Assembly (NCBI GenBank): GCA_032718475.1
Contig: JAUCBJ010007054.1
Span: 1-52,406, forward strand
Source: Nemertoderma westbladi
Lineage: Eukaryota > Animalia > Xenacoelomorpha
Reading direction: 5' to 3'
DNA length: 52,406 nucleotides
Shown here: piece after piece, positions 1 through 52,406 of the stretch
Layout of the letters: each line of letters opens with the position of its first letter
Position numbering within the stretch: the stretch's first letter is position 1
Translations under genes and position numbers: made by a program
The notes under the pieces: model-generated
Told to the model about the DNA's origin: nothing
Seen by the model: only the letters and a program-made list of their open reading frames with translations
Databases searched by the model: none

Positions 1-741
1 ACTGGTTAACTGGCCCATACTCAATCAACGCAACATACCTAATCTAATATACCTGTGCATACTTTTATATTGTTATACTGCTATTTACTGTCGGTTCTTC
101 ATAATATGGTTGATGAATTATTATATTTGGAATAACGATAAATAACCCCGAAAACCCAATATTCTTGATATACAGAAGGTAAGAGAGACAGGTTACATAT
201 AGCGATTGTGACTTATGTTAAAGTGGTTTGAAGTGAATCTAATGTTATTTGATAGACCCTACATGAGTCGGTCTGTGTTCCTTTTATATGTGACTAAAAT
301 CAGTGAAGATCGGCAGATTAGTGTGCAGCATTGTGCAGCGTTGTGTATGAGCGAGACTGATAACGAAGCATTTCCTAAAGAATGCGCCATATATGTGAAT
401 TGTAACTAAGCCATATCGTTGTGAGTAGTTTAAGTCATAACTCTGTTTTTATAGATAGAGCGCCACGTCCTAAAGGAACTGTTAATATTCCCCGAAGGTG
501 AATAATATTGTCAGAGATTATATAATACTGTCAGTCGAATAATACATTAGGCTTACATAGCAATAAGATTAAGCCGTCGAACCCAATCTCCCGGGTATAT
601 CCAGCGGGTGAATGATCGCGCACAGATTGGTTTCGACTAGTGTAGTGAATCAAATACTTGTCAGAGGCTAAAAGTGATTTATTATCTAAAAGACATCCTA
701 ATTTGGCGGGTTAAACTGCCAAAGGTCTGAAAGCGCGAACA
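1..741 (+). mobile_element. 3' portion of a BEL/Pao-family LTR (relative of the LTRs at 20382 and 31774), inserted into a Gypsy integrase
   Basis: About 75-741 aligns with 20933-21598 with scattered substitutions and has the same end (...GGTCTGAAAGCGCGAACA). Positions 1-75 diverge from that LTR. Integrase coding sequence starts immediately after the CA. Confidence 0.9.
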
Positions 742-742
742 G

Positions 743-1648
743 CAGACTTCCAGTGATCTGTTTAGTCATGCAGGTCGCACTCATCTAATTTACGTAGATC
801 GCTTCAGTGGTTGGCCCACCGTGGCACACTTCCCGAAAACACCAACATCCGCACAAGTCATAGCATATTTGCAAGCATATTTTTGCGACACTGGTGTTCC
901 GGTCATCCTTAGAAGTGATGATGGACCACAGTACCATTCTACGGAATTCAAAACATTCTGTACAGAATGGAATGTTCAACACATAATCAGCAGTGCGGGT
1001 TATCCACAAAGTAATGGCCATGCTGAGGCCAGTGTGAAGTCCATGAAAGCCCTAGTTAAAAAATGTACAACACCCAATGGCTGCTTTGATTTAAGAAACT
1101 TCAATGAGGGTGTTCTAGAATGGCGCAACACTCCTCGTAATTCCGACCAACCTGCTCCATCTGTACTCTTATATGGACGTCTCATGCGAACAAGACTCCC
1201 TGCATCAAAGGCCACTCTATCTCCTAAATGGGAAAAAATCAAAGACTATATGGATAAGAAGGTAGCAGAGGTTCGTCGACAAAAATACCAAGATTATTAC
1301 AATCAACATACACATAGCCTCAATCCGTTGGCAATCGGCACCACAGTCTACATCCAAAATATCAACACACGCAGGTGGGACAGGATCGGACGTATTACCA
1401 AGGTCCGAGACAACGGAAGAAGTTACTATATAATTCTTCCTTCAGGACGTGTGTTATTGCGTAATAGACGGTTTCTTAGAGGAGCACCTAATACAGAATC
1501 GACTCCAAACATATCGAATGTCAAACCTGAAAACCCTAAAAATATCGGATCTGGAAATACCGTTGCCAAACCCACAGTAACACTTCGGCGTAGTTCACGA
1601 ATAACTGGCAAACCCGAACCTTATGGAACTCATCTCAATCACCAATAA
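743..1648 (+). pseudogene. Ty3/Gypsy (Mag-like) pol C-terminus: integrase core and C-terminal domain, cut off at its 5' end by the LTR insertion
   Basis: The frame is open from 743: QTSSDLFSHAGRTHLIYVDRFSGWP...RSDDGPQY...YPQSNGHAEASVK (D-D-E triad), WRNTP, RSYYIILPSGRVLLRNRRFL, and a LRRSSR...P tail. Confidence 0.92.
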
Positions 1649-1710
1649 ACACTGAAAGATGTAAAAACTGTTAGATCCGCGCCTCCATTTGTTAAAAGAA
1701 CGCGCTGATC

Positions 1711-1719
1711 TGGGGGGCG
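1711..1719 (+). promoter_or_regulatory. Polypurine tract of the Gypsy element
   Basis: TGGGGGGCG lies directly before the inferred LTR start, about 60 nt after the pol stop. Confidence 0.7.
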
Positions 1720-1933
1720 TATTGAGGACTGATTTACCCAGTTTGGAATACGGCGGGAGATTCAAACTGGAATACCGGATTCGCCAACTGGCAGACTGTC
1801 ATAATACAGTATTAATTAGTATCTATTGAGGAATATTATTGGTTACGGGTATTACTGTTAATTATCACCTCTTATGGCAATAATATAAACATTTCAGTAA
1901 TAGCTATTATTTATGCTTTTCCCGAACTCAATA
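1720..1933 (+). mobile_element. Gypsy 3' LTR (214 bp) with TATTGAG...CTCAATA terminal inverted repeat
   Basis: Starts after the PPT and ends exactly where satellite A begins. The ends form a 7-bp perfect inverted repeat. The partner LTR is outside the window. Confidence 0.75.
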
Positions 1934-4900
1934 GATAGGAGCACCGCCCACACATACATTCTGGTAGCAAATAGGAGCAGCGCCCACACCTACATTCCGG
2001 TAGCAGATAGGAGCAGTGCCCACACATAGGTACATTCCGGTAACAGATAGAAGCAGCACCCACACATACATTCTGGTAGCAGATAGGAGCAGCGCCCACA
2101 CCTACATTCCGGTAGCAGATAGGAGCAGTGCCCACACATAGGTACATTCCGGTAACAGATAGGAGCAGCACCCACACATACATTCTGGTAGCAGATAGGA
2201 GCACCGCCCACACCTACATTCCGGTAGCAGATAGGAGCAGTGCCCACACATAGGTACATTCCGGTAACAGATAGGAGCAGCACCCACACATACATTCTGG
2301 TAGCAGATAGGAGCAGCGCCCACACCTACATTCCGGTAGCAGATAGGAGCAGTGCCCACACATACATTCCGGTAGCAGATAGGAGCAACACCCACACATA
2401 CATTCCGGTAGCAGATAGGAGCAGTGCCCACACATAGGTACATTCTGGTAGCAGATAGGAGCAGCGCCCACACCTACATTCCGGTAGCAGATAGGAGCAG
2501 CGCCCACACATACATTCTGGTAGCAGATAGGAGCAGCGCCCACACATACATTCCGGTAGCAGATAGGAGCAGCGCCCACACATACATTCTGGTAGCAAAT
2601 AGGAGCAGCGCCCACACCTACATTCCGGTAGCAGATAGGAGCAGTGCCCACACATAGGTACATTCCGGTAACAGATAGGAGCAGCACCCACACATACATT
2701 CTGGTAGCAGATAGGAGCAGCGCCCACACCTACATTCCGGTAGCAGATAGGAGCAGCGCCCACACATACATTCCGGCGGCAGATAGCAGCAGCGCCCACA
2801 CATAGGTACATTCCGGTAACAGATAGGAGCAGCACCCACACATACATTCTGGTAGCAGATAGGAGCAGCGCCCACACCTACGTTCCGGTAGCAGATAGGA
2901 GCAGCGCCCACACATACATTCTGGTAGCAAATAGGAGCAGCGCCCACACCTACATTCCGGTAGCAGATAGGAGCAGTGCCCACACATAGGTACATTCCGG
3001 TAACAGATAGGAGCAGCAACCACACATACATTCTGGTAGCAGATAGGAGCAGCGCCCACACCTACATTCCGGTAGCAGATAGGAGCAGCGCCCACACATA
3101 CATTCCGGCGGCAGATAGGAGCAGCGCCCACACATAGGTACATTCCGGTAACAGATAGGAGCAGCACCCACACATACATTCTGGTAGCAGATAGGAGCAG
3201 CGCCCACACATACATTCCGGCGGCAGATAGGAGCAGCGCCCACACATAGGTACATTCCGGTAACAGATAGGAGCAGCACCCACACATACATTCTGGTAGC
3301 AGATAGGAGCAGCGCCCACACCTACATTCCGGTAGAAGATAGGAGCAGCGCCCACACATACATTCTGGTAGCAAATAGGAGCAGCGCCCACACCTACATT
3401 CCGGTAGCAGATAGGAGCAGTGCCCACACATAGGTACATTCCGGTAACAGATAGGAGCAGCACCCACACATACATTCTGGTAGCAGATAGGAGCAGCGCC
3501 CACACCTACATTCCGGTAGCAGATAGGAGCAGCGCCCACACATACATTCCGGCGGCAGATAAGAGCAGCGCCCACACATAGGTACATTCCGGTAACAGAT
3601 AGGAGCAGCACCCACACATACATTCTGGTAGCAGATAGGAGCAGCGCCCACACCTACATTCCGGTAGCAGATAGGAGCAGCGCCCACACATACATTCTGG
3701 TAGCAAATAGGAGCAGCGCCCACACCTACATTCCGGTAGCAGATAGGAGCAGTGCCCACACATAGGTACATTCCGGTAACAGATAGGAGCAGCGCCCACA
3801 CATACATTCCGGTAGCAGATAGGAGCAGCGCCCACACATACATTCTGGTAGTAGGTAGGAGCAGCGCCCACACATACATTCTGGTAGTAGGTAGGAGCAG
3901 CGCCCACACATAGGTACATTCCGGTAACAGATAGGAACAGCGCCCACACATACATTCTGGTAGCAGATAGGAGTAGCGCCCACACCTACATTCCGGTAGC
4001 AGATAGGAGCAGCGCCCACACATACATTCCGGCGGCAGATAGGAGCAGCGCCCACACATAGGTACATTCCGGTAACAGATAGGAGCAGCGTCCACACATA
4101 CATTCCGGTAGCAGATAGGAGCAGCACCCACACATACATTCTGGTAGCAGATAGGAGCAGCGCCCACACATACATTCTGGTAGGAGCAGCGCCCACACCT
4201 ACATTTCGGTAGCAGATAGGAGCAGTGCCCACACATAGGTACATTCCGGTAACAGATAGGAGCAGCACCCACACATACATTCTGGTAGCAGATAGGAGCA
4301 GCGCCCACACATAGGTACATTCCGGTAACAGATAGGAGCAGCACCCACACATACATTCTGGTAGCAGATAGGAGCAGCGCCCACACCTACATTCCGGTAG
4401 CAGATAGGAGCAGCGCCCACACATACATTCTGGTAGGAGCAGCGCCCACACCTACATTCCGGTAGCAGATAGGAGCAGTGCCCACACATAGGTACATTCC
4501 GGTAACAGATAGGAGCAGCACCCACACATACATTCTGGTAGCAGATAGGAGCAGCGCCCACACATACATTCCGGTAGCAGATAGGAGCAGCGCCCACACC
4601 TACATTCCGGTAGCAGATAGGAGCAACGCCCACACATACATTCTGTTAGCAGATAGGAGCAGCGCCCACACCTACATTCCGGTAGCAGATAGGAGCAGTG
4701 CCCACACATAGGTACATTCCGGTAACAGATAGGAGCAGCACCCACACATACATTCTGGTAGCAGATAGGAGCAGCGCCCACACCTACATTCCGGTAGCAG
4801 ATAGGAGCAGCGCCCACACATACATTCCGGCGGCAGATAGGAGCAGCGCCCACACATAGGTACATTCCGGTTACAGATAGGAGCAGCGTCCACACATACA

Positions 4901-7900
4901 TTCCGGTTACAGATAGAAGCAGCGCCCACACCTACATTCCGGTAGCAGATAGGAGCAGCGCCCACACCTATATTCCGGTAGCAGATAGGAGCAGCGCCCA
5001 CACATACATTCCGGTAGCAGATAGGAGCAGCAACCACACATACATTGTGGTAGCAGATAGGAGCAGCGCCCACACCTACATTCCGGTAGCAAATAGGAGC
5101 AGTGCCCACACATAGGTACATTCCGGTAACAGATAGGAGCAGCGCCCACACATACATTCTGGTAGCAAATAGGAGCAGCGCCCACACCTACATTCCGGTA
5201 GCAGATAGGAGCAGCGCCCACACATACATTCCGGTAGCAGATAGGAGCAGCGCACGGTAGCAGATAGGAACAGCGCCCACACATAGGTACATTCCGGTAG
5301 TTGATAGGAGCAGCGCACGGTAGCAGATAGGAGCAGCGCCCACACATAGGTACATTCCGGTAACAGATAGGAGCAGCGCCCACACTTACATTCCGGTAGC
5401 AGATAGGAGCAGCGCATGGTAGCAGATAGGAGCAGCGCCCACACATAGGTACATTCCGGTAACAGATAGGAGCAGCGCCCACACATACATTCCGGTAACA
5501 GATAGGAGCAGCGCCCACACATACATTCCGGTAGCAGATAGGAGCAGCGCCCACACATACATTCTGGTAACAGATAGGAGCAGCGCCCACACATACACTC
5601 CGGTAGCAGATAGGAGCAGCACCCACACATACATTCTGGTAGCAGATAGGAGCAGCGCCCACACATACATTCTGGTAGCAGATAGGAGCAGCGCCCACAC
5701 ATACATTATGGTAGCAGATAGGAGCAGCACCCACACATACATTCTGGTAGCAGATAGGAGCAGCGCCCACACATACACTCCGGTAGCAGATAGGAGCAGC
5801 ACCCACACATACATTCCGGTAGCAGATAGGAGCAGCGCCCACACATACATTCTGGTAACAGATAGGAGCAGCGCCCACACATACACTCCGGTAGCAGATA
5901 GGAGCAGCACCCACACATACATTCTGGTAGCAGATAGGAGCAGCGCCCACACATACATTCTGGTAACAGATAGGAGCAGCGCCCACACATACACTCCGGT
6001 AGCAGATAGGAGCAGCACCCACACATACATTCTGGTAACAGATAGGAGCAGCGCCCACACATACACTCCGGTAGCAGATAGGAGCAGCACCCACACATAC
6101 ATTCTGGTAGCAGATAGGAGCAGCGCCCACACATACATTCTGGTAGCAGATAGGAGCAGCGCCCACACATACATTATGGTAGCAGATAGGAGCAGCACCC
6201 ACACATACATTCTGGTAGCAGATAGGAGCAGCGCCCACACATACATTATGGTAGCAGATAGGAGCAGCACCCACACATACATTCCGGTAGCAGATAGGAG
6301 CAGCGCCCACACATACATTCTGGTAGCAGATAGGAGCAGCGCCCACACATACATTCCGGTAGCAGATAGGAGCAGCGCCCACACCTACATTCCGGTAGCA
6401 GATAGGAGCAGCGCCCACACATACATTCTGGTAACAGATAGGAGCAGCGCCCACACATACATTCCGGTAGCAGATAGGAGCAGCGTCCACACATACATTC
6501 TGGTAACAGATAGGAGCACCGCCCACACATACATTCCGGTAGCAGATAGGAGCAGCGCCCACACATACATTCTGGTAACAGATAGGAGCAGCGCCCACAC
6601 ATACATTCCGGTAGCAGATAGGAGCAGCGTCCACACATACATTCTGGTAACAGATAGGAGCACCGCCCACACATACATTCCGGTAGCAGATAGGAGCAGC
6701 GCCCACACATACATTCCGGTAGCAGATAGGAGCAGCGTCCACACATACATTCTGGTAACAGATAGGAGCACCGCCCACACATACATTCCGGTAGCAGATA
6801 GGAGCAGCGCCCACACATACATTCTGGTAACAGATAGGAGCAGCGCCCACACATACATTCCGGTAGCAGATAGGAGCAGCGTCCACACATACATTCTGGT
6901 AACAGATAGGAGCAGCGCCCACACATACATTCCGGTAGCAGATAGGAGCAGCGTCCACACATACATTCTGGTAGCAGATAGGAGCAGCGCCCACACAAAC
7001 ATTCTGGTTACAGATAGGAGCAGCGCCCACACATACATTCTGGTAGCAGATAGGAACAGCGCCCACACATACACTCCGGTAGCAGATAGGAGCAGCGCCC
7101 ACACCTACATTCTGGTAGCAGATAGGAGCACCGCCCACACCTACATTCTGGTAGCAGATAGGAGCAGCGCCCACACATACACTCCGGTAGCAGATAGGAG
7201 CAGCGCGCACACATACATTCCGGTAGCAGATAGAAGCAGCGCCCACACATACATTCCGGTAGCAGATAGGAGCAGCGCCCACACATACATTCTGGTAGCA
7301 GATAGGAGCAGCGCCCACACATACATTCCGGTAGCAGATAGGAGCAGCGCACGGTAGCAGATAGGAACAGCGCCCACACATAGGTACATTCCGGTAGTTG
7401 ATAGGAGCAGCGCACGGTAGCAGATAGGAGCAGCGCCCACACATACATTCCGGTAGCAGATAGGAGCAGCGCCCACACATACATTCCGGTAGCAGATAGG
7501 AGCAGCGCCCACACATACATTCTGGTAGCAGATAGGAGCAGCGCCCACACATACATTCTGGTAGCAGATAGGAGCAGCGCCCACACATACATTCCGGTAT
7601 CAGATAGGAGCAGCACCCACACATACATTCTGGTAGCAGATAGGAACAGCGCCCACACATAGGTACATTCCGGTAGTTGATAGGAGCAGCGCACGGTAGC
7701 AGATAGGAGCAGCGCCCACACATAGGTACATTCCGGTAACAGATAGGAGCAGCGCCCACACATACATTCTGGTAGCAGATAGGAGCAGCGCCCACACCTA
7801 CATTCTGGTAGCAGATAGGAACAGCGCCCACACATACATTCTGGTAGCAGATAGGAACAGCGCCCACACATAGGTACATTCCGGTAGTTGATAGGAGCAG

Positions 7901-7933
7901 CGCACGGTAGCAGATAGGAGCAGCGCCCACACA
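1934..7933. repeat. Minisatellite A, 36-bp unit GTAGCAGATAGGAGCAGCGCCCACACATACATTCCG, roughly 160 copies
   Basis: Direct tandem repetition. It has 40-bp variants (+GGTA) forming a 112-bp higher-order unit on the left, nearly pure 36-mers at about 5460-7350, and 23-bp variants near 5230-5420 and 7330-7910. Confidence 0.98.
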
Positions 7934-8225
7934 GGCAGTTAAAATGTTTAAATGCTGAAACCGACGCAGTCAGACTGACTCATTTTACCGTACGAGCCTG
8001 TACCCGTTCGCGGTCCAGGAACCGGTCGTAGCTTTTTGTAGTTTTACCTTTTATTTATTTTAACTACCTTCATTGATTTTAGTGGTACTGTACCCTGCAG
8101 CGCCGGCACATTGGTGCTATACGGTAGCTGCAGTTTTAATAACGGTCTACCGGTACTGTACTGTCATTTTACTTACCATATCGTCGTACACAAGACTCGT
8201 CGTACCGGGTTTGGGATTCAATAAA

Positions 8226-11200
8226 ATGGATAAACTTAAAAAGATGAACACCAAGCGACTAAAACTTTTGTTGAGCAATCGGAATCTTTCCACCTCTGGA
8301 TCGCGAGGAGAACTGCTTCTTCGAGCTGAAACAGCAAACCTTTGTTCTGAGCCCGAAGATCCTAAATTAACGGACGAGTCGCTCGATATTTCCAGTAGAC
8401 CCGTGGATCGGACGGCCAACATCTCCAGTAAACCTTTGGATCAGTCCAATATCTCCACCAGTAAACCCGAGGATCGGCTGGATACCTCCAGTATACCTGT
8501 GGACCAGCTCCATGCCTCCAGTAAACTCACGGATCAGCCGGGTTCCTCTAGTAAACCCGCGGATCAACTCGAAATCTTAAGTAAACCTGCGGATCAGCTC
8601 GAAACCTTAAGTAAACCCGCGGATCAGCTCGAAACCTTAAGTAAACCCGCAGATCAGCTCGAAACCTTAAGTAAACCCGCGGATCAGCTTGATACCCCCA
8701 GTAAACCTGTGGATCAGCTTGATACCTCCAGTAAACCTGTGGAACAGCTAGATACCTCCAGTAAACCTGTGGATCAGCTAGATACCTCCAGTAAACATGC
8801 AGATCAGCCGGTTACCTCTAGTAAACCTGTGGATCAGCTCGAAACCTCAAGTAAACCAGTGGATCAGCTTGATACCTCCAGTAAACATGCAGATCAGCTG
8901 GTTACCTCTAGTAAACCTGTGGATCAGCTAGATTCCTCCTGTAAACATGAAGATCAGCTGGTTACCTCTAATAAACATGTGGGTCAACTCGATACCTCCA
9001 GTAAACCCGCGGATCAGCTTGATACCTCCAGTAAACCTGTGGATCAGCTAGATACCTCGACTAAACCGGTGGATCAGCACGATAGCTCCAGTAAACCTAT
9101 GGATCTGGTCGATACCTCTAGTAAACCTGTGGATCTGGTCGATACCTGTAGTAAACCAGCGGATCAACTTGATATGGAACCTGTGGTTCAGCTCCATACC
9201 TCCTGTAAACCTGTGGATCTGTCTGATACCACCAGTAAACCTGTGGATCAGCTTGATACATCCAGTAAACCTGTGGATCAGCTAGATACCTCCAGTAAAC
9301 ATGCAGATCAGCTGGTTACCTTTAGTAAACCTGTGGATCAGCTAGATACCTCCTGTAAACATGAAGATCAGCTGGTTACCTCTAATAAACATGTGGGTCA
9401 ACTCGATACCTCCAGTAAACCCGCGGATCAGCTTGATACCTCCAGTAAACCTGTGGATCAGCTAGATACCTCGACTCAACCGGTGGATCAGCACGATAGC
9501 TCCTGTAAACCTGTGGATCTGGTCGATACCTCTAGTAAACCTGTAGATCTGGTCGATACCTGTAGTAGACCAGCGGATCAACTTGATATGGAACCTGTGG
9601 TTCAGCTCCATACCTCCTCCTGTAAACCTGTGGATCTGTCTGATACCACCAGTAAACCTGTGGATCAGCTCGATACCTCCCGTAAACCTGTGGATCAGCA
9701 TGATACACGTCCCATGGATCAGCCTGATAAACCTCCAATGGATCAGCCAATCATTGACAATAAACCGATGGATATTGTATATTTAGGCCAAGTGATATGC
9801 AGTATACCATCTGACGCTACTGATATCTCCACTACACCGGAGTTTCCTTTGCGTGGTCCACTGGCTAGAGTGAGCCCGGGCATCCATACAGCAATGACCT
9901 CTAGCCAGGAGGATGTCCAGCTGATTGATAAATCCATAAAAGAATCTGTAACTGTGGGATGTAATAGATCAGCAGGCTCACCTACAACAAATAGTATAGA
10001 TAATGGTAGTGGTTCTATTACAGGTACAACTGCTGCCTATCCAGATGTCCCAGCCCAGGCGAGCCCGGGCATCCATACAACAATGAACCCAGGCCGGGAT
10101 GTCAATCGCACCACCACACTAAGTCCTGATGCTTTGCCATTCAACCCCCCAATAGTAGAAGATCTGCAGGAGGATGGTCGCTGGTTGCTACGAAGTCCCA
10201 AACCGAGTAATAAAAAGTCTAAAGATACTACAATAACTCACTTTTTCCACCCTATTAAATCAGAAACGGTGAAAAACAAATTGAATGATGAATCCAATAA
10301 ATCAGTTTATATGGTGCACCCGGACAGCTCACAGCAACCTTTATCAGGTAAGATATTAGTTCATCTAATGCAGGAATATCTGTCAGATTTACCTACAGAC
10401 CCATTGGGACCTGTCGACCCTTTGTGGTCATCAATGGAAACATTAAATGGGAAGTCATGGATTGATGACAATGTTATTGACAGTTTTCTGTCTATAATTA
10501 GTATTGCTTTACCACACACCGCTTCGATTATGGCTGTCCTCACAACTAAGCTGCAAAATCCTAACTATGACAAGCTGAGTGCCATAAAGTATGTTGCACG
10601 TCATTACTTGAGTTCCTGCAAAAAAACAGAAACACAGCTGATGTTTTTCCCAGAATGCACCAACCACCATTGGGTCTTACATGTTGCGGACACCAATCAT
10701 AAAACAGTATACATGCTGAACTCTATGCCATCGTCTAATACACCATCTAAAACAACTGTTGAGATAGCCAACCTCTTGAACCACATTGACCTATACAATA
10801 GGGTGAACCAGCACCAGAATACAACACTTAAATGGACAACAACTGTGAGCGAATGTTCGAATAGTTTTCCCAAGCAAAATAATACATGGGACTGTGGTGC
10901 GTATGTGTGTCTGTATGTATTGGCCATTGCTCAAAATCTAAACACAGTATCTAAAATCCATAAAGACAGCACATCCTGTAGACAATGGATTAAAAACTGT
11001 CTTTCAGATATGAAAATTGTGCATCATAAAGACGTTATCTTCGATTTCATGTATGTACCAGGGTTTAATGATGAATTTGGTGATATTAATGGGGACAATG
11101 GAACCTTAGATGACAATACACCTCAACCGGCTCCAGCTGGCTTTAGTGAACTGTGTGGAATTCTGCAGCATCCAAGAAAAGATGCAATCAACTTTCTGTT

Positions 11201-12521
11201 GAGAAACCACCAAGAAGAGAACATGATAATTCGCCAACAATTATTCGACTCTCTGCAGAAAATTATGTCCCCACTACAGTCAGTAACCCTAAAACTACAA
11301 CACCGCTCAGGTGCCACTCCTCTAGCAACAGACATATTTGAGCTTCTACGCTGTCTCTCAGCAGGGGCTATCTCAGAGGCCTGCCGTAGACGCCTAAGGA
11401 AGGTTGACTTGAATACAACGGGGATCACTTTAGAGGGCATTAGGAATGACCTCATTACAGCTGTGTCCACATTGCAGGCACGTCTTGGTCTCATCGAAAC
11501 GGAGAATTGTTCCTTAAAAGAGAAATATGGATATATCCAAGATGAACTTAGTATAGAACGCCACCAACGAATGATCTTGGAACAAAAAATTACTAGGCTA
11601 GAAGGACAACTGCAAGCATGTGAACCTTCAGGTCGAAGCAGTGAGGAAATGACTGACAAACGAAAGAAGACTCAAGTAGGCTCCCAAGACGAGTACCTTA
11701 TCATTGATTCTATATCAGCAGGGGAAAGCACACCAACCAATCCAAGAGATCAACCTCACCACGGCAATCATGATGCCAAGCCAAACGATTTGGACTGGTC
11801 CATCACTTCCAGGCGGAGAAGTTATCAAAGAAAGGATTTTTCTGCTGGTTGCCCTCCCAAATTGGTGGGACAAACAAACAACAGATTTGCCCCTCTACTC
11901 TCAGATGAAGCAGACAATGCAGCTACAATTTCAAATTCACAGTACTTAAAGGCAATTTCAAATCAGCTTCATACAAAGCAAGATACTGGTTCAAGGATTG
12001 AGAGCTCAAGCTCTAGAACAAATAATCGTAAATCAACAAGGGCTGAACTGGGTACACATAGACACTCCAGTCCTGCCAGAAGTATCAGGCATCATAGACG
12101 AGGGAAAACACTCAACAAGCAACACGAACCTAATGAATTAAAACAGGGCTCAAGCAAACAGAGCTGGTCCGAACAATTATCAAAACAAACAACTGTCTTT
12201 ATCAGCGGTGTGCCATTTGAGTACTCTGAGGATGATATAGTTGATTACTTAAATTATCATCGTATAACTACCCACCGTATAACAACACGTAACTCCAGAG
12301 ACTCTAGGAATATGAAGATATCAGTGGATTCAGGGATCGGTGATAATCTAAAAGTACCTGGTTTCTGGCCAAGAGGAATAACGTGTCGGGACTGGATCTA
12401 CCATCCTCGACACATCCACCAAGTTAACCACCACATGGAGCAACGTGATCGGTACCACAATGCAGTCAATTCAGGGTATAGAGATAGACCGTGGGCTCAC
12501 CAGCCCTTTCACCAAGACTAA
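8226..12521 (+). CDS. LINE ORF1 (1431 aa from first ATG): SAP motif, 10-aa repeats, Ulp1/C48-like peptidase, coiled coil, RRM-like C-terminus
   Basis: SAP-like KMNTKRLKLLLSNRNLSTSGSRGELLLRAE; (SSKPVDQLDT)n; LNGKSWIDDNVID...NHHWVLHVAD...YMLNS...PKQNNTWDCGAYVC; heptads near 11430-11620; TVFISGVP...MKISV...FWPRGITCRDW. Confidence 0.9.
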   Translation: MDKLKKMNTKRLKLLLSNRNLSTSGSRGELLLRAETANLCSEPEDPKLTDESLDISSRPVDRTANISSKPLDQSNISTSKPEDRLDTSSIPVDQLHASSKLTDQPGSSSKPADQLEILSKPADQLETLSKPADQLETLSKPADQLETLSKPADQLDTPSKPVDQLDTSSKPVEQLDTSSKPVDQLDTSSKHADQPVTSSKPVDQLETSSKPVDQLDTSSKHADQLVTSSKPVDQLDSSCKHEDQLVTSNKHVGQLDTSSKPADQLDTSSKPVDQLDTSTKPVDQHDSSSKPMDLVDTSSKPVDLVDTCSKPADQLDMEPVVQLHTSCKPVDLSDTTSKPVDQLDTSSKPVDQLDTSSKHADQLVTFSKPVDQLDTSCKHEDQLVTSNKHVGQLDTSSKPADQLDTSSKPVDQLDTSTQPVDQHDSSCKPVDLVDTSSKPVDLVDTCSRPADQLDMEPVVQLHTSSCKPVDLSDTTSKPVDQLDTSRKPVDQHDTRPMDQPDKPPMDQPIIDNKPMDIVYLGQVICSIPSDATDISTTPEFPLRGPLARVSPGIHTAMTSSQEDVQLIDKSIKESVTVGCNRSAGSPTTNSIDNGSGSITGTTAAYPDVPAQASPGIHTTMNPGRDVNRTTTLSPDALPFNPPIVEDLQEDGRWLLRSPKPSNKKSKDTTITHFFHPIKSETVKNKLNDESNKSVYMVHPDSSQQPLSGKILVHLMQEYLSDLPTDPLGPVDPLWSSMETLNGKSWIDDNVIDSFLSIISIALPHTASIMAVLTTKLQNPNYDKLSAIKYVARHYLSSCKKTETQLMFFPECTNHHWVLHVADTNHKTVYMLNSMPSSNTPSKTTVEIANLLNHIDLYNRVNQHQNTTLKWTTTVSECSNSFPKQNNTWDCGAYVCLYVLAIAQNLNTVSKIHKDSTSCRQWIKNCLSDMKIVHHKDVIFDFMYVPGFNDEFGDINGDNGTLDDNTPQPAPAGFSELCGILQHPRKDAINFLLRNHQEENMIIRQQLFDSLQKIMSPLQSVTLKLQHRSGATPLATDIFELLRCLSAGAISEACRRRLRKVDLNTTGITLEGIRNDLITAVSTLQARLGLIETENCSLKEKYGYIQDELSIERHQRMILEQKITRLEGQLQACEPSGRSSEEMTDKRKKTQVGSQDEYLIIDSISAGESTPTNPRDQPHHGNHDAKPNDLDWSITSRRRSYQRKDFSAGCPPKLVGQTNNRFAPLLSDEADNAATISNSQYLKAISNQLHTKQDTGSRIESSSSRTNNRKSTRAELGTHRHSSPARSIRHHRRGKTLNKQHEPNELKQGSSKQSWSEQLSKQTTVFISGVPFEYSEDDIVDYLNYHRITTHRITTRNSRDSRNMKISVDSGIGDNLKVPGFWPRGITCRDWIYHPRHIHQVNHHMEQRDRYHNAVNSGYRDRPWAHQPFHQD
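8385..9740 (+). repeat. Coding 30-bp minisatellite in ORF1 (SSKPVDQLDT), with a 414-bp higher-order duplication
   Basis: Unit CCAGTAAACCTGTGGATCAGCTTGATACCT. The KHADQLVT...MEPVVQLH block recurs at 8883 and 9297. Confidence 0.95.
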
Positions 12522-15500
12522 CACCGCTGAATGTGGTTTGGAGGAACAGCTGAGGTTGTGCACTTTTAATACCCATGGATTTGCGGCAAACTCTAAATAC
12601 ATTGCTGAGCTCTTAACCAGCTGTGATTTTCTAGGCCTCCAGGAACACTGGCTCGATGACATGGAGTGCAAAGAATCAATGTGTCTACTGGATGCCAACT
12701 TCAACTGTATATATTCAGTAAGCCACTTAATGAGCAATCCTAACCGTATACGTGGTGCAGGTGGTGTAGCCCTTTACATGAGGAAGGATAAAGTGAATAG
12801 TTTCAGTGAAGTGAAATCTGGAGATAATATTGTTGGCGTAATTGCTCATCTTCACTCCTCAAACGAGCCATTTCTGATTCTTTCAGCCTATGCCCCAGAT
12901 TCGGGGAAACCTCAAGAAGTCTACGATGAGTTCCTGGGCCGCCTCTATGGGTTACTGGAGCAGTATTCAGCATGCATCCCCATCATCCTCACTGATGCCA
13001 ATGCTGATCTTGGTAGTCTGCAGGGAAACAGATTCCTCACTGAGAAACCATCTTACAGAGGCCGGATTCTTAACTCTTTTCTAAACGATAATAATTTAAG
13101 GGCCATCGATACTCACAAGCAGTTCACTGGGCCAGTTATAACGTTTTATGGGCACAACGGTGGTCAGTCATATATTGACCATATATTGACTCCAATGTTA
13201 AACATGGTTTTGATAAAAGATGGCTGCGTATATGAAGAAGATCCTGGTAGTAACTACTCAGATCACGTACCAGTAATTGCGACATTTTCGGTTATGTTCA
13301 ACAATGACCATTCAGGGCAGAAAGTGAAGCCAACCACAAGGAGGAAAATCATGAAATTTAACTGGGCTAAAGCAACTGAAGCCCAAAAGGAAAGATATAA
13401 AGTTGCTGTTGACACACTTCTATTGGAGAATATCCATAAAATAAAATCTGAACTAGGTGGAAAACCTTCTACTGCAACTCTCGATGGTGTGATGGAGAAC
13501 ATACAGTCTGCAATTCATGATGCTGCAATTCAGAATATTCCAGTAGCAAAGCGAAAGACTGGTATAAAAAACATAAGAATTCGGTCCAAAATTCTACACC
13601 AGAGTTCGAAAACAACACAACAATTGTACCAACTATGGAGTGAAGAAGGAAAAGGCAATGAACACCCCCTTGCTACAGTGTTCAAGGAGTCCAAACGACG
13701 CACAAGGCGTATCAAAAATTTTCTCTCTAAAAACTCAGTCGCACAATCAATACATAAATGGGCCAACAAATTCAACTCAAATCCGAAATACTTTTGGGCA
13801 AAGGTAAATAAATCAAACGGAAATGGTATACCCCCCTCGATGGAAGATAAGTTGCGCGATAGTTATGTGAGAAAATTTTCCAACAATGCCTCCAAGTTGA
13901 GTGATGAACTACTGACTGACATGGACTTGGCGTGTGCAAACTCAGTGGTGCCACAAATATCCTCACTGACAGTGAAGAGAGCAATTGCAGCACTATCTAC
14001 AGGGAAAGCCCCTGATAACTCTTCGCTCACTATTGAGCATTTGCTACATTTGAACCCAGAGCCAATATGTGAAATCTTAGCAATTGTGTTCAACCTCTCA
14101 TTCATGCTGAAGAAAGTTCCTAATATATTTGGACATTCGGTTCTGACAAGCCTCTATAAGGGCAAGCATCGGGATGTTTACTCTCCTAAATCGTATCGCC
14201 CAATATCATCAATCAGCATTTGGGCCAAATTGTTTGAACATGTTGTGCTGAAGAGCTTCCTTAGCAGCATAGATCTCCATGAGAACCAGACAGCCTACCG
14301 TAGTCACATTGGGTCTGATGTAGTCATTGCAACGATGTTAGAGTGCATTGAGCATCTGCGGATGAAGAACAAGTCAGTATATCTCTGTCAGCTTGATATA
14401 GAGTCAGCATTCGACACTGTTGACTATAACGTTCTGGGCTGCAAAATGCTGGAGTGTGGAATAAACCCTCACATTGTCGCTACTGTCCTTAACTATTACA
14501 CCAGAAGCCTCTATTTTCTCAAGTTCGGCAGTGATGTTGATGCTATAGGCATCCATGTTTGTAGAGGCCTGAAACAGGGATCACTCCTCTCACCAGTCCT
14601 CTTCAATTTGTATACTAAATCCATTCTTGATGATTTGAAAAGTTCCAACCTCGGATGCTGGATAGACACACACTGGTTGGGAACAATCTCTTATGCTGAT
14701 GATTTCTTGTTAGTCTCTAACACGCAGGAGGGAATGGAGAAAATGTTTACCATGTTCCATAATAGCGCAGCAGAAATGAAACTTACAGTAGAAAAATCCA
14801 AAGTAAACTGGACTGTGTTCAACAATCACCAAGGCTGTCATAGGCCAACATTTCTTTATCTGAACGGCAAAGTGGTTCCAAGATGCGAAAAGTTAAGCTT
14901 CTTAGGGTACGATTTGGCTACTGTTATGACTAACCCCTTAAGCAAGACCCTGCAGACGATAGCGGCACTAAGCCAGACCCTTAAGAACAAGGGATGGACC
15001 TCTGAATGGCTGCCTGTTGAAACCGTATCTCACCTCTGGAGAACAGTTGCACTGCCTGTAATTTTATACGACCTGAGATTACACATTGGTTACCTCTCCC
15101 AGAACGACATGGATAGACTCGATGCCGCCCACAGAAATGCTCTGCGCAGCTTACTCTACATTGGGCGCTATGTTAGCAACCCCACACTGGAGCACCTTAC
15201 GAGCATCAATGCCCTATCAGTGGAAGCAATGCGACAAGCGGTGGGAACCATGGTGCGAATTATAGATTGTCCCAGCAAGGCTTTACAGGGATCGTTTATT
15301 AACTGCTCTGTTGCTAGTCTCGATGGAACCTCTGGGTCACGGTATCGGGGAGTGCTAAACTCTTTTATAAAAGCGCTATCTATCTTTCCCCTTCCACAGC
15401 TTGAGTCCCTATTGATGTACCGCTATGACAAGAAGTCCCTGATGAATCGTATCTCGCACGGAGCAGCATTGACTGGGGATAAGGCCAAGGCCAGCTTTAT

Positions 15501-15579
15501 CGAAGAAACATTTAATCTTAGAACATTGAGTCTCGGAGAAAAAAGAACCAGAATTAGGGACTACTTCGGTATTGTGTAA
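12460..15579 (+). CDS. LINE ORF2: apurinic endonuclease plus reverse transcriptase
   Basis: APE motifs TFNTHG, LQEHWL, SAYAP, TDANAD, SYIDHI, SDHVPV. RT motifs SYRPIS, LDIESAFDTV, GLKQGSLLSPVLFNLY, YADD, FLG. The first ATG (12460) overlaps the end of ORF1 by 62 nt. Confidence 0.96.
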   Translation: MQSIQGIEIDRGLTSPFTKTNTAECGLEEQLRLCTFNTHGFAANSKYIAELLTSCDFLGLQEHWLDDMECKESMCLLDANFNCIYSVSHLMSNPNRIRGAGGVALYMRKDKVNSFSEVKSGDNIVGVIAHLHSSNEPFLILSAYAPDSGKPQEVYDEFLGRLYGLLEQYSACIPIILTDANADLGSLQGNRFLTEKPSYRGRILNSFLNDNNLRAIDTHKQFTGPVITFYGHNGGQSYIDHILTPMLNMVLIKDGCVYEEDPGSNYSDHVPVIATFSVMFNNDHSGQKVKPTTRRKIMKFNWAKATEAQKERYKVAVDTLLLENIHKIKSELGGKPSTATLDGVMENIQSAIHDAAIQNIPVAKRKTGIKNIRIRSKILHQSSKTTQQLYQLWSEEGKGNEHPLATVFKESKRRTRRIKNFLSKNSVAQSIHKWANKFNSNPKYFWAKVNKSNGNGIPPSMEDKLRDSYVRKFSNNASKLSDELLTDMDLACANSVVPQISSLTVKRAIAALSTGKAPDNSSLTIEHLLHLNPEPICEILAIVFNLSFMLKKVPNIFGHSVLTSLYKGKHRDVYSPKSYRPISSISIWAKLFEHVVLKSFLSSIDLHENQTAYRSHIGSDVVIATMLECIEHLRMKNKSVYLCQLDIESAFDTVDYNVLGCKMLECGINPHIVATVLNYYTRSLYFLKFGSDVDAIGIHVCRGLKQGSLLSPVLFNLYTKSILDDLKSSNLGCWIDTHWLGTISYADDFLLVSNTQEGMEKMFTMFHNSAAEMKLTVEKSKVNWTVFNNHQGCHRPTFLYLNGKVVPRCEKLSFLGYDLATVMTNPLSKTLQTIAALSQTLKNKGWTSEWLPVETVSHLWRTVALPVILYDLRLHIGYLSQNDMDRLDAAHRNALRSLLYIGRYVSNPTLEHLTSINALSVEAMRQAVGTMVRIIDCPSKALQGSFINCSVASLDGTSGSRYRGVLNSFIKALSIFPLPQLESLLMYRYDKKSLMNRISHGAALTGDKAKASFIEETFNLRTLSLGEKRTRIRDYFGIV

Positions 15580-15849
15580 TACACTGTGTTCCCTGTGCAG
15601 TATTAATGACTCTGCATCGTTTGGAAGCAGAGCAAACCCCGAGGTCATAATTCTTTTTTTTTTCATTTGCATCCATCCATGGCTATTTTAAATGCTTTGT
15701 TCTTCCTTTTAATTTGAATATATTGTATCCTTTATTTTGTATCACTGGTGCAGTGTGTGAAACTTTGTTCGCTTTTTATTTCTTATTAACGTGCAGCGAA
15801 CTTTTACTGTTGTCGGCTGGGTCCGAATTAAATGAATTAATTAATTAAT

Positions 15850-18800
15850 TAACATCTACTCTTTCTACCCACTAATATCTACTCTTTCTACCCCACAGAC
15901 CGCTCCCACTAACATCTACTCTTTCTACCCACAGACCGCTCCCACTAACATCTACTCTTTCTACCCACTAATATCTACTCTTTCTACCCCACAGACCGCT
16001 CCCACTAATATCTACTCTTTCTACCCACAGACCGCTCCCACTAACATCTACTCTTTCTACCCACAGACCGCTCCCACTAACATCTAATCTTTCTACCCAC
16101 TAACATCTACTCCTTCTACCCCACAGACCGCTCCCACTAACATCTACTCTTTCTACCCACTAATATCTACTCTTTCTACCCCACAGACCGCTCCCACTAA
16201 TATCTACTCTTTCTACCCACAGACCGCTCCCACTAACATCTACTCTTTCTACCCTCAGATCGCTCCCACTAACATCTACTCTTTCTACCCACTAATATCT
16301 ACTCTTTCTACCCCACAGACCGCTCCCAATGATATTTACTCTTTCTACCCCACAGACCGCTCCCACTAACATCTACTCTTTCTACCCACTAACATCTACT
16401 CTTTCTGCCCCACAGACCGCTCCCACTGATATCAACTCTTTCTACCTGCTAACATCTACTCTTTGTACCCACATACCGCTCCCGGTAACATCTACTCTTT
16501 CTACCCACAGACCGCTCCCACTAACATCCATTCGTTCTACCCCACAGACCGCTCCCACTGATATCTACTCTTTCTATCTGCTAACATCTACTCTTTCTAC
16601 CTACAGACCGCTCCCTCTAACATCTTCTCTTTCTACCCACAGACCGCTTCCACTGATATCTACTCTTTCTACCTGCTAACATCTACTATTTCTACTCCAC
16701 AGACCGCTCCCACTGATATCTACTCTTTCTACCCACAGACCGCTCCCTCTAACATCTACTCTTTCTACCCACAGACCGCTCCCTCTAACATCTACTCTTT
16801 CTACCCACAGACCGCTCCCAATGATATCTACTCTTTCTACCTGCTAACATCTACTCTTTCTACCTGCTAACATCTACTCTTTCTGCCCCACAGACCGCTC
16901 CCACTGATATCTACTCTTTCTACCCACAGACCGCTCCCTCTAACATCTACTCTTTCTACCCACAGACCGCTCCCACTGATATCTACTCTTTCTACCCACA
17001 GACCGCTCCCAATGATATCTACTCTTTCTACCTGCTAACATCTACTTTTTCTACTCCACAGACCGCTCCCACTAACATCTACTCTTTCTACCTGCTAACA
17101 TCTACTCTTTATATCCACAGACCGCTCCCACTAACATCTACTCTTTCTACCTGCTAACATCTACTCTTTCTACCCACAGACCGCTCCCACTGATATCTAC
17201 TCTTTCTACCCACAGACCGCTCCCAATGATATCTACTCTTTCTACCTGCTAACATCTACTCTTTCTACTCCACAGACCGCTCCCACTAACATCTACTCTT
17301 TCTACCTGCTAACATCTACTCTTTATATCCACAGACCGCTCCCACTAACATCTACTCTTTCTACCTGCTAACATCTACTCTTTATATCCACAGACCGCTC
17401 CCGCTAACATCTACTCTTTCTACCCCACAGACCGCTCCCACTAACATCTACTCTTTATATCCACAGACCGCTCCCGCTAACATCTACTCTTTCAACCCCA
17501 CAGACCGCTCCCGCTAACATCTACTCTTTCTACCCACAGACCGCTCCCACTAACATCTACTCTTTCTACCTGCTAACATCTACTCTTTATATCCACAGAC
17601 CGCTCCCGCTAACATCTACTCTTTCTACCCACTAACATCTACTCCTTCTACCCACAGACTGCTCCCACTAACATCTACTCTTTCTACCTGCTAACATCTA
17701 CTCGTTCTACCCCACAGACCGCTCCCACTAACATCTACTCTTTCTACCCACTAACATCTACTCCTTCTACCCACAGACCGCTCCCACTAACATCTACTCT
17801 TTCTACCTGCTAACATCTACTCGTTCTACCCCACAGACCGCTCCCGCTAACATCTACTCTTTCTACCCCACAGACCGCTCCCACTAACATCTACTCTTTC
17901 TACCCACAGACCGCTCCCGCTAACATCTACTCGTTCTACCATACAGACCGATCCCACTAACATCTACTCTTTCTACCCACAGACCGATCCCACTAACATC
18001 TACTCTTTCTACCCACAGACCGCTCCCACTAACATCTACTCTTTCTACCCACAGACCGCTCCCACTAACATCTACTCTTTCTATCGACAGACCGCTCCCA
18101 CTAACATCTACTCTTTCTACCCACAGACCGCTCCCACTAACATCTACTCTTTCTACCTGCTAACATCTACTCTTTCTACCTGCTAACATCTACTCTTTAT
18201 ATCCACAGACCGCTCCCGCTAACATCTACTCTTTCTACCCACAGACCGCTCCCACTAACATCCATTCGTTCTACCCACAGACCGCTCCCGCTAACATCTA
18301 CTCTTTCTACCTGCTAACATCTACTCTTTCTACCTGCTAACATCTACTCTTTCTACCTGCTAACATCTACTCTTTCTACCTGCTAACATCTACTCTTTCT
18401 ACCTGCTAACATCTACTCTTTATATCCACAGACCGCTCCCGCTAACATCTACTCGTTCTACCCACAGACCGCTCCCGCTAACATCTACTCTTTCTACCCA
18501 CAGACCGCTCCCGCTAACATCTACTCTTTCTACCCACAGACCGCTCCCGCTAACATCTACTCTTTCTACCCACAGACCGCTCCCGCTAACATCTACTCTT
18601 TCTACCCACAGACCGCTCCCGCTAACATCTACTCTTTCTACCCACAGACCGCTCCCGCTAACATCTACTCTTTCTACCTGCGAACATCTACTCTTTCTAC
18701 CTGCTAACATCTACTCTTTCTACCCAACAGACCGCTCCCACTAACATCTACTCTGTCTATCCACAGACCGCTCCCACTAACATCTACTCTTTCTACCCAC

Positions 18801-20381
18801 AGACCGCTCCCACTAACATCTACTCTTTCTACTCCACAGACCGCTCCCACTAACATCTACTCTTTCTACCCAACAGACCGCTCCCACTGATATCTACTCT
18901 TTCTACCTGCTAACATCTACTCTTTCTACCCACAGACCGCTCCCACTAACATCTACTCTTTCTACCCAACAGACCGCTCCCACTAACATCTACTCTTTCT
19001 ACCCCACAGACCGCTCCCACTAACATCTACTCTTTCTACCCAACAGACCGCTCCCACTGATATCTACTCTTTCTACCTGCTAACATCTACTCTTTCTACC
19101 CAACAGACCGCTCCCACTGATATCTACTCTTTCTACCTGCTAACATCTACTCTTTCTACCCACAGACCGCTCCCACTAACATCTACTCTTTCTACCCAAC
19201 AGACCGCTCCCACTAACATCTACTCTTTCTACCCCACAGACCGCTCCCACTAACATCTACTCTTTCTACCCAACAGACCGCTCCCACTGATATCTACTCT
19301 TTCTACCTGCTAACATCTACTCTTTCTACCCAACAGACCGCTCCCACTAACATCTACTCTGTCTATCCACAGACCGCTCCCACTAACATCTACTCTTTCT
19401 ACCCAACAGACCGCTCCCACTAACATCTACTCTTTCTACCCAACAGACCGCTCCCACTGATATCTACTCTTTCTACCTGCTAACATCTACTCTATCTACC
19501 CACAGACCGCTCCCGCTAACATCTACTCGTTCTACCCCACAGACCGCTCCCGCTAACATCTACTCTTTCTACCCACAGACCGCTCCCACTGATATCTACT
19601 CTTTCTACCTAGTAACATCTACTCTTTCTGCCCCACAGACCGCTCCCGCTAACATCTACTCTTTCTACCCACAGACCGCTCCCACTAACATCTACTCTTT
19701 CTACCCACAGACCGCTCCCACTGATATCTACTCTTTCTACCTAGTAACATCTACTCTTTCTGCCCCACAGACCGCTCCCGCTAACATCTACTCTTTCTAC
19801 CCACAGACCGCACCCACTGATATCTACTCTTTCTACCTGCTAACATCTACTCTTTCTACCCACAGACCGCTCCCGCTAACATCTACTCTTTCTACCCACA
19901 GACCGCTCCCACTGATATCTACTCTTTCTACCTAGTAACATCTACTCTTTCTGCCCCACAGACCGCTCCCACGTATATATACTCTTTCTACCTGCTAACA
20001 TCTACTATTTCTACTCCACAGACCGCTCCCACTGATATCAACTTATTCTACCTGCTTACATCTACTCTTTCTACCCCACAGACCGCATCCAATGATTTAT
20101 ACTCTTTCTACCTGCTAACATATACTCTTTCTATCGACAGACCGCTCCCGCTAACATCTACTCTTTCTACCCACAGACCGCTCCCGCTAACATCTACTCT
20201 TTCTATCCACAGACCACTCCCACTGATATCTACTCTTTCCACTTGGTAACATCTACACTTTCTACCCCACAGACCGCTCCCACTGATATCTACTCTTTCT
20301 ACCTGGTAACATCTACTCTTTCTGCCCCACAGACCGCTCCCACGTATATATACTCTTTCTACCTGCTAACATCTACTCTTT
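15850..20381. repeat. Minisatellite B (left arm), 36-bp unit CTAACATCTACTCTTTCTACCCACAGACCGCTCCCA with 37-bp and 23-bp variants
   Basis: Direct tandem repetition, interrupted mid-unit by the BEL/Pao element. Confidence 0.98.
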
Positions 20382-21598
20382 TGTAAAAGCTTTTGCTGAA
20401 TTGTCCGGTTATTTTTCCTTATTTTTCCCGTAAAATACTCTGTAGTTGGTTTACCAGGCATAAAAAGGCCGTGTCCTTGCTGTACTGGTGTTTTAGCGGA
20501 CATAAAAGCTATTTCTTCTGTATTTGTACTTTAGAGGACATAATCCGTAATTCCGTGACGTAAAAGCTCGATACTCTTGAAAACAGTGTCACTACCATGA
20601 CGACGGCTAGCAGCTGATATTGCCACGTCGACGTTTCTTTGTTTCTCTGTTCTCTCGTTGTTCAGGTTGACCAATCAGAGCGTTTGTTGTCTCTGTGTTG
20701 GAGGTATATACAGAAACTCAGTAGTTCAGTGTTATTTTTTTGCCCAGAGCCTAAGAACCGGCTTTGGCACCTCCGTGTTTTCAGTTTTTAGTCTTACACT
20801 AGTAGGTTTAATTATAAAGGGCATATATCCTTTAACTCATGGAATCACTGATCTGGGAATACACTGACTGTTGACACACGGCTTTTAATAACTGCTGAAA
20901 CTGCTAAAATTACCTGCTCAATCGATACTGTGTACTGCTATTTGTTGTCGGTTATTCATTATATTGGTTGATGAATTATTATATTGGAATAACGAGAAAT
21001 AACCCCGAAAACCCAATATTCTTGATATACCGAAGGTAAGAGAGAAAGGTTACCAATAACGATTGTGACTTATGTTAAAGTGGTTTGAAGTGAATCTAAT
21101 GTTATTTGATAGACCCTACATGAGTCAGTCTGTGTTCCTTTTATAGGTGACTAAAATCAGTGAAGATTGGCAGATTAGTGTGCAGTATTGTGCAGCATTG
21201 TGTATGAGTGAGTCTGTTAAAGAAGCAATTCCTAAAGAATGCGCCATATATGTGAATTATAATTAAGCCATATCGTTGTGAGTAGTTTAAGTCATAACTC
21301 TGTTTATATAGATAAAGCGCCACGTCCTAAAGGAACTGTTAATATTCCCGAAGGTAAATAATATTGTCAGAGATTATATAATACTGTCAGTCGAATAATA
21401 CATTAGGCTTACATAGCAATAAAATTAAACCGTCGAACCCAATCTCCCGGGAATATCCAGCGGGTGAATGATCGCGCACAGATTGGTTTCGACTAGTGTA
21501 GTGAATCAAATACTTGTCATAGACTAAAAACCGATTTAATATCTAGAAGACATCTTAATTTGGTGGGTTAAACTGCCAAAGGTCTGAAAGCGCGAACA
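20382..21598 (+). repeat. 5' LTR (1217 bp)
   Basis: TGTAAAAGC...GCGCGAACA. Near-identical to 31774-32990 (three substitutions seen by eye). Contains CCAAT at 20671 and TATATA at 20705. Confidence 0.97.
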
Positions 21599-21883
21599 TT
21601 AAAGGATATAGCTTCTGTATTGCAGTAGGCAATAAAGCTGAAGTACCGGCAACCGGTACCCAGTAGGCCTGACTACCTAACCACCCGGACCGGTACCTAC
21701 AGCAGTACAGGTACAGCAGTATTATTCGATTTTGATAATTATATACCGGTAGGCCTTAATAATTAATCAGGGAGGGCCCGCCCTGGTTTTTTATTGAGAT
21801 TTTTACTTATTTCTGTCAAGTTTTATTTGTTTGTAGGCCAGTATTGAACAGAAGGCGTGTAAGCCTGATCAGATTGTACAGAC

Positions 21884-22452
21884 AATTTGTAGGCTGAGCT
21901 GTTGTCTGATTGCTGTTAAGTCCGAACGAATTGCAGTGTGTGTAGATCACCTGTCCGATTAAGTACGGTTAGGAAGTAGGGGCAGCGAACGCTGTAAGGT
22001 AAACCCCCAACTAAAGAATAAGTCGCACTACTGGGTTAGAGCGCATACTCCCTAATCATTTCGGAGTCTGCATGTCCTGTAGTTTATTTAGGCTTGAGAG
22101 TAGTCTGCCATCGTTTAGTCTGTACTTTGTTTGTGTAAGTCTGTACGGGTAGCGTATAATTTTATTTAGATAATTTGTAGGCTGGATAGTTGTCCGGCTG
22201 TTATTAGGTCTGAACGGATTGCAGTGTGTGTAGATCATTTGTCTGATTAAGTACGGTTAGGAAGTAGGGGCAGCGAACGCTGTAAGGTAAACCCCCAACT
22301 AAAGAATAAGTCGCACTACTGGGTTAGAGCGCATACTCCCTAATCATTTCGGAGTCTGCATATACCGTAGTTTGTTTAGGCTTGATAGTAGTCTGTCAGT
22401 GTTCGGTCTGTATTTTGTTTGAGTAGTTTGTACGCGTAGCGTAATATTTATT
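21884..22452. repeat. Tandem duplication (288-bp period) in the BEL 5' leader
   Basis: The GCAGTGTGTGTAGATCA...GGAGTCTGCAT block occurs at 21933 and 22221, with a long identical core. Confidence 0.92.
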
Positions 22453-23768
22453 ATTCAGAGTTTATGCGATTATCCGCAACATTCATTCCCCAAGTTTTTT
22501 CCTACAGTAATTGTGTTTGTTATACATACCGCTATAGTTAAATTAACCCCGGTACTACACGGGCTGCTCGGCGTAGGTAAAGACTGGTGATTTTGTGCAT
22601 CGGTCACTCCAGCAGATGCCGTGGTTCTTTTAGCTGTTCAAGTATATTTAACTACTGATTATCTGTTGTACAAGTACTCGTACCTAATTTAGGGTTTAGT
22701 GTACAGTACTTTCCGAAGTAATTAGTGTAAACATTATATTTGTGTTGTAAAGTGGTTGATAGGCACGTTCGATTAGCTCTATTAACTTCTAGGTAGGAAC
22801 ACTCCGTGATACATAACGTAGAACCTATAGCGATACGGCTATAGGTCGTCAGGCGGTGGTATTTTCCTATCTGGACAACGCAGTGTATTTACTACTACTT
22901 ATTATTTCAAAAACCGTAGTACCCTGTCCGTTGTAATAACCGGTTATCTAACCCTTTGTTAGGCTGGTTTGTAGACTTCTTGTAAAATTACCCTAAAAAT
23001 TCGTATTTTGTGTTTTTTGTAAATTTTTGTGTTTATTTAGAGATTGTAATCTCACCCGAATTGTACGTAATTTGTAGTATTAAGTAACTTAGGTAAATTA
23101 GTATTATTTGTTTTAGTGTCTCATAAGTAACACTTCATTGAAAGCGCACCGCTTTGTGTAGTGATTACCCCCCAGAAATAATAACATTTATTTCAAACAT
23201 TGACAAAACCCATTAAAACGGGTATATATATATATATTATAAATCAAATCTAACGATTTATAAATAGTAGGCCTACCATATAACAATTAGGTCTCAATAT
23301 CAGTTGGACTACTGCTCAAATAACGGTAATAAAGTAAGTAAAGTAACCAAGTAACCCTAAAATACAGAAATTCAATTATTTAAAATAATTGATATACCGG
23401 TATTTACGATAGGCCTATTATCTTTATTTCTATAAATTTAGGCTGAAATTATACCGGTACTTGTAATTAATTCTAGTCCAGAATTATATATACTACAAAT
23501 TGTAAACTGTATACCGGTATTCCCGATAGGCCTATTATATATTTATATATATTTGTGCTAAAATTATACCGGTATTCTGAGATAAACCTAGTCTGTAATA
23601 ATACTTATATATACTATAAGCATACCGGTATTTTAATATATTATATATATATCACGCTACACTGAGTAGCAGTATCGGTAATTAATTACTAGGCTAGCAG
23701 TTAATACTGAATTACTAGACTTGCTTAGACTGTAATATAGCAGTAGGCATTCAACTGTACATACAAAT

Positions 23769-26700
23769 ATGTCTGATACTAAGCAGAACCTGTCAGACAG
23801 TTTATTAGATGTAACTATCTGCGACTCAGATAGAGACGTACAACCATCTGGTCGTAAGTTCAGTTCACCTCCCACTGTGAGGAAGGTCATCCCTCCAGTA
23901 GTAATAACAGAACCTAGGCTAGTCCAACATCGTAGGTCTATCATAGGCACCCGAGCTCAGGTCAAGCGGGACCAAGAAGCAGCGGAACAGCAACAACCCG
24001 CTAGTCAAGAACTTATTCCTCAGCGGCCCAGCAGCTCCAGTAGTGAGGATACTGTAGAGCTGACACCCGAGCGCGGAGCAGAGATGACGGATGCGGTTTA
24101 TACGGATCCCCTTCTCATCCTTCCTGCAGCCGTACTCACTAGGTTATTGATCGCGGTGGAAGAACACCAGATCGATTGGGCGAGAAGTCAACGGTCAACT
24201 AGAGATAGTTATGCGGGATACACGAGTGAAGAACTGAGGTCTATTGTCGAGTCGCAATGGAACTTCCCCGGACCCGGACTCCCGTTTGATTTATCAGAAG
24301 CTGCCTGGGAAGACATACACCGGATGGGAGTAGCCAAGGAAACCATCGATCCAGCTGTGTGGAAGAGGTCCGCAGCCGGATACGCACAGGGATTCTTCAG
24401 CTCTATAGAGCGATTTAAAGAACAACTGTTTCAACAACCTCAAGGACCTCAAGAGCAGGGATTGCTGCTTTATCAAGTTAGAGAAAGAATTCTACGAATC
24501 AGGCTAATCTTATCAGCCTTTGAGGAGGCTTCTAAATGAAGACAAGACACGTCGTTGCAAGTTGCCGTAAAGACTTGGTTTCAACGGGTGAGTCTCCAGG
24601 TTCAAGGAACAGCTCAGTGGAAAGCTCAGCTGGAGGAGCGATCAACCCATGGAGAATCAACAGACGCTACTTTTTCCCAAGTGGAAAGTGAAGCGACGGC
24701 AGAGAAACCGCATAAGAGGGATGCCATTGACATCTATCTGTCAGACTATCAACGTTTTTTAGGTGATGACGAGTTGAGGAGAAGGTTAGAGGGACTTAGC
24801 CCTAATAGTGAAGGAACCAAGCTTGTGTTGGATGCCATCGATGTGGAAATGAGGGCTGCGAATCAGGCCAAATTTGATGAACAACTCCGCCTGACACGAG
24901 TCCAAGAAGAGCAAGTAAAGAAAAAACGCATAGAAGACAGAAAGAAAGCAGCAGTGGTAGCTGCAGAAGCAGAAAGAAAAGCGGCAGCGGCAGAGGCAGT
25001 GGCAGAGGCAAAGGCGGCAGCGGCAGTGGCAGAAGCAAAAGCAGAAGCAGAAAGAAAGGCGGCAATGGCAGCGGCCGAAGCGGAAAGAAAAGCGACAGAG
25101 GCAGTGGCAGAAGCAGAACGGAGAGCAGCTGAAGAAACCATCCAATTAGAATTGGAAAACATTCAGGAGAATCAAGACTGCATAAATAAACAGTTAACAG
25201 CTAGTAATATGCAGATGATGAATCGATCTACTCCCAAAAGACAGGGATATACATCATCGGAGGAAGGCGATACCACCGATACTGAAGGCAAAGGAAATAG
25301 ATCTCGTCTAAGCAGACGTAAAAGAACATTCCACCGTCAGAAATTGCCTGATTTGCCTCCAGCTGTTAGAAGGCAACTAAATAACACCAACTTAGGTAGT
25401 ACAGAGCCCACAGACCAAATAATTAAAATAGAAAGACTCCCTACTATAGTAGATGAGCCTGAAGTAATTAGGCCTGTTCTTGAAATCACCCCTTCGGTGA
25501 TAGACACCCCTGTGCTCCCTGAAACTACCTCTAAATTCCCTCTGCATAGCACTAAGCTACCTGTGCCCCGCAGAACTGCCCAGGAGACAGTTCAGGTCCT
25601 GGACCCCGAGCGAAATATTCACAATTTGTCGCCCGTTGTCCCTCGTCCGCCCGCTACAACGTTGGCGACTCCCGCTTCGGCGGTCGAATGGGTGGACGAG
25701 AGACGGCGGGGGATGGATATCCTGCTCGGGCAGATGCAGGAGACTGTCCAGCAATTCAAGGGCACAGTAAGGGAAAGTAGACTAGAGTTGCAAGAAGTGC
25801 AGCAAAGTATCGCGCTCGAACGCGATAAATTAGTAAATACTCAAAGGGGTATACCACCACCCTCTGTAACAATGTGTCAACCTGTTAGGTCTGAAGTATC
25901 TCATGCGCAAGGTGTGGAGCCTACACGCATATATACTGCTAGCGAAGTAGAAACTCCTATAGTGAACCCTATTAAGGGTAATTATAGACCTGTTGATAAT
26001 GACATTCCCTATAGAACTGATCATAATCCGAGAAATTTATATACCGATAACTCGATATTAAATAACACGATGGCCCAAGAAAGTTTTACGCGTCAAATGG
26101 CTAGAACCGAAGCCCGGCAAGCGGTGAAGGTGGGAGAGATAGTCAAATTCAATGGAGATGAGATGAAATGGTTACCTTTTAATGAATATTACAAAGATAA
26201 CATACAGAACTCTGTACTATCTAATGGAGAAAAACTTAGATACCTCATCGAGTGCTTGGAAGGATCTCCTAAGTTAATGGCGTTAAAGTTTATTGGACAT
26301 CCGGACGGATTAAGACAAGTTTGGGACACACTAAACATCAGGTATGGTAATAGGAATAATATCGCTAAGTATTTATATGCAAAATTAGTAGCGCCCAGAA
26401 AGTTCATCAGCAGTGGGATTATAGAGTTTTCCGATGAGATTCAGGAGATCTGTAGACAACTAGATTGGTTAGGTAAGTCTCATGAATACCAGAATTCTAT
26501 GGTTGTAGGAGCCTTAGCATCTACTTTGCCCAAGGGTGGAGTAGGTACACGCTGGGACAAGAAGGTGTTATATATGATGGAACAACAACAACGAGACCCT
26601 ACCATGGCTGATCTCATGTCATTCCTGGATAGCGAGGTGAAATTACAGCTCATAAAGCAGTCCAGAGAGAAGACAGCGGAAAGTAAGGTAAGTGAGAAAC

Positions 26701-28718
26701 CCGTTTCTAGGAGAAGGGTAATACCAGTATGTTATACCGACGACGGTGAAACCCAAACTTCTCAAGGAGAGGACAGCGGGAAAGACACTGACAGATCTTA
26801 TGTCAATAAAATGCCTAAAGATCAGGTAAGTAAATCCAAGTCTCGACCCAATGACAGAAGGGAACCGGTACAAAAAACCCCTCCTACGTCTCCTAAAAGA
26901 ATTCAGGTGAGAAAGCCCGAGGAAAGAACAAGTGTGCACCACACAGCACATGTTAAAGTAAGTAACATCAAGCCCAAATGTGTGCTGTGCGACGGGCCCC
27001 ACCGTTTAAATGCGTGTGATAAATTCCTGAGGAAATCACTAAAGGATAGACGTGAAGTCATGTGGGATAAGCGGTTGTGTTATAATTGCCTCAGACGAGG
27101 ACACCAACGGCGAACCTGTAACTCCGACGCAAGGTGTGCAAAGTGCGGCGCAAAACATCATATCTTGTTGCACACGGAATTCGAACGAAACAGCCCGAGT
27201 CAGGTAAGTGAGTCCGAACTATATGTCCAATTCAGTGATGTGAACGACACTGATCAATCTGAGATGGAAGGATTCTATACGGACGAGTTCTCCGACCAAA
27301 ACGAATCCTGTTACCTAATAAACACCACCGCAGTGTATCGAACACTCGTGTATGAGAAAGACACAGACAGCGACCTTACCTTAACTACTTCCGATCAACA
27401 ACCATCTTGGAAAGCGCCAACTTCCAATATAGGAATCCGAGAATTTCCTGTAGTCCAGTTACGGGTCCACGGACCTCAGAAGAGCTATATAGTGAACGCC
27501 CTCCTGGACTCCGGTAGCACAGGAACATTCATCGATAAAGAACTAGCCGAAGTCATCTTTGCTGGACAACCCAAGTTCCGAACCAAGCTAAACATGTCAG
27601 GGATCATGCAGGTTTGGAATTCTACTGTAGCTGCCGACTATTATATAGGTGAGTTGTCCACCCCACAGGATAAACTAGGAGAATATAGTATAAGGTCAGT
27701 GAAAATGGTGGCTATAAAGAACTTCGCTACTACTCAAGCAGACCTTTATAATTGGGAAGAGGATGAGAGCATCCAACATCTTAACATACCTCGATTCCAG
27801 ACTGATTATCCTGGATTGCAAATACTCATCGGCCAAAACGCGCATGAGGCGCTGGAGACATTAGAGAAACGACCTGCTCAACCGCAGCCACTACAGACCT
27901 ATGCGGTAAGAACTAGAGTAGGTTGGTACCTTACTGGACCTTCCCGTAGAACGCTCAGGGAAAGACTGCTTCAAGATCGCGTCTGCCAGGTGAGTGAATG
28001 GGAAGATGATACTAGTGAGGGAGATGACCCAACTGAGGGAACACCACACTCCTCAGATAATGACAATCTTAGCTCCAATGTAGATCAATGGAGATATTGC
28101 CCCAAGAAGTTTAATCCAACTGACATCGCTTCCAGAGGAGCAACTCCTCAAGAACTGACAGATACTACAGACCGGTTAGGTGAACCCGACTTCCTGAGTA
28201 AGGAGGATGAATGGCCTCCCCATCTTACTCCGACTGAGATTAGACCAGCCAAGGGAGCGGAGAAAGTCAAACCTAAAACCCGGACGGGTGGATCGGAGTT
28301 ATTTGAACCCGGGATAGATCTGTCGGTATTACATATTGCCAGGGACGACGCCGTGGATCTGGACCTCCCCACCGCGAGTGGATCCTTCATGAAGATCAGA
28401 GAGAGCGATTGGAGCTCTGGAACATCAGACGTCTCGCAGGGACTCTCACCTCTCCTGCAGAGAGCGACGGACCACTATAGCTCCTGGAATCGGCTTTGTG
28501 ACGCCGTCATATACTTTGAGCGATGTTTCTATCGTCACTATTCCAGGACGAAGAGGAAACCTGGAATTGTATTCAGGATGCAGCGACTCAATCACCCAGT
28601 CGGTCGTTTGTGTTTATCGGAAGGGAATGGAGGACTCTCCGGAAACTGTGGAAGGCAAGATTCTCTTCCCACGACCACCTCCCTAATCCTTCAAACATCT
28701 AGGGACTCCATAACGTAA
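23769..28718 (+). CDS. BEL/Pao gag-protease polyprotein with in-frame pol remnants, broken by one TGA (24537-24539)
   Basis: ORFs 23769-24539 and 24555-28718 share a frame. It has an Ala/Glu coiled coil, DUF1759-like KFNGDEMKW...EKLRYL, three BEL zinc knuckles (CVLCDGPHRLNAC, CYNCLRRGHQRRTC, CAKCGAKHHILLH), protease ALLDSGSTGTFI and RTRVGWYLTGP. There is no RT motif. Confidence 0.9.
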
Positions 28719-31700
28719 CAACATATGGAGTGGGTGTGTGACTCTATTATTTTATATTATTTTATTATTTTTATATTTATGTATGTATTACTATGTAATT
28801 CTATTATAATCGTTTTCTTTAATTTTATTCAGTAGAATGTTATTTTAGCGATTATTTAGTAGATTAGTGCAATATATATTCGCGTTTATTACTTAATTAC
28901 GTATATATTATATTTAATGCGACGGCAAGAAATAATTCTTTTCCTTCTTCCTTACTGTCCGTATTACATTACAAATACGTAACTACAGTAAGATGAAATG
29001 TCCGTACTTATTAAAGTACAATAAAGCCACTACTATATTCAAGTATTATTGGTAGGCAGAGTATTAGGAATGCAAAGTTCAGATCCTCGTGTCTCGGCTA
29101 AACCAAGCTCTGGGTAGACCTTGGAAACGACTTGCCTCTTCACACTGACATTGCTTCGTGCGATATTGCTCTCATACCGTATATTAAATAATACATATAG
29201 TAGCGTGATGTCCCTTTAACAGTAGCGTATAACGCAAAATAAATCTGTTAAACCCTTTGACCATCTGTAATTCTAGTCGATTAAGATATCGCAGCACCCA
29301 CCGATATACTTGAAAGACAAATTCTAGAATCAGTGGTTAACGTCCCCAGACAAGTTCTGGAATAAATCGGTGCCCATCTCAAATATTAATTATTTAATAT
29401 TTGCAAATCTAATAAATCAAAATCTGTAAAATTCAGATCCTTCAACAATTCTAGTCAATTAAGATATCGTAGCATTTACCGATATTCTTAAAAAAGACAA
29501 TTGTCATAGAATTAAGGATCTTGTGTCCCTAGACATGTTCTAGAATCAAAATATGTCCATTTAATTATCAAATAATAAAATTTCAGGGAATAAATTTAAA
29601 TTCATGCTTTTTAATGAATTTAATAAATTGCCATTTTTACGCAATTTATAAAGTTCCCAAAATTCCATTAATTAATAGATCAAGGGAGCGGAGATTTATC
29701 TTATCATGCGTATGAGTGTGTGAAAGTCTCCCAAACATAGTCAATAGCCGATAAAATTCATAAAGTCATGTATAAAACAGAACATTGACTATTAAAGAAT
29801 ACTATTAAATAACATCCCAGATCTGTATGCATTGGAATTACTCTAATTCTACCGCTAGCTTTGCATAATGTCACCATAGCAACAACCACGCTAGAATTAG
29901 AATTGAGTTAAAAGAAAAATAGAAAGCTTGTTCTATTGAATAGCATAGGGAATAAATAGCGCACTGATAGTATCCAAGAATACATAATAATACAGTGACA
30001 TTCTGGAAGGCATTGACTAACGGACAAATGGTCCGAATGTGCGTAGTTGTGACCAGTTGTGTGGTATTTGTGAGTTTATAGGTGAATGTTACTGCTAAAG
30101 TGTGTTTACAGTAGCTAGTCGCAATCGTAAAAGTAACCTAACTCTCCAAGAAAAACCTGAAGTACATCTAAGCCTTTGGGACGGACAGTTGAGTGACTTG
30201 TGCCGGTGGTCGTTGTCGTTGTGCGGCTACGTCGTTGGCGAAAGTACAGCGGCGACGACACATCGGCGCTGAGGATCTCGTACTGTCCGGGGGTTGATTG
30301 GGGTAGGCAGCGACGTCCGCTCGCCTAAATATAAACTCATTATAATATGGATAAACTCATATATAGCAGATATGACGGAGTTGATAGAAGATGGTCTTGG
30401 TATCGGGGAGCGATATACTCTACTTTTACAAGCGTTTGTTGTTAGCTTAATACGCGGCGACTTTAGTCCAACTGCTGCGGAGGACGATGGTCGTTATATC
30501 GAACCGCCAATGTCCCAAGAGCAGCTCGCGCGCGAGTTGGACTATAGAAAATTCGCTGCTCGATATACGCAGCGTAATGGTACGTATATGGTCTTCTTAA
30601 CTACTGGTCATCCTATCGATTTACACAATACGGACTATGTCGACTATATATCCTGCCCAGCGGAGTCGGAACCATAAACTGAAATTCGAATGCGAAAATT
30701 CTATTCAAAATCGACTCGAAAGAAAAGACACTAAAGAAACAAATAAACGCGGTAACTCCAACGTATATTTGGAATTCTTGATAGAAGCATTGTAACAACA
30801 AATAAATATCACCCGCGTTTCCCCTACCAGACGTGCGTCTTTGGTATTATTACGGTAAATGCCCTAGATCCAGCCAATAAACGGAAAGACATAAACATCC
30901 ACGGAAACGTTGTGTTAAACACAGTTGTATTCGTTATATTTACTGGAGTTTCGAGCGAAACTTGTTTGACGTATCACCTATGCTCACTCGGCTCTAACGA
31001 TCCTAGAGTAAACCTACGATCAGAGTCCCGGAATACTCGGTCAAACCTCCTCATTCCTTAGTTGGACCTCAGACCTGTGATCCTGGTGGTGTCGCGGATC
31101 CTCGCGGACTGTATTCACTGTTCAAGATCTAGTGCTACCCTAACAATTAATCGGTAACACTCCGACAGTGATTTCTAGCTAGCCGCCCATCTTGCCTAGC
31201 CGGATTATGACGCAGACACCTAATATCACTATCCAACCGTATGGTCGTCCCCGTTTAACGCGATACAACCCCTCATCAAGGTGAAGGAGAGCGTTGTACG
31301 AAACGAGTTAAACGCTATTCTATAAAGATCAAAAAGGAAACCTGCGTTTGTTCAGATAAACGTAAGTTATAACAGTAAGTCCAATCGATAAACGAATTGG
31401 CCTTATCTCAATTCGATTGGGAAATCCAGAATCTCTAAGAACTTGGACGATCCTATTCTCTGCGAGAGTTTTTGGATGAACGTATCCAGCTACGAGCGGA
31501 GGAAAATCAGCTCGAGGAGAAGCATATCGAAACGGCAGATACCTCGACCATAAACCTACACCTTCTGATGCAATCATATTGCACCCTTCACCCAGGAGTT
31601 ATGGCCCTCCTAGTAAAGTGGCTCCCCCCAAAGAGAGAAAGACTCTTGCTAGCCTCAAAAAACTGCGTAAACGCCGTCTGCGTAAAAAAGACTAACTGTT

Positions 31701-31773
31701 TAGAGTATCTTTATGTTTTAGAAACTGTGATTTTTATATTTTATAGACTGAAAATCCCATTTTCTGGGAGCAG

Positions 31774-32990
31774 TGTAAAAGCTTTTGCTGAATTGTCTGG
31801 TTATTTTTCCTTATTTTTCCCGTAAAATACTCTGTAGTTGGTTTACCAGGCATAAAAAGGCCGTGTCCTTGCTGTACTGGTGTTTTAGCGGACATAAAAG
31901 CTATTTCTTCTGTATTTGTACTTTAGAGGACATAATCCGTAATTCCGTGACGTAAAAGCTCGATACTCTTGAAAACAGTGTCGCTACCATGACGACGGCT
32001 AGCAGCTGATATTGCCACGTCGACGTTTCTTTGTTTCTCTGTTCTCTCGTTGTTCAGGTTGACCAATCAGAGCGTTTGTTGTCTCTGTGTTGGAGGTATA
32101 TACAGAAACTCAGTAGTTCAGTGTTATTTTTTTGCCCAGAGCCTAAGAACCGGCTTTGGCACCTCCGTGTTTTCAGTTTTTAGTCTTACACTAGTAGGTT
32201 TAATTATAAAGGGCATATATCCTTTAACTCATGGAATCACTGATCTGGGAATACACTGACTGTTGACACACGGCTTTTAATAACTGCTGAAACTGCTAAA
32301 ATTACCTGCTCAATCGATACTGTGTACTGCTATTTGTTGTCGGTTATTCATTATAATGGTTGATGAATTATTATATTGGAATAACGAGAAATAACCCCGA
32401 AAACCCAATATTCTTGATATACCGAAGGTAAGAGAGAAAGGTTACCAATAACGATTGTGACTTATGTTAAAGTGGTTTGAAGTGAATCTAATGTTATTTG
32501 ATAGACCCTACATGAGTCAGTCTGTGTTCCTTTTATAGGTGACTAAAATCAGTGAAGATTGGCAGATTAGTGTGCAGTATTGTGCAGCATTGTGTATGAG
32601 TGAGTCTGTTAAAGAAGCAATTCCTAAAGAATGCGCCATATATGTGAATTATAATTAAGCCATATCGTTGTGAGTAGTTTAAGTCATAACTCTGTTTATA
32701 TAGATAAAGCGCCACGTCCTAAAGGAACTGTTAATATTCCCGAAGGTAAATAATATTGTCAGAGATTATATAATACTGTCAGTCGAATAATACATTAGGC
32801 TTACATAGCAATAAAATTAAACCGTCGAACCCAATCTCCCGGGAATATCCAGCGGGTGAATGATCGCGCACAGATTGGTTTCGACTAGTGTAGTGAATCA
32901 AATACTTGTCATAGACTAAAAACCGATTTAATATCTAGAAGACATCTTAATTTGGTGGGTTAAACTGCCAAAGGTCTGAAAGCGCGAACA
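31774..32990 (+). repeat. 3' LTR (1217 bp)
   Basis: Copy of 20382-21598, followed by the TSD TCTTT. Confidence 0.97.
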
Positions 32991-35900
32991 TCTTTCGACC
33001 CCACAGAACGCTCCCACTGATATCAACTTATTCTACCTGCTTACATCTACTCTTTCTACCCCACAGACCGCATCCAATGATTTATACTCTTTCTACCTGC
33101 TAACATATACTCTTTCTATCGACAGACCGCTCCCGCTAACATCTACTCTTTCTATCCACAGACCGCTCCCACTAACATCTACTCTTTCTACCTGCTAACA
33201 TCTACTCTTTCTACCCACAGACGGCTTCCACTGATATCTACTCTTTCTACCTACAGACCGCTCCCGCTAACATCTACTCTTTCTATTCACAGACCGCTCC
33301 CACTGATATCTACTCTTTCTACCTGCAAACATCTACTCTTTCTACCCACAGACCGCTTCCACTAACATCTACTCTTTCTACCCACACGCACACACCCCTC
33401 CCACTAACATCTACTCTTTCTACCCACAGACCGCTCCCACTAACATCTACTCTTTCTACCTACTAACATCTACTCTTTCTGCCCACAGACCGCTCCCACT
33501 GTTATCTACTATTTCTACCCACAGACCGCTCCCACTGATATCTACTCGTTCTACCCACAGACCGCTCCCGATAAAATGTACTATTTCTACACAGACCGCT
33601 CCAACTAACATCTACTCTTTCTACCCACTAACATCTACTCTTTCTACCCACAGACAGCTCCCACTGCTTTCTACTCTTTCTACCCACAGACCGCTCCCAC
33701 TTTTATCTACTCTTTCTACCCACAGACTGCTCCCGATAAAATCTAATATTTCTACACAGACCGCTCCCATTAACATCTACTCTTTCTACCCACAGACCGC
33801 TCCCACTAACATCTACTCTTTCTACCCACAGATCGCACCCACTAACATCTACTCTTTCTACCCCACAGACCGCTCCCGCTAACATCTACTCTTTCAATCC
33901 AGAAACCGCTCCCACTGATATCTACTCTTTCTACCTGGTAACATCTACACTTTCTACCCCACAGACCGCTCCCACTGATATATACTCTTTCTACCTGGTA
34001 ACATCTACTCTTTCTACCCACTAACATCTACTCATTCGCACCCACAGACCGCTCCCACTGATATATAATCTTTCTACCTGATAACATCTACTCTTTTTAC
34101 ATGCTAACATCTGCTCTTTCTACCCACAGACCGCACCCACTGATGTCTACTCTTTCTACCTGCTAACATCTACTCTTTATATCCACAGACCGCTCCCACT
34201 AACATCTACTCTTTCTACCCACAGACCGCTCCCGCTAACATCTACTCTTTCTACCCACAGACCACTCCCACTGATATCTACTCTTTCTACCTAGTAACAT
34301 CTACTATTTCTGCCCCACAGACCGCTCCCACGTATATATACTCTTTCTACCTGCTAACATCTACTATTTCTACTCCACAGACCGCTCCCACTGATATCAA
34401 CTTATTCTACCTGCTTACATCTACTATTTCTGCCCCACAGACCGCTCCCACGTATATATACTCTTTCTACCTGCTAACATCTACTATTTCTACTCCACAG
34501 ACCGCTCCCACTGATATCAACTTATTCTACCTGCTTACATCTACTCTTTCTACCCCACAGACCGCATCCAATGATTTATACTCTTTCTACCTGCTAACAT
34601 ATACTCTTTCTATCGACAGACCGCTCCCGCTAACATCTACTCTTTCTACCCACAGACCGCTCCCGCTAACATCTACTCTTTCTATCCACAGACCACTCCC
34701 ACTGATATCTACTCTTTCCACTTGGTAACATCTACACTTTCTACCCCACAGACCGCTCCCACTGATATCTACTCTTTCTACCTGGTAACATCTACTCTTT
34801 CTGCCCCACAGACCGCTCCCACGTATATATACTCTTTCTACCTGCTAACATCTACTCTTTCGACCCCACAGAACGCTCCCACTGATATCAACTTATTCTA
34901 CCTGCTTACATCTACTCTTTCTACCCCACAGACCGCATCCAATGATTTATACTCTTTCTACCTGCTAACATATACTCTTTCTATCGACAGACCGCTCCCG
35001 CTAACATCTACTCTTTCTACCCACAGACCGCTCCCGCTAACATCTACTCTTTCTATCCACAGACCACTCCCACTGATATCTACTCTTTCCACTTGGTAAC
35101 ATCTACACTTTCTACCCCACAGACCGCTCCCACTGATATCTACTCTTTCTACCTGCTAACATATACTCTTTTTACATGCTATCATCTACTCTTTCTACCC
35201 ACAGACCGCACCCACTGATTTCTACTCTTTCTACCTGCTAACATCTACTCGTTCTATCCACAGACCGCCCCCACTGATATCTACTCTTTCTACCCACAGA
35301 CCGCTCCCGCTAACATCTACTCTTTCTACCCACAGACCGCTCCCACTGATATCTACTCTTTCTACCTGGTAACATCTACTCTTTCTGCCCCACAGACCGC
35401 TCCCACTGATATCAACTCTTTCTACCTGCTAACATCTATTCTTTCTGCCCCACAGACCGCTCCCACTGATATCTACTCTTTCTACCTGGTAACATCTACT
35501 CTTTCTACCCCACAGACCGCTTTCACTGATATCTAATCTTTCTACCTGGTAACATCTACTCTTTCTACCCCACAGACCGCTTTCACTGATATCTAATCTT
35601 TCTACCTGCTAACATTTACTCTTTCTACCTGCTAACATCTACTCTTTCTATCCACAGACCGCCCCCACTGATATCTACTCTTTCTACCCACAGACCGCTC
35701 CCGCTAACATCTACTCTTTCTACCCACAGACCGCTCCCACTGATATCAACTCTTTCTACCTGCTAACATCTACTCTTTCTGCCCCACAGACCGCTCCCAC
35801 TGATATCTACTCTTTCTACCTGGTAACATCTACTCTTTCTACCCCACAGACCGCTTTCACTGATATCTAATCTTTCTACCTGCTAACATCTACTCTTTCT

Positions 35901-38900
35901 ACCCACTAACATCTACTCTTTCTACCCACAGACCGCTCCCGCTAACATCTACTCTTTCTACCCACAGACCGCTCCCGCTAACATCTACTCTTTCTACCCC
36001 ATAGACCGCACCCACTAACATCTACTCTTTCTACCTGCTAACATCTACTATTTCTACCCACAGACAGCTCCCACTGATATCTACTCTTTCTACCTGGTAA
36101 CATCTACCATTTCTACTCCACAGACCGCTCCCACTGATATCTACTCTTTCTACCCACAGACCGCTCCCACTAACATCTACTCTTTCTACCCATACACCCC
36201 TCCCACTAACATCTACTCTTTCTACCCACAGACCGCTCCCACTAACATCTACTCTTTCTACCCACTAACATCTACTCTTTCTACCCACAGACCGCTCCCA
36301 CTGTTATCTACTATTTCTACCCACAGACCGTTCCCACTGATATCTACTCACAGACCGCTCCCACTGATATCTACTCACAGACCGCTCCAACTAACATCTA
36401 CTCTTTCTACCCACTAACATCTACTCTTTCTACCCACAGACAGCTCCCACTGTTATCTACTCTTTCCACCCACAGACCGCTCCCACTTTTATCTACTCTT
36501 TCTACCCACAGACCGCTCCCGATAAAATCTAATATTTCTACACAGCCCGCTCCCATTAACATATACTCGTTCTACCCCACAGACCGCTCCCACTAACACC
36601 CACTCGTTCTACCCCACAGACCGCTCCCACTGATATCTACTCTTTCTACCTGCTAACATCTACTCTTTCTACCTACAGACCGCTCCCTCTAACATCTTCT
36701 CTTTCTTCCCACAGACCGCTCCCACTGATATCAACTTATTCTACCTGCTTACATCTACTCTTTCTACCCCACAGACCGCATCCAATGATTTATACTCTTT
36801 CTACCTGCTAACATATACTCTTTCTATCGACAGACCGCTCCCGCTAACATCTACTCTTTCTACCCACAGACCGCTCCCGCTAACATCTACTCTTTCTATC
36901 CACAGACCACTCCCACTGATATCTACTCTTTCTACTTGGTAACATCTACACTTTCTACCCCACAGACCGCTCCCACTGATATCTACTCTTTCTACCTGCT
37001 AACATATACTCTTTTTACATGCTATTATCTACTCTTTCTCCCCACAGACCGCACCCACTGATTTCTACTCTTTCTACCTGCTAACATCTAATCTTTCTAT
37101 CCACAGACCGCTCCCGCTAACATCTACTCTTTCTACCCACAGACCGCTCCCGCTAACATCTACTCTTTCTACCTGGTAACATCTACTCTTTCTACCCACA
37201 GACCGCTCCCACTGATATCAACTCTTTCTACCTGCTAACATCTACTCTTTCTACCCACAGACCGCTCCCGCTAACATCTACTCTTTCTCCCCACAGACCG
37301 CTCCCACTGATATCTACTCTTTCTACCTGGTAACATCTACTCTTTCTACCCACAGACCGCTCCCACTGATATCAACTCTTTCTACCTGCTAACATCTACT
37401 CTTTCTACCCCACAGACCGCTTTCACTGATATCTAATCTTTCTACCTGCTAACATCTACTCTTTCTACCTGCTAACATCTACTCTTTCTACCTGCTAACA
37501 TATACTCTTTCTCCCCACAGACCGCACCCACTGATTTCTACTCTTTCTACCTGCTAACATCTAATCTTTCTATCCACAGACCGCTCCCGCTAACATCTAC
37601 TCTTTCTACCCCACAGACCGCACCCACTAACATCTACTCTTTCTACCCACATACCGCTCCCGCTAACATCTACTCTTTCTATTCACAGACAGCTCCCACT
37701 GATATCTACTCTTTCTACCTGGTTACATCTACCCTTTCTACTCCACAGACCGCTCCCACTGATATCTACTCTTTCTACCTGCAAACATCTACTCTTTCTA
37801 CCCACAGACCGCTCCCACTAACATCTACTCTTTCTACCCACTAACATCTACTCTTTCTACCCACAGACCGCTCCCACTGTTATCTACTATTTCTACCCAC
37901 AGACCGTTCCCACTGATATCTACTCTTTCTACCCACAGACCGCTCCCGATAAAATCTACTATTTTTACACAGACCGCTCCAACTAACATCTACTCTTTCT
38001 ACCCACTAACATATACTCTTTCTACCCACAGACAGCTCCCACTGTTATCTACTCTTTCTACCCACAGACCGCTCCCACTTTTATCTACTCTTTCTACCCA
38101 CAGACCGCTCCCGATAAAATCTAATATTTCCACACAGCCCGCTCCCATTAACATCTACTCTTTCTACCCACAGACCGCTCCCACTGACATCTACTCTTTC
38201 TACCCACTGACCGCTCCCACTGTTATCTACTCTTTCTACCCACAGACCGCTCCCACTCCTATCTACTCTTTCTACCCACAGACAGCTCCCGATAAAATCT
38301 ACTATTTCTACACATACCGCTCCCACTAACATCTACTCTTTCTACCCACAGATCGCTCCCACTAAGATCTACTCTTTCTACCCACAAACATCTTATCTTT
38401 CTACCCACAGATCGCCCCCGCTAACATCTACTCTTTCTACCCACAGACAGCTCCCACTAACATCTACTCTTCCTACCCCACAGACCGCACCCACTAACAT
38501 CTACTCTATCTACCCACTAACATCTTATCTTTCTACCCACAGATCGCCCCCGCTAACATCTACTCTTTCTACCCACTAACATCTACTCTTTCTACCCACA
38601 GACAGCTCCCACTGTTATCTACTCTTTCTACCCACAGACCGCTCCCACTTTTATCTACTCTTTCTACCCACAGACCGCTCCCGATAAAATCTAATATTTC
38701 CACACAGCCCGCTCCCATTAACATCTACTCTTTCTACCCACAGACCGCTCCCACTAACATCTACTCTTTCTACCCACTGACCGCTCCCACTGTTATCTAC
38801 TCTTTCTACCCACAGACCGCTCCCACTCCTATCTACTCTTTCTAACCACAGACAGCTCCCGATAAAATCTACTATTTCTACACATACCGCTCCCACTAAC

Positions 38901-40190
38901 ATCTACTCTTTCTACCCACAGATCGCTCCCACTAAGATCTACTCTTTCTACCCACAAACATCTTATCTTTCTACCCACAGATCGCCCCCGCTAACATCTA
39001 CTCTTTCTACCCACAGACAGCTCCCACTAACATCTACTCTTCCTACCCCACAGACCGCACCCACTAACATCTACTCTATCTACCCACTAACATCTTATCT
39101 TTCTACCCACAGATCGCCCCCGCTAACATCTACTCTTTCTACCCACAAACATCTTATCTTTCTACCCACAGATCGCCTCCGCTAACATCTAGTCTTTGTA
39201 CCCACAGACCGCACCCACTAACATCTACTCTATCTACCCACTAACATCTTATCTTTCTACCCACAGATCGCCACCGCTAACATCTACTCTTTCTACCCAC
39301 TAACATCTTCTCTTTCTACCCACAGATCGCTCACGCTAACATCTACTCTTTCTACCCACAAACATCTTATCTTTCTACCCACAGATCGCCCCCGCTAACA
39401 TCTACTCTTCCTACCCCACAGACCGCACCCACTAACATCTTATCTTTCTACCCACAGATCGCCCCCGCTAACATCTACTCTTTCTACCCACTAACATCTT
39501 CTCTTTCTACCCACAGATCGCTCCCACTAACATCTACTCTTCCTACCCCACAGACCGCACCCACTAACATCTTATCTTTCTACCCACAGATCGCCCCCGC
39601 TAACATCTACTCTTTCTACCCACAGATCGCCTCCGCTAACATCTACTCTTTGTACCCACAGACCGCACCCACTAACATCTACTCTATCTACCCACTAACA
39701 TCTTATCTTTCTACCCACAGATCGCCACCGCTAACATCTACTCTTTCTACCCACTAACATCTTCTCTTTCTACCCACAGATCGCTCACGCTAACATCTAC
39801 TCTTTCTACCCACAAACATCTTATCTTTCTACCCACAGACCGCTCCCACTAACATCTACTCTTCCTACCCCACAGACCGCACCCACTAACATCTTATCTT
39901 TCTACCCACAGATCGCCCCCGCTAACATCTACTCTTTCTACCCACTAACATCTTCTCTTTCTACCCACAGATCGCCCCCACTAACATCTACTCTTTCTAC
40001 CCACTAACATATTCTCTTTCTACCCACAGACCGCTCCCACTAACATCTTATCTTTCTTCCCCACAGACAGCTCCCACTAACATCACAACTAACAACACTT
40101 CCACTGATATTTACTCTTTCTACCCCACAGACCGCTCCCACTAACATCTACTCTTTCTACCCCACAGACCAAACCCACTAACATATATTC
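32991..40190. repeat. Minisatellite B (right arm), more diverged, with higher-order duplications
   Basis: Same unit as the left arm. A 570-bp period duplication is visible as near-identical ORFs at 38081 and 38651. Confidence 0.97.
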
Positions 40191-40199
40191 CTTTTACAA

Positions 40200-40422
40200 C
40201 AATGACTTCGAACCTCTTCACAAGAACTACGTCCCCAAACTCTCTGACCCCGGTGCTGCTGAACCTATCGATGTGCTGCCGTAAATTGAGTCCCCCGATG
40301 AGAGTGAAGGAGATTCCGATAGCGACGATGTGTTGAAGCCGTTGGAAAGAGTCGAGACTCCGCTGGCTGAGAGATCAGTGACACCGGTCCCGGGATCTGT
40401 TACTAAGGTTGGTTCATGGTAA
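40200..40422 (+). pseudogene. Probable decayed terminal coding exon of an unidentified host gene
   Basis: GC-richer island reading NDFEPLHKNYVPKLSDPGAAEPIDVLP*IESPDESEGDSDSDDVLKPLERVETPLAERSVTPVPGSVTKVGSW*. It is preceded by CTAAC and TTCCTTTTACAA (acceptor-like, with AA in place of AG). Confidence 0.45.
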
Positions 40423-40873
40423 TTAATATTCATCCGTATACATTCATATATGTTGTGTTTTGATAACTTTGACTAACAAGATTGTAACTGCAACGTTTAC
40501 TGTGTGAGAATTGTATTTTATACCATGAGCCGTGCTGCAGTTGTTTGGCAATACACCCTATATCGAAATTTAATTTAAAAAATATTTGATCAATTTGTGT
40601 AACTTGACACGCTTTTTTCAAGTACACTCACACAAGGTGCGCCGTTTGTATCTAACAGATAGGACATTGGTAACTAACTCAATGTCAAGACGAAACTATA
40701 CAATCCCTTATCCCATTGTTTGATAGAGGCCCCCCTGTAGTGACGCACTGCTTTCTTCCTATTGACTCTCACTGCATTCCATTGAATATAACTCCCCATA
40801 CACACACCGGCTCCATGAATGACCAACTCACATAGGAACTTACATTAGAGATTCATTTTACTGTTAGGAATTC

Positions 40874-40963
40874 AGCCAATAGCAGCCGATATTGGCTCAA
40901 CTAATTCAGTATCGATTTTTGGGTATTAATTATCGCCTTTTTGACCCCGGCTGTGGTATAAAA
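40874..40963 (+). promoter_or_regulatory. Core promoter: inverted CCAAT pair and TATA box
   Basis: AGCCAAT...ATTGGCT at about 40874-40898. TATAAAA at 40957-40963, about 80 nt before the ATG at 41042. Confidence 0.6.
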
Positions 40964-41041
40964 TCATTAACCGTGTGTTAGAGCTATTATTCTCTACATT
41001 ATGTGATGCCGGTTACTTTTATGTAGTTTGTAGTAATTTGT

Positions 41042-41123
41042 ATGGCAATGTCGTTCGTGGTTATTTTTCTTACTGTTTTGTGTTTAGCTAGTGCAGCTCC
41101 TCTTAAAGAAACATCAGATGAAG
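41042..41123 (+). CDS. Exon 1 of secreted His/Val/Gly-rich protein (signal peptide)
   Basis: MAMSFVVIFLTVLCLASA-APLKETSDE followed by AG|GTGAGA donor (phase 1). Not in the ORF track. Confidence 0.85.
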
Positions 41124-42121
41124 GTGAGAAAATTACAGTTAATACTATTTAATTATTTCTTATGCTAAAACACATTATGTAGCCGTAGCGTAGCATTTAA
41201 TAATATTCTGGACACTATCATACTAATAGTTATCTATAATAAGGCCTGTGATTGTTGGTGTATGCCGACTTACACACTTTTTTTTTTGATAAGTCTACCT
41301 GTCTGAGTTTTATGTACGAAATTTAACGCCCATGTAAAGAATATCCGGTTTTCAATTTTCGGTTTATATAAGCCTATGAAGAATTTGTATATTTCTCATT
41401 TAACTGTTTTATTGCGCTAAATTTTTTTATGTTTCGTTTATTGTTTTGGTTAGAATTCAGCCTTGCTGAAACCTGTATTTTTTGTTAAAACCTGGTGTTC
41501 TTAATTAAAAGTGAATTACAAAGTGGGTAAACTGCAAAGTGAATATAACGGCAGCAGGTTTACATTACATGGGTCCGTTTTTTATATAGTCCTAGTCTGC
41601 TTGTGTGTTTGGGGACCAGAATCTGCACTGCACTCGCACTTCTACGCACCAACCTGCCAAGTCAATGGTAAATAATTCAAAATGTTGGGGTGGGGAAATG
41701 AGATCTGTTACTGATGTCCGAGAAAAGAATGATATAGTTGCCGATATTTCAACCAAACAGTCAATCAATCAATTAATCAATTTATAAAATAATTACAAGA
41801 TACCAATACCGGGCTGAACTCGGACCGTGTGCTATCTACCGACTAACTACAGACTACTCGAACTACAGAGACTACTTCCTATAATGTATAACTATTAGCC
41901 ATCTAATTATATTTTATTATATAGGCCTACCGGTAATTAAATATTACGCTTTCTTTCTTAAAAATTCAAAATTGGAACTACATGGCTTCAGTTTGGTTCA
42001 GGTTTGAATGATAATGAATATTAAAATTAAATAATTTTATTAATTAAATGATAGGTTTCTGTTTGTCACTCAAATACTAATTTTTGTTTATTTTTTTGAA
42101 AACAATATTTATTTTTTGTAG

Positions 42122-42885
42122 ACGATTTGGAGACCAGATCCATAGGTTTCGGGCCGGATATCGGCCGTTCGGTAACCAATGTGTACAACCAGGACCTCGG
42201 CGACGTCTACCGCCCCGTAGTCAGCGAATCGGTCCACCACATCGACCGGGGGATGGTCCATCGTCCGGTCCATTCGGTCCATCACGTGGACGCCGGACGG
42301 ATAATCAAACCGGTCCACTCGGTTCACAGCGTGGACGCGGGCCCGATCCTGAAGCCGGTCTACTCGGTCTCCTACAAGGAGGTGGGTCGGCGGACGCGAC
42401 CGGTGCACACGGTGCGGAACGTCGATATGGGGCGGTTACTGCGGCCGGTGCATACGGTGCACCAGGAGGCGGTGGGCCGGTTGGTGCAGCCGGTGGTGCA
42501 GCGGAGGGTGCACCAGCAGCACGTGGGGAGGTTGGTGCGACCGGTGGCCGAGACGGTGACCGCGGTGCGGAGGGTCGAGGTGGGGGGTGTGGGGGTCGTG
42601 GGAGGGGGTGTTGTGGGAGGGGGGGTTGTGGGCGTCGGGGCGCTGAGGGGGGTGGGCGTTGGGGCAGTGAGGGGGGTGGGCGTTGGGGCGGTGCGAGGCG
42701 TCGGTGCCGTGGGCGTCGGCGCCGTGGGCGTCGGTGCCGTGGGCGTTGGAGCCGTGGGCGTCGGTGGCGTGGGCGTGGGTGGCTACCCACCCGGTATACA
42801 CTCCCCCCATTACAACTACCACCCCGGACATAAAACCTACCCCTACAACCCCAACTATCCTTACTTCCATCACTACAGAAAGTAA
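42122..42885 (+). CDS. Exon 2 of secreted His/Val/Gly-rich repetitive structural protein (281 aa in total)
   Basis: TTTTTTGTAG| acceptor, with phase matching exon 1 (G+AC = Asp). It encodes about 15-aa VGRLxRPVHxVH repeats, (GAVGV)n and a His/Tyr/Pro tail. High GC at third positions; AATAAA at 42885 and 42984. Confidence 0.88.
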
Positions 42886-42999
42886 ATAAACTCTCATCGC
42901 TAAAAGAAAAAAGAAACACGAAAAGAAGAAACAATAACTCACCAACATATGTTTATTAAACTCCATTAATTTCATTAATGATTAATAAATTCCATCTCA

Positions 43000-43320
43000 G
43001 CTGGTTACCTTCTGTGCTCAGCGACTATTATTAGCTTCGCTTAGCACAATAGTGCTTAGCTAATGTTTAGCATTCATTCGCCGCGACTCTTGTCTTTATA
43101 TTCGTTTTGCGTAAACCCGCTGGTTACCTTTGTGCTCGGTATATTTACTGTAACTTAGCACAATAGTGCTTAGCTAATTTAAGCAATTATTTGCAGCTGT
43201 TTATTTAATTTATTGCTCTACTTATAAAGTTTTACTATAGATGGCGAGGTTTAGTTGTGCTCAGTAATAGAGTATCTTAGCACAATTGTGCTTAGCAAAT
43301 CTTAGTACCATATTGCTGCT
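43000..43320. repeat. Three diverged copies of a twin inverted-repeat motif (core TTAGCACAATAGTGCTTAGCTAA)
   Basis: Cores near 43041, 43155 and 43277, each preceded by TGTGCTC. Confidence 0.8.
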
Positions 43321-43441
43321 TGTAGTGACTTGTTTCTCGATATTAGCTTCCTCTGTTAGATTATTACCTGGTGTACCTAGTGTTTCCAATAAACTCATTT
43401 TTAATTACAACCGGTGATATAAAGGTTATGAAACTTCAGCT

Positions 43442-43640
43442 CATACGCAGTGGGGTAGGGGGGGGGGGGGGGGGGTCTATAATTCCACCGTTCTACTAAT
43501 AAATGATTTACTTAGAAAAGAACATCAAGAAAGAACCTTCGGGCAGCATAACTGCAAGGCCATCTCGACTACATTATTCTAAATGGCTAGCTTAACTATG
43601 GCTAGTTATATATTGGCTTCCGACACACTCAAACCCCCCC

Positions 43641-43671
<31 letters not shown>

Positions 43672-43688
43672 AGTTGGAAGCGGCTATG
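43442..43688. mobile_element. Possible degenerate MITE with subterminal poly-G and poly-C tracts
   Basis: CATACGC...G-run at the left end and C-run...GCGGCTATG at the right end. No TSD seen. Confidence 0.35.
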
Positions 43689-43772
43689 GTATGATTATAA
43701 CTGTTCGCTTCTGACTTGTAGTTTTGCCTCGCCTCACACTATAAAACATTCCATTATTTATTTGGGCCTCAG

Positions 43773-43896
43773 GAATTCTTAGCCCGCAAAACAATAACGT
43801 TTATTGTTTTGGTTCCCCCAATACGCCTCTGAAACCTTGCTCCTTTACTAACCTGATCCTTTAATATTGCTAAGAATACTCTCGGGCTAAGAATTC
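43773..43896. mobile_element. MITE-like segment with 14-bp perfect inverted repeat
   Basis: GAATTCTTAGCCCG (43773-43786) and CGGGCTAAGAATTC (43883-43896). No TSD seen. Confidence 0.5.
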
Positions 43897-45362
43897 ACCC
43901 AACCTTTATTTGGTTAGACAAGAATCTCAGGCGTCACCCAAGTTTTACGCTAGTTTTACAATTATAAACGAATAATTGCTATTCCCGTCTGTCATTTAAC
44001 ACCGCAAGAATCGAGAGTTACTAAGTCTGAAATTATCTCATATCATAAACAACAATAAACTAAAGTCAGAACAGGTTAAAGTTTTATTCTTGGGAGTAAT
44101 CCGCTGTTATTTGGGTCGAATTACCCCTGGAGAGGGTTGAAATTTGTTTGCTATCTGTTAATTAGTTGCTCACTTCTTAAAAATAAATTCCGCATCCTTA
44201 ATTAAATCTCCAATTTATTAATGTAACAAACAATTATTTGTTTTACATACTTTACCTACCCTACCATATCATTGTTAATATATCAAACCTATTTATTTAC
44301 ACTTAATCAATATTATCTTTTTAAATTCTCTAATAACACAGGAGCTATTATTGTTAGTCGGCAATATAAATCAATAATTCATCCTAGGTAATCCCATGTT
44401 ACACACTAACGGATCAATATCATTGGCTAATATACAACATCCCCCGGCCCTCCCATTGGTCAGCTACTAAGTATTGCTTGTTACCATGGTTGGTCATTCT
44501 AACTTGAATGTATTCGCAACAGGTATTGGGTAAGCAAGCTAAAGGTGTTTAACGTAATAAGACACGAGGTTGCCAAATGTAACATATGATTTTGACAGTA
44601 TAAATGTTTAATTTTCTGAAATATTTTCTGTTGTTTAGTTTATTTATTTATTTACTTATATATTTCATGTTTCTCAGCTCAAAAGTTTATTTTATTATAC
44701 TTCTGCGTATAGTAGTAATATAAACTGTTTCAATATTTTTTTACGTTAACGTTTAAGGTAATATAATTTATATTTCAATGCCTCATAAAACAGCCGCTGC
44801 ATCAAAAGATTTACATCGTGTGAGTTATTTATACCTTAAAAATAAATTTTCGTATTTCAGTCACAAACAACCTTTCAAAAAAAAAATAGATAGGATAATT
44901 TATAATTATCCGGTTTTGTTTTTTCCAGTAAATCATACTTTAATGATGCAACTAGCACCATTCTTATACACAACGTCTCGTCAGATATACAAGTTGACAT
45001 AGAACCAAAAACATACGAATATACAATACATATTGGCTACATATATACAAGTTATTGTGCAATCTCTGTAGTGACAATTTGTTGCCAAACCCCAGCACTA
45101 CCCTGCTGACACAAGGTATGAGACTTTGCGGTTACACCACATAGGTTGAGACGTAAATGCTAAGATACACAAGTCTTGATAACGCTGGGGATACTGGGAT
45201 GATCGCGAAGTCTCAGGTTTTGCGTTGAGGGGTTCGGCCGGCGATTCGTTATTGTGGTGTGGCGTTGGCGTATAATGTAATAAACGTACCAACTGTTATA
45301 TAAAGTTTAGATTATCGCCTATGTTATTATTTATGTATTTATTTTATTATTGATTTTCACAG

Positions 45363-45428
45363 GATAACCGAGATGTAAAGCACACCAACAGTAGTAGTAG
45401 TAGCCGCCAGGAAGAAGATAACGTTAGA
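45363..45428 (+). CDS. Putative 66-nt internal exon of an unidentified gene
   Basis: T-rich tract ending TTTTCACAG|, open frame DNRDVKHTNSSSSSRQEEDNVR, then |GTGAGC donor. Confidence 0.5.
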
Positions 45429-48400
45429 GTGAGCACAGCGAATAAACGTGTTATACGAGCTCATTTAAGGGTAAGTACCACAGTGAGCAAGCAAGTAGAT
45501 GAGTTATAGAGCTCATTTAATGGTAAGTACCACAGTGACCAAGCGAGTAGATGAGTTATAGAGCTCATTTAAGGGTAAGTACCAGGGTGAGCACAGCAAA
45601 CCAACGTGTTATACGAGCTCATTTAAGGGTAAGTACCACAGTGAGCAAGCAAGTAGATGAGTTATAGAGCTCATTTAAGGGTAAGTACCACAGTTAGCAA
45701 GCGAGTAGCTGAGTTATAGATCTCATTTAAGGGTAAGTACCAAAGTGATCAAGCGAAGAGATGAGTTATAGAGCTCATTTAATGGTAAGTACCACAGTGA
45801 CCAAGCGAGTAGATGAGTTAAAGAGCTCATTTAAGGGTAAGTACCACAGTGAGCAAGCGAGTAGATGAGTTATAGAGCTCATTTAATGGTAAGTACCACA
45901 GTGACCAAGCGAGTAGATGAGTTATAGAGCTCATTTAAGGGTAAGTACCGGGGTGAGCACAGCAAACCAACGTGTTATACGAGCTCATTTAAGGGTAAGT
46001 ACCACAGTGAGCAAGCAAGTAGATGAGTTATAGAGCTCATTTAAGGGTAAGTACCAAAGTGATCAAGCGAAGAGATGAGTTATAGAGCTCATTTAAGGGT
46101 AAGTACCACAGTGAGCAAGCGAGTAGATGAGTTAAAGAGCTCATTTAAGGGTAAGTACAACAGTAAGTATGCGAGTAGATCAGTTATATAGCTCATTAAG
46201 GGTAAGTACCACAGTGAGCAAGCAAGTAGATGAGTTATAGAGCTCATTTAAGGGTAAGTACCAGGGTGAGGACAGCAAACCAACGTGTTATACGAGCTCA
46301 TTTAAGGGTAAGTACCACAGTGAGCAAGCAAGTAGATGAGTTATAGAGCTCATTTAAGGGTAAGTACCAAAGTGATCAAGCGAGTAGATGAGTTATAGAG
46401 CTCATTTAATGGTAAGTACCACAGTGAGCAAGCGAGTAGATGAGTTATAGAGCTCATTTAATGGTAAGTACCACAGTGACCAAGCGAGTAGATGAGTTAT
46501 AGAGCTCATTTAAGGGTAAGTACCGGGGTGAGCACAGCAAACCAACGTGTTATACGAGCTCATTTAAGGGTAAGTACCACAGTGAGCAAGCAAGTAGATG
46601 AGTTATAGAGCTCATTTAAGGGTAAGTACCACAGTGAGCAAGCAAGTAGATGAGTTAAAGAGCTCATTTAAGGGTAAGTACCAAAGTGATCAAGCGAAGA
46701 GATGAGTTATAGAGCTCATTTAAGGGTAAGTACCACAGTGAGCAAGCGAGTAGATGAGTTAAAGAGCTCATTTAAGGGTAAGTACCACAGTAAGTATGCG
46801 AGTAGATGAGTTATATAGCTCATTAAGGGTAAGTACCACAGTGAGCAAGCAAGTAGATGAGTTAAAGAGCTCATTTAAGGGTAAGTACAAAAGCGAGCAA
46901 GCGAGTAGATGAGTTATAGAGCTCATTTAAGGGTAAGTACCAGGGTGAGGACAGCAAACCAACGTGTTATACGAGCTCATTTAATGGTAAGTACCACAGT
47001 GAGCAAACAAGTAGATGAGTTAAAGAGCTCATTTAAGGGTAAGTACAAAAGCGAGCAAGCGAGTAGATGAGTTATAGAGCTCATTTAAGGGTAAGTACCA
47101 GGGTGAGGACAGCAAACCAACGTGTTATACGAGCTCATTTAAGGGTAAGTACCACAGTGAGCAAGCAAGTAGATGAGTTAAAGAGCTCATTTAAGGGTAA
47201 GTACAAAAGCGAGCAAGCGAGTAGATGAGTTATAGAGCTCATTTAAGGGTAAGTACCAGGGTGAGGACAGCAAACCAACGTGTTATACGAGCTCATTTAA
47301 GGGTAAGTACCACAGTGAGCAAGCAAGTAGATGAGTTATAGAGCTCATTTAAGGGTAAGTACCAAAGTGATCAAGCGAGTAGATGAGTTATAGAGCTCAT
47401 TTAATGGTAAGTACCACAGTGAGCAAGCGAGTAGATGAGTTATAGAGCTCATTTAATGGTAAGTACCACAGTGACCAAGCGAGTAGATGAGTTATAGAGC
47501 TCATTTAAGGGTAAGTACCGGGGTGAGCACAGCAAACCAACGTGTTATACGAGCTCATTTAAGGGTAAGTACCACAGTGAGCAAGCAAGTAGATGAGTTA
47601 TAGAGCTCATTTAAGGGTAAGTACCAAAGTGATCAAGCGAAGAGATGAGTTATAGAGCTCATTTAAGGGTAAGTACCACAGTGAGCAAGCGAGTAGATGA
47701 GTTATAGAGCTCATTTAATGGTAAGTACCACAGTGAGCAAGCAAGTAGATGAGTTAAAGAGCTCATTTAAGGGTAAGTACAAAAGCGAGCAAGCGAGTAG
47801 ATGAGTTATAGAGCTCATTTAAGGGTAAGTACCAGGGTGAGGACAGCAAACCAACGTGTTATACGAGCTCATTTAAGGGTAAGTACCACAGTGAGCAAGC
47901 AAGTAGATGAGTTAAAGAGCTCATTTAAGGGTAAGTACAAAAGCGAGCAAGCGAGTAGATGAGTTATAGAGCTCATTTAAGGGTAAGTACCAGGGTGAGG
48001 ACAGCAAACCAACGTGTTATACGAGCTCATTTAAGGGTAAGTACCACAGTGAGCAAGCGAGTAGATGAGTTATAGAGCTCATTTAAGGGTAAGTACCACA
48101 GTGAGCAAGCAAGTAGATGAGTTAAAGAGCTAATTTAAGGGTAAGTACCACAGTGAGCAAGCGAGTAGATGAGTTATATAGCTCAATTAAGGGTAAGTAC
48201 AAAAGCGAGCAAGCGAGTAGATGAGTTATAGAGCTCATTTACGGGTAAGTACCAGGGTGAGGACAGCAAACCAACGTGTTATACGAGCTCATTTAAGGGT
48301 AAGTACCACAGTGAGCAAGCAAGTAGATGAGTTAAAGAGCTCATTTAAGGGTAAGTACAAAAGCGAGCAAGCGAGTAGATGAGTTATAGAGCTCATTTAA

Positions 48401-51400
48401 GGGTAAGTACCAGGGTGAGGACAGCAAACCAACGTGTTATACGAGCTCATTTAAGGGTAAGTACCACAGTGAGCAAGCAAGTAGATGAGTTATAGAGCTC
48501 ATTTAAGGGTAAGTACCAAAGTGATCAAGCGAGTAGATGAGTTATAGAGCTCATTTAATGGTAAGTACCACAGTGAGCAAGCGAGTAGATGAGTTATAGA
48601 GCTCATTTAATGGTAAGTACCACAGTGACCAAGCGAGTAGATGAGTTATAGAGCTCATTTAAGGGTAAGTACCGGGGTGAGCACAGCAAACCAACGTGTT
48701 ATACGAGCTCATTTAAGGGTAAGTACCACAGTGAGCAAGCAAGTAGATGAGTTATAGAGCTCATTTAAGGGTAAGTACCAAAGTGATCAAGCGAGTAGAT
48801 GAGTTATAGAGCTCATTTAATGGTAAGTACCACAGTGACCAAGCGAGTAGATGAGTTATAGAGCTCATTTAAGGGTAAGTACCAAAGTGATCAAGCGAGT
48901 AGATGAGTTATAGAGCTCATTTAATGGTAAGTACCACAGTGACCAAGCGAGTAGATGAGTTATAGAGCTCATTTAAGGGTAAGTACCGGGGTGAGCACAG
49001 CAAACCAACGTGTTATACGAGCTCATTTAAGGGTAAGTACCACAGTGAGCAAGCGAGTAGATGAGTTATAGAGCTCATTTAAGGGTAAGTACCATAGTGA
49101 GCAAGCGAGTAGATGAGTTATAGAGCTCATTTAAGGGTAAGTACCACAGTGAGCAAGCGAGTCGATGAGTTATAGAGCTCATTTAAGGGTAAGTACCGGG
49201 GTGAGCACAGCAAACCAACGTGTTATACGAGCTCATTTAAGGGTAAGTACCACAGTGAGCAAGCAAGTAGATGAGTTAAAGAGCTCATTTAAGGGTAAGT
49301 ACCATAATGACCAGGCGAGTAGATGAGTTTATAGAGCTCATTTAATGGTAAGTACCAAAGTGATCAAGCGAAGAGATGAGTTATAGAGCTCATTTAAGGG
49401 TAAGTACCAAAGTGATCAAGCGAGTAGATGAGTTATAGAGCTCATTTAAGGGTAAGTACCGGGGTGAGCACAGCAAACCAACGTGTTATACGAGCTCATT
49501 TAAGGGTAAGTACCACAGTGAGCAAGCAAGTAGATGAGTTATAGAGCTCATTTAAGGGTAAGTACAAAAGCGAGCAAGTGAGTAGATGAGTTATAGAGCT
49601 CATTTAAGGGTAAGTACCACAGTGAGCAAGCAAGTAGATGAGTTGAGTTAAAGAGCTCATTTAAGGGTAAGTACCACAGTGAGCAAGCAAGTAGATGAGT
49701 TAAAGAGCTCATTTAAGGGTAAGTACAAAAGCGAGCAAGCGAGTAGATGAGTTATAGAGCTCATTTAAGGGTAAGTACCAGGGTGAGGACAGCAAACCAA
49801 CGTGTTATACGAGCTCATTTAAGGGTAAGTACCACAGTGAGCAAGCAAGTAGATGAGTTAAAGAGCTCATTTAAGGGTAAGTACAAAAGCGAGCAAGCGA
49901 GTAGATGAGTTATAGAGCTCATTTAAGGGTAAGTACCAGGGTGAGGACAGCAAACCAACGTGTTATACGAGCTCATTTAAGGGTAAGTACCACAGTGAGC
50001 AAGCAAGTAGATGAGTTAAAGAGCTCATTTAAGGGTAAGTACAAAAGCGAGCAAGCGAGTAGATGAGTTATAGAGCTCATTTAAGGGTAAGTACCAGGGT
50101 GAGGACAGCAAACCAACGTGTTATACGAGCTCATTTAAGGGTAAGTACCACAGTGAGCAAGCGAGTAGATGAGTTATAGAGCTCATTTAAGGGTAAGTAC
50201 CACAGTGAGCAAGCAAGTAGATGAGTTAAAGAGCTAATTTAAGGGTAAGTACCACAGTGAGCAAGCGAGTAGATGAGTTATATAGCTCAATTAAGGGTAA
50301 GTGCCAGGGTGACCACAGCAAACCAACGTGTTTTACGAGCTTATTTAAGGGTAAGTACCACAGTGAGCAAGCGAGTAGATGAGTTATATAGCTCATTAAG
50401 GGTAAGTACCACAGTGAGCAAGCGAGTATATGAGTTATAGAGCTCACTTAAGGGTAAGTACCATAGTGAGCAAGCAAGTAGATGAGTTATAGAGCTCATT
50501 TAAGGGTAAGTACCAGGGTGAGCACAGCAATCCAACGTGTTATACGAGCTTATTTAAGGGTAAGTACTACAGTGACCAAGCGAGAAGATGAGTTAAAGAG
50601 CTCATTTAAGGGTAAGTACCATAGTGAGCAAGCGAGTAGATGAGTTATAGAGCTCATTTAAGGGTAAGAACCAGGGTGAGCACAGCAAACCAACGTGTTA
50701 TACGAGTTTATTTAAGGGTAAGTACTACAGTGACCAAGCGAGTAGATGAGTTAAAGAGCTCATTTAAGGGTAAGTACCATAATGACCAGGCGAGTAGATG
50801 AGTTATAGAGCTCATTTAATGGTAAGTACCAGGGTGAGCACAGCAAACCAACGTGTTATACGAGCTCATTTAAGGGTAAGTACCACAGTGAGCAAGCGAG
50901 TAGATGAGTTATAGAGCTCATTTAAGGGTAAGTACCACAGTGAGCAAGCGAGTAGATGAGTTATATAGCTCATTAAGGGTAAGTACCACAGTGAACAAGC
51001 GAGTAGATGAGTTATATAGCTCATTAAGGGTAAGTACCACAGTGACCAACCGAGTAGATGAGTTATAGAGCTCATTTAAGGGTAAGTACCACAGTGAGCA
51101 AGCGAATAGATGAGTTATAGAGCTCATTTAAGGGTAAGTACCACAGTGGGCAAGCGAGTAGATGAGTTATATAGCTCATTAAGGGTAAGTACCACAGTGA
51201 GCAAGCGAGTAGATGAGTTATATAGCTCATTAAGGGTAAGTACCACAGTGAGCAAGCGAGTAGATGAGTTAAAGAGCTCATTTAAGGGTAAGTACCACAG
51301 TTAGCAAGCGAATAGATGAGTTATAGAGCTTATTTAAGGGTAAGTACCACAGTGAGCAAGCGAGTAGATGAGTTGTATAGCTCATTAAGGGTAAGTACCA

Positions 51401-52406
51401 CAGTGACCAAGCGAGTAGATGAGTTATATATCTCAAATAAGGGTAGGTTCCAGGGTGAGCACAGCAAACCAACGTGTTATACGAGCTTATTTAAGGGTAA
51501 GTACTACAGTGACCAAGCGAGTAGATGAGTTAAAGAGCTCATTTAAGGGTAAGTACCACAATGATCAAGGAAGTAGATGAGTTATAGAGCTCATTTAAGG
51601 GTAAGTACCAGGGTGAGCACAGCAAACCAACGTGTTATACGAGCTCATTTAAGGGTAAGTACCAGAGTGAGCAAGCGAGTAGATGAGTTATAGAGCTCAT
51701 TTAAGGGTAAGTACCACAGTGAGCAATCGAGTAGATGAGTTATATAGCTCATTAAGGGTAAGTACCACAGTGAGCAAGCGAGTAGATGAGTTATATAGCT
51801 CATTAAGGGTAAGAACCACAGTGAGCAAGCGAGTAGATGAGTTAAAGAGCTCATTTAAGGGTAAGTACCACAGTGACCAAGCGAGTAGATGAGTTATAGA
51901 GCTCATTTAAGGGTAAGTACCACAGTGAGCAAGCGAATAGATGAGTTATAGAGCTCATTTAAGGGTAAGTACCACAGTGAGCAAGCAAGTAGATGAGTTA
52001 AAGAGCTCATTTAAGGGTAAGTACCACAGTGAGCAAGCAAGTAGATGAGTTAAAGAGCTCATTTAAGGGTAAGTACCACAGTGAGCAAGCAAGTAGATGA
52101 GTTAAAGAGCTCATTTAAGGGAGGGTAAGTACCACAGTGAGCAAGCGAGTAGATGAGTTATAGAGCTCATTTAAGGGTAAGTACCAGGGCGAGGACAGCA
52201 AACCAACGTGTTATACGAGCTCATTTAAGGGTAAGTACCACAGTGAGTATGCGAGTAGATGAGTTATAGAGCTCATTTAAGGGTAAGTACCACAGTGAGC
52301 AAGCGAGTAGATGAGTTTATAGAGCTCATTTAAGGGTAAGTACCACAGTGAGCACAGCATATCAACGTGTTATACGAGCTCATTTAAGGGTTAGTGCCAG
52401 AGTGAG
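45429..52406. repeat. Minisatellite C, 52-bp unit GAGCTCATTTAAGGGTAAGTACCACAGTGAGCAAGCGAGTAGATGAGTTATA alternating with a 54-bp variant; runs off the window end
   Basis: Direct tandem repetition, roughly 130 units. The 54-bp variant carries CAGGGTGAGCACAGCAAACCAACGTGTTATAC. Confidence 0.98.

Follow-up and report, generated by a model that had tools for sequence, protein, structure and literature searches.

An Ulp1/C48 protease domain within ORF1 of an APE-type LINE from Nemertoderma westbladi, a possible deSUMOylase tethered to chromatin

Ulp1 Domains and the Modularity of ORF1

Ulp1 domains recur in unrelated transposons. Among non-LTR retrotransposons, the NeSL elements of nematodes and Utopia-1_TSP carry an N-terminal Ulp1-like protease (PMC4640811). 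In the alignment given there, a Cys lies two residues past a conserved Pro in 11 of 11 NeSL rows and in none of 10 cellular rows, and the third triad position is Asn in three of the 11 NeSL proteases. Among DNA transposons, Ginger1 and MuDR/Mutator bear Ulp1 domains that were suggested to aid transposition, a purpose that remained a suggestion in PMC2836005. A first-pass annotation of the present DNA, made by a model from the letters, had named both the NeSL-type and the MuDR cases.

The ORF1 proteins of APE-type LINEs are modular, with types I–V built from RRM, coiled coil, PHD, and esterase domains (PMC4120745, PMC3905857, and PMC13343379). The terms protease, Ulp, SAP, and peptidase do not appear in PMC4120745, and the ORF1 domains given there include neither a protease nor SAP.

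The Element and Its Two Open Reading Frames

The locus described herein lies in a window of 52,406 nucleotides (the whole stretch of DNA analyzed, contig JAUCBJ010007054.1) and is an APE-type non-LTR retrotransposon, with an upstream ORF1, an ORF2 bearing APE endonuclease and reverse transcriptase, a simple-repeat 3' tail, and 5'-truncated copies (Table 1). Both ORFs are open, as originally reported, and overlap by 62 nt in different frames. In ORF2, Pfam places the endonuclease at aa 34–269 (PF03372, E 2.7e-7) and the reverse transcriptase, with YADD, at aa 576–818 (PF00078, E 1.7e-26), and the catalytic motifs of both are present in the translation. In contigs of the runs X1–X3 the match begins at 7950 and continues into different, non-satellite DNA; behind 15840, other copies run on into other DNA. 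Nothing longer than short words aligns between the two flanking satellites, which shows no relation. In the search for a target-site duplication, the flanks, which are satellites on an element whose 5' end is not fixed, shared no word longer than 5 nt. No Rfam family was found in the window.

Table 1. Coordinates of the element, its domains, and its flanks in the window
Feature	Position	Strand	Basis or remark
Satellite array A, 36-bp unit (flank)	1933..7933	.	Outside the element by present evidence
Element, two-ORF APE-RT LINE	~7934-15852	+	Both ORFs open
5' UTR of the present copy	7934..8225	+	Satellite A stops at 7933; true 5' end not fixed
ORF1, 1431 aa	8226..12521	+	Intact open frame
Likely SAP motif, aa 4-36, predicted DNA-binding	8235..8333	+	PF02037
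Ser/Thr/Asp/Pro-rich repeat with a unit of 30 nt (10 aa), 43 copies in frame	8423..9706	+	
Ulp1/SENP-type C48 protease domain, ~aa 737-930	10434..11015	+	Pfam, PDB match, model
Coiled coil, likely, ~aa 1078-1141	11457..11648	+	Heptad score and weak Pfam matches
RRM-like domain, aa 1320-1394, ending in FWP-x-x-x-x-C-R-x-W	12183..12407	+	Profile of related proteins
ORF2, 1039 aa counted from the first ATG	12460..15579	+	APE endonuclease and reverse transcriptase
3' UTR	15580..15852	+	Ends with a short (AATT)4 tail running into satellite B
Satellite array B, 36/23-bp units (flank)	15850..20381	.	

The ORF1 protein, about three to four times as long as usual, runs in the order likely SAP motif, repeat spacer, Ulp1/C48 domain, likely coiled coil, and RRM-like end. 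The SAP-like motif of the first reading exceeds the cut-off of 23.9 bits when the first 65 aa are taken alone (PF02037, 24.4 bits, E 2.3e-5) but reaches only 17.4 bits when the entire ORF1 protein is scanned; Tho1 SAP domains are weak matches (E 0.7). The repeat array is present as described, with 43 copies counted in place of the estimated 45 or so, and is likely a flexible spacer. Its frame has no stop. Of the distinct variants among 37 units, 13 are synonymous and 26 non-synonymous (33% synonymous versus 25% expected); beyond the open frame, coding constraint is not clear. The coiled coil agrees with a heptad score that is maximal in windows starting at aa 1073–1083 and with weak Pfam coiled-coil matches over the tabulated stretch. 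Although the RRM-like end gives weak Pfam matches only (PNMA_N, E 0.047), a profile built from five related proteins, with the query left out, finds it at E 3.8e-11 and 29.2 bits, compared with a best score of 3.7 bits in 500 shuffles, which bears out the early call. By sequence, the C-terminal 473 aa matched no solved structure, and Pfam gave no Transposase_22 match in ORF1. Basic clusters at aa 1054 and aa 1145 could be nuclear signals.

The C48 Domain

The domain matches PF02902 at aa 745–916 with 32 bits in the whole protein (E 1.4e-7) and 36.7 bits as an isolated stretch, against a curated cut-off of 20.7 bits, and its best sequence match in the PDB is yeast Ulp1 (E 1.5e-8). The signature first read from the letters is in place, with WIDDNVID at 10458, HW at 10668, and QNNTWDCG at 10875. 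The key residues are Trp745, His815 (10668), Trp816, Asn832 (10719), Gln884 (10875), and Cys890 (10893). Apart from Asn832, all of them align with yeast Ulp1 and recur among 149 relatives (His815 149/149, Trp816 147/149, Gln884 146/149, Cys890 149/149, Trp745 122/149), relatives that were chosen as matches to the present domain, so that common motifs are inflated. The third triad residue, on which the first reading is silent, is Asn832 and not Asp. Among the same relatives, 129 have Asp at this position and 16 have Asn, each of the latter together with His, Gln, and Cys; Asn is a natural variant, which weakens the label "canonical SENP" but not membership in C48.

Sixteen alignment columns are conserved in 80% or more of the relatives, and 15 of them are identical here, the sole exception being Asp to Asn. 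Because these columns are kept at a median identity of 22% (best 30%), the domain is likely under selection for activity. Glu810 sits where 110 of the 149 relatives have Ile or Val, and FNSFFY, a strand motif of aromatic residues in Ulp1, is present in degenerate form. Among residues presumed to contact SUMO in Ulp1, the alignment with Ulp1 keeps Trp448, Asp451, Thr477, and Arg493, has similar residues for Glu455 and Arg489, and replaces Phe474 by Val.

Structure prediction, which the first-pass annotation had proposed as a check, points to a CE-clan, SENP-type fold. The model from the family alignment reached a pLDDT of 85.7, compared with 34.5 for a single-sequence fold. Its best fold matches are SENP5, SENP3, SENP1, and Ulp1 (Z 23.9–20.9, rmsd 2.0–3.7, 186–192 residues), led by SENP5 with Z 23.9 and rmsd 2.0 over 186 residues; a NEDD8 protease scores lower (Z 18.2), and Foldseek gives the same order. 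Since aligned C48 proteins went into the model, the match is biased towards the family. In a quick tree of 150 C48 domains, the ORF1 domain occupies a long, unresolved branch, so no donor can be named.

Copies of the Element and Related Proteins

Contigs of the three runs X1–X3, from two studies, hold the element, with the same sequence in both studies. In all three, depth increases towards the 3' end, and individual copies have different flanks, as in a recently spreading family of 5'-truncated LINE copies. Contigs overlap across the protease-to-core boundary in X1 (10953–11643) and across the ORF1–ORF2 boundary (11657–13882). Among the contigs listed, none holds the whole element, and neither a depth step nor a loose end occurs at the domain border; loose ends at 12622–12640 and 14570–14615 suggest that there are sister families. 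The absence of profile matches, or loss of the His and Cys in other copies, would have told against the early reading; profile matches exist, and both residues are unchanged in the contigs covering their positions.

In the X1–X3 contigs, 11 of 19 coding differences are synonymous compared with 25% expected (p 0.002; 19 of the 40 rows listed, from 119 rows in all), with 7/13 in ORF1 and 3/3 in the protease domain. Eight further coding differences, mostly non-synonymous, occur only in run X5, which covers the 3' part only. In one X2 contig, 10678 is followed directly by 11223; such a copy would be devoid of Asn832, Gln884, and Cys890, but the short side of the junction is only 29 letters long. 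Frameshifted copies are also found among the contigs.

A word-based protein search with ORF2 returned one protein among 7990 candidates, and the same kind of search with aa 720–1431 of ORF1 returned none among 7993. No relative turned up in three contig scans, two over metagenomes and one over viruses, and an Atlas search with aa 700–1431 gave no usable match. The layout of SAP, repeats, and C48 in ORF1 was found in one family only. The ORF2 of the related element in L001 is 22% identical to the present one. The ORF1 of L001 and the ORF1-like proteins P0166, P0167, P0168, and P0143, which like the present element may by their motifs be RTEX- or Proto2-like, have a coiled coil and close with the same kind of RRM-like domain; a short simple-repeat 3' tail is a further common feature. 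The common N-terminal helical domain of these relatives has no match in the present ORF1. Conversely, the full-length L001, P0166, and P0168 contain neither C48 nor SAP (P0167 and P0143 seem N-terminally cut and are uninformative on this point). Since the three full-length ORF1-like relatives found have the RRM-like end without C48, this lineage likely gained the protease on its own.

Possible Function of the Protease

The reading that we favor, at a probability of roughly 0.4, is that ORF1p is a tethered deSUMOylase that removes SUMO at the element's own loci and thereby weakens SUMO-dependent silencing. What is observed are the domains, their succession within a single frame, and the retention of His, Gln, and Cys; activity, SUMO as the substrate, binding to RNA and DNA, and escape from silencing are inferred. 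The coiled coil and RRM-like core would bind the element RNA and oligomerize like other ORF1 proteins. With the RNA held by the RRM-like domain and DNA by SAP, the protease, presumably active through a Cys-His-Asn triad, could swing on the repeat spacer over neighboring chromatin and take SUMO as its substrate. The element would gain in that copies being transcribed, or just inserted, evade SUMO-dependent repression. Weighing against this tethered deSUMOylase are the borderline SAP, the degenerate FNSFFY, Glu810, the X2 deletion contig, the frameshifted copies, the mostly non-synonymous differences confined to X5, and the occurrence of the layout in one family only.

By combining SAP with a SUMO-removing domain, ORF1p would be the mirror image of the host PIAS ligases, in which SAP is combined with a SUMO-adding domain. 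The piRNA-guided transcriptional silencing of Drosophila depends on SUMO and on Su(var)2-10, a PIAS ligase with a SAP domain that works via nascent RNA; when Su(var)2-10 was tethered, however, removal of its SAP domain did not weaken the silencing it caused (10.1101/533091). A bolder version, which we consider rather doubtful, is an "anti-PIAS" ORF1p that would dock on its own RNA and DNA and strip the SUMO laid down by the small-RNA pathway, with a Pro-x-Cys/Asn protease subtype that moves between mobile elements and perhaps came from a NeSL-like retrotransposon. If true, it would represent a defined, mutable, enzymatic counter-defense of a retrotransposon against SUMO-dependent heterochromatin. 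Whether transposons fight the SUMO step could be examined directly in a LINE that fuses such a protease to its RNA-binding protein and likely tethers it to DNA, where one Cys-to-Ala change would separate the enzyme from a structural role.

Somewhat unlikely, yet the strongest of the competing explanations, is a protease that acts on the retrotransposition particle or at the insertion site and not on silencing. During transport and target-primed reverse transcription, it would take SUMO, ubiquitin, or NEDD8 off ORF1p and ORF2p, or off restriction factors and proteins of DNA repair. The conservation and the synonymous variants that suggest protease activity serve it equally, the domain is fused to a protein expected to coat RNA, and SUMO consensus sites lie at Lys678 of ORF1p and Lys329 of ORF2p. 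The NEDD8 protease and bacterial deubiquitylases have the same fold at lower Z, and a DNA-repair role for transposon Ulp1 and OTU domains is proposed in PMC2836005. Such a protease has no need for SAP on a 430-residue spacer, although the motif might assist in locating target DNA.

That the domain is catalytically weak or dead, a mere SUMO binder, or a recently decaying passenger appears improbable. The exchange of Asp for Asn, Glu810 in a hydrophobic strand position, the degenerate FNSFFY, a Pfam score of 32–37 bits that is far under that of most relatives, and the possible deleted copy in X2 would all fit, and related full-length ORF1-like proteins manage without C48. Against these stand the intact His, Gln, and Cys together with Trp745, the agreement in 15 of the 16 top columns at 22% identity, the natural occurrence of Asn, and the synonymous nature of all three differences in the domain.

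The self-processing protease that the first-pass annotation offered as an alternative has lost ground, ORF1p being without Gly-Gly, and is now quite improbable. It would cut the element's own proteins like viral members of the clan, freeing the SAP-repeat arm from the RNA-binding core. Vaccinia I7 cleaves after Ala-Gly, and Ala-Gly sites occur in the ORF1 linkers (e.g., aa 583–584); the I7 processing peptidase profile matched weakly (E 0.068), and viral processing proteases share the fold at Z 9.6–12.5. SUMO proteases, however, rank far higher as matches, ORF2p has three Gly-Gly, two of them inside the endonuclease, and there is no polyprotein to process because ORF1 and ORF2 are in different frames.

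A one-off chimera or assembly artifact, in which the protease of a nested DNA transposon or host gene was joined to the LINE in one copy, might be suspected because the copy is flanked by unlike satellite arrays, with no target-site duplication found, and because none of the contigs listed spans it, but is rejected as very improbable given a single 4.3 kb open frame, contigs overlapping at the protease-to-core and ORF1–ORF2 boundaries, no depth step or loose end at the domain border in the rows listed, no terminal inverted repeats around the domain, and the same sequence in two studies.

Comparison with Known Systems

The C48 domain resembles the NeSL proteases in having both Pro-x-Cys and the triad Asn. 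NeSL and Utopia elements (PMC4640811) encode one protein with a C-terminal restriction-like endonuclease, whereas here the protease is internal to ORF1, beside SAP, repeats, coiled coil, and RRM-like domain. Two ORFs and an APE endonuclease rule out membership in these groups.

Zisupton DNA transposons combine SAP with C48. Like Ginger1 and MuDR, they are marked by terminal inverted repeats and a DDE transposase. Both are missing here: Pfam gave no transposase family in ORF1 or ORF2, and no inverted repeat pair frames the C48 domain within 9750–15850, which rules out a nested DNA transposon. Host Ulp1/SENP enzymes (yeast Ulp1, 1EUV; human SENP1, 2, 3, and 5) share the fold and the His, Gln, and Cys at about 17–24% identity; the present domain differs in having Asn for Asp and in being internal to a retrotransposon protein.

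Among LINE proteins, type II ORF1 has a coiled coil upstream of one RRM, the same order as found here with the RRM-like domain, and its RRM is followed by a CTD (Transposase_22), which has no match here. The first-pass annotation did not know this architecture from APE-type ORF1s, and no Ulp1 domain in such an ORF1 was found in the literature searched. Within that literature, NeSL/Utopia, Ginger1, and MuDR are the known cases of Ulp1 capture, and C48 inside an APE-type ORF1 is new. It is comparable to the capture of an esterase into the ORF1 of CR1, L2, and RTEX, and it adds a protease to the known ORF1 modules.

Structure of the element

The two-ORF LINE is real and intact, and it is likely functional. 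An intact 1431-aa ORF1 beside an APE-RT ORF2 had been read from the sequence in the first-pass annotation, and this layout holds: both frames are open, PF03372 and PF00078 are matched in ORF2, and the usual catalytic motifs are readable in its translation. The C48 protease recognized in ORF1 was likewise recovered by Pfam, with yeast Ulp1 as the best match among solved structures (E 1.5e-8). The N-terminal SAP-like motif reappeared when the first residues were scanned in isolation, the estimate of about 45 ten-residue repeats came down slightly on counting, and the coiled coil and the RRM-like end were found again, the latter through a profile of relatives. The first-pass description is correct throughout. 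By its motifs, we take the element to belong, likely, to the RTEX or Proto2 clade.

Features of the two-ORF LINE (nucleotide positions in the window, residues within each ORF)
Feature	Position	Strand	Support
ORF1	8226-12521	+	1431 aa, open frame
ORF2	12460-15579	+	1039 aa, open frame overlapping ORF1
ORF2 APE endonuclease	aa 34-269		PF03372, E 2.7e-7
ORF2 reverse transcriptase	aa 576-818		PF00078, E 1.7e-26
ORF1 SAP	aa 4-36		over cut-off only with first 65 residues scanned alone
ORF1 repeat			43 copies of 30 nt
ORF1 Peptidase_C48	aa 745-916		over curated Pfam cut-off; 36.7 bits when scanned alone
ORF1 coiled coil (likely)	aa 1078-1141
ORF1 RRM-like end	aa 1320-1394		Pfam support weak; support from relatives strong

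On its 5' side the element, which starts at 7934 or upstream, adjoins a 6-kb satellite array with a 36-bp unit; its 3' end, (AATT)4 at about 15852, runs into another satellite. No target-site duplication was found in its flanks. The linker upstream of the protease holds a 39-nt in-frame direct repeat (9872-9910 and 10061-10099, 85% alike), and a 70-bp piece of the 5' UTR (8083-8152) is common to another dispersed repeat in the public DNA runs X1-X3, at about 85-90% identity.

Possible role of the protease

The sequence itself establishes the order of the domains, the open frames and the retained catalytic residues; the role proposed for the added arm goes beyond these. According to the available parts of two studies (PMC4120745; PMC3905857), ORF1 proteins bind and package element RNA through their coiled coil and RRM, and by analogy the corresponding core of the present protein (ORF1p) would do the same. 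Its added arm would provide a second anchor, with SAP on DNA, and a long spacer that would carry an isopeptidase. Fly silencing guided by piRNAs is believed to begin on nascent RNA and requires SUMO added by the PIAS ligase Su(var)2-10; this ligase contains a SAP domain too, dispensable in a tethering assay (10.1101/533091, available part). If ORF1p bound the same RNA and stripped SUMO, it would oppose a silencing step of this type. The reading we prefer, that the protease may remove SUMO at element RNA and DNA, countering silencing, is given a probability of roughly 0.4. An action at the retrotransposition particle or at the insertion site is the next candidate, and a rather unlikely one.

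Integrity of the protease

Aligned with Ulp1, the protease has His815, Gln884 and Cys890 at catalytic positions and Asn832 as the third member of the triad. A protein search against 1.84 billion representatives gave 161 matches, and among the best 150 of these, 149 were to the protease and one to the RRM-like end. His and Cys are invariant in the 149 listed relatives, of which 129 have Asp at the third position and 16 have Asn; all 16 Asn-bearing sequences retain His, Gln and Cys. At a median identity of 22%, the ORF1 protease agrees with these relatives at 15 of the 16 columns with at least 80% conservation, in a test whose rows were picked as matches to this protease, which favours agreement. 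A model built on an alignment of 98 listed relatives, which biases it towards the C48 family, reached a pLDDT of 85.7 and best matched SENP5, SENP3, SENP1 and Ulp1.

The active site is covered by difference-free contigs in X1 and X3 and by an X2 contig with 10 differences, none at catalytic codons; the loss of His or Cys in other copies, to which the first-pass annotation had pointed as a test, is thus not seen in these contigs. Coding differences across X1-X3 are synonymous in 11 of 19 cases against 25% expected (p 0.002; ORF1 7/13, protease 3/3), the 19 rows coming from 40 of 119 difference rows after leaving out 13 in the 3' UTR and 8 coding rows found only in one gapped X5 contig. Of those X5-only differences, one in eight is synonymous.

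Several observations speak against a live protease: Glu810 at a hydrophobic position, a degenerate FNSFFY strand, an X2 contig from which the catalytic Cys would be missing (at a weak joint, with 29 letters on one side), and frameshifted copies among the contigs. All considered, the protease is predicted to be catalytically active with good confidence, and a dead or binding-only domain appears improbable. Self-processing of the element proteins is more doubtful still, as ORF1p is without Gly-Gly.

Copies in public DNA

Of the sampled words of the element, 89-96% are present in three public DNA runs (two studies, one species label), one of which may be the source of the window itself. Contig depth, which is not a copy number, goes from 47 to 345 (X1), from 103 to 260, unevenly (X2), and from 104 to 359 (X3) between 9750 and the 3' end, and is 47, 77 and 69, respectively, over the SAP motif. 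This slope would fit 5'-truncated LINE copies. Flanks unlike those of the window lie behind 15840 in X1 and before 7950 in X1, X2 and X3; the element thus forms a family of at least two insertions and is not bound to the satellite. That the ORF1 layout stems from a one-off chimera or an assembly artefact is very improbable, since the joins of protease and core (10953-11643) and of ORF1 and ORF2 (11657-13882) are both spanned by X1 contigs and no inverted repeats framing the protease were found. Loose ends at window 12622-12640 and 14570-14615 point to several further LINE families within this species, sisters of the present one, that have its endonuclease and RT motifs in common.

Other features of the window

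Three satellite types occupy 1933-7933, 15850-20381, 32991-40184 and 45428-52406. Satellites A and B have 36-bp units with 23-bp sub-periods and align with each other by short words only, and the third has a 52-bp unit; long stop-free frames in satellite A are not evidence of genes. A 1217-bp unit occurs in two near-identical copies (20384-21600 and 31776-32991, 99.75%), both adjoining satellite B arrays, and in a partial copy at 76-741 (94%); together with this satellite, the unit may make up a larger block that is mobile or duplicated. The partial copy is joined to a fragment at about 740-1648 that we take, from its translation, to resemble the integrase-coding end of a Gypsy-type LTR retrotransposon. 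A BEL/Pao-like LTR element (23769-28718) has a 1289-aa ORF matching DUF1759, a zinc knuckle and an aspartic protease, with no RT match in that ORF; a 256-aa ORF upstream of it matches no family. A likely host gene has a signal-peptide-like first exon (about 41046-41124) and an exon rich in Val, His and Gly in which Gly-Val-Gly-Ala is repeated (about 42123-42885), resembling a structural or cuticle-type protein.

Origin of the protease arm

The only related element with context lies on a 7-kb contig (L001) of a bacterial genome bin; its ORF2 is 22% identical, its ORF1 has 623 aa and its tail is a simple repeat. This complete two-ORF eukaryote-type LINE (L001:855-6199) is likely host DNA in the bin, whose label, Sedimenticola, is shared by the ORF1-like proteins P0166 and P0167. 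The RRM-like end is common to the L001 ORF1, P0166, P0167, P0168 and P0143, and a query-free profile of these five proteins matches aa 1320-1394 at E 3.8e-11. None of the five, three full-length and two apparently cut, scored with the C48 profile, and the N-terminal helical domain common to related ORF1 proteins has no match in the window's ORF1. The RRM-like end is absent from all 149 listed protease relatives, and the 52 of 150 listed matches scanned with Pfam held no APE or RT, the partners being MULE and DDE transposases, DNA polymerase B, PHD and ankyrin domains. From these distributions, the SAP-repeat-protease arm was likely gained in the lineage of the window's element.

Comparison with known elements

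The novelty claimed at first pass stands within the literature searched. The capture of Ulp1 by transposons is already known, and we take Zisupton to combine SAP with C48. Ulp1 domains occur in NeSL and Utopia-1_TSP (PMC4640811) and in Ginger1 and MuDR (PMC2836005), according to the available parts of these papers. An APE-type ORF1 with Ulp1 was not found in the literature searched, although Repbase Reports, Dfam and subscription papers, outside its scope, may describe one; nor was a paper combining Ulp1 with RTEX. Term look-up gave no mention of Ulp in the available text of PMC4120745, PMC5203782, PMC10294476, PMC13343379, PMC5408684 and PMC5753468, and that of PMC11203168 and PMC5718144 held nothing on Ulp1 in an APE-type ORF1. 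A known transposon cargo is thus met in a setting not found described, in a layout known from one family only.

A quick tree of C48 domains does not settle the place of the ORF1 protease, so no donor is shown. The ORF1 protease (at 10650-10721) and its relatives outline, among C48 domains, a subtype with Pro-x-Cys ... Asn that is shared with NeSL proteases, and the two features co-occur among 147 listed relatives (10/26 versus 6/121, p 2e-5, kinship not corrected). In the available part of PMC4640811 (S5 Fig), a Cys stands two residues after the conserved Pro in 11/11 NeSL rows and 0/10 cellular rows, and Asn is in the triad of 3/11 NeSL proteases. The ORF1 protease resembles NeSL proteases in having both Pro-x-Cys and the triad Asn, a combination that offers a lead on its donor.

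Follow-up and report, generated by a model that had tools for sequence, protein, structure and literature searches.

How does the LTR retrotransposon at 20382–32990 of a Nemertoderma westbladi contig start reverse transcription, if the position next to its 5′ LTR holds no TGG-type tRNA-binding site? The element was studied in a window of 52,406 nt, which is the whole stretch of DNA analysed here. It is 12.6 kb long and sits in a 23/36-bp satellite array (Table 1). The two LTRs, 1217 bp each, have three differences between them and TCTTT stands on either flank; three differing sites together with a 5-bp target duplication indicate a recent insertion.

Table 1. Features of the element and of the sibling LTR in the window.
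Feature	Positions	Strand	Remarks
Sibling LTR	1..741	+	94% over 76–741; truncated at the window start, which falls a little 3′ of the P-equivalent
Left target-site duplication, 5 bp	20377..20381	no strand	within the 23/36-bp satellite array
5′ LTR, 1217 bp, TG...CA	20382..21598	+	from LTR comparison
Arm upstream of P	20784..20817	+	Watson-Crick stems of 11, 9 and 9 bp; weak evidence
TATAAA hexamer	20813..20818	+	candidate TATA box or poly(A) signal, or neither
Segment P	20824..20835	+	pairs with the PBS over all 12 nt; the self-primer probably has its 3′ end here
Exon end before consensus splice donor (GT at 21036)	21027..21035	+	complements 21612–21620 at 8/9
Predicted intron, 232 nt	21036..21267	+	strong donor, weak AAG acceptor
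Predicted exon-2 start	21268..21277	+	with 21027–21035 forms candidate junction J, pairing with 21602–21620
AATAAA	21418..21423	+	likely poly(A) signal; altered in the sibling LTR
Primer-binding position, no TGG	21599..21620	+	21599–21610 pairs with P, 21602–21620 with J
267-codon frame	23736..24539	+	no Pfam match; one TGA before the next in-frame ORF
1392-codon frame	24540..28718	+	Gag DUF1759, Cys-His knuckles, aspartic protease motif, short RNase H-end remnant
Purine-rich tract adjoining the 3′ LTR	31766..31773	+	likely PPT
3′ LTR	31774..32990	+	second copy of segment P at 32216–32227
Right target-site duplication	32991..32995	no strand	

Judged from its sequence, the element is a young non-autonomous BEL/Pao derivative that would need Pol in trans. 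The TG...CA ends and the target duplication (4–6 bp in BEL/Pao elements) agree with this superfamily, as do the protease and the Gag with DUF1759 (E = 3.8e-12) and repeated Cys-His knuckles, the knuckles and the protease motif being read in the translation. All 11 protein matches were BEL/Pao-type polyproteins with PF03564 and PF05380 at 22–41% identity, and two additional searches gave one match apiece. The BEL/Pao identity assumed in the original prediction is thus borne out; the non-autonomy had not been mentioned there. Reverse transcriptase and integrase gave no match in the element, and the class placement uses only Gag, protease and the RNase H-end remnant, which is all that this deletion derivative retains of pol. 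No close protein relative or autonomous partner was found, the best identities being the 22–41% given above; among the best 150 matches in a representative protein library none exceeded about 40% identity, and scans of viral contigs yielded nothing.

The leader between the 5′ LTR and the first frame is 2.1 kb long and contains a 288-bp tandem duplication (88%) at 21879–22459. The single TGA at 24537–24539 is a candidate for programmed readthrough or a nonsense change. The 3-kb stretch before the 3′ LTR (28718–31773) has three frames of 101–134 codons without a Pfam match. Elsewhere in the window, a LINE at 8064–15579 has a 1485-codon ORF1 that carries a Ulp1/C48 peptidase domain, a tract of 30-bp repeats and, below cut-off, a SAP domain; endonuclease and reverse transcriptase follow. 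An apparent two-exon host gene at about 41040–42885 was noted by eye; its small protein has a signal-peptide-like start, a Val/Arg/His-rich part and then Gly/Val-rich repeats. Satellite arrays of 36-bp, 23/36-bp and 52-bp units (1933–7933, 15850–40184 and 45428–52406) host or flank the insertions.

The sequence TTAAAGGATATA at 21599–21610 follows the 5′ LTR directly, with zero spacer. The first TGG 3′ of the LTR lies at 21784, after 185 bases without one, and no 18-nt PBS for tRNA-Arg or tRNA-Gly of the kind described by the ICTV is present in the element. The exact reverse complement of 21599–21610 occurs at 20824–20835 (segment P) and 32216–32227 and at no other place in the window. When P is paired, its 3′ end abuts the LTR end at offset 0, as the original prediction had described along with the missing TGG and both copies of the complement. 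Past a one-base bulge, two extra pairs join 20821–20822 to 21611–21612, and the duplex including the bulge reaches −14.2 kcal/mol, against −11.2 kcal/mol at the next best LTR site.

Control comparisons showed that such a match is rare. When the LTR was shuffled 20,000 times with its dinucleotides preserved, 7 of the shuffles had a complement of at least 12 nt at offset 0, and 12 had one when offsets 0–3 were allowed. In the pseudo-PBS control, two of 10,175 real internal positions reached 12, namely the PBS itself and an A/T-only stretch. The P–PBS complementarity is real and beyond chance. An 8-nt complement between 20709–20716 and 21613–21620 was also considered and rejected, since an LTR of 1.2 kb may hold one by chance (8 nt was reached in about 4% of shuffles).

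Distant BEL/Pao relatives were collected by a metagenome scan, from which 80 of 459 confirmed loci were obtained. Most loci with a readable leader had a TGG-type PBS. The longest self-complement was 4–7 nt in 12 TGG-type controls, which are near-copies of about six families, and splice-junction pairing was 0–5 nt in the seven of these controls checked for it. Locus L004 had a leader without TGG, the first 13 bases of which exactly complement the junction left in its LTR when a 139-nt GT-AG intron is removed. None of 3,305 pseudo-PBS controls for L004 reached 12; in a second set, 2 of 1,649 reached 12 and none 13. A genome-contig scan with an alignment of the L004 group gave eight loci (L081–L088); their retrieval with this very group weighs against reading their place in the tree (see below) as independent. 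Their contigs are labelled as bacterial genome bins and are probably mis-binned animal (host) DNA. The LTR and leader were readable in L082, L083, L085 and L087, whereas L084, L086 and L088 had no 5′ end, and L081 had a non-TGG leader with the middle of the LTR missing from the contig. The TGG-type PBS was absent in six related loci.

Each of the five readable relatives had no TGG and a leader that pairs with its own LTR. The longest exact runs were 13 nt (L004), 11 nt (L082, a match that depends on an LTR end at the terminal inverted repeat, 42 nt beyond its first placement), 8 nt (L083, or 11/12 with one mismatch), 11 nt (L085) and 12 nt (L087, whose LTR end is uncertain). In each of the five the pairing spans a predicted GT-AG intron whose donor fits the consensus and whose acceptor is rich in pyrimidines; the introns are 77–382 nt long, and 68–256 nt of LTR follows the pairing segment. 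The original prediction had proposed a test for covariation between PBS and LTR segment in the family and its autonomous relatives; what these distant relatives show is pairing to the own LTR with differing letters, across a predicted splice junction. When bulges are allowed, the duplexes of the five relatives start at leader position 1–2, as does that of P. By eye, the L003 3′ end and the L088 3′ LTR show an apparent GT-AG intron in the LTR like that of L004.

The six leaders, those of the five relatives and of the element, are all different. Their exact runs with the own LTR are 8–13 nt, and the 30 cross comparisons of a leader with the LTRs of the other elements gave 5–8 nt. A 30-row tree built from a hand-picked, non-redundant subset of loci showed one branch (96/99) separating seven non-TGG rows, the element's included, from ten TGG rows, and a 32-row tree built before the genome-contig scan showed a similar split. 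The element's row has a long branch (1.31) and 48% of columns filled, and the tree places it only on the non-TGG side as a whole.

We propose that the element primes reverse transcription with its own LTR segment P instead of a tRNA, a reading of the sequence to which we give a probability of about 0.55. Self-priming in some form is probable. Transcription would start upstream of P, with candidate initiators at 20720, 20728 and 20783. P could then fold back onto 21599–21610 over a 763-nt loop, possibly helped by pairing of the upstream arm with U5. By analogy with Tf1, an autonomous partner would provide a reverse transcriptase in trans, and the RNase H of this enzyme would cut the RNA after 20835. 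The freed 3′-OH would abut the LTR end, so that minus-strand DNA would begin at the terminal CA, and the remainder of R would be used for strand transfer. An imperfect complement at a splice junction of the same LTR (21035|21268) would be a likely older primer of the lineage, now decaying.

The general idea of self-priming in the original prediction gains from the statistics, the five relatives and the end of a block shared among family copies (see below), whereas neither of the two specific routes offered there was shown. A primer at the RNA 5′ end, as in Tf1, is doubtful, since the pairing segment of the relatives spans a predicted intron and would thus lie inside the transcript.

RNA folding was considered for the arm upstream of P. 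The stems of the arm pair with 21521–21531, 21492–21500 and 21423–21431 and cross the P–PBS helix. Five long stems tile 20784–20835, and 7 of 2,000 shuffles were as good; as a strong signal this tiling was rejected, because five stems in 52 nt were also present in 36 of 195 control stretches of real DNA. A similar arm lies 9–10 nt upstream of the junction in relatives, with control fractions of 0.005 (L004), 0.049 (L083) and 0.12 (L085), and was not convincing in L087 (0.43). Changes in the arm (loose contig ends before 20785 and 20796; 21523 and 21531) would compensate each other and lie on unlinked contigs. Nested folding gave the P–PBS helix a probability of 0.86–0.92 only with an RNA start at 20813–20824 and an end at 21640–21680, and 0.0 when the 5′ part was longer or the RNA ended at 21760; it cannot represent crossing helices and therefore decides nothing on this helix. 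Stems of 9–11 bp between LTR positions 21378–21413 and leader positions 21701–21866 were noted at the position of a U5–leader stem.

Six of 11 listed sequencing runs of the host contain the element or a part of it, none of them recorded as RNA, and contigs from four runs revealed a high-copy, variable family. The depth, which is a sum over contigs and not a copy number, was high over 20782–20831 and collapsed over 20832–20931 in all four runs. Resolved more finely in the two runs that had cover, it dropped at about 20834–20841, and loose contig ends branch off behind 20837 and 20841, which indicates that the shared block ends 2–6 bases after P; contigs cannot show transcript starts or ends. 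One 168-nt contig matches 20785–20837 only (5 changes, 1 gap). The loose end of one contig suggests that four changes of one subfamily sit at 20792–20795, outside P. A shared block at 20785–20837 would also fit a core promoter around the TATAAA, which would place P in U3. The variant listings are incomplete (40 of 145 rows in one of two contig comparisons), so that their showing no variant in P or the PBS is not taken as proof of conservation; a change at 20736 was frequent in that comparison and missing from the other.

The same LTR holds a second candidate, overlooked in the original prediction. Once the intron at 21036–21267 is removed, junction J would pair with 21602–21620 as a splice-built self-primer, and P would be a docking or blocking sequence. 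Junction J matches at 16 of 19 positions in this LTR and at 17 of 19 in the sibling LTR, the latter figure mixing the sibling's junction with the PBS of the element at 20382–32990. The best 16-nt windows scored 14 and 15, respectively, while the 150 pseudo-PBS used as controls for each went no higher than 13, and the duplex energies in this comparison were −16.4 and −21.1 kcal/mol, against −17.0 kcal/mol for P. The sibling's equivalent of the exon end 21027–21035 is a 9/9 complement to 21612–21620, and the longest exact splice-junction match in this LTR is 9 nt. The consensus donor, an intron length within the range of the relatives and an AATAAA downstream agree with a splice-built primer, which would also account for the survival of the intron. 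On the other side, the acceptor is an AAG without the pyrimidine tract found in all five relatives. The J duplex ends 3 nt short of the LTR end and is mismatched at PBS positions 1–3, 6 and 12; even with bulges allowed it does not begin at leader position 1–2. In three runs, 58–100% of the summed depth has a different base at 21617, at the cost of one pair, and loose ends with other letters at 21257–21266 occur in other subfamilies. The 21035|21268 joint was unseen in the contigs of one possible RNA run, although contigs cannot show its absence.

In LTR replication, plus-strand synthesis recopies the PBS from the primer, so that the true primer should be the one that fits it best, counted from the LTR end. 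Since this recopying takes place in each cycle and only P matches 12/12 from the LTR end, we prefer P over J. Among the points that cast doubt on P, the pairing segment lies over a predicted splice junction in every one of the five relatives and is contiguous in none, and a donor at 21036 used inside R would purge the intron from the progeny, yet the intron is kept. If P is the primer, the donor at 21036 would be idle in the packaged RNA or would serve a longer splice towards gag. Priming from J is unlikely in our view, though it survives better than the other alternatives. We tentatively suggest, at less than even odds, that a whole branch of animal BEL/Pao elements self-primes, ancestrally with a splice-built primer, and that the element is caught in transition from 21035|21268 to 20824–20835.

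The sibling LTR at 1–741 starts at about the equivalent of 20842 and has no PBS after it. It abuts the integrase frame (rve, 731–1648) of another LTR element, and its first 75 bases differ from 20842–20932, like those of other contig subfamilies. A duplication relating the LTR modules 20700–20845 and 21015–21290 was rejected, since 60% of shuffles score as high. A second donor-like site, with GT at 21354, lies in 21342–21359 in a context resembling that at 21036, and 21342–21350 pairs with 21448–21456.

Priming by a host RNA (a tRNA half, an internal tRNA site or another small RNA) is less likely again. The complement in the LTR would then be due to chance or be a by-product, such as a copy templated on a single occasion in reverse transcription. 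The ICTV account describes belpaovirids as tRNA-primed, with an 18-nt PBS for tRNA-Arg or tRNA-Gly, a size of 4.2–10 kb and a replication that is 'poorly understood' (PMC8742986), in line with what the original prediction said of BEL/Pao elements in general. Copia elements with half-tRNA primers also exist (PMC6317226). However, six different leaders stand on one branch and each matches its own LTR only, which rules out one host primer as the explanation. The PBS gave no Rfam match, no tRNA gene was found within the window, and a match such as that of P has a chance of about 1 in 3,000 even when P is taken alone.

The least likely alternative is that the TATAAA at 20813 is a TATA box (with a start near 20839–20847) or a poly(A) signal and that P acts from its 3′ copy at 32216–32227, the P–PBS pairing circularising the RNA or P becoming a 3′-end primer after cutting. 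The end of the shared block (20837–20841) is where transcription from such a TATA box would begin or poly(A) cleavage would take place, and the geometry would allow the arm to pair the 3′ U3 with the 5′ U5. If the primer lay at the U3/R border, however, a single molecule would have no overlap left for its strand transfer, and the stretch of LTR after the relatives' segment and their predicted intron point to the 5′ copy.

Priming from P would resemble a known mechanism in another group of elements. Self-priming has been shown for Tf1 and proposed for Tj1, Tf1/sushi, Tcn1 and the plant copia TAR lineage (PMC7175516, PMC4600332, PMC6317226, PMC5341516, PMC6934838, PMC5443660, PMC3601003). The original prediction was correct on Tf1 and too narrow in extending the mechanism to chromoviruses only, copia TAR being another proposed case (PMC6317226). 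Tf1 and Tf2 of Schizosaccharomyces pombe, Tj1 of S. japonicus, Tf1/sushi and Tcn1 are Ty3/gypsy groups. In these groups a tRNA PBS is missing, and an 11–12-nt PBS that directly follows the LTR can pair with a stretch of that LTR (PMC7175516, PMC4600332, PMC6317226); the element studied here has the same arrangement. The RNase H of Tf1 cuts between bases 11 and 12 (PMC7175516). Unlike these groups, the element belongs to another superfamily, with proteins of the BEL/Pao type in place of a Ty3/gypsy chromovirus ancestry, and the cleavage proposed here is drawn by analogy. The feature would thus work like Tf1 self-priming in an element that is no member of the Tf1 group.

The element shares with Belpaoviridae the TG...CA LTRs, the 5-bp duplication, the DUF1759 Gag, the Cys-His knuckles, the protease and the RNase H-end motif, and differs from the ICTV description in having no TGG site, a length of 12.6 kb and most of pol missing. 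In the plant copia TAR lineage (Houba, Osr-1), self-priming outside Tf1/sushi was predicted from sequence (PMC6317226); unlike the element, that lineage belongs to the Copia superfamily and to plants. A full-text literature search, with subscription papers, Repbase, GyDB and supplements outside its scope, returned no report of self-priming in BEL/Pao elements. The passages of four BEL/Pao surveys found under PBS, primer and tRNA (PMC554778, PMC3118150, PMC6238403, PMC2774666) do not discuss priming, and the accessible parts of PMC8220671 and PMC3587641 give no account of it for BEL/Pao.

If confirmed, self-priming in this BEL/Pao branch would mean that initiation without a tRNA arose independently one more time. 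Elements of the branch may then be freed from control by tRNA fragments, and it would be clear why PBS finders report nothing in them. BEL/Pao is, to our knowledge, the least studied LTR superfamily. One LTR holding both a contiguous and a junction complement of one PBS offers a sharp test, the primer ending at 20835 in one case and near 21277 in the other. The position of the primer end would tell whether host splicing gates the replication of these elements and whether such a gate can be lost.
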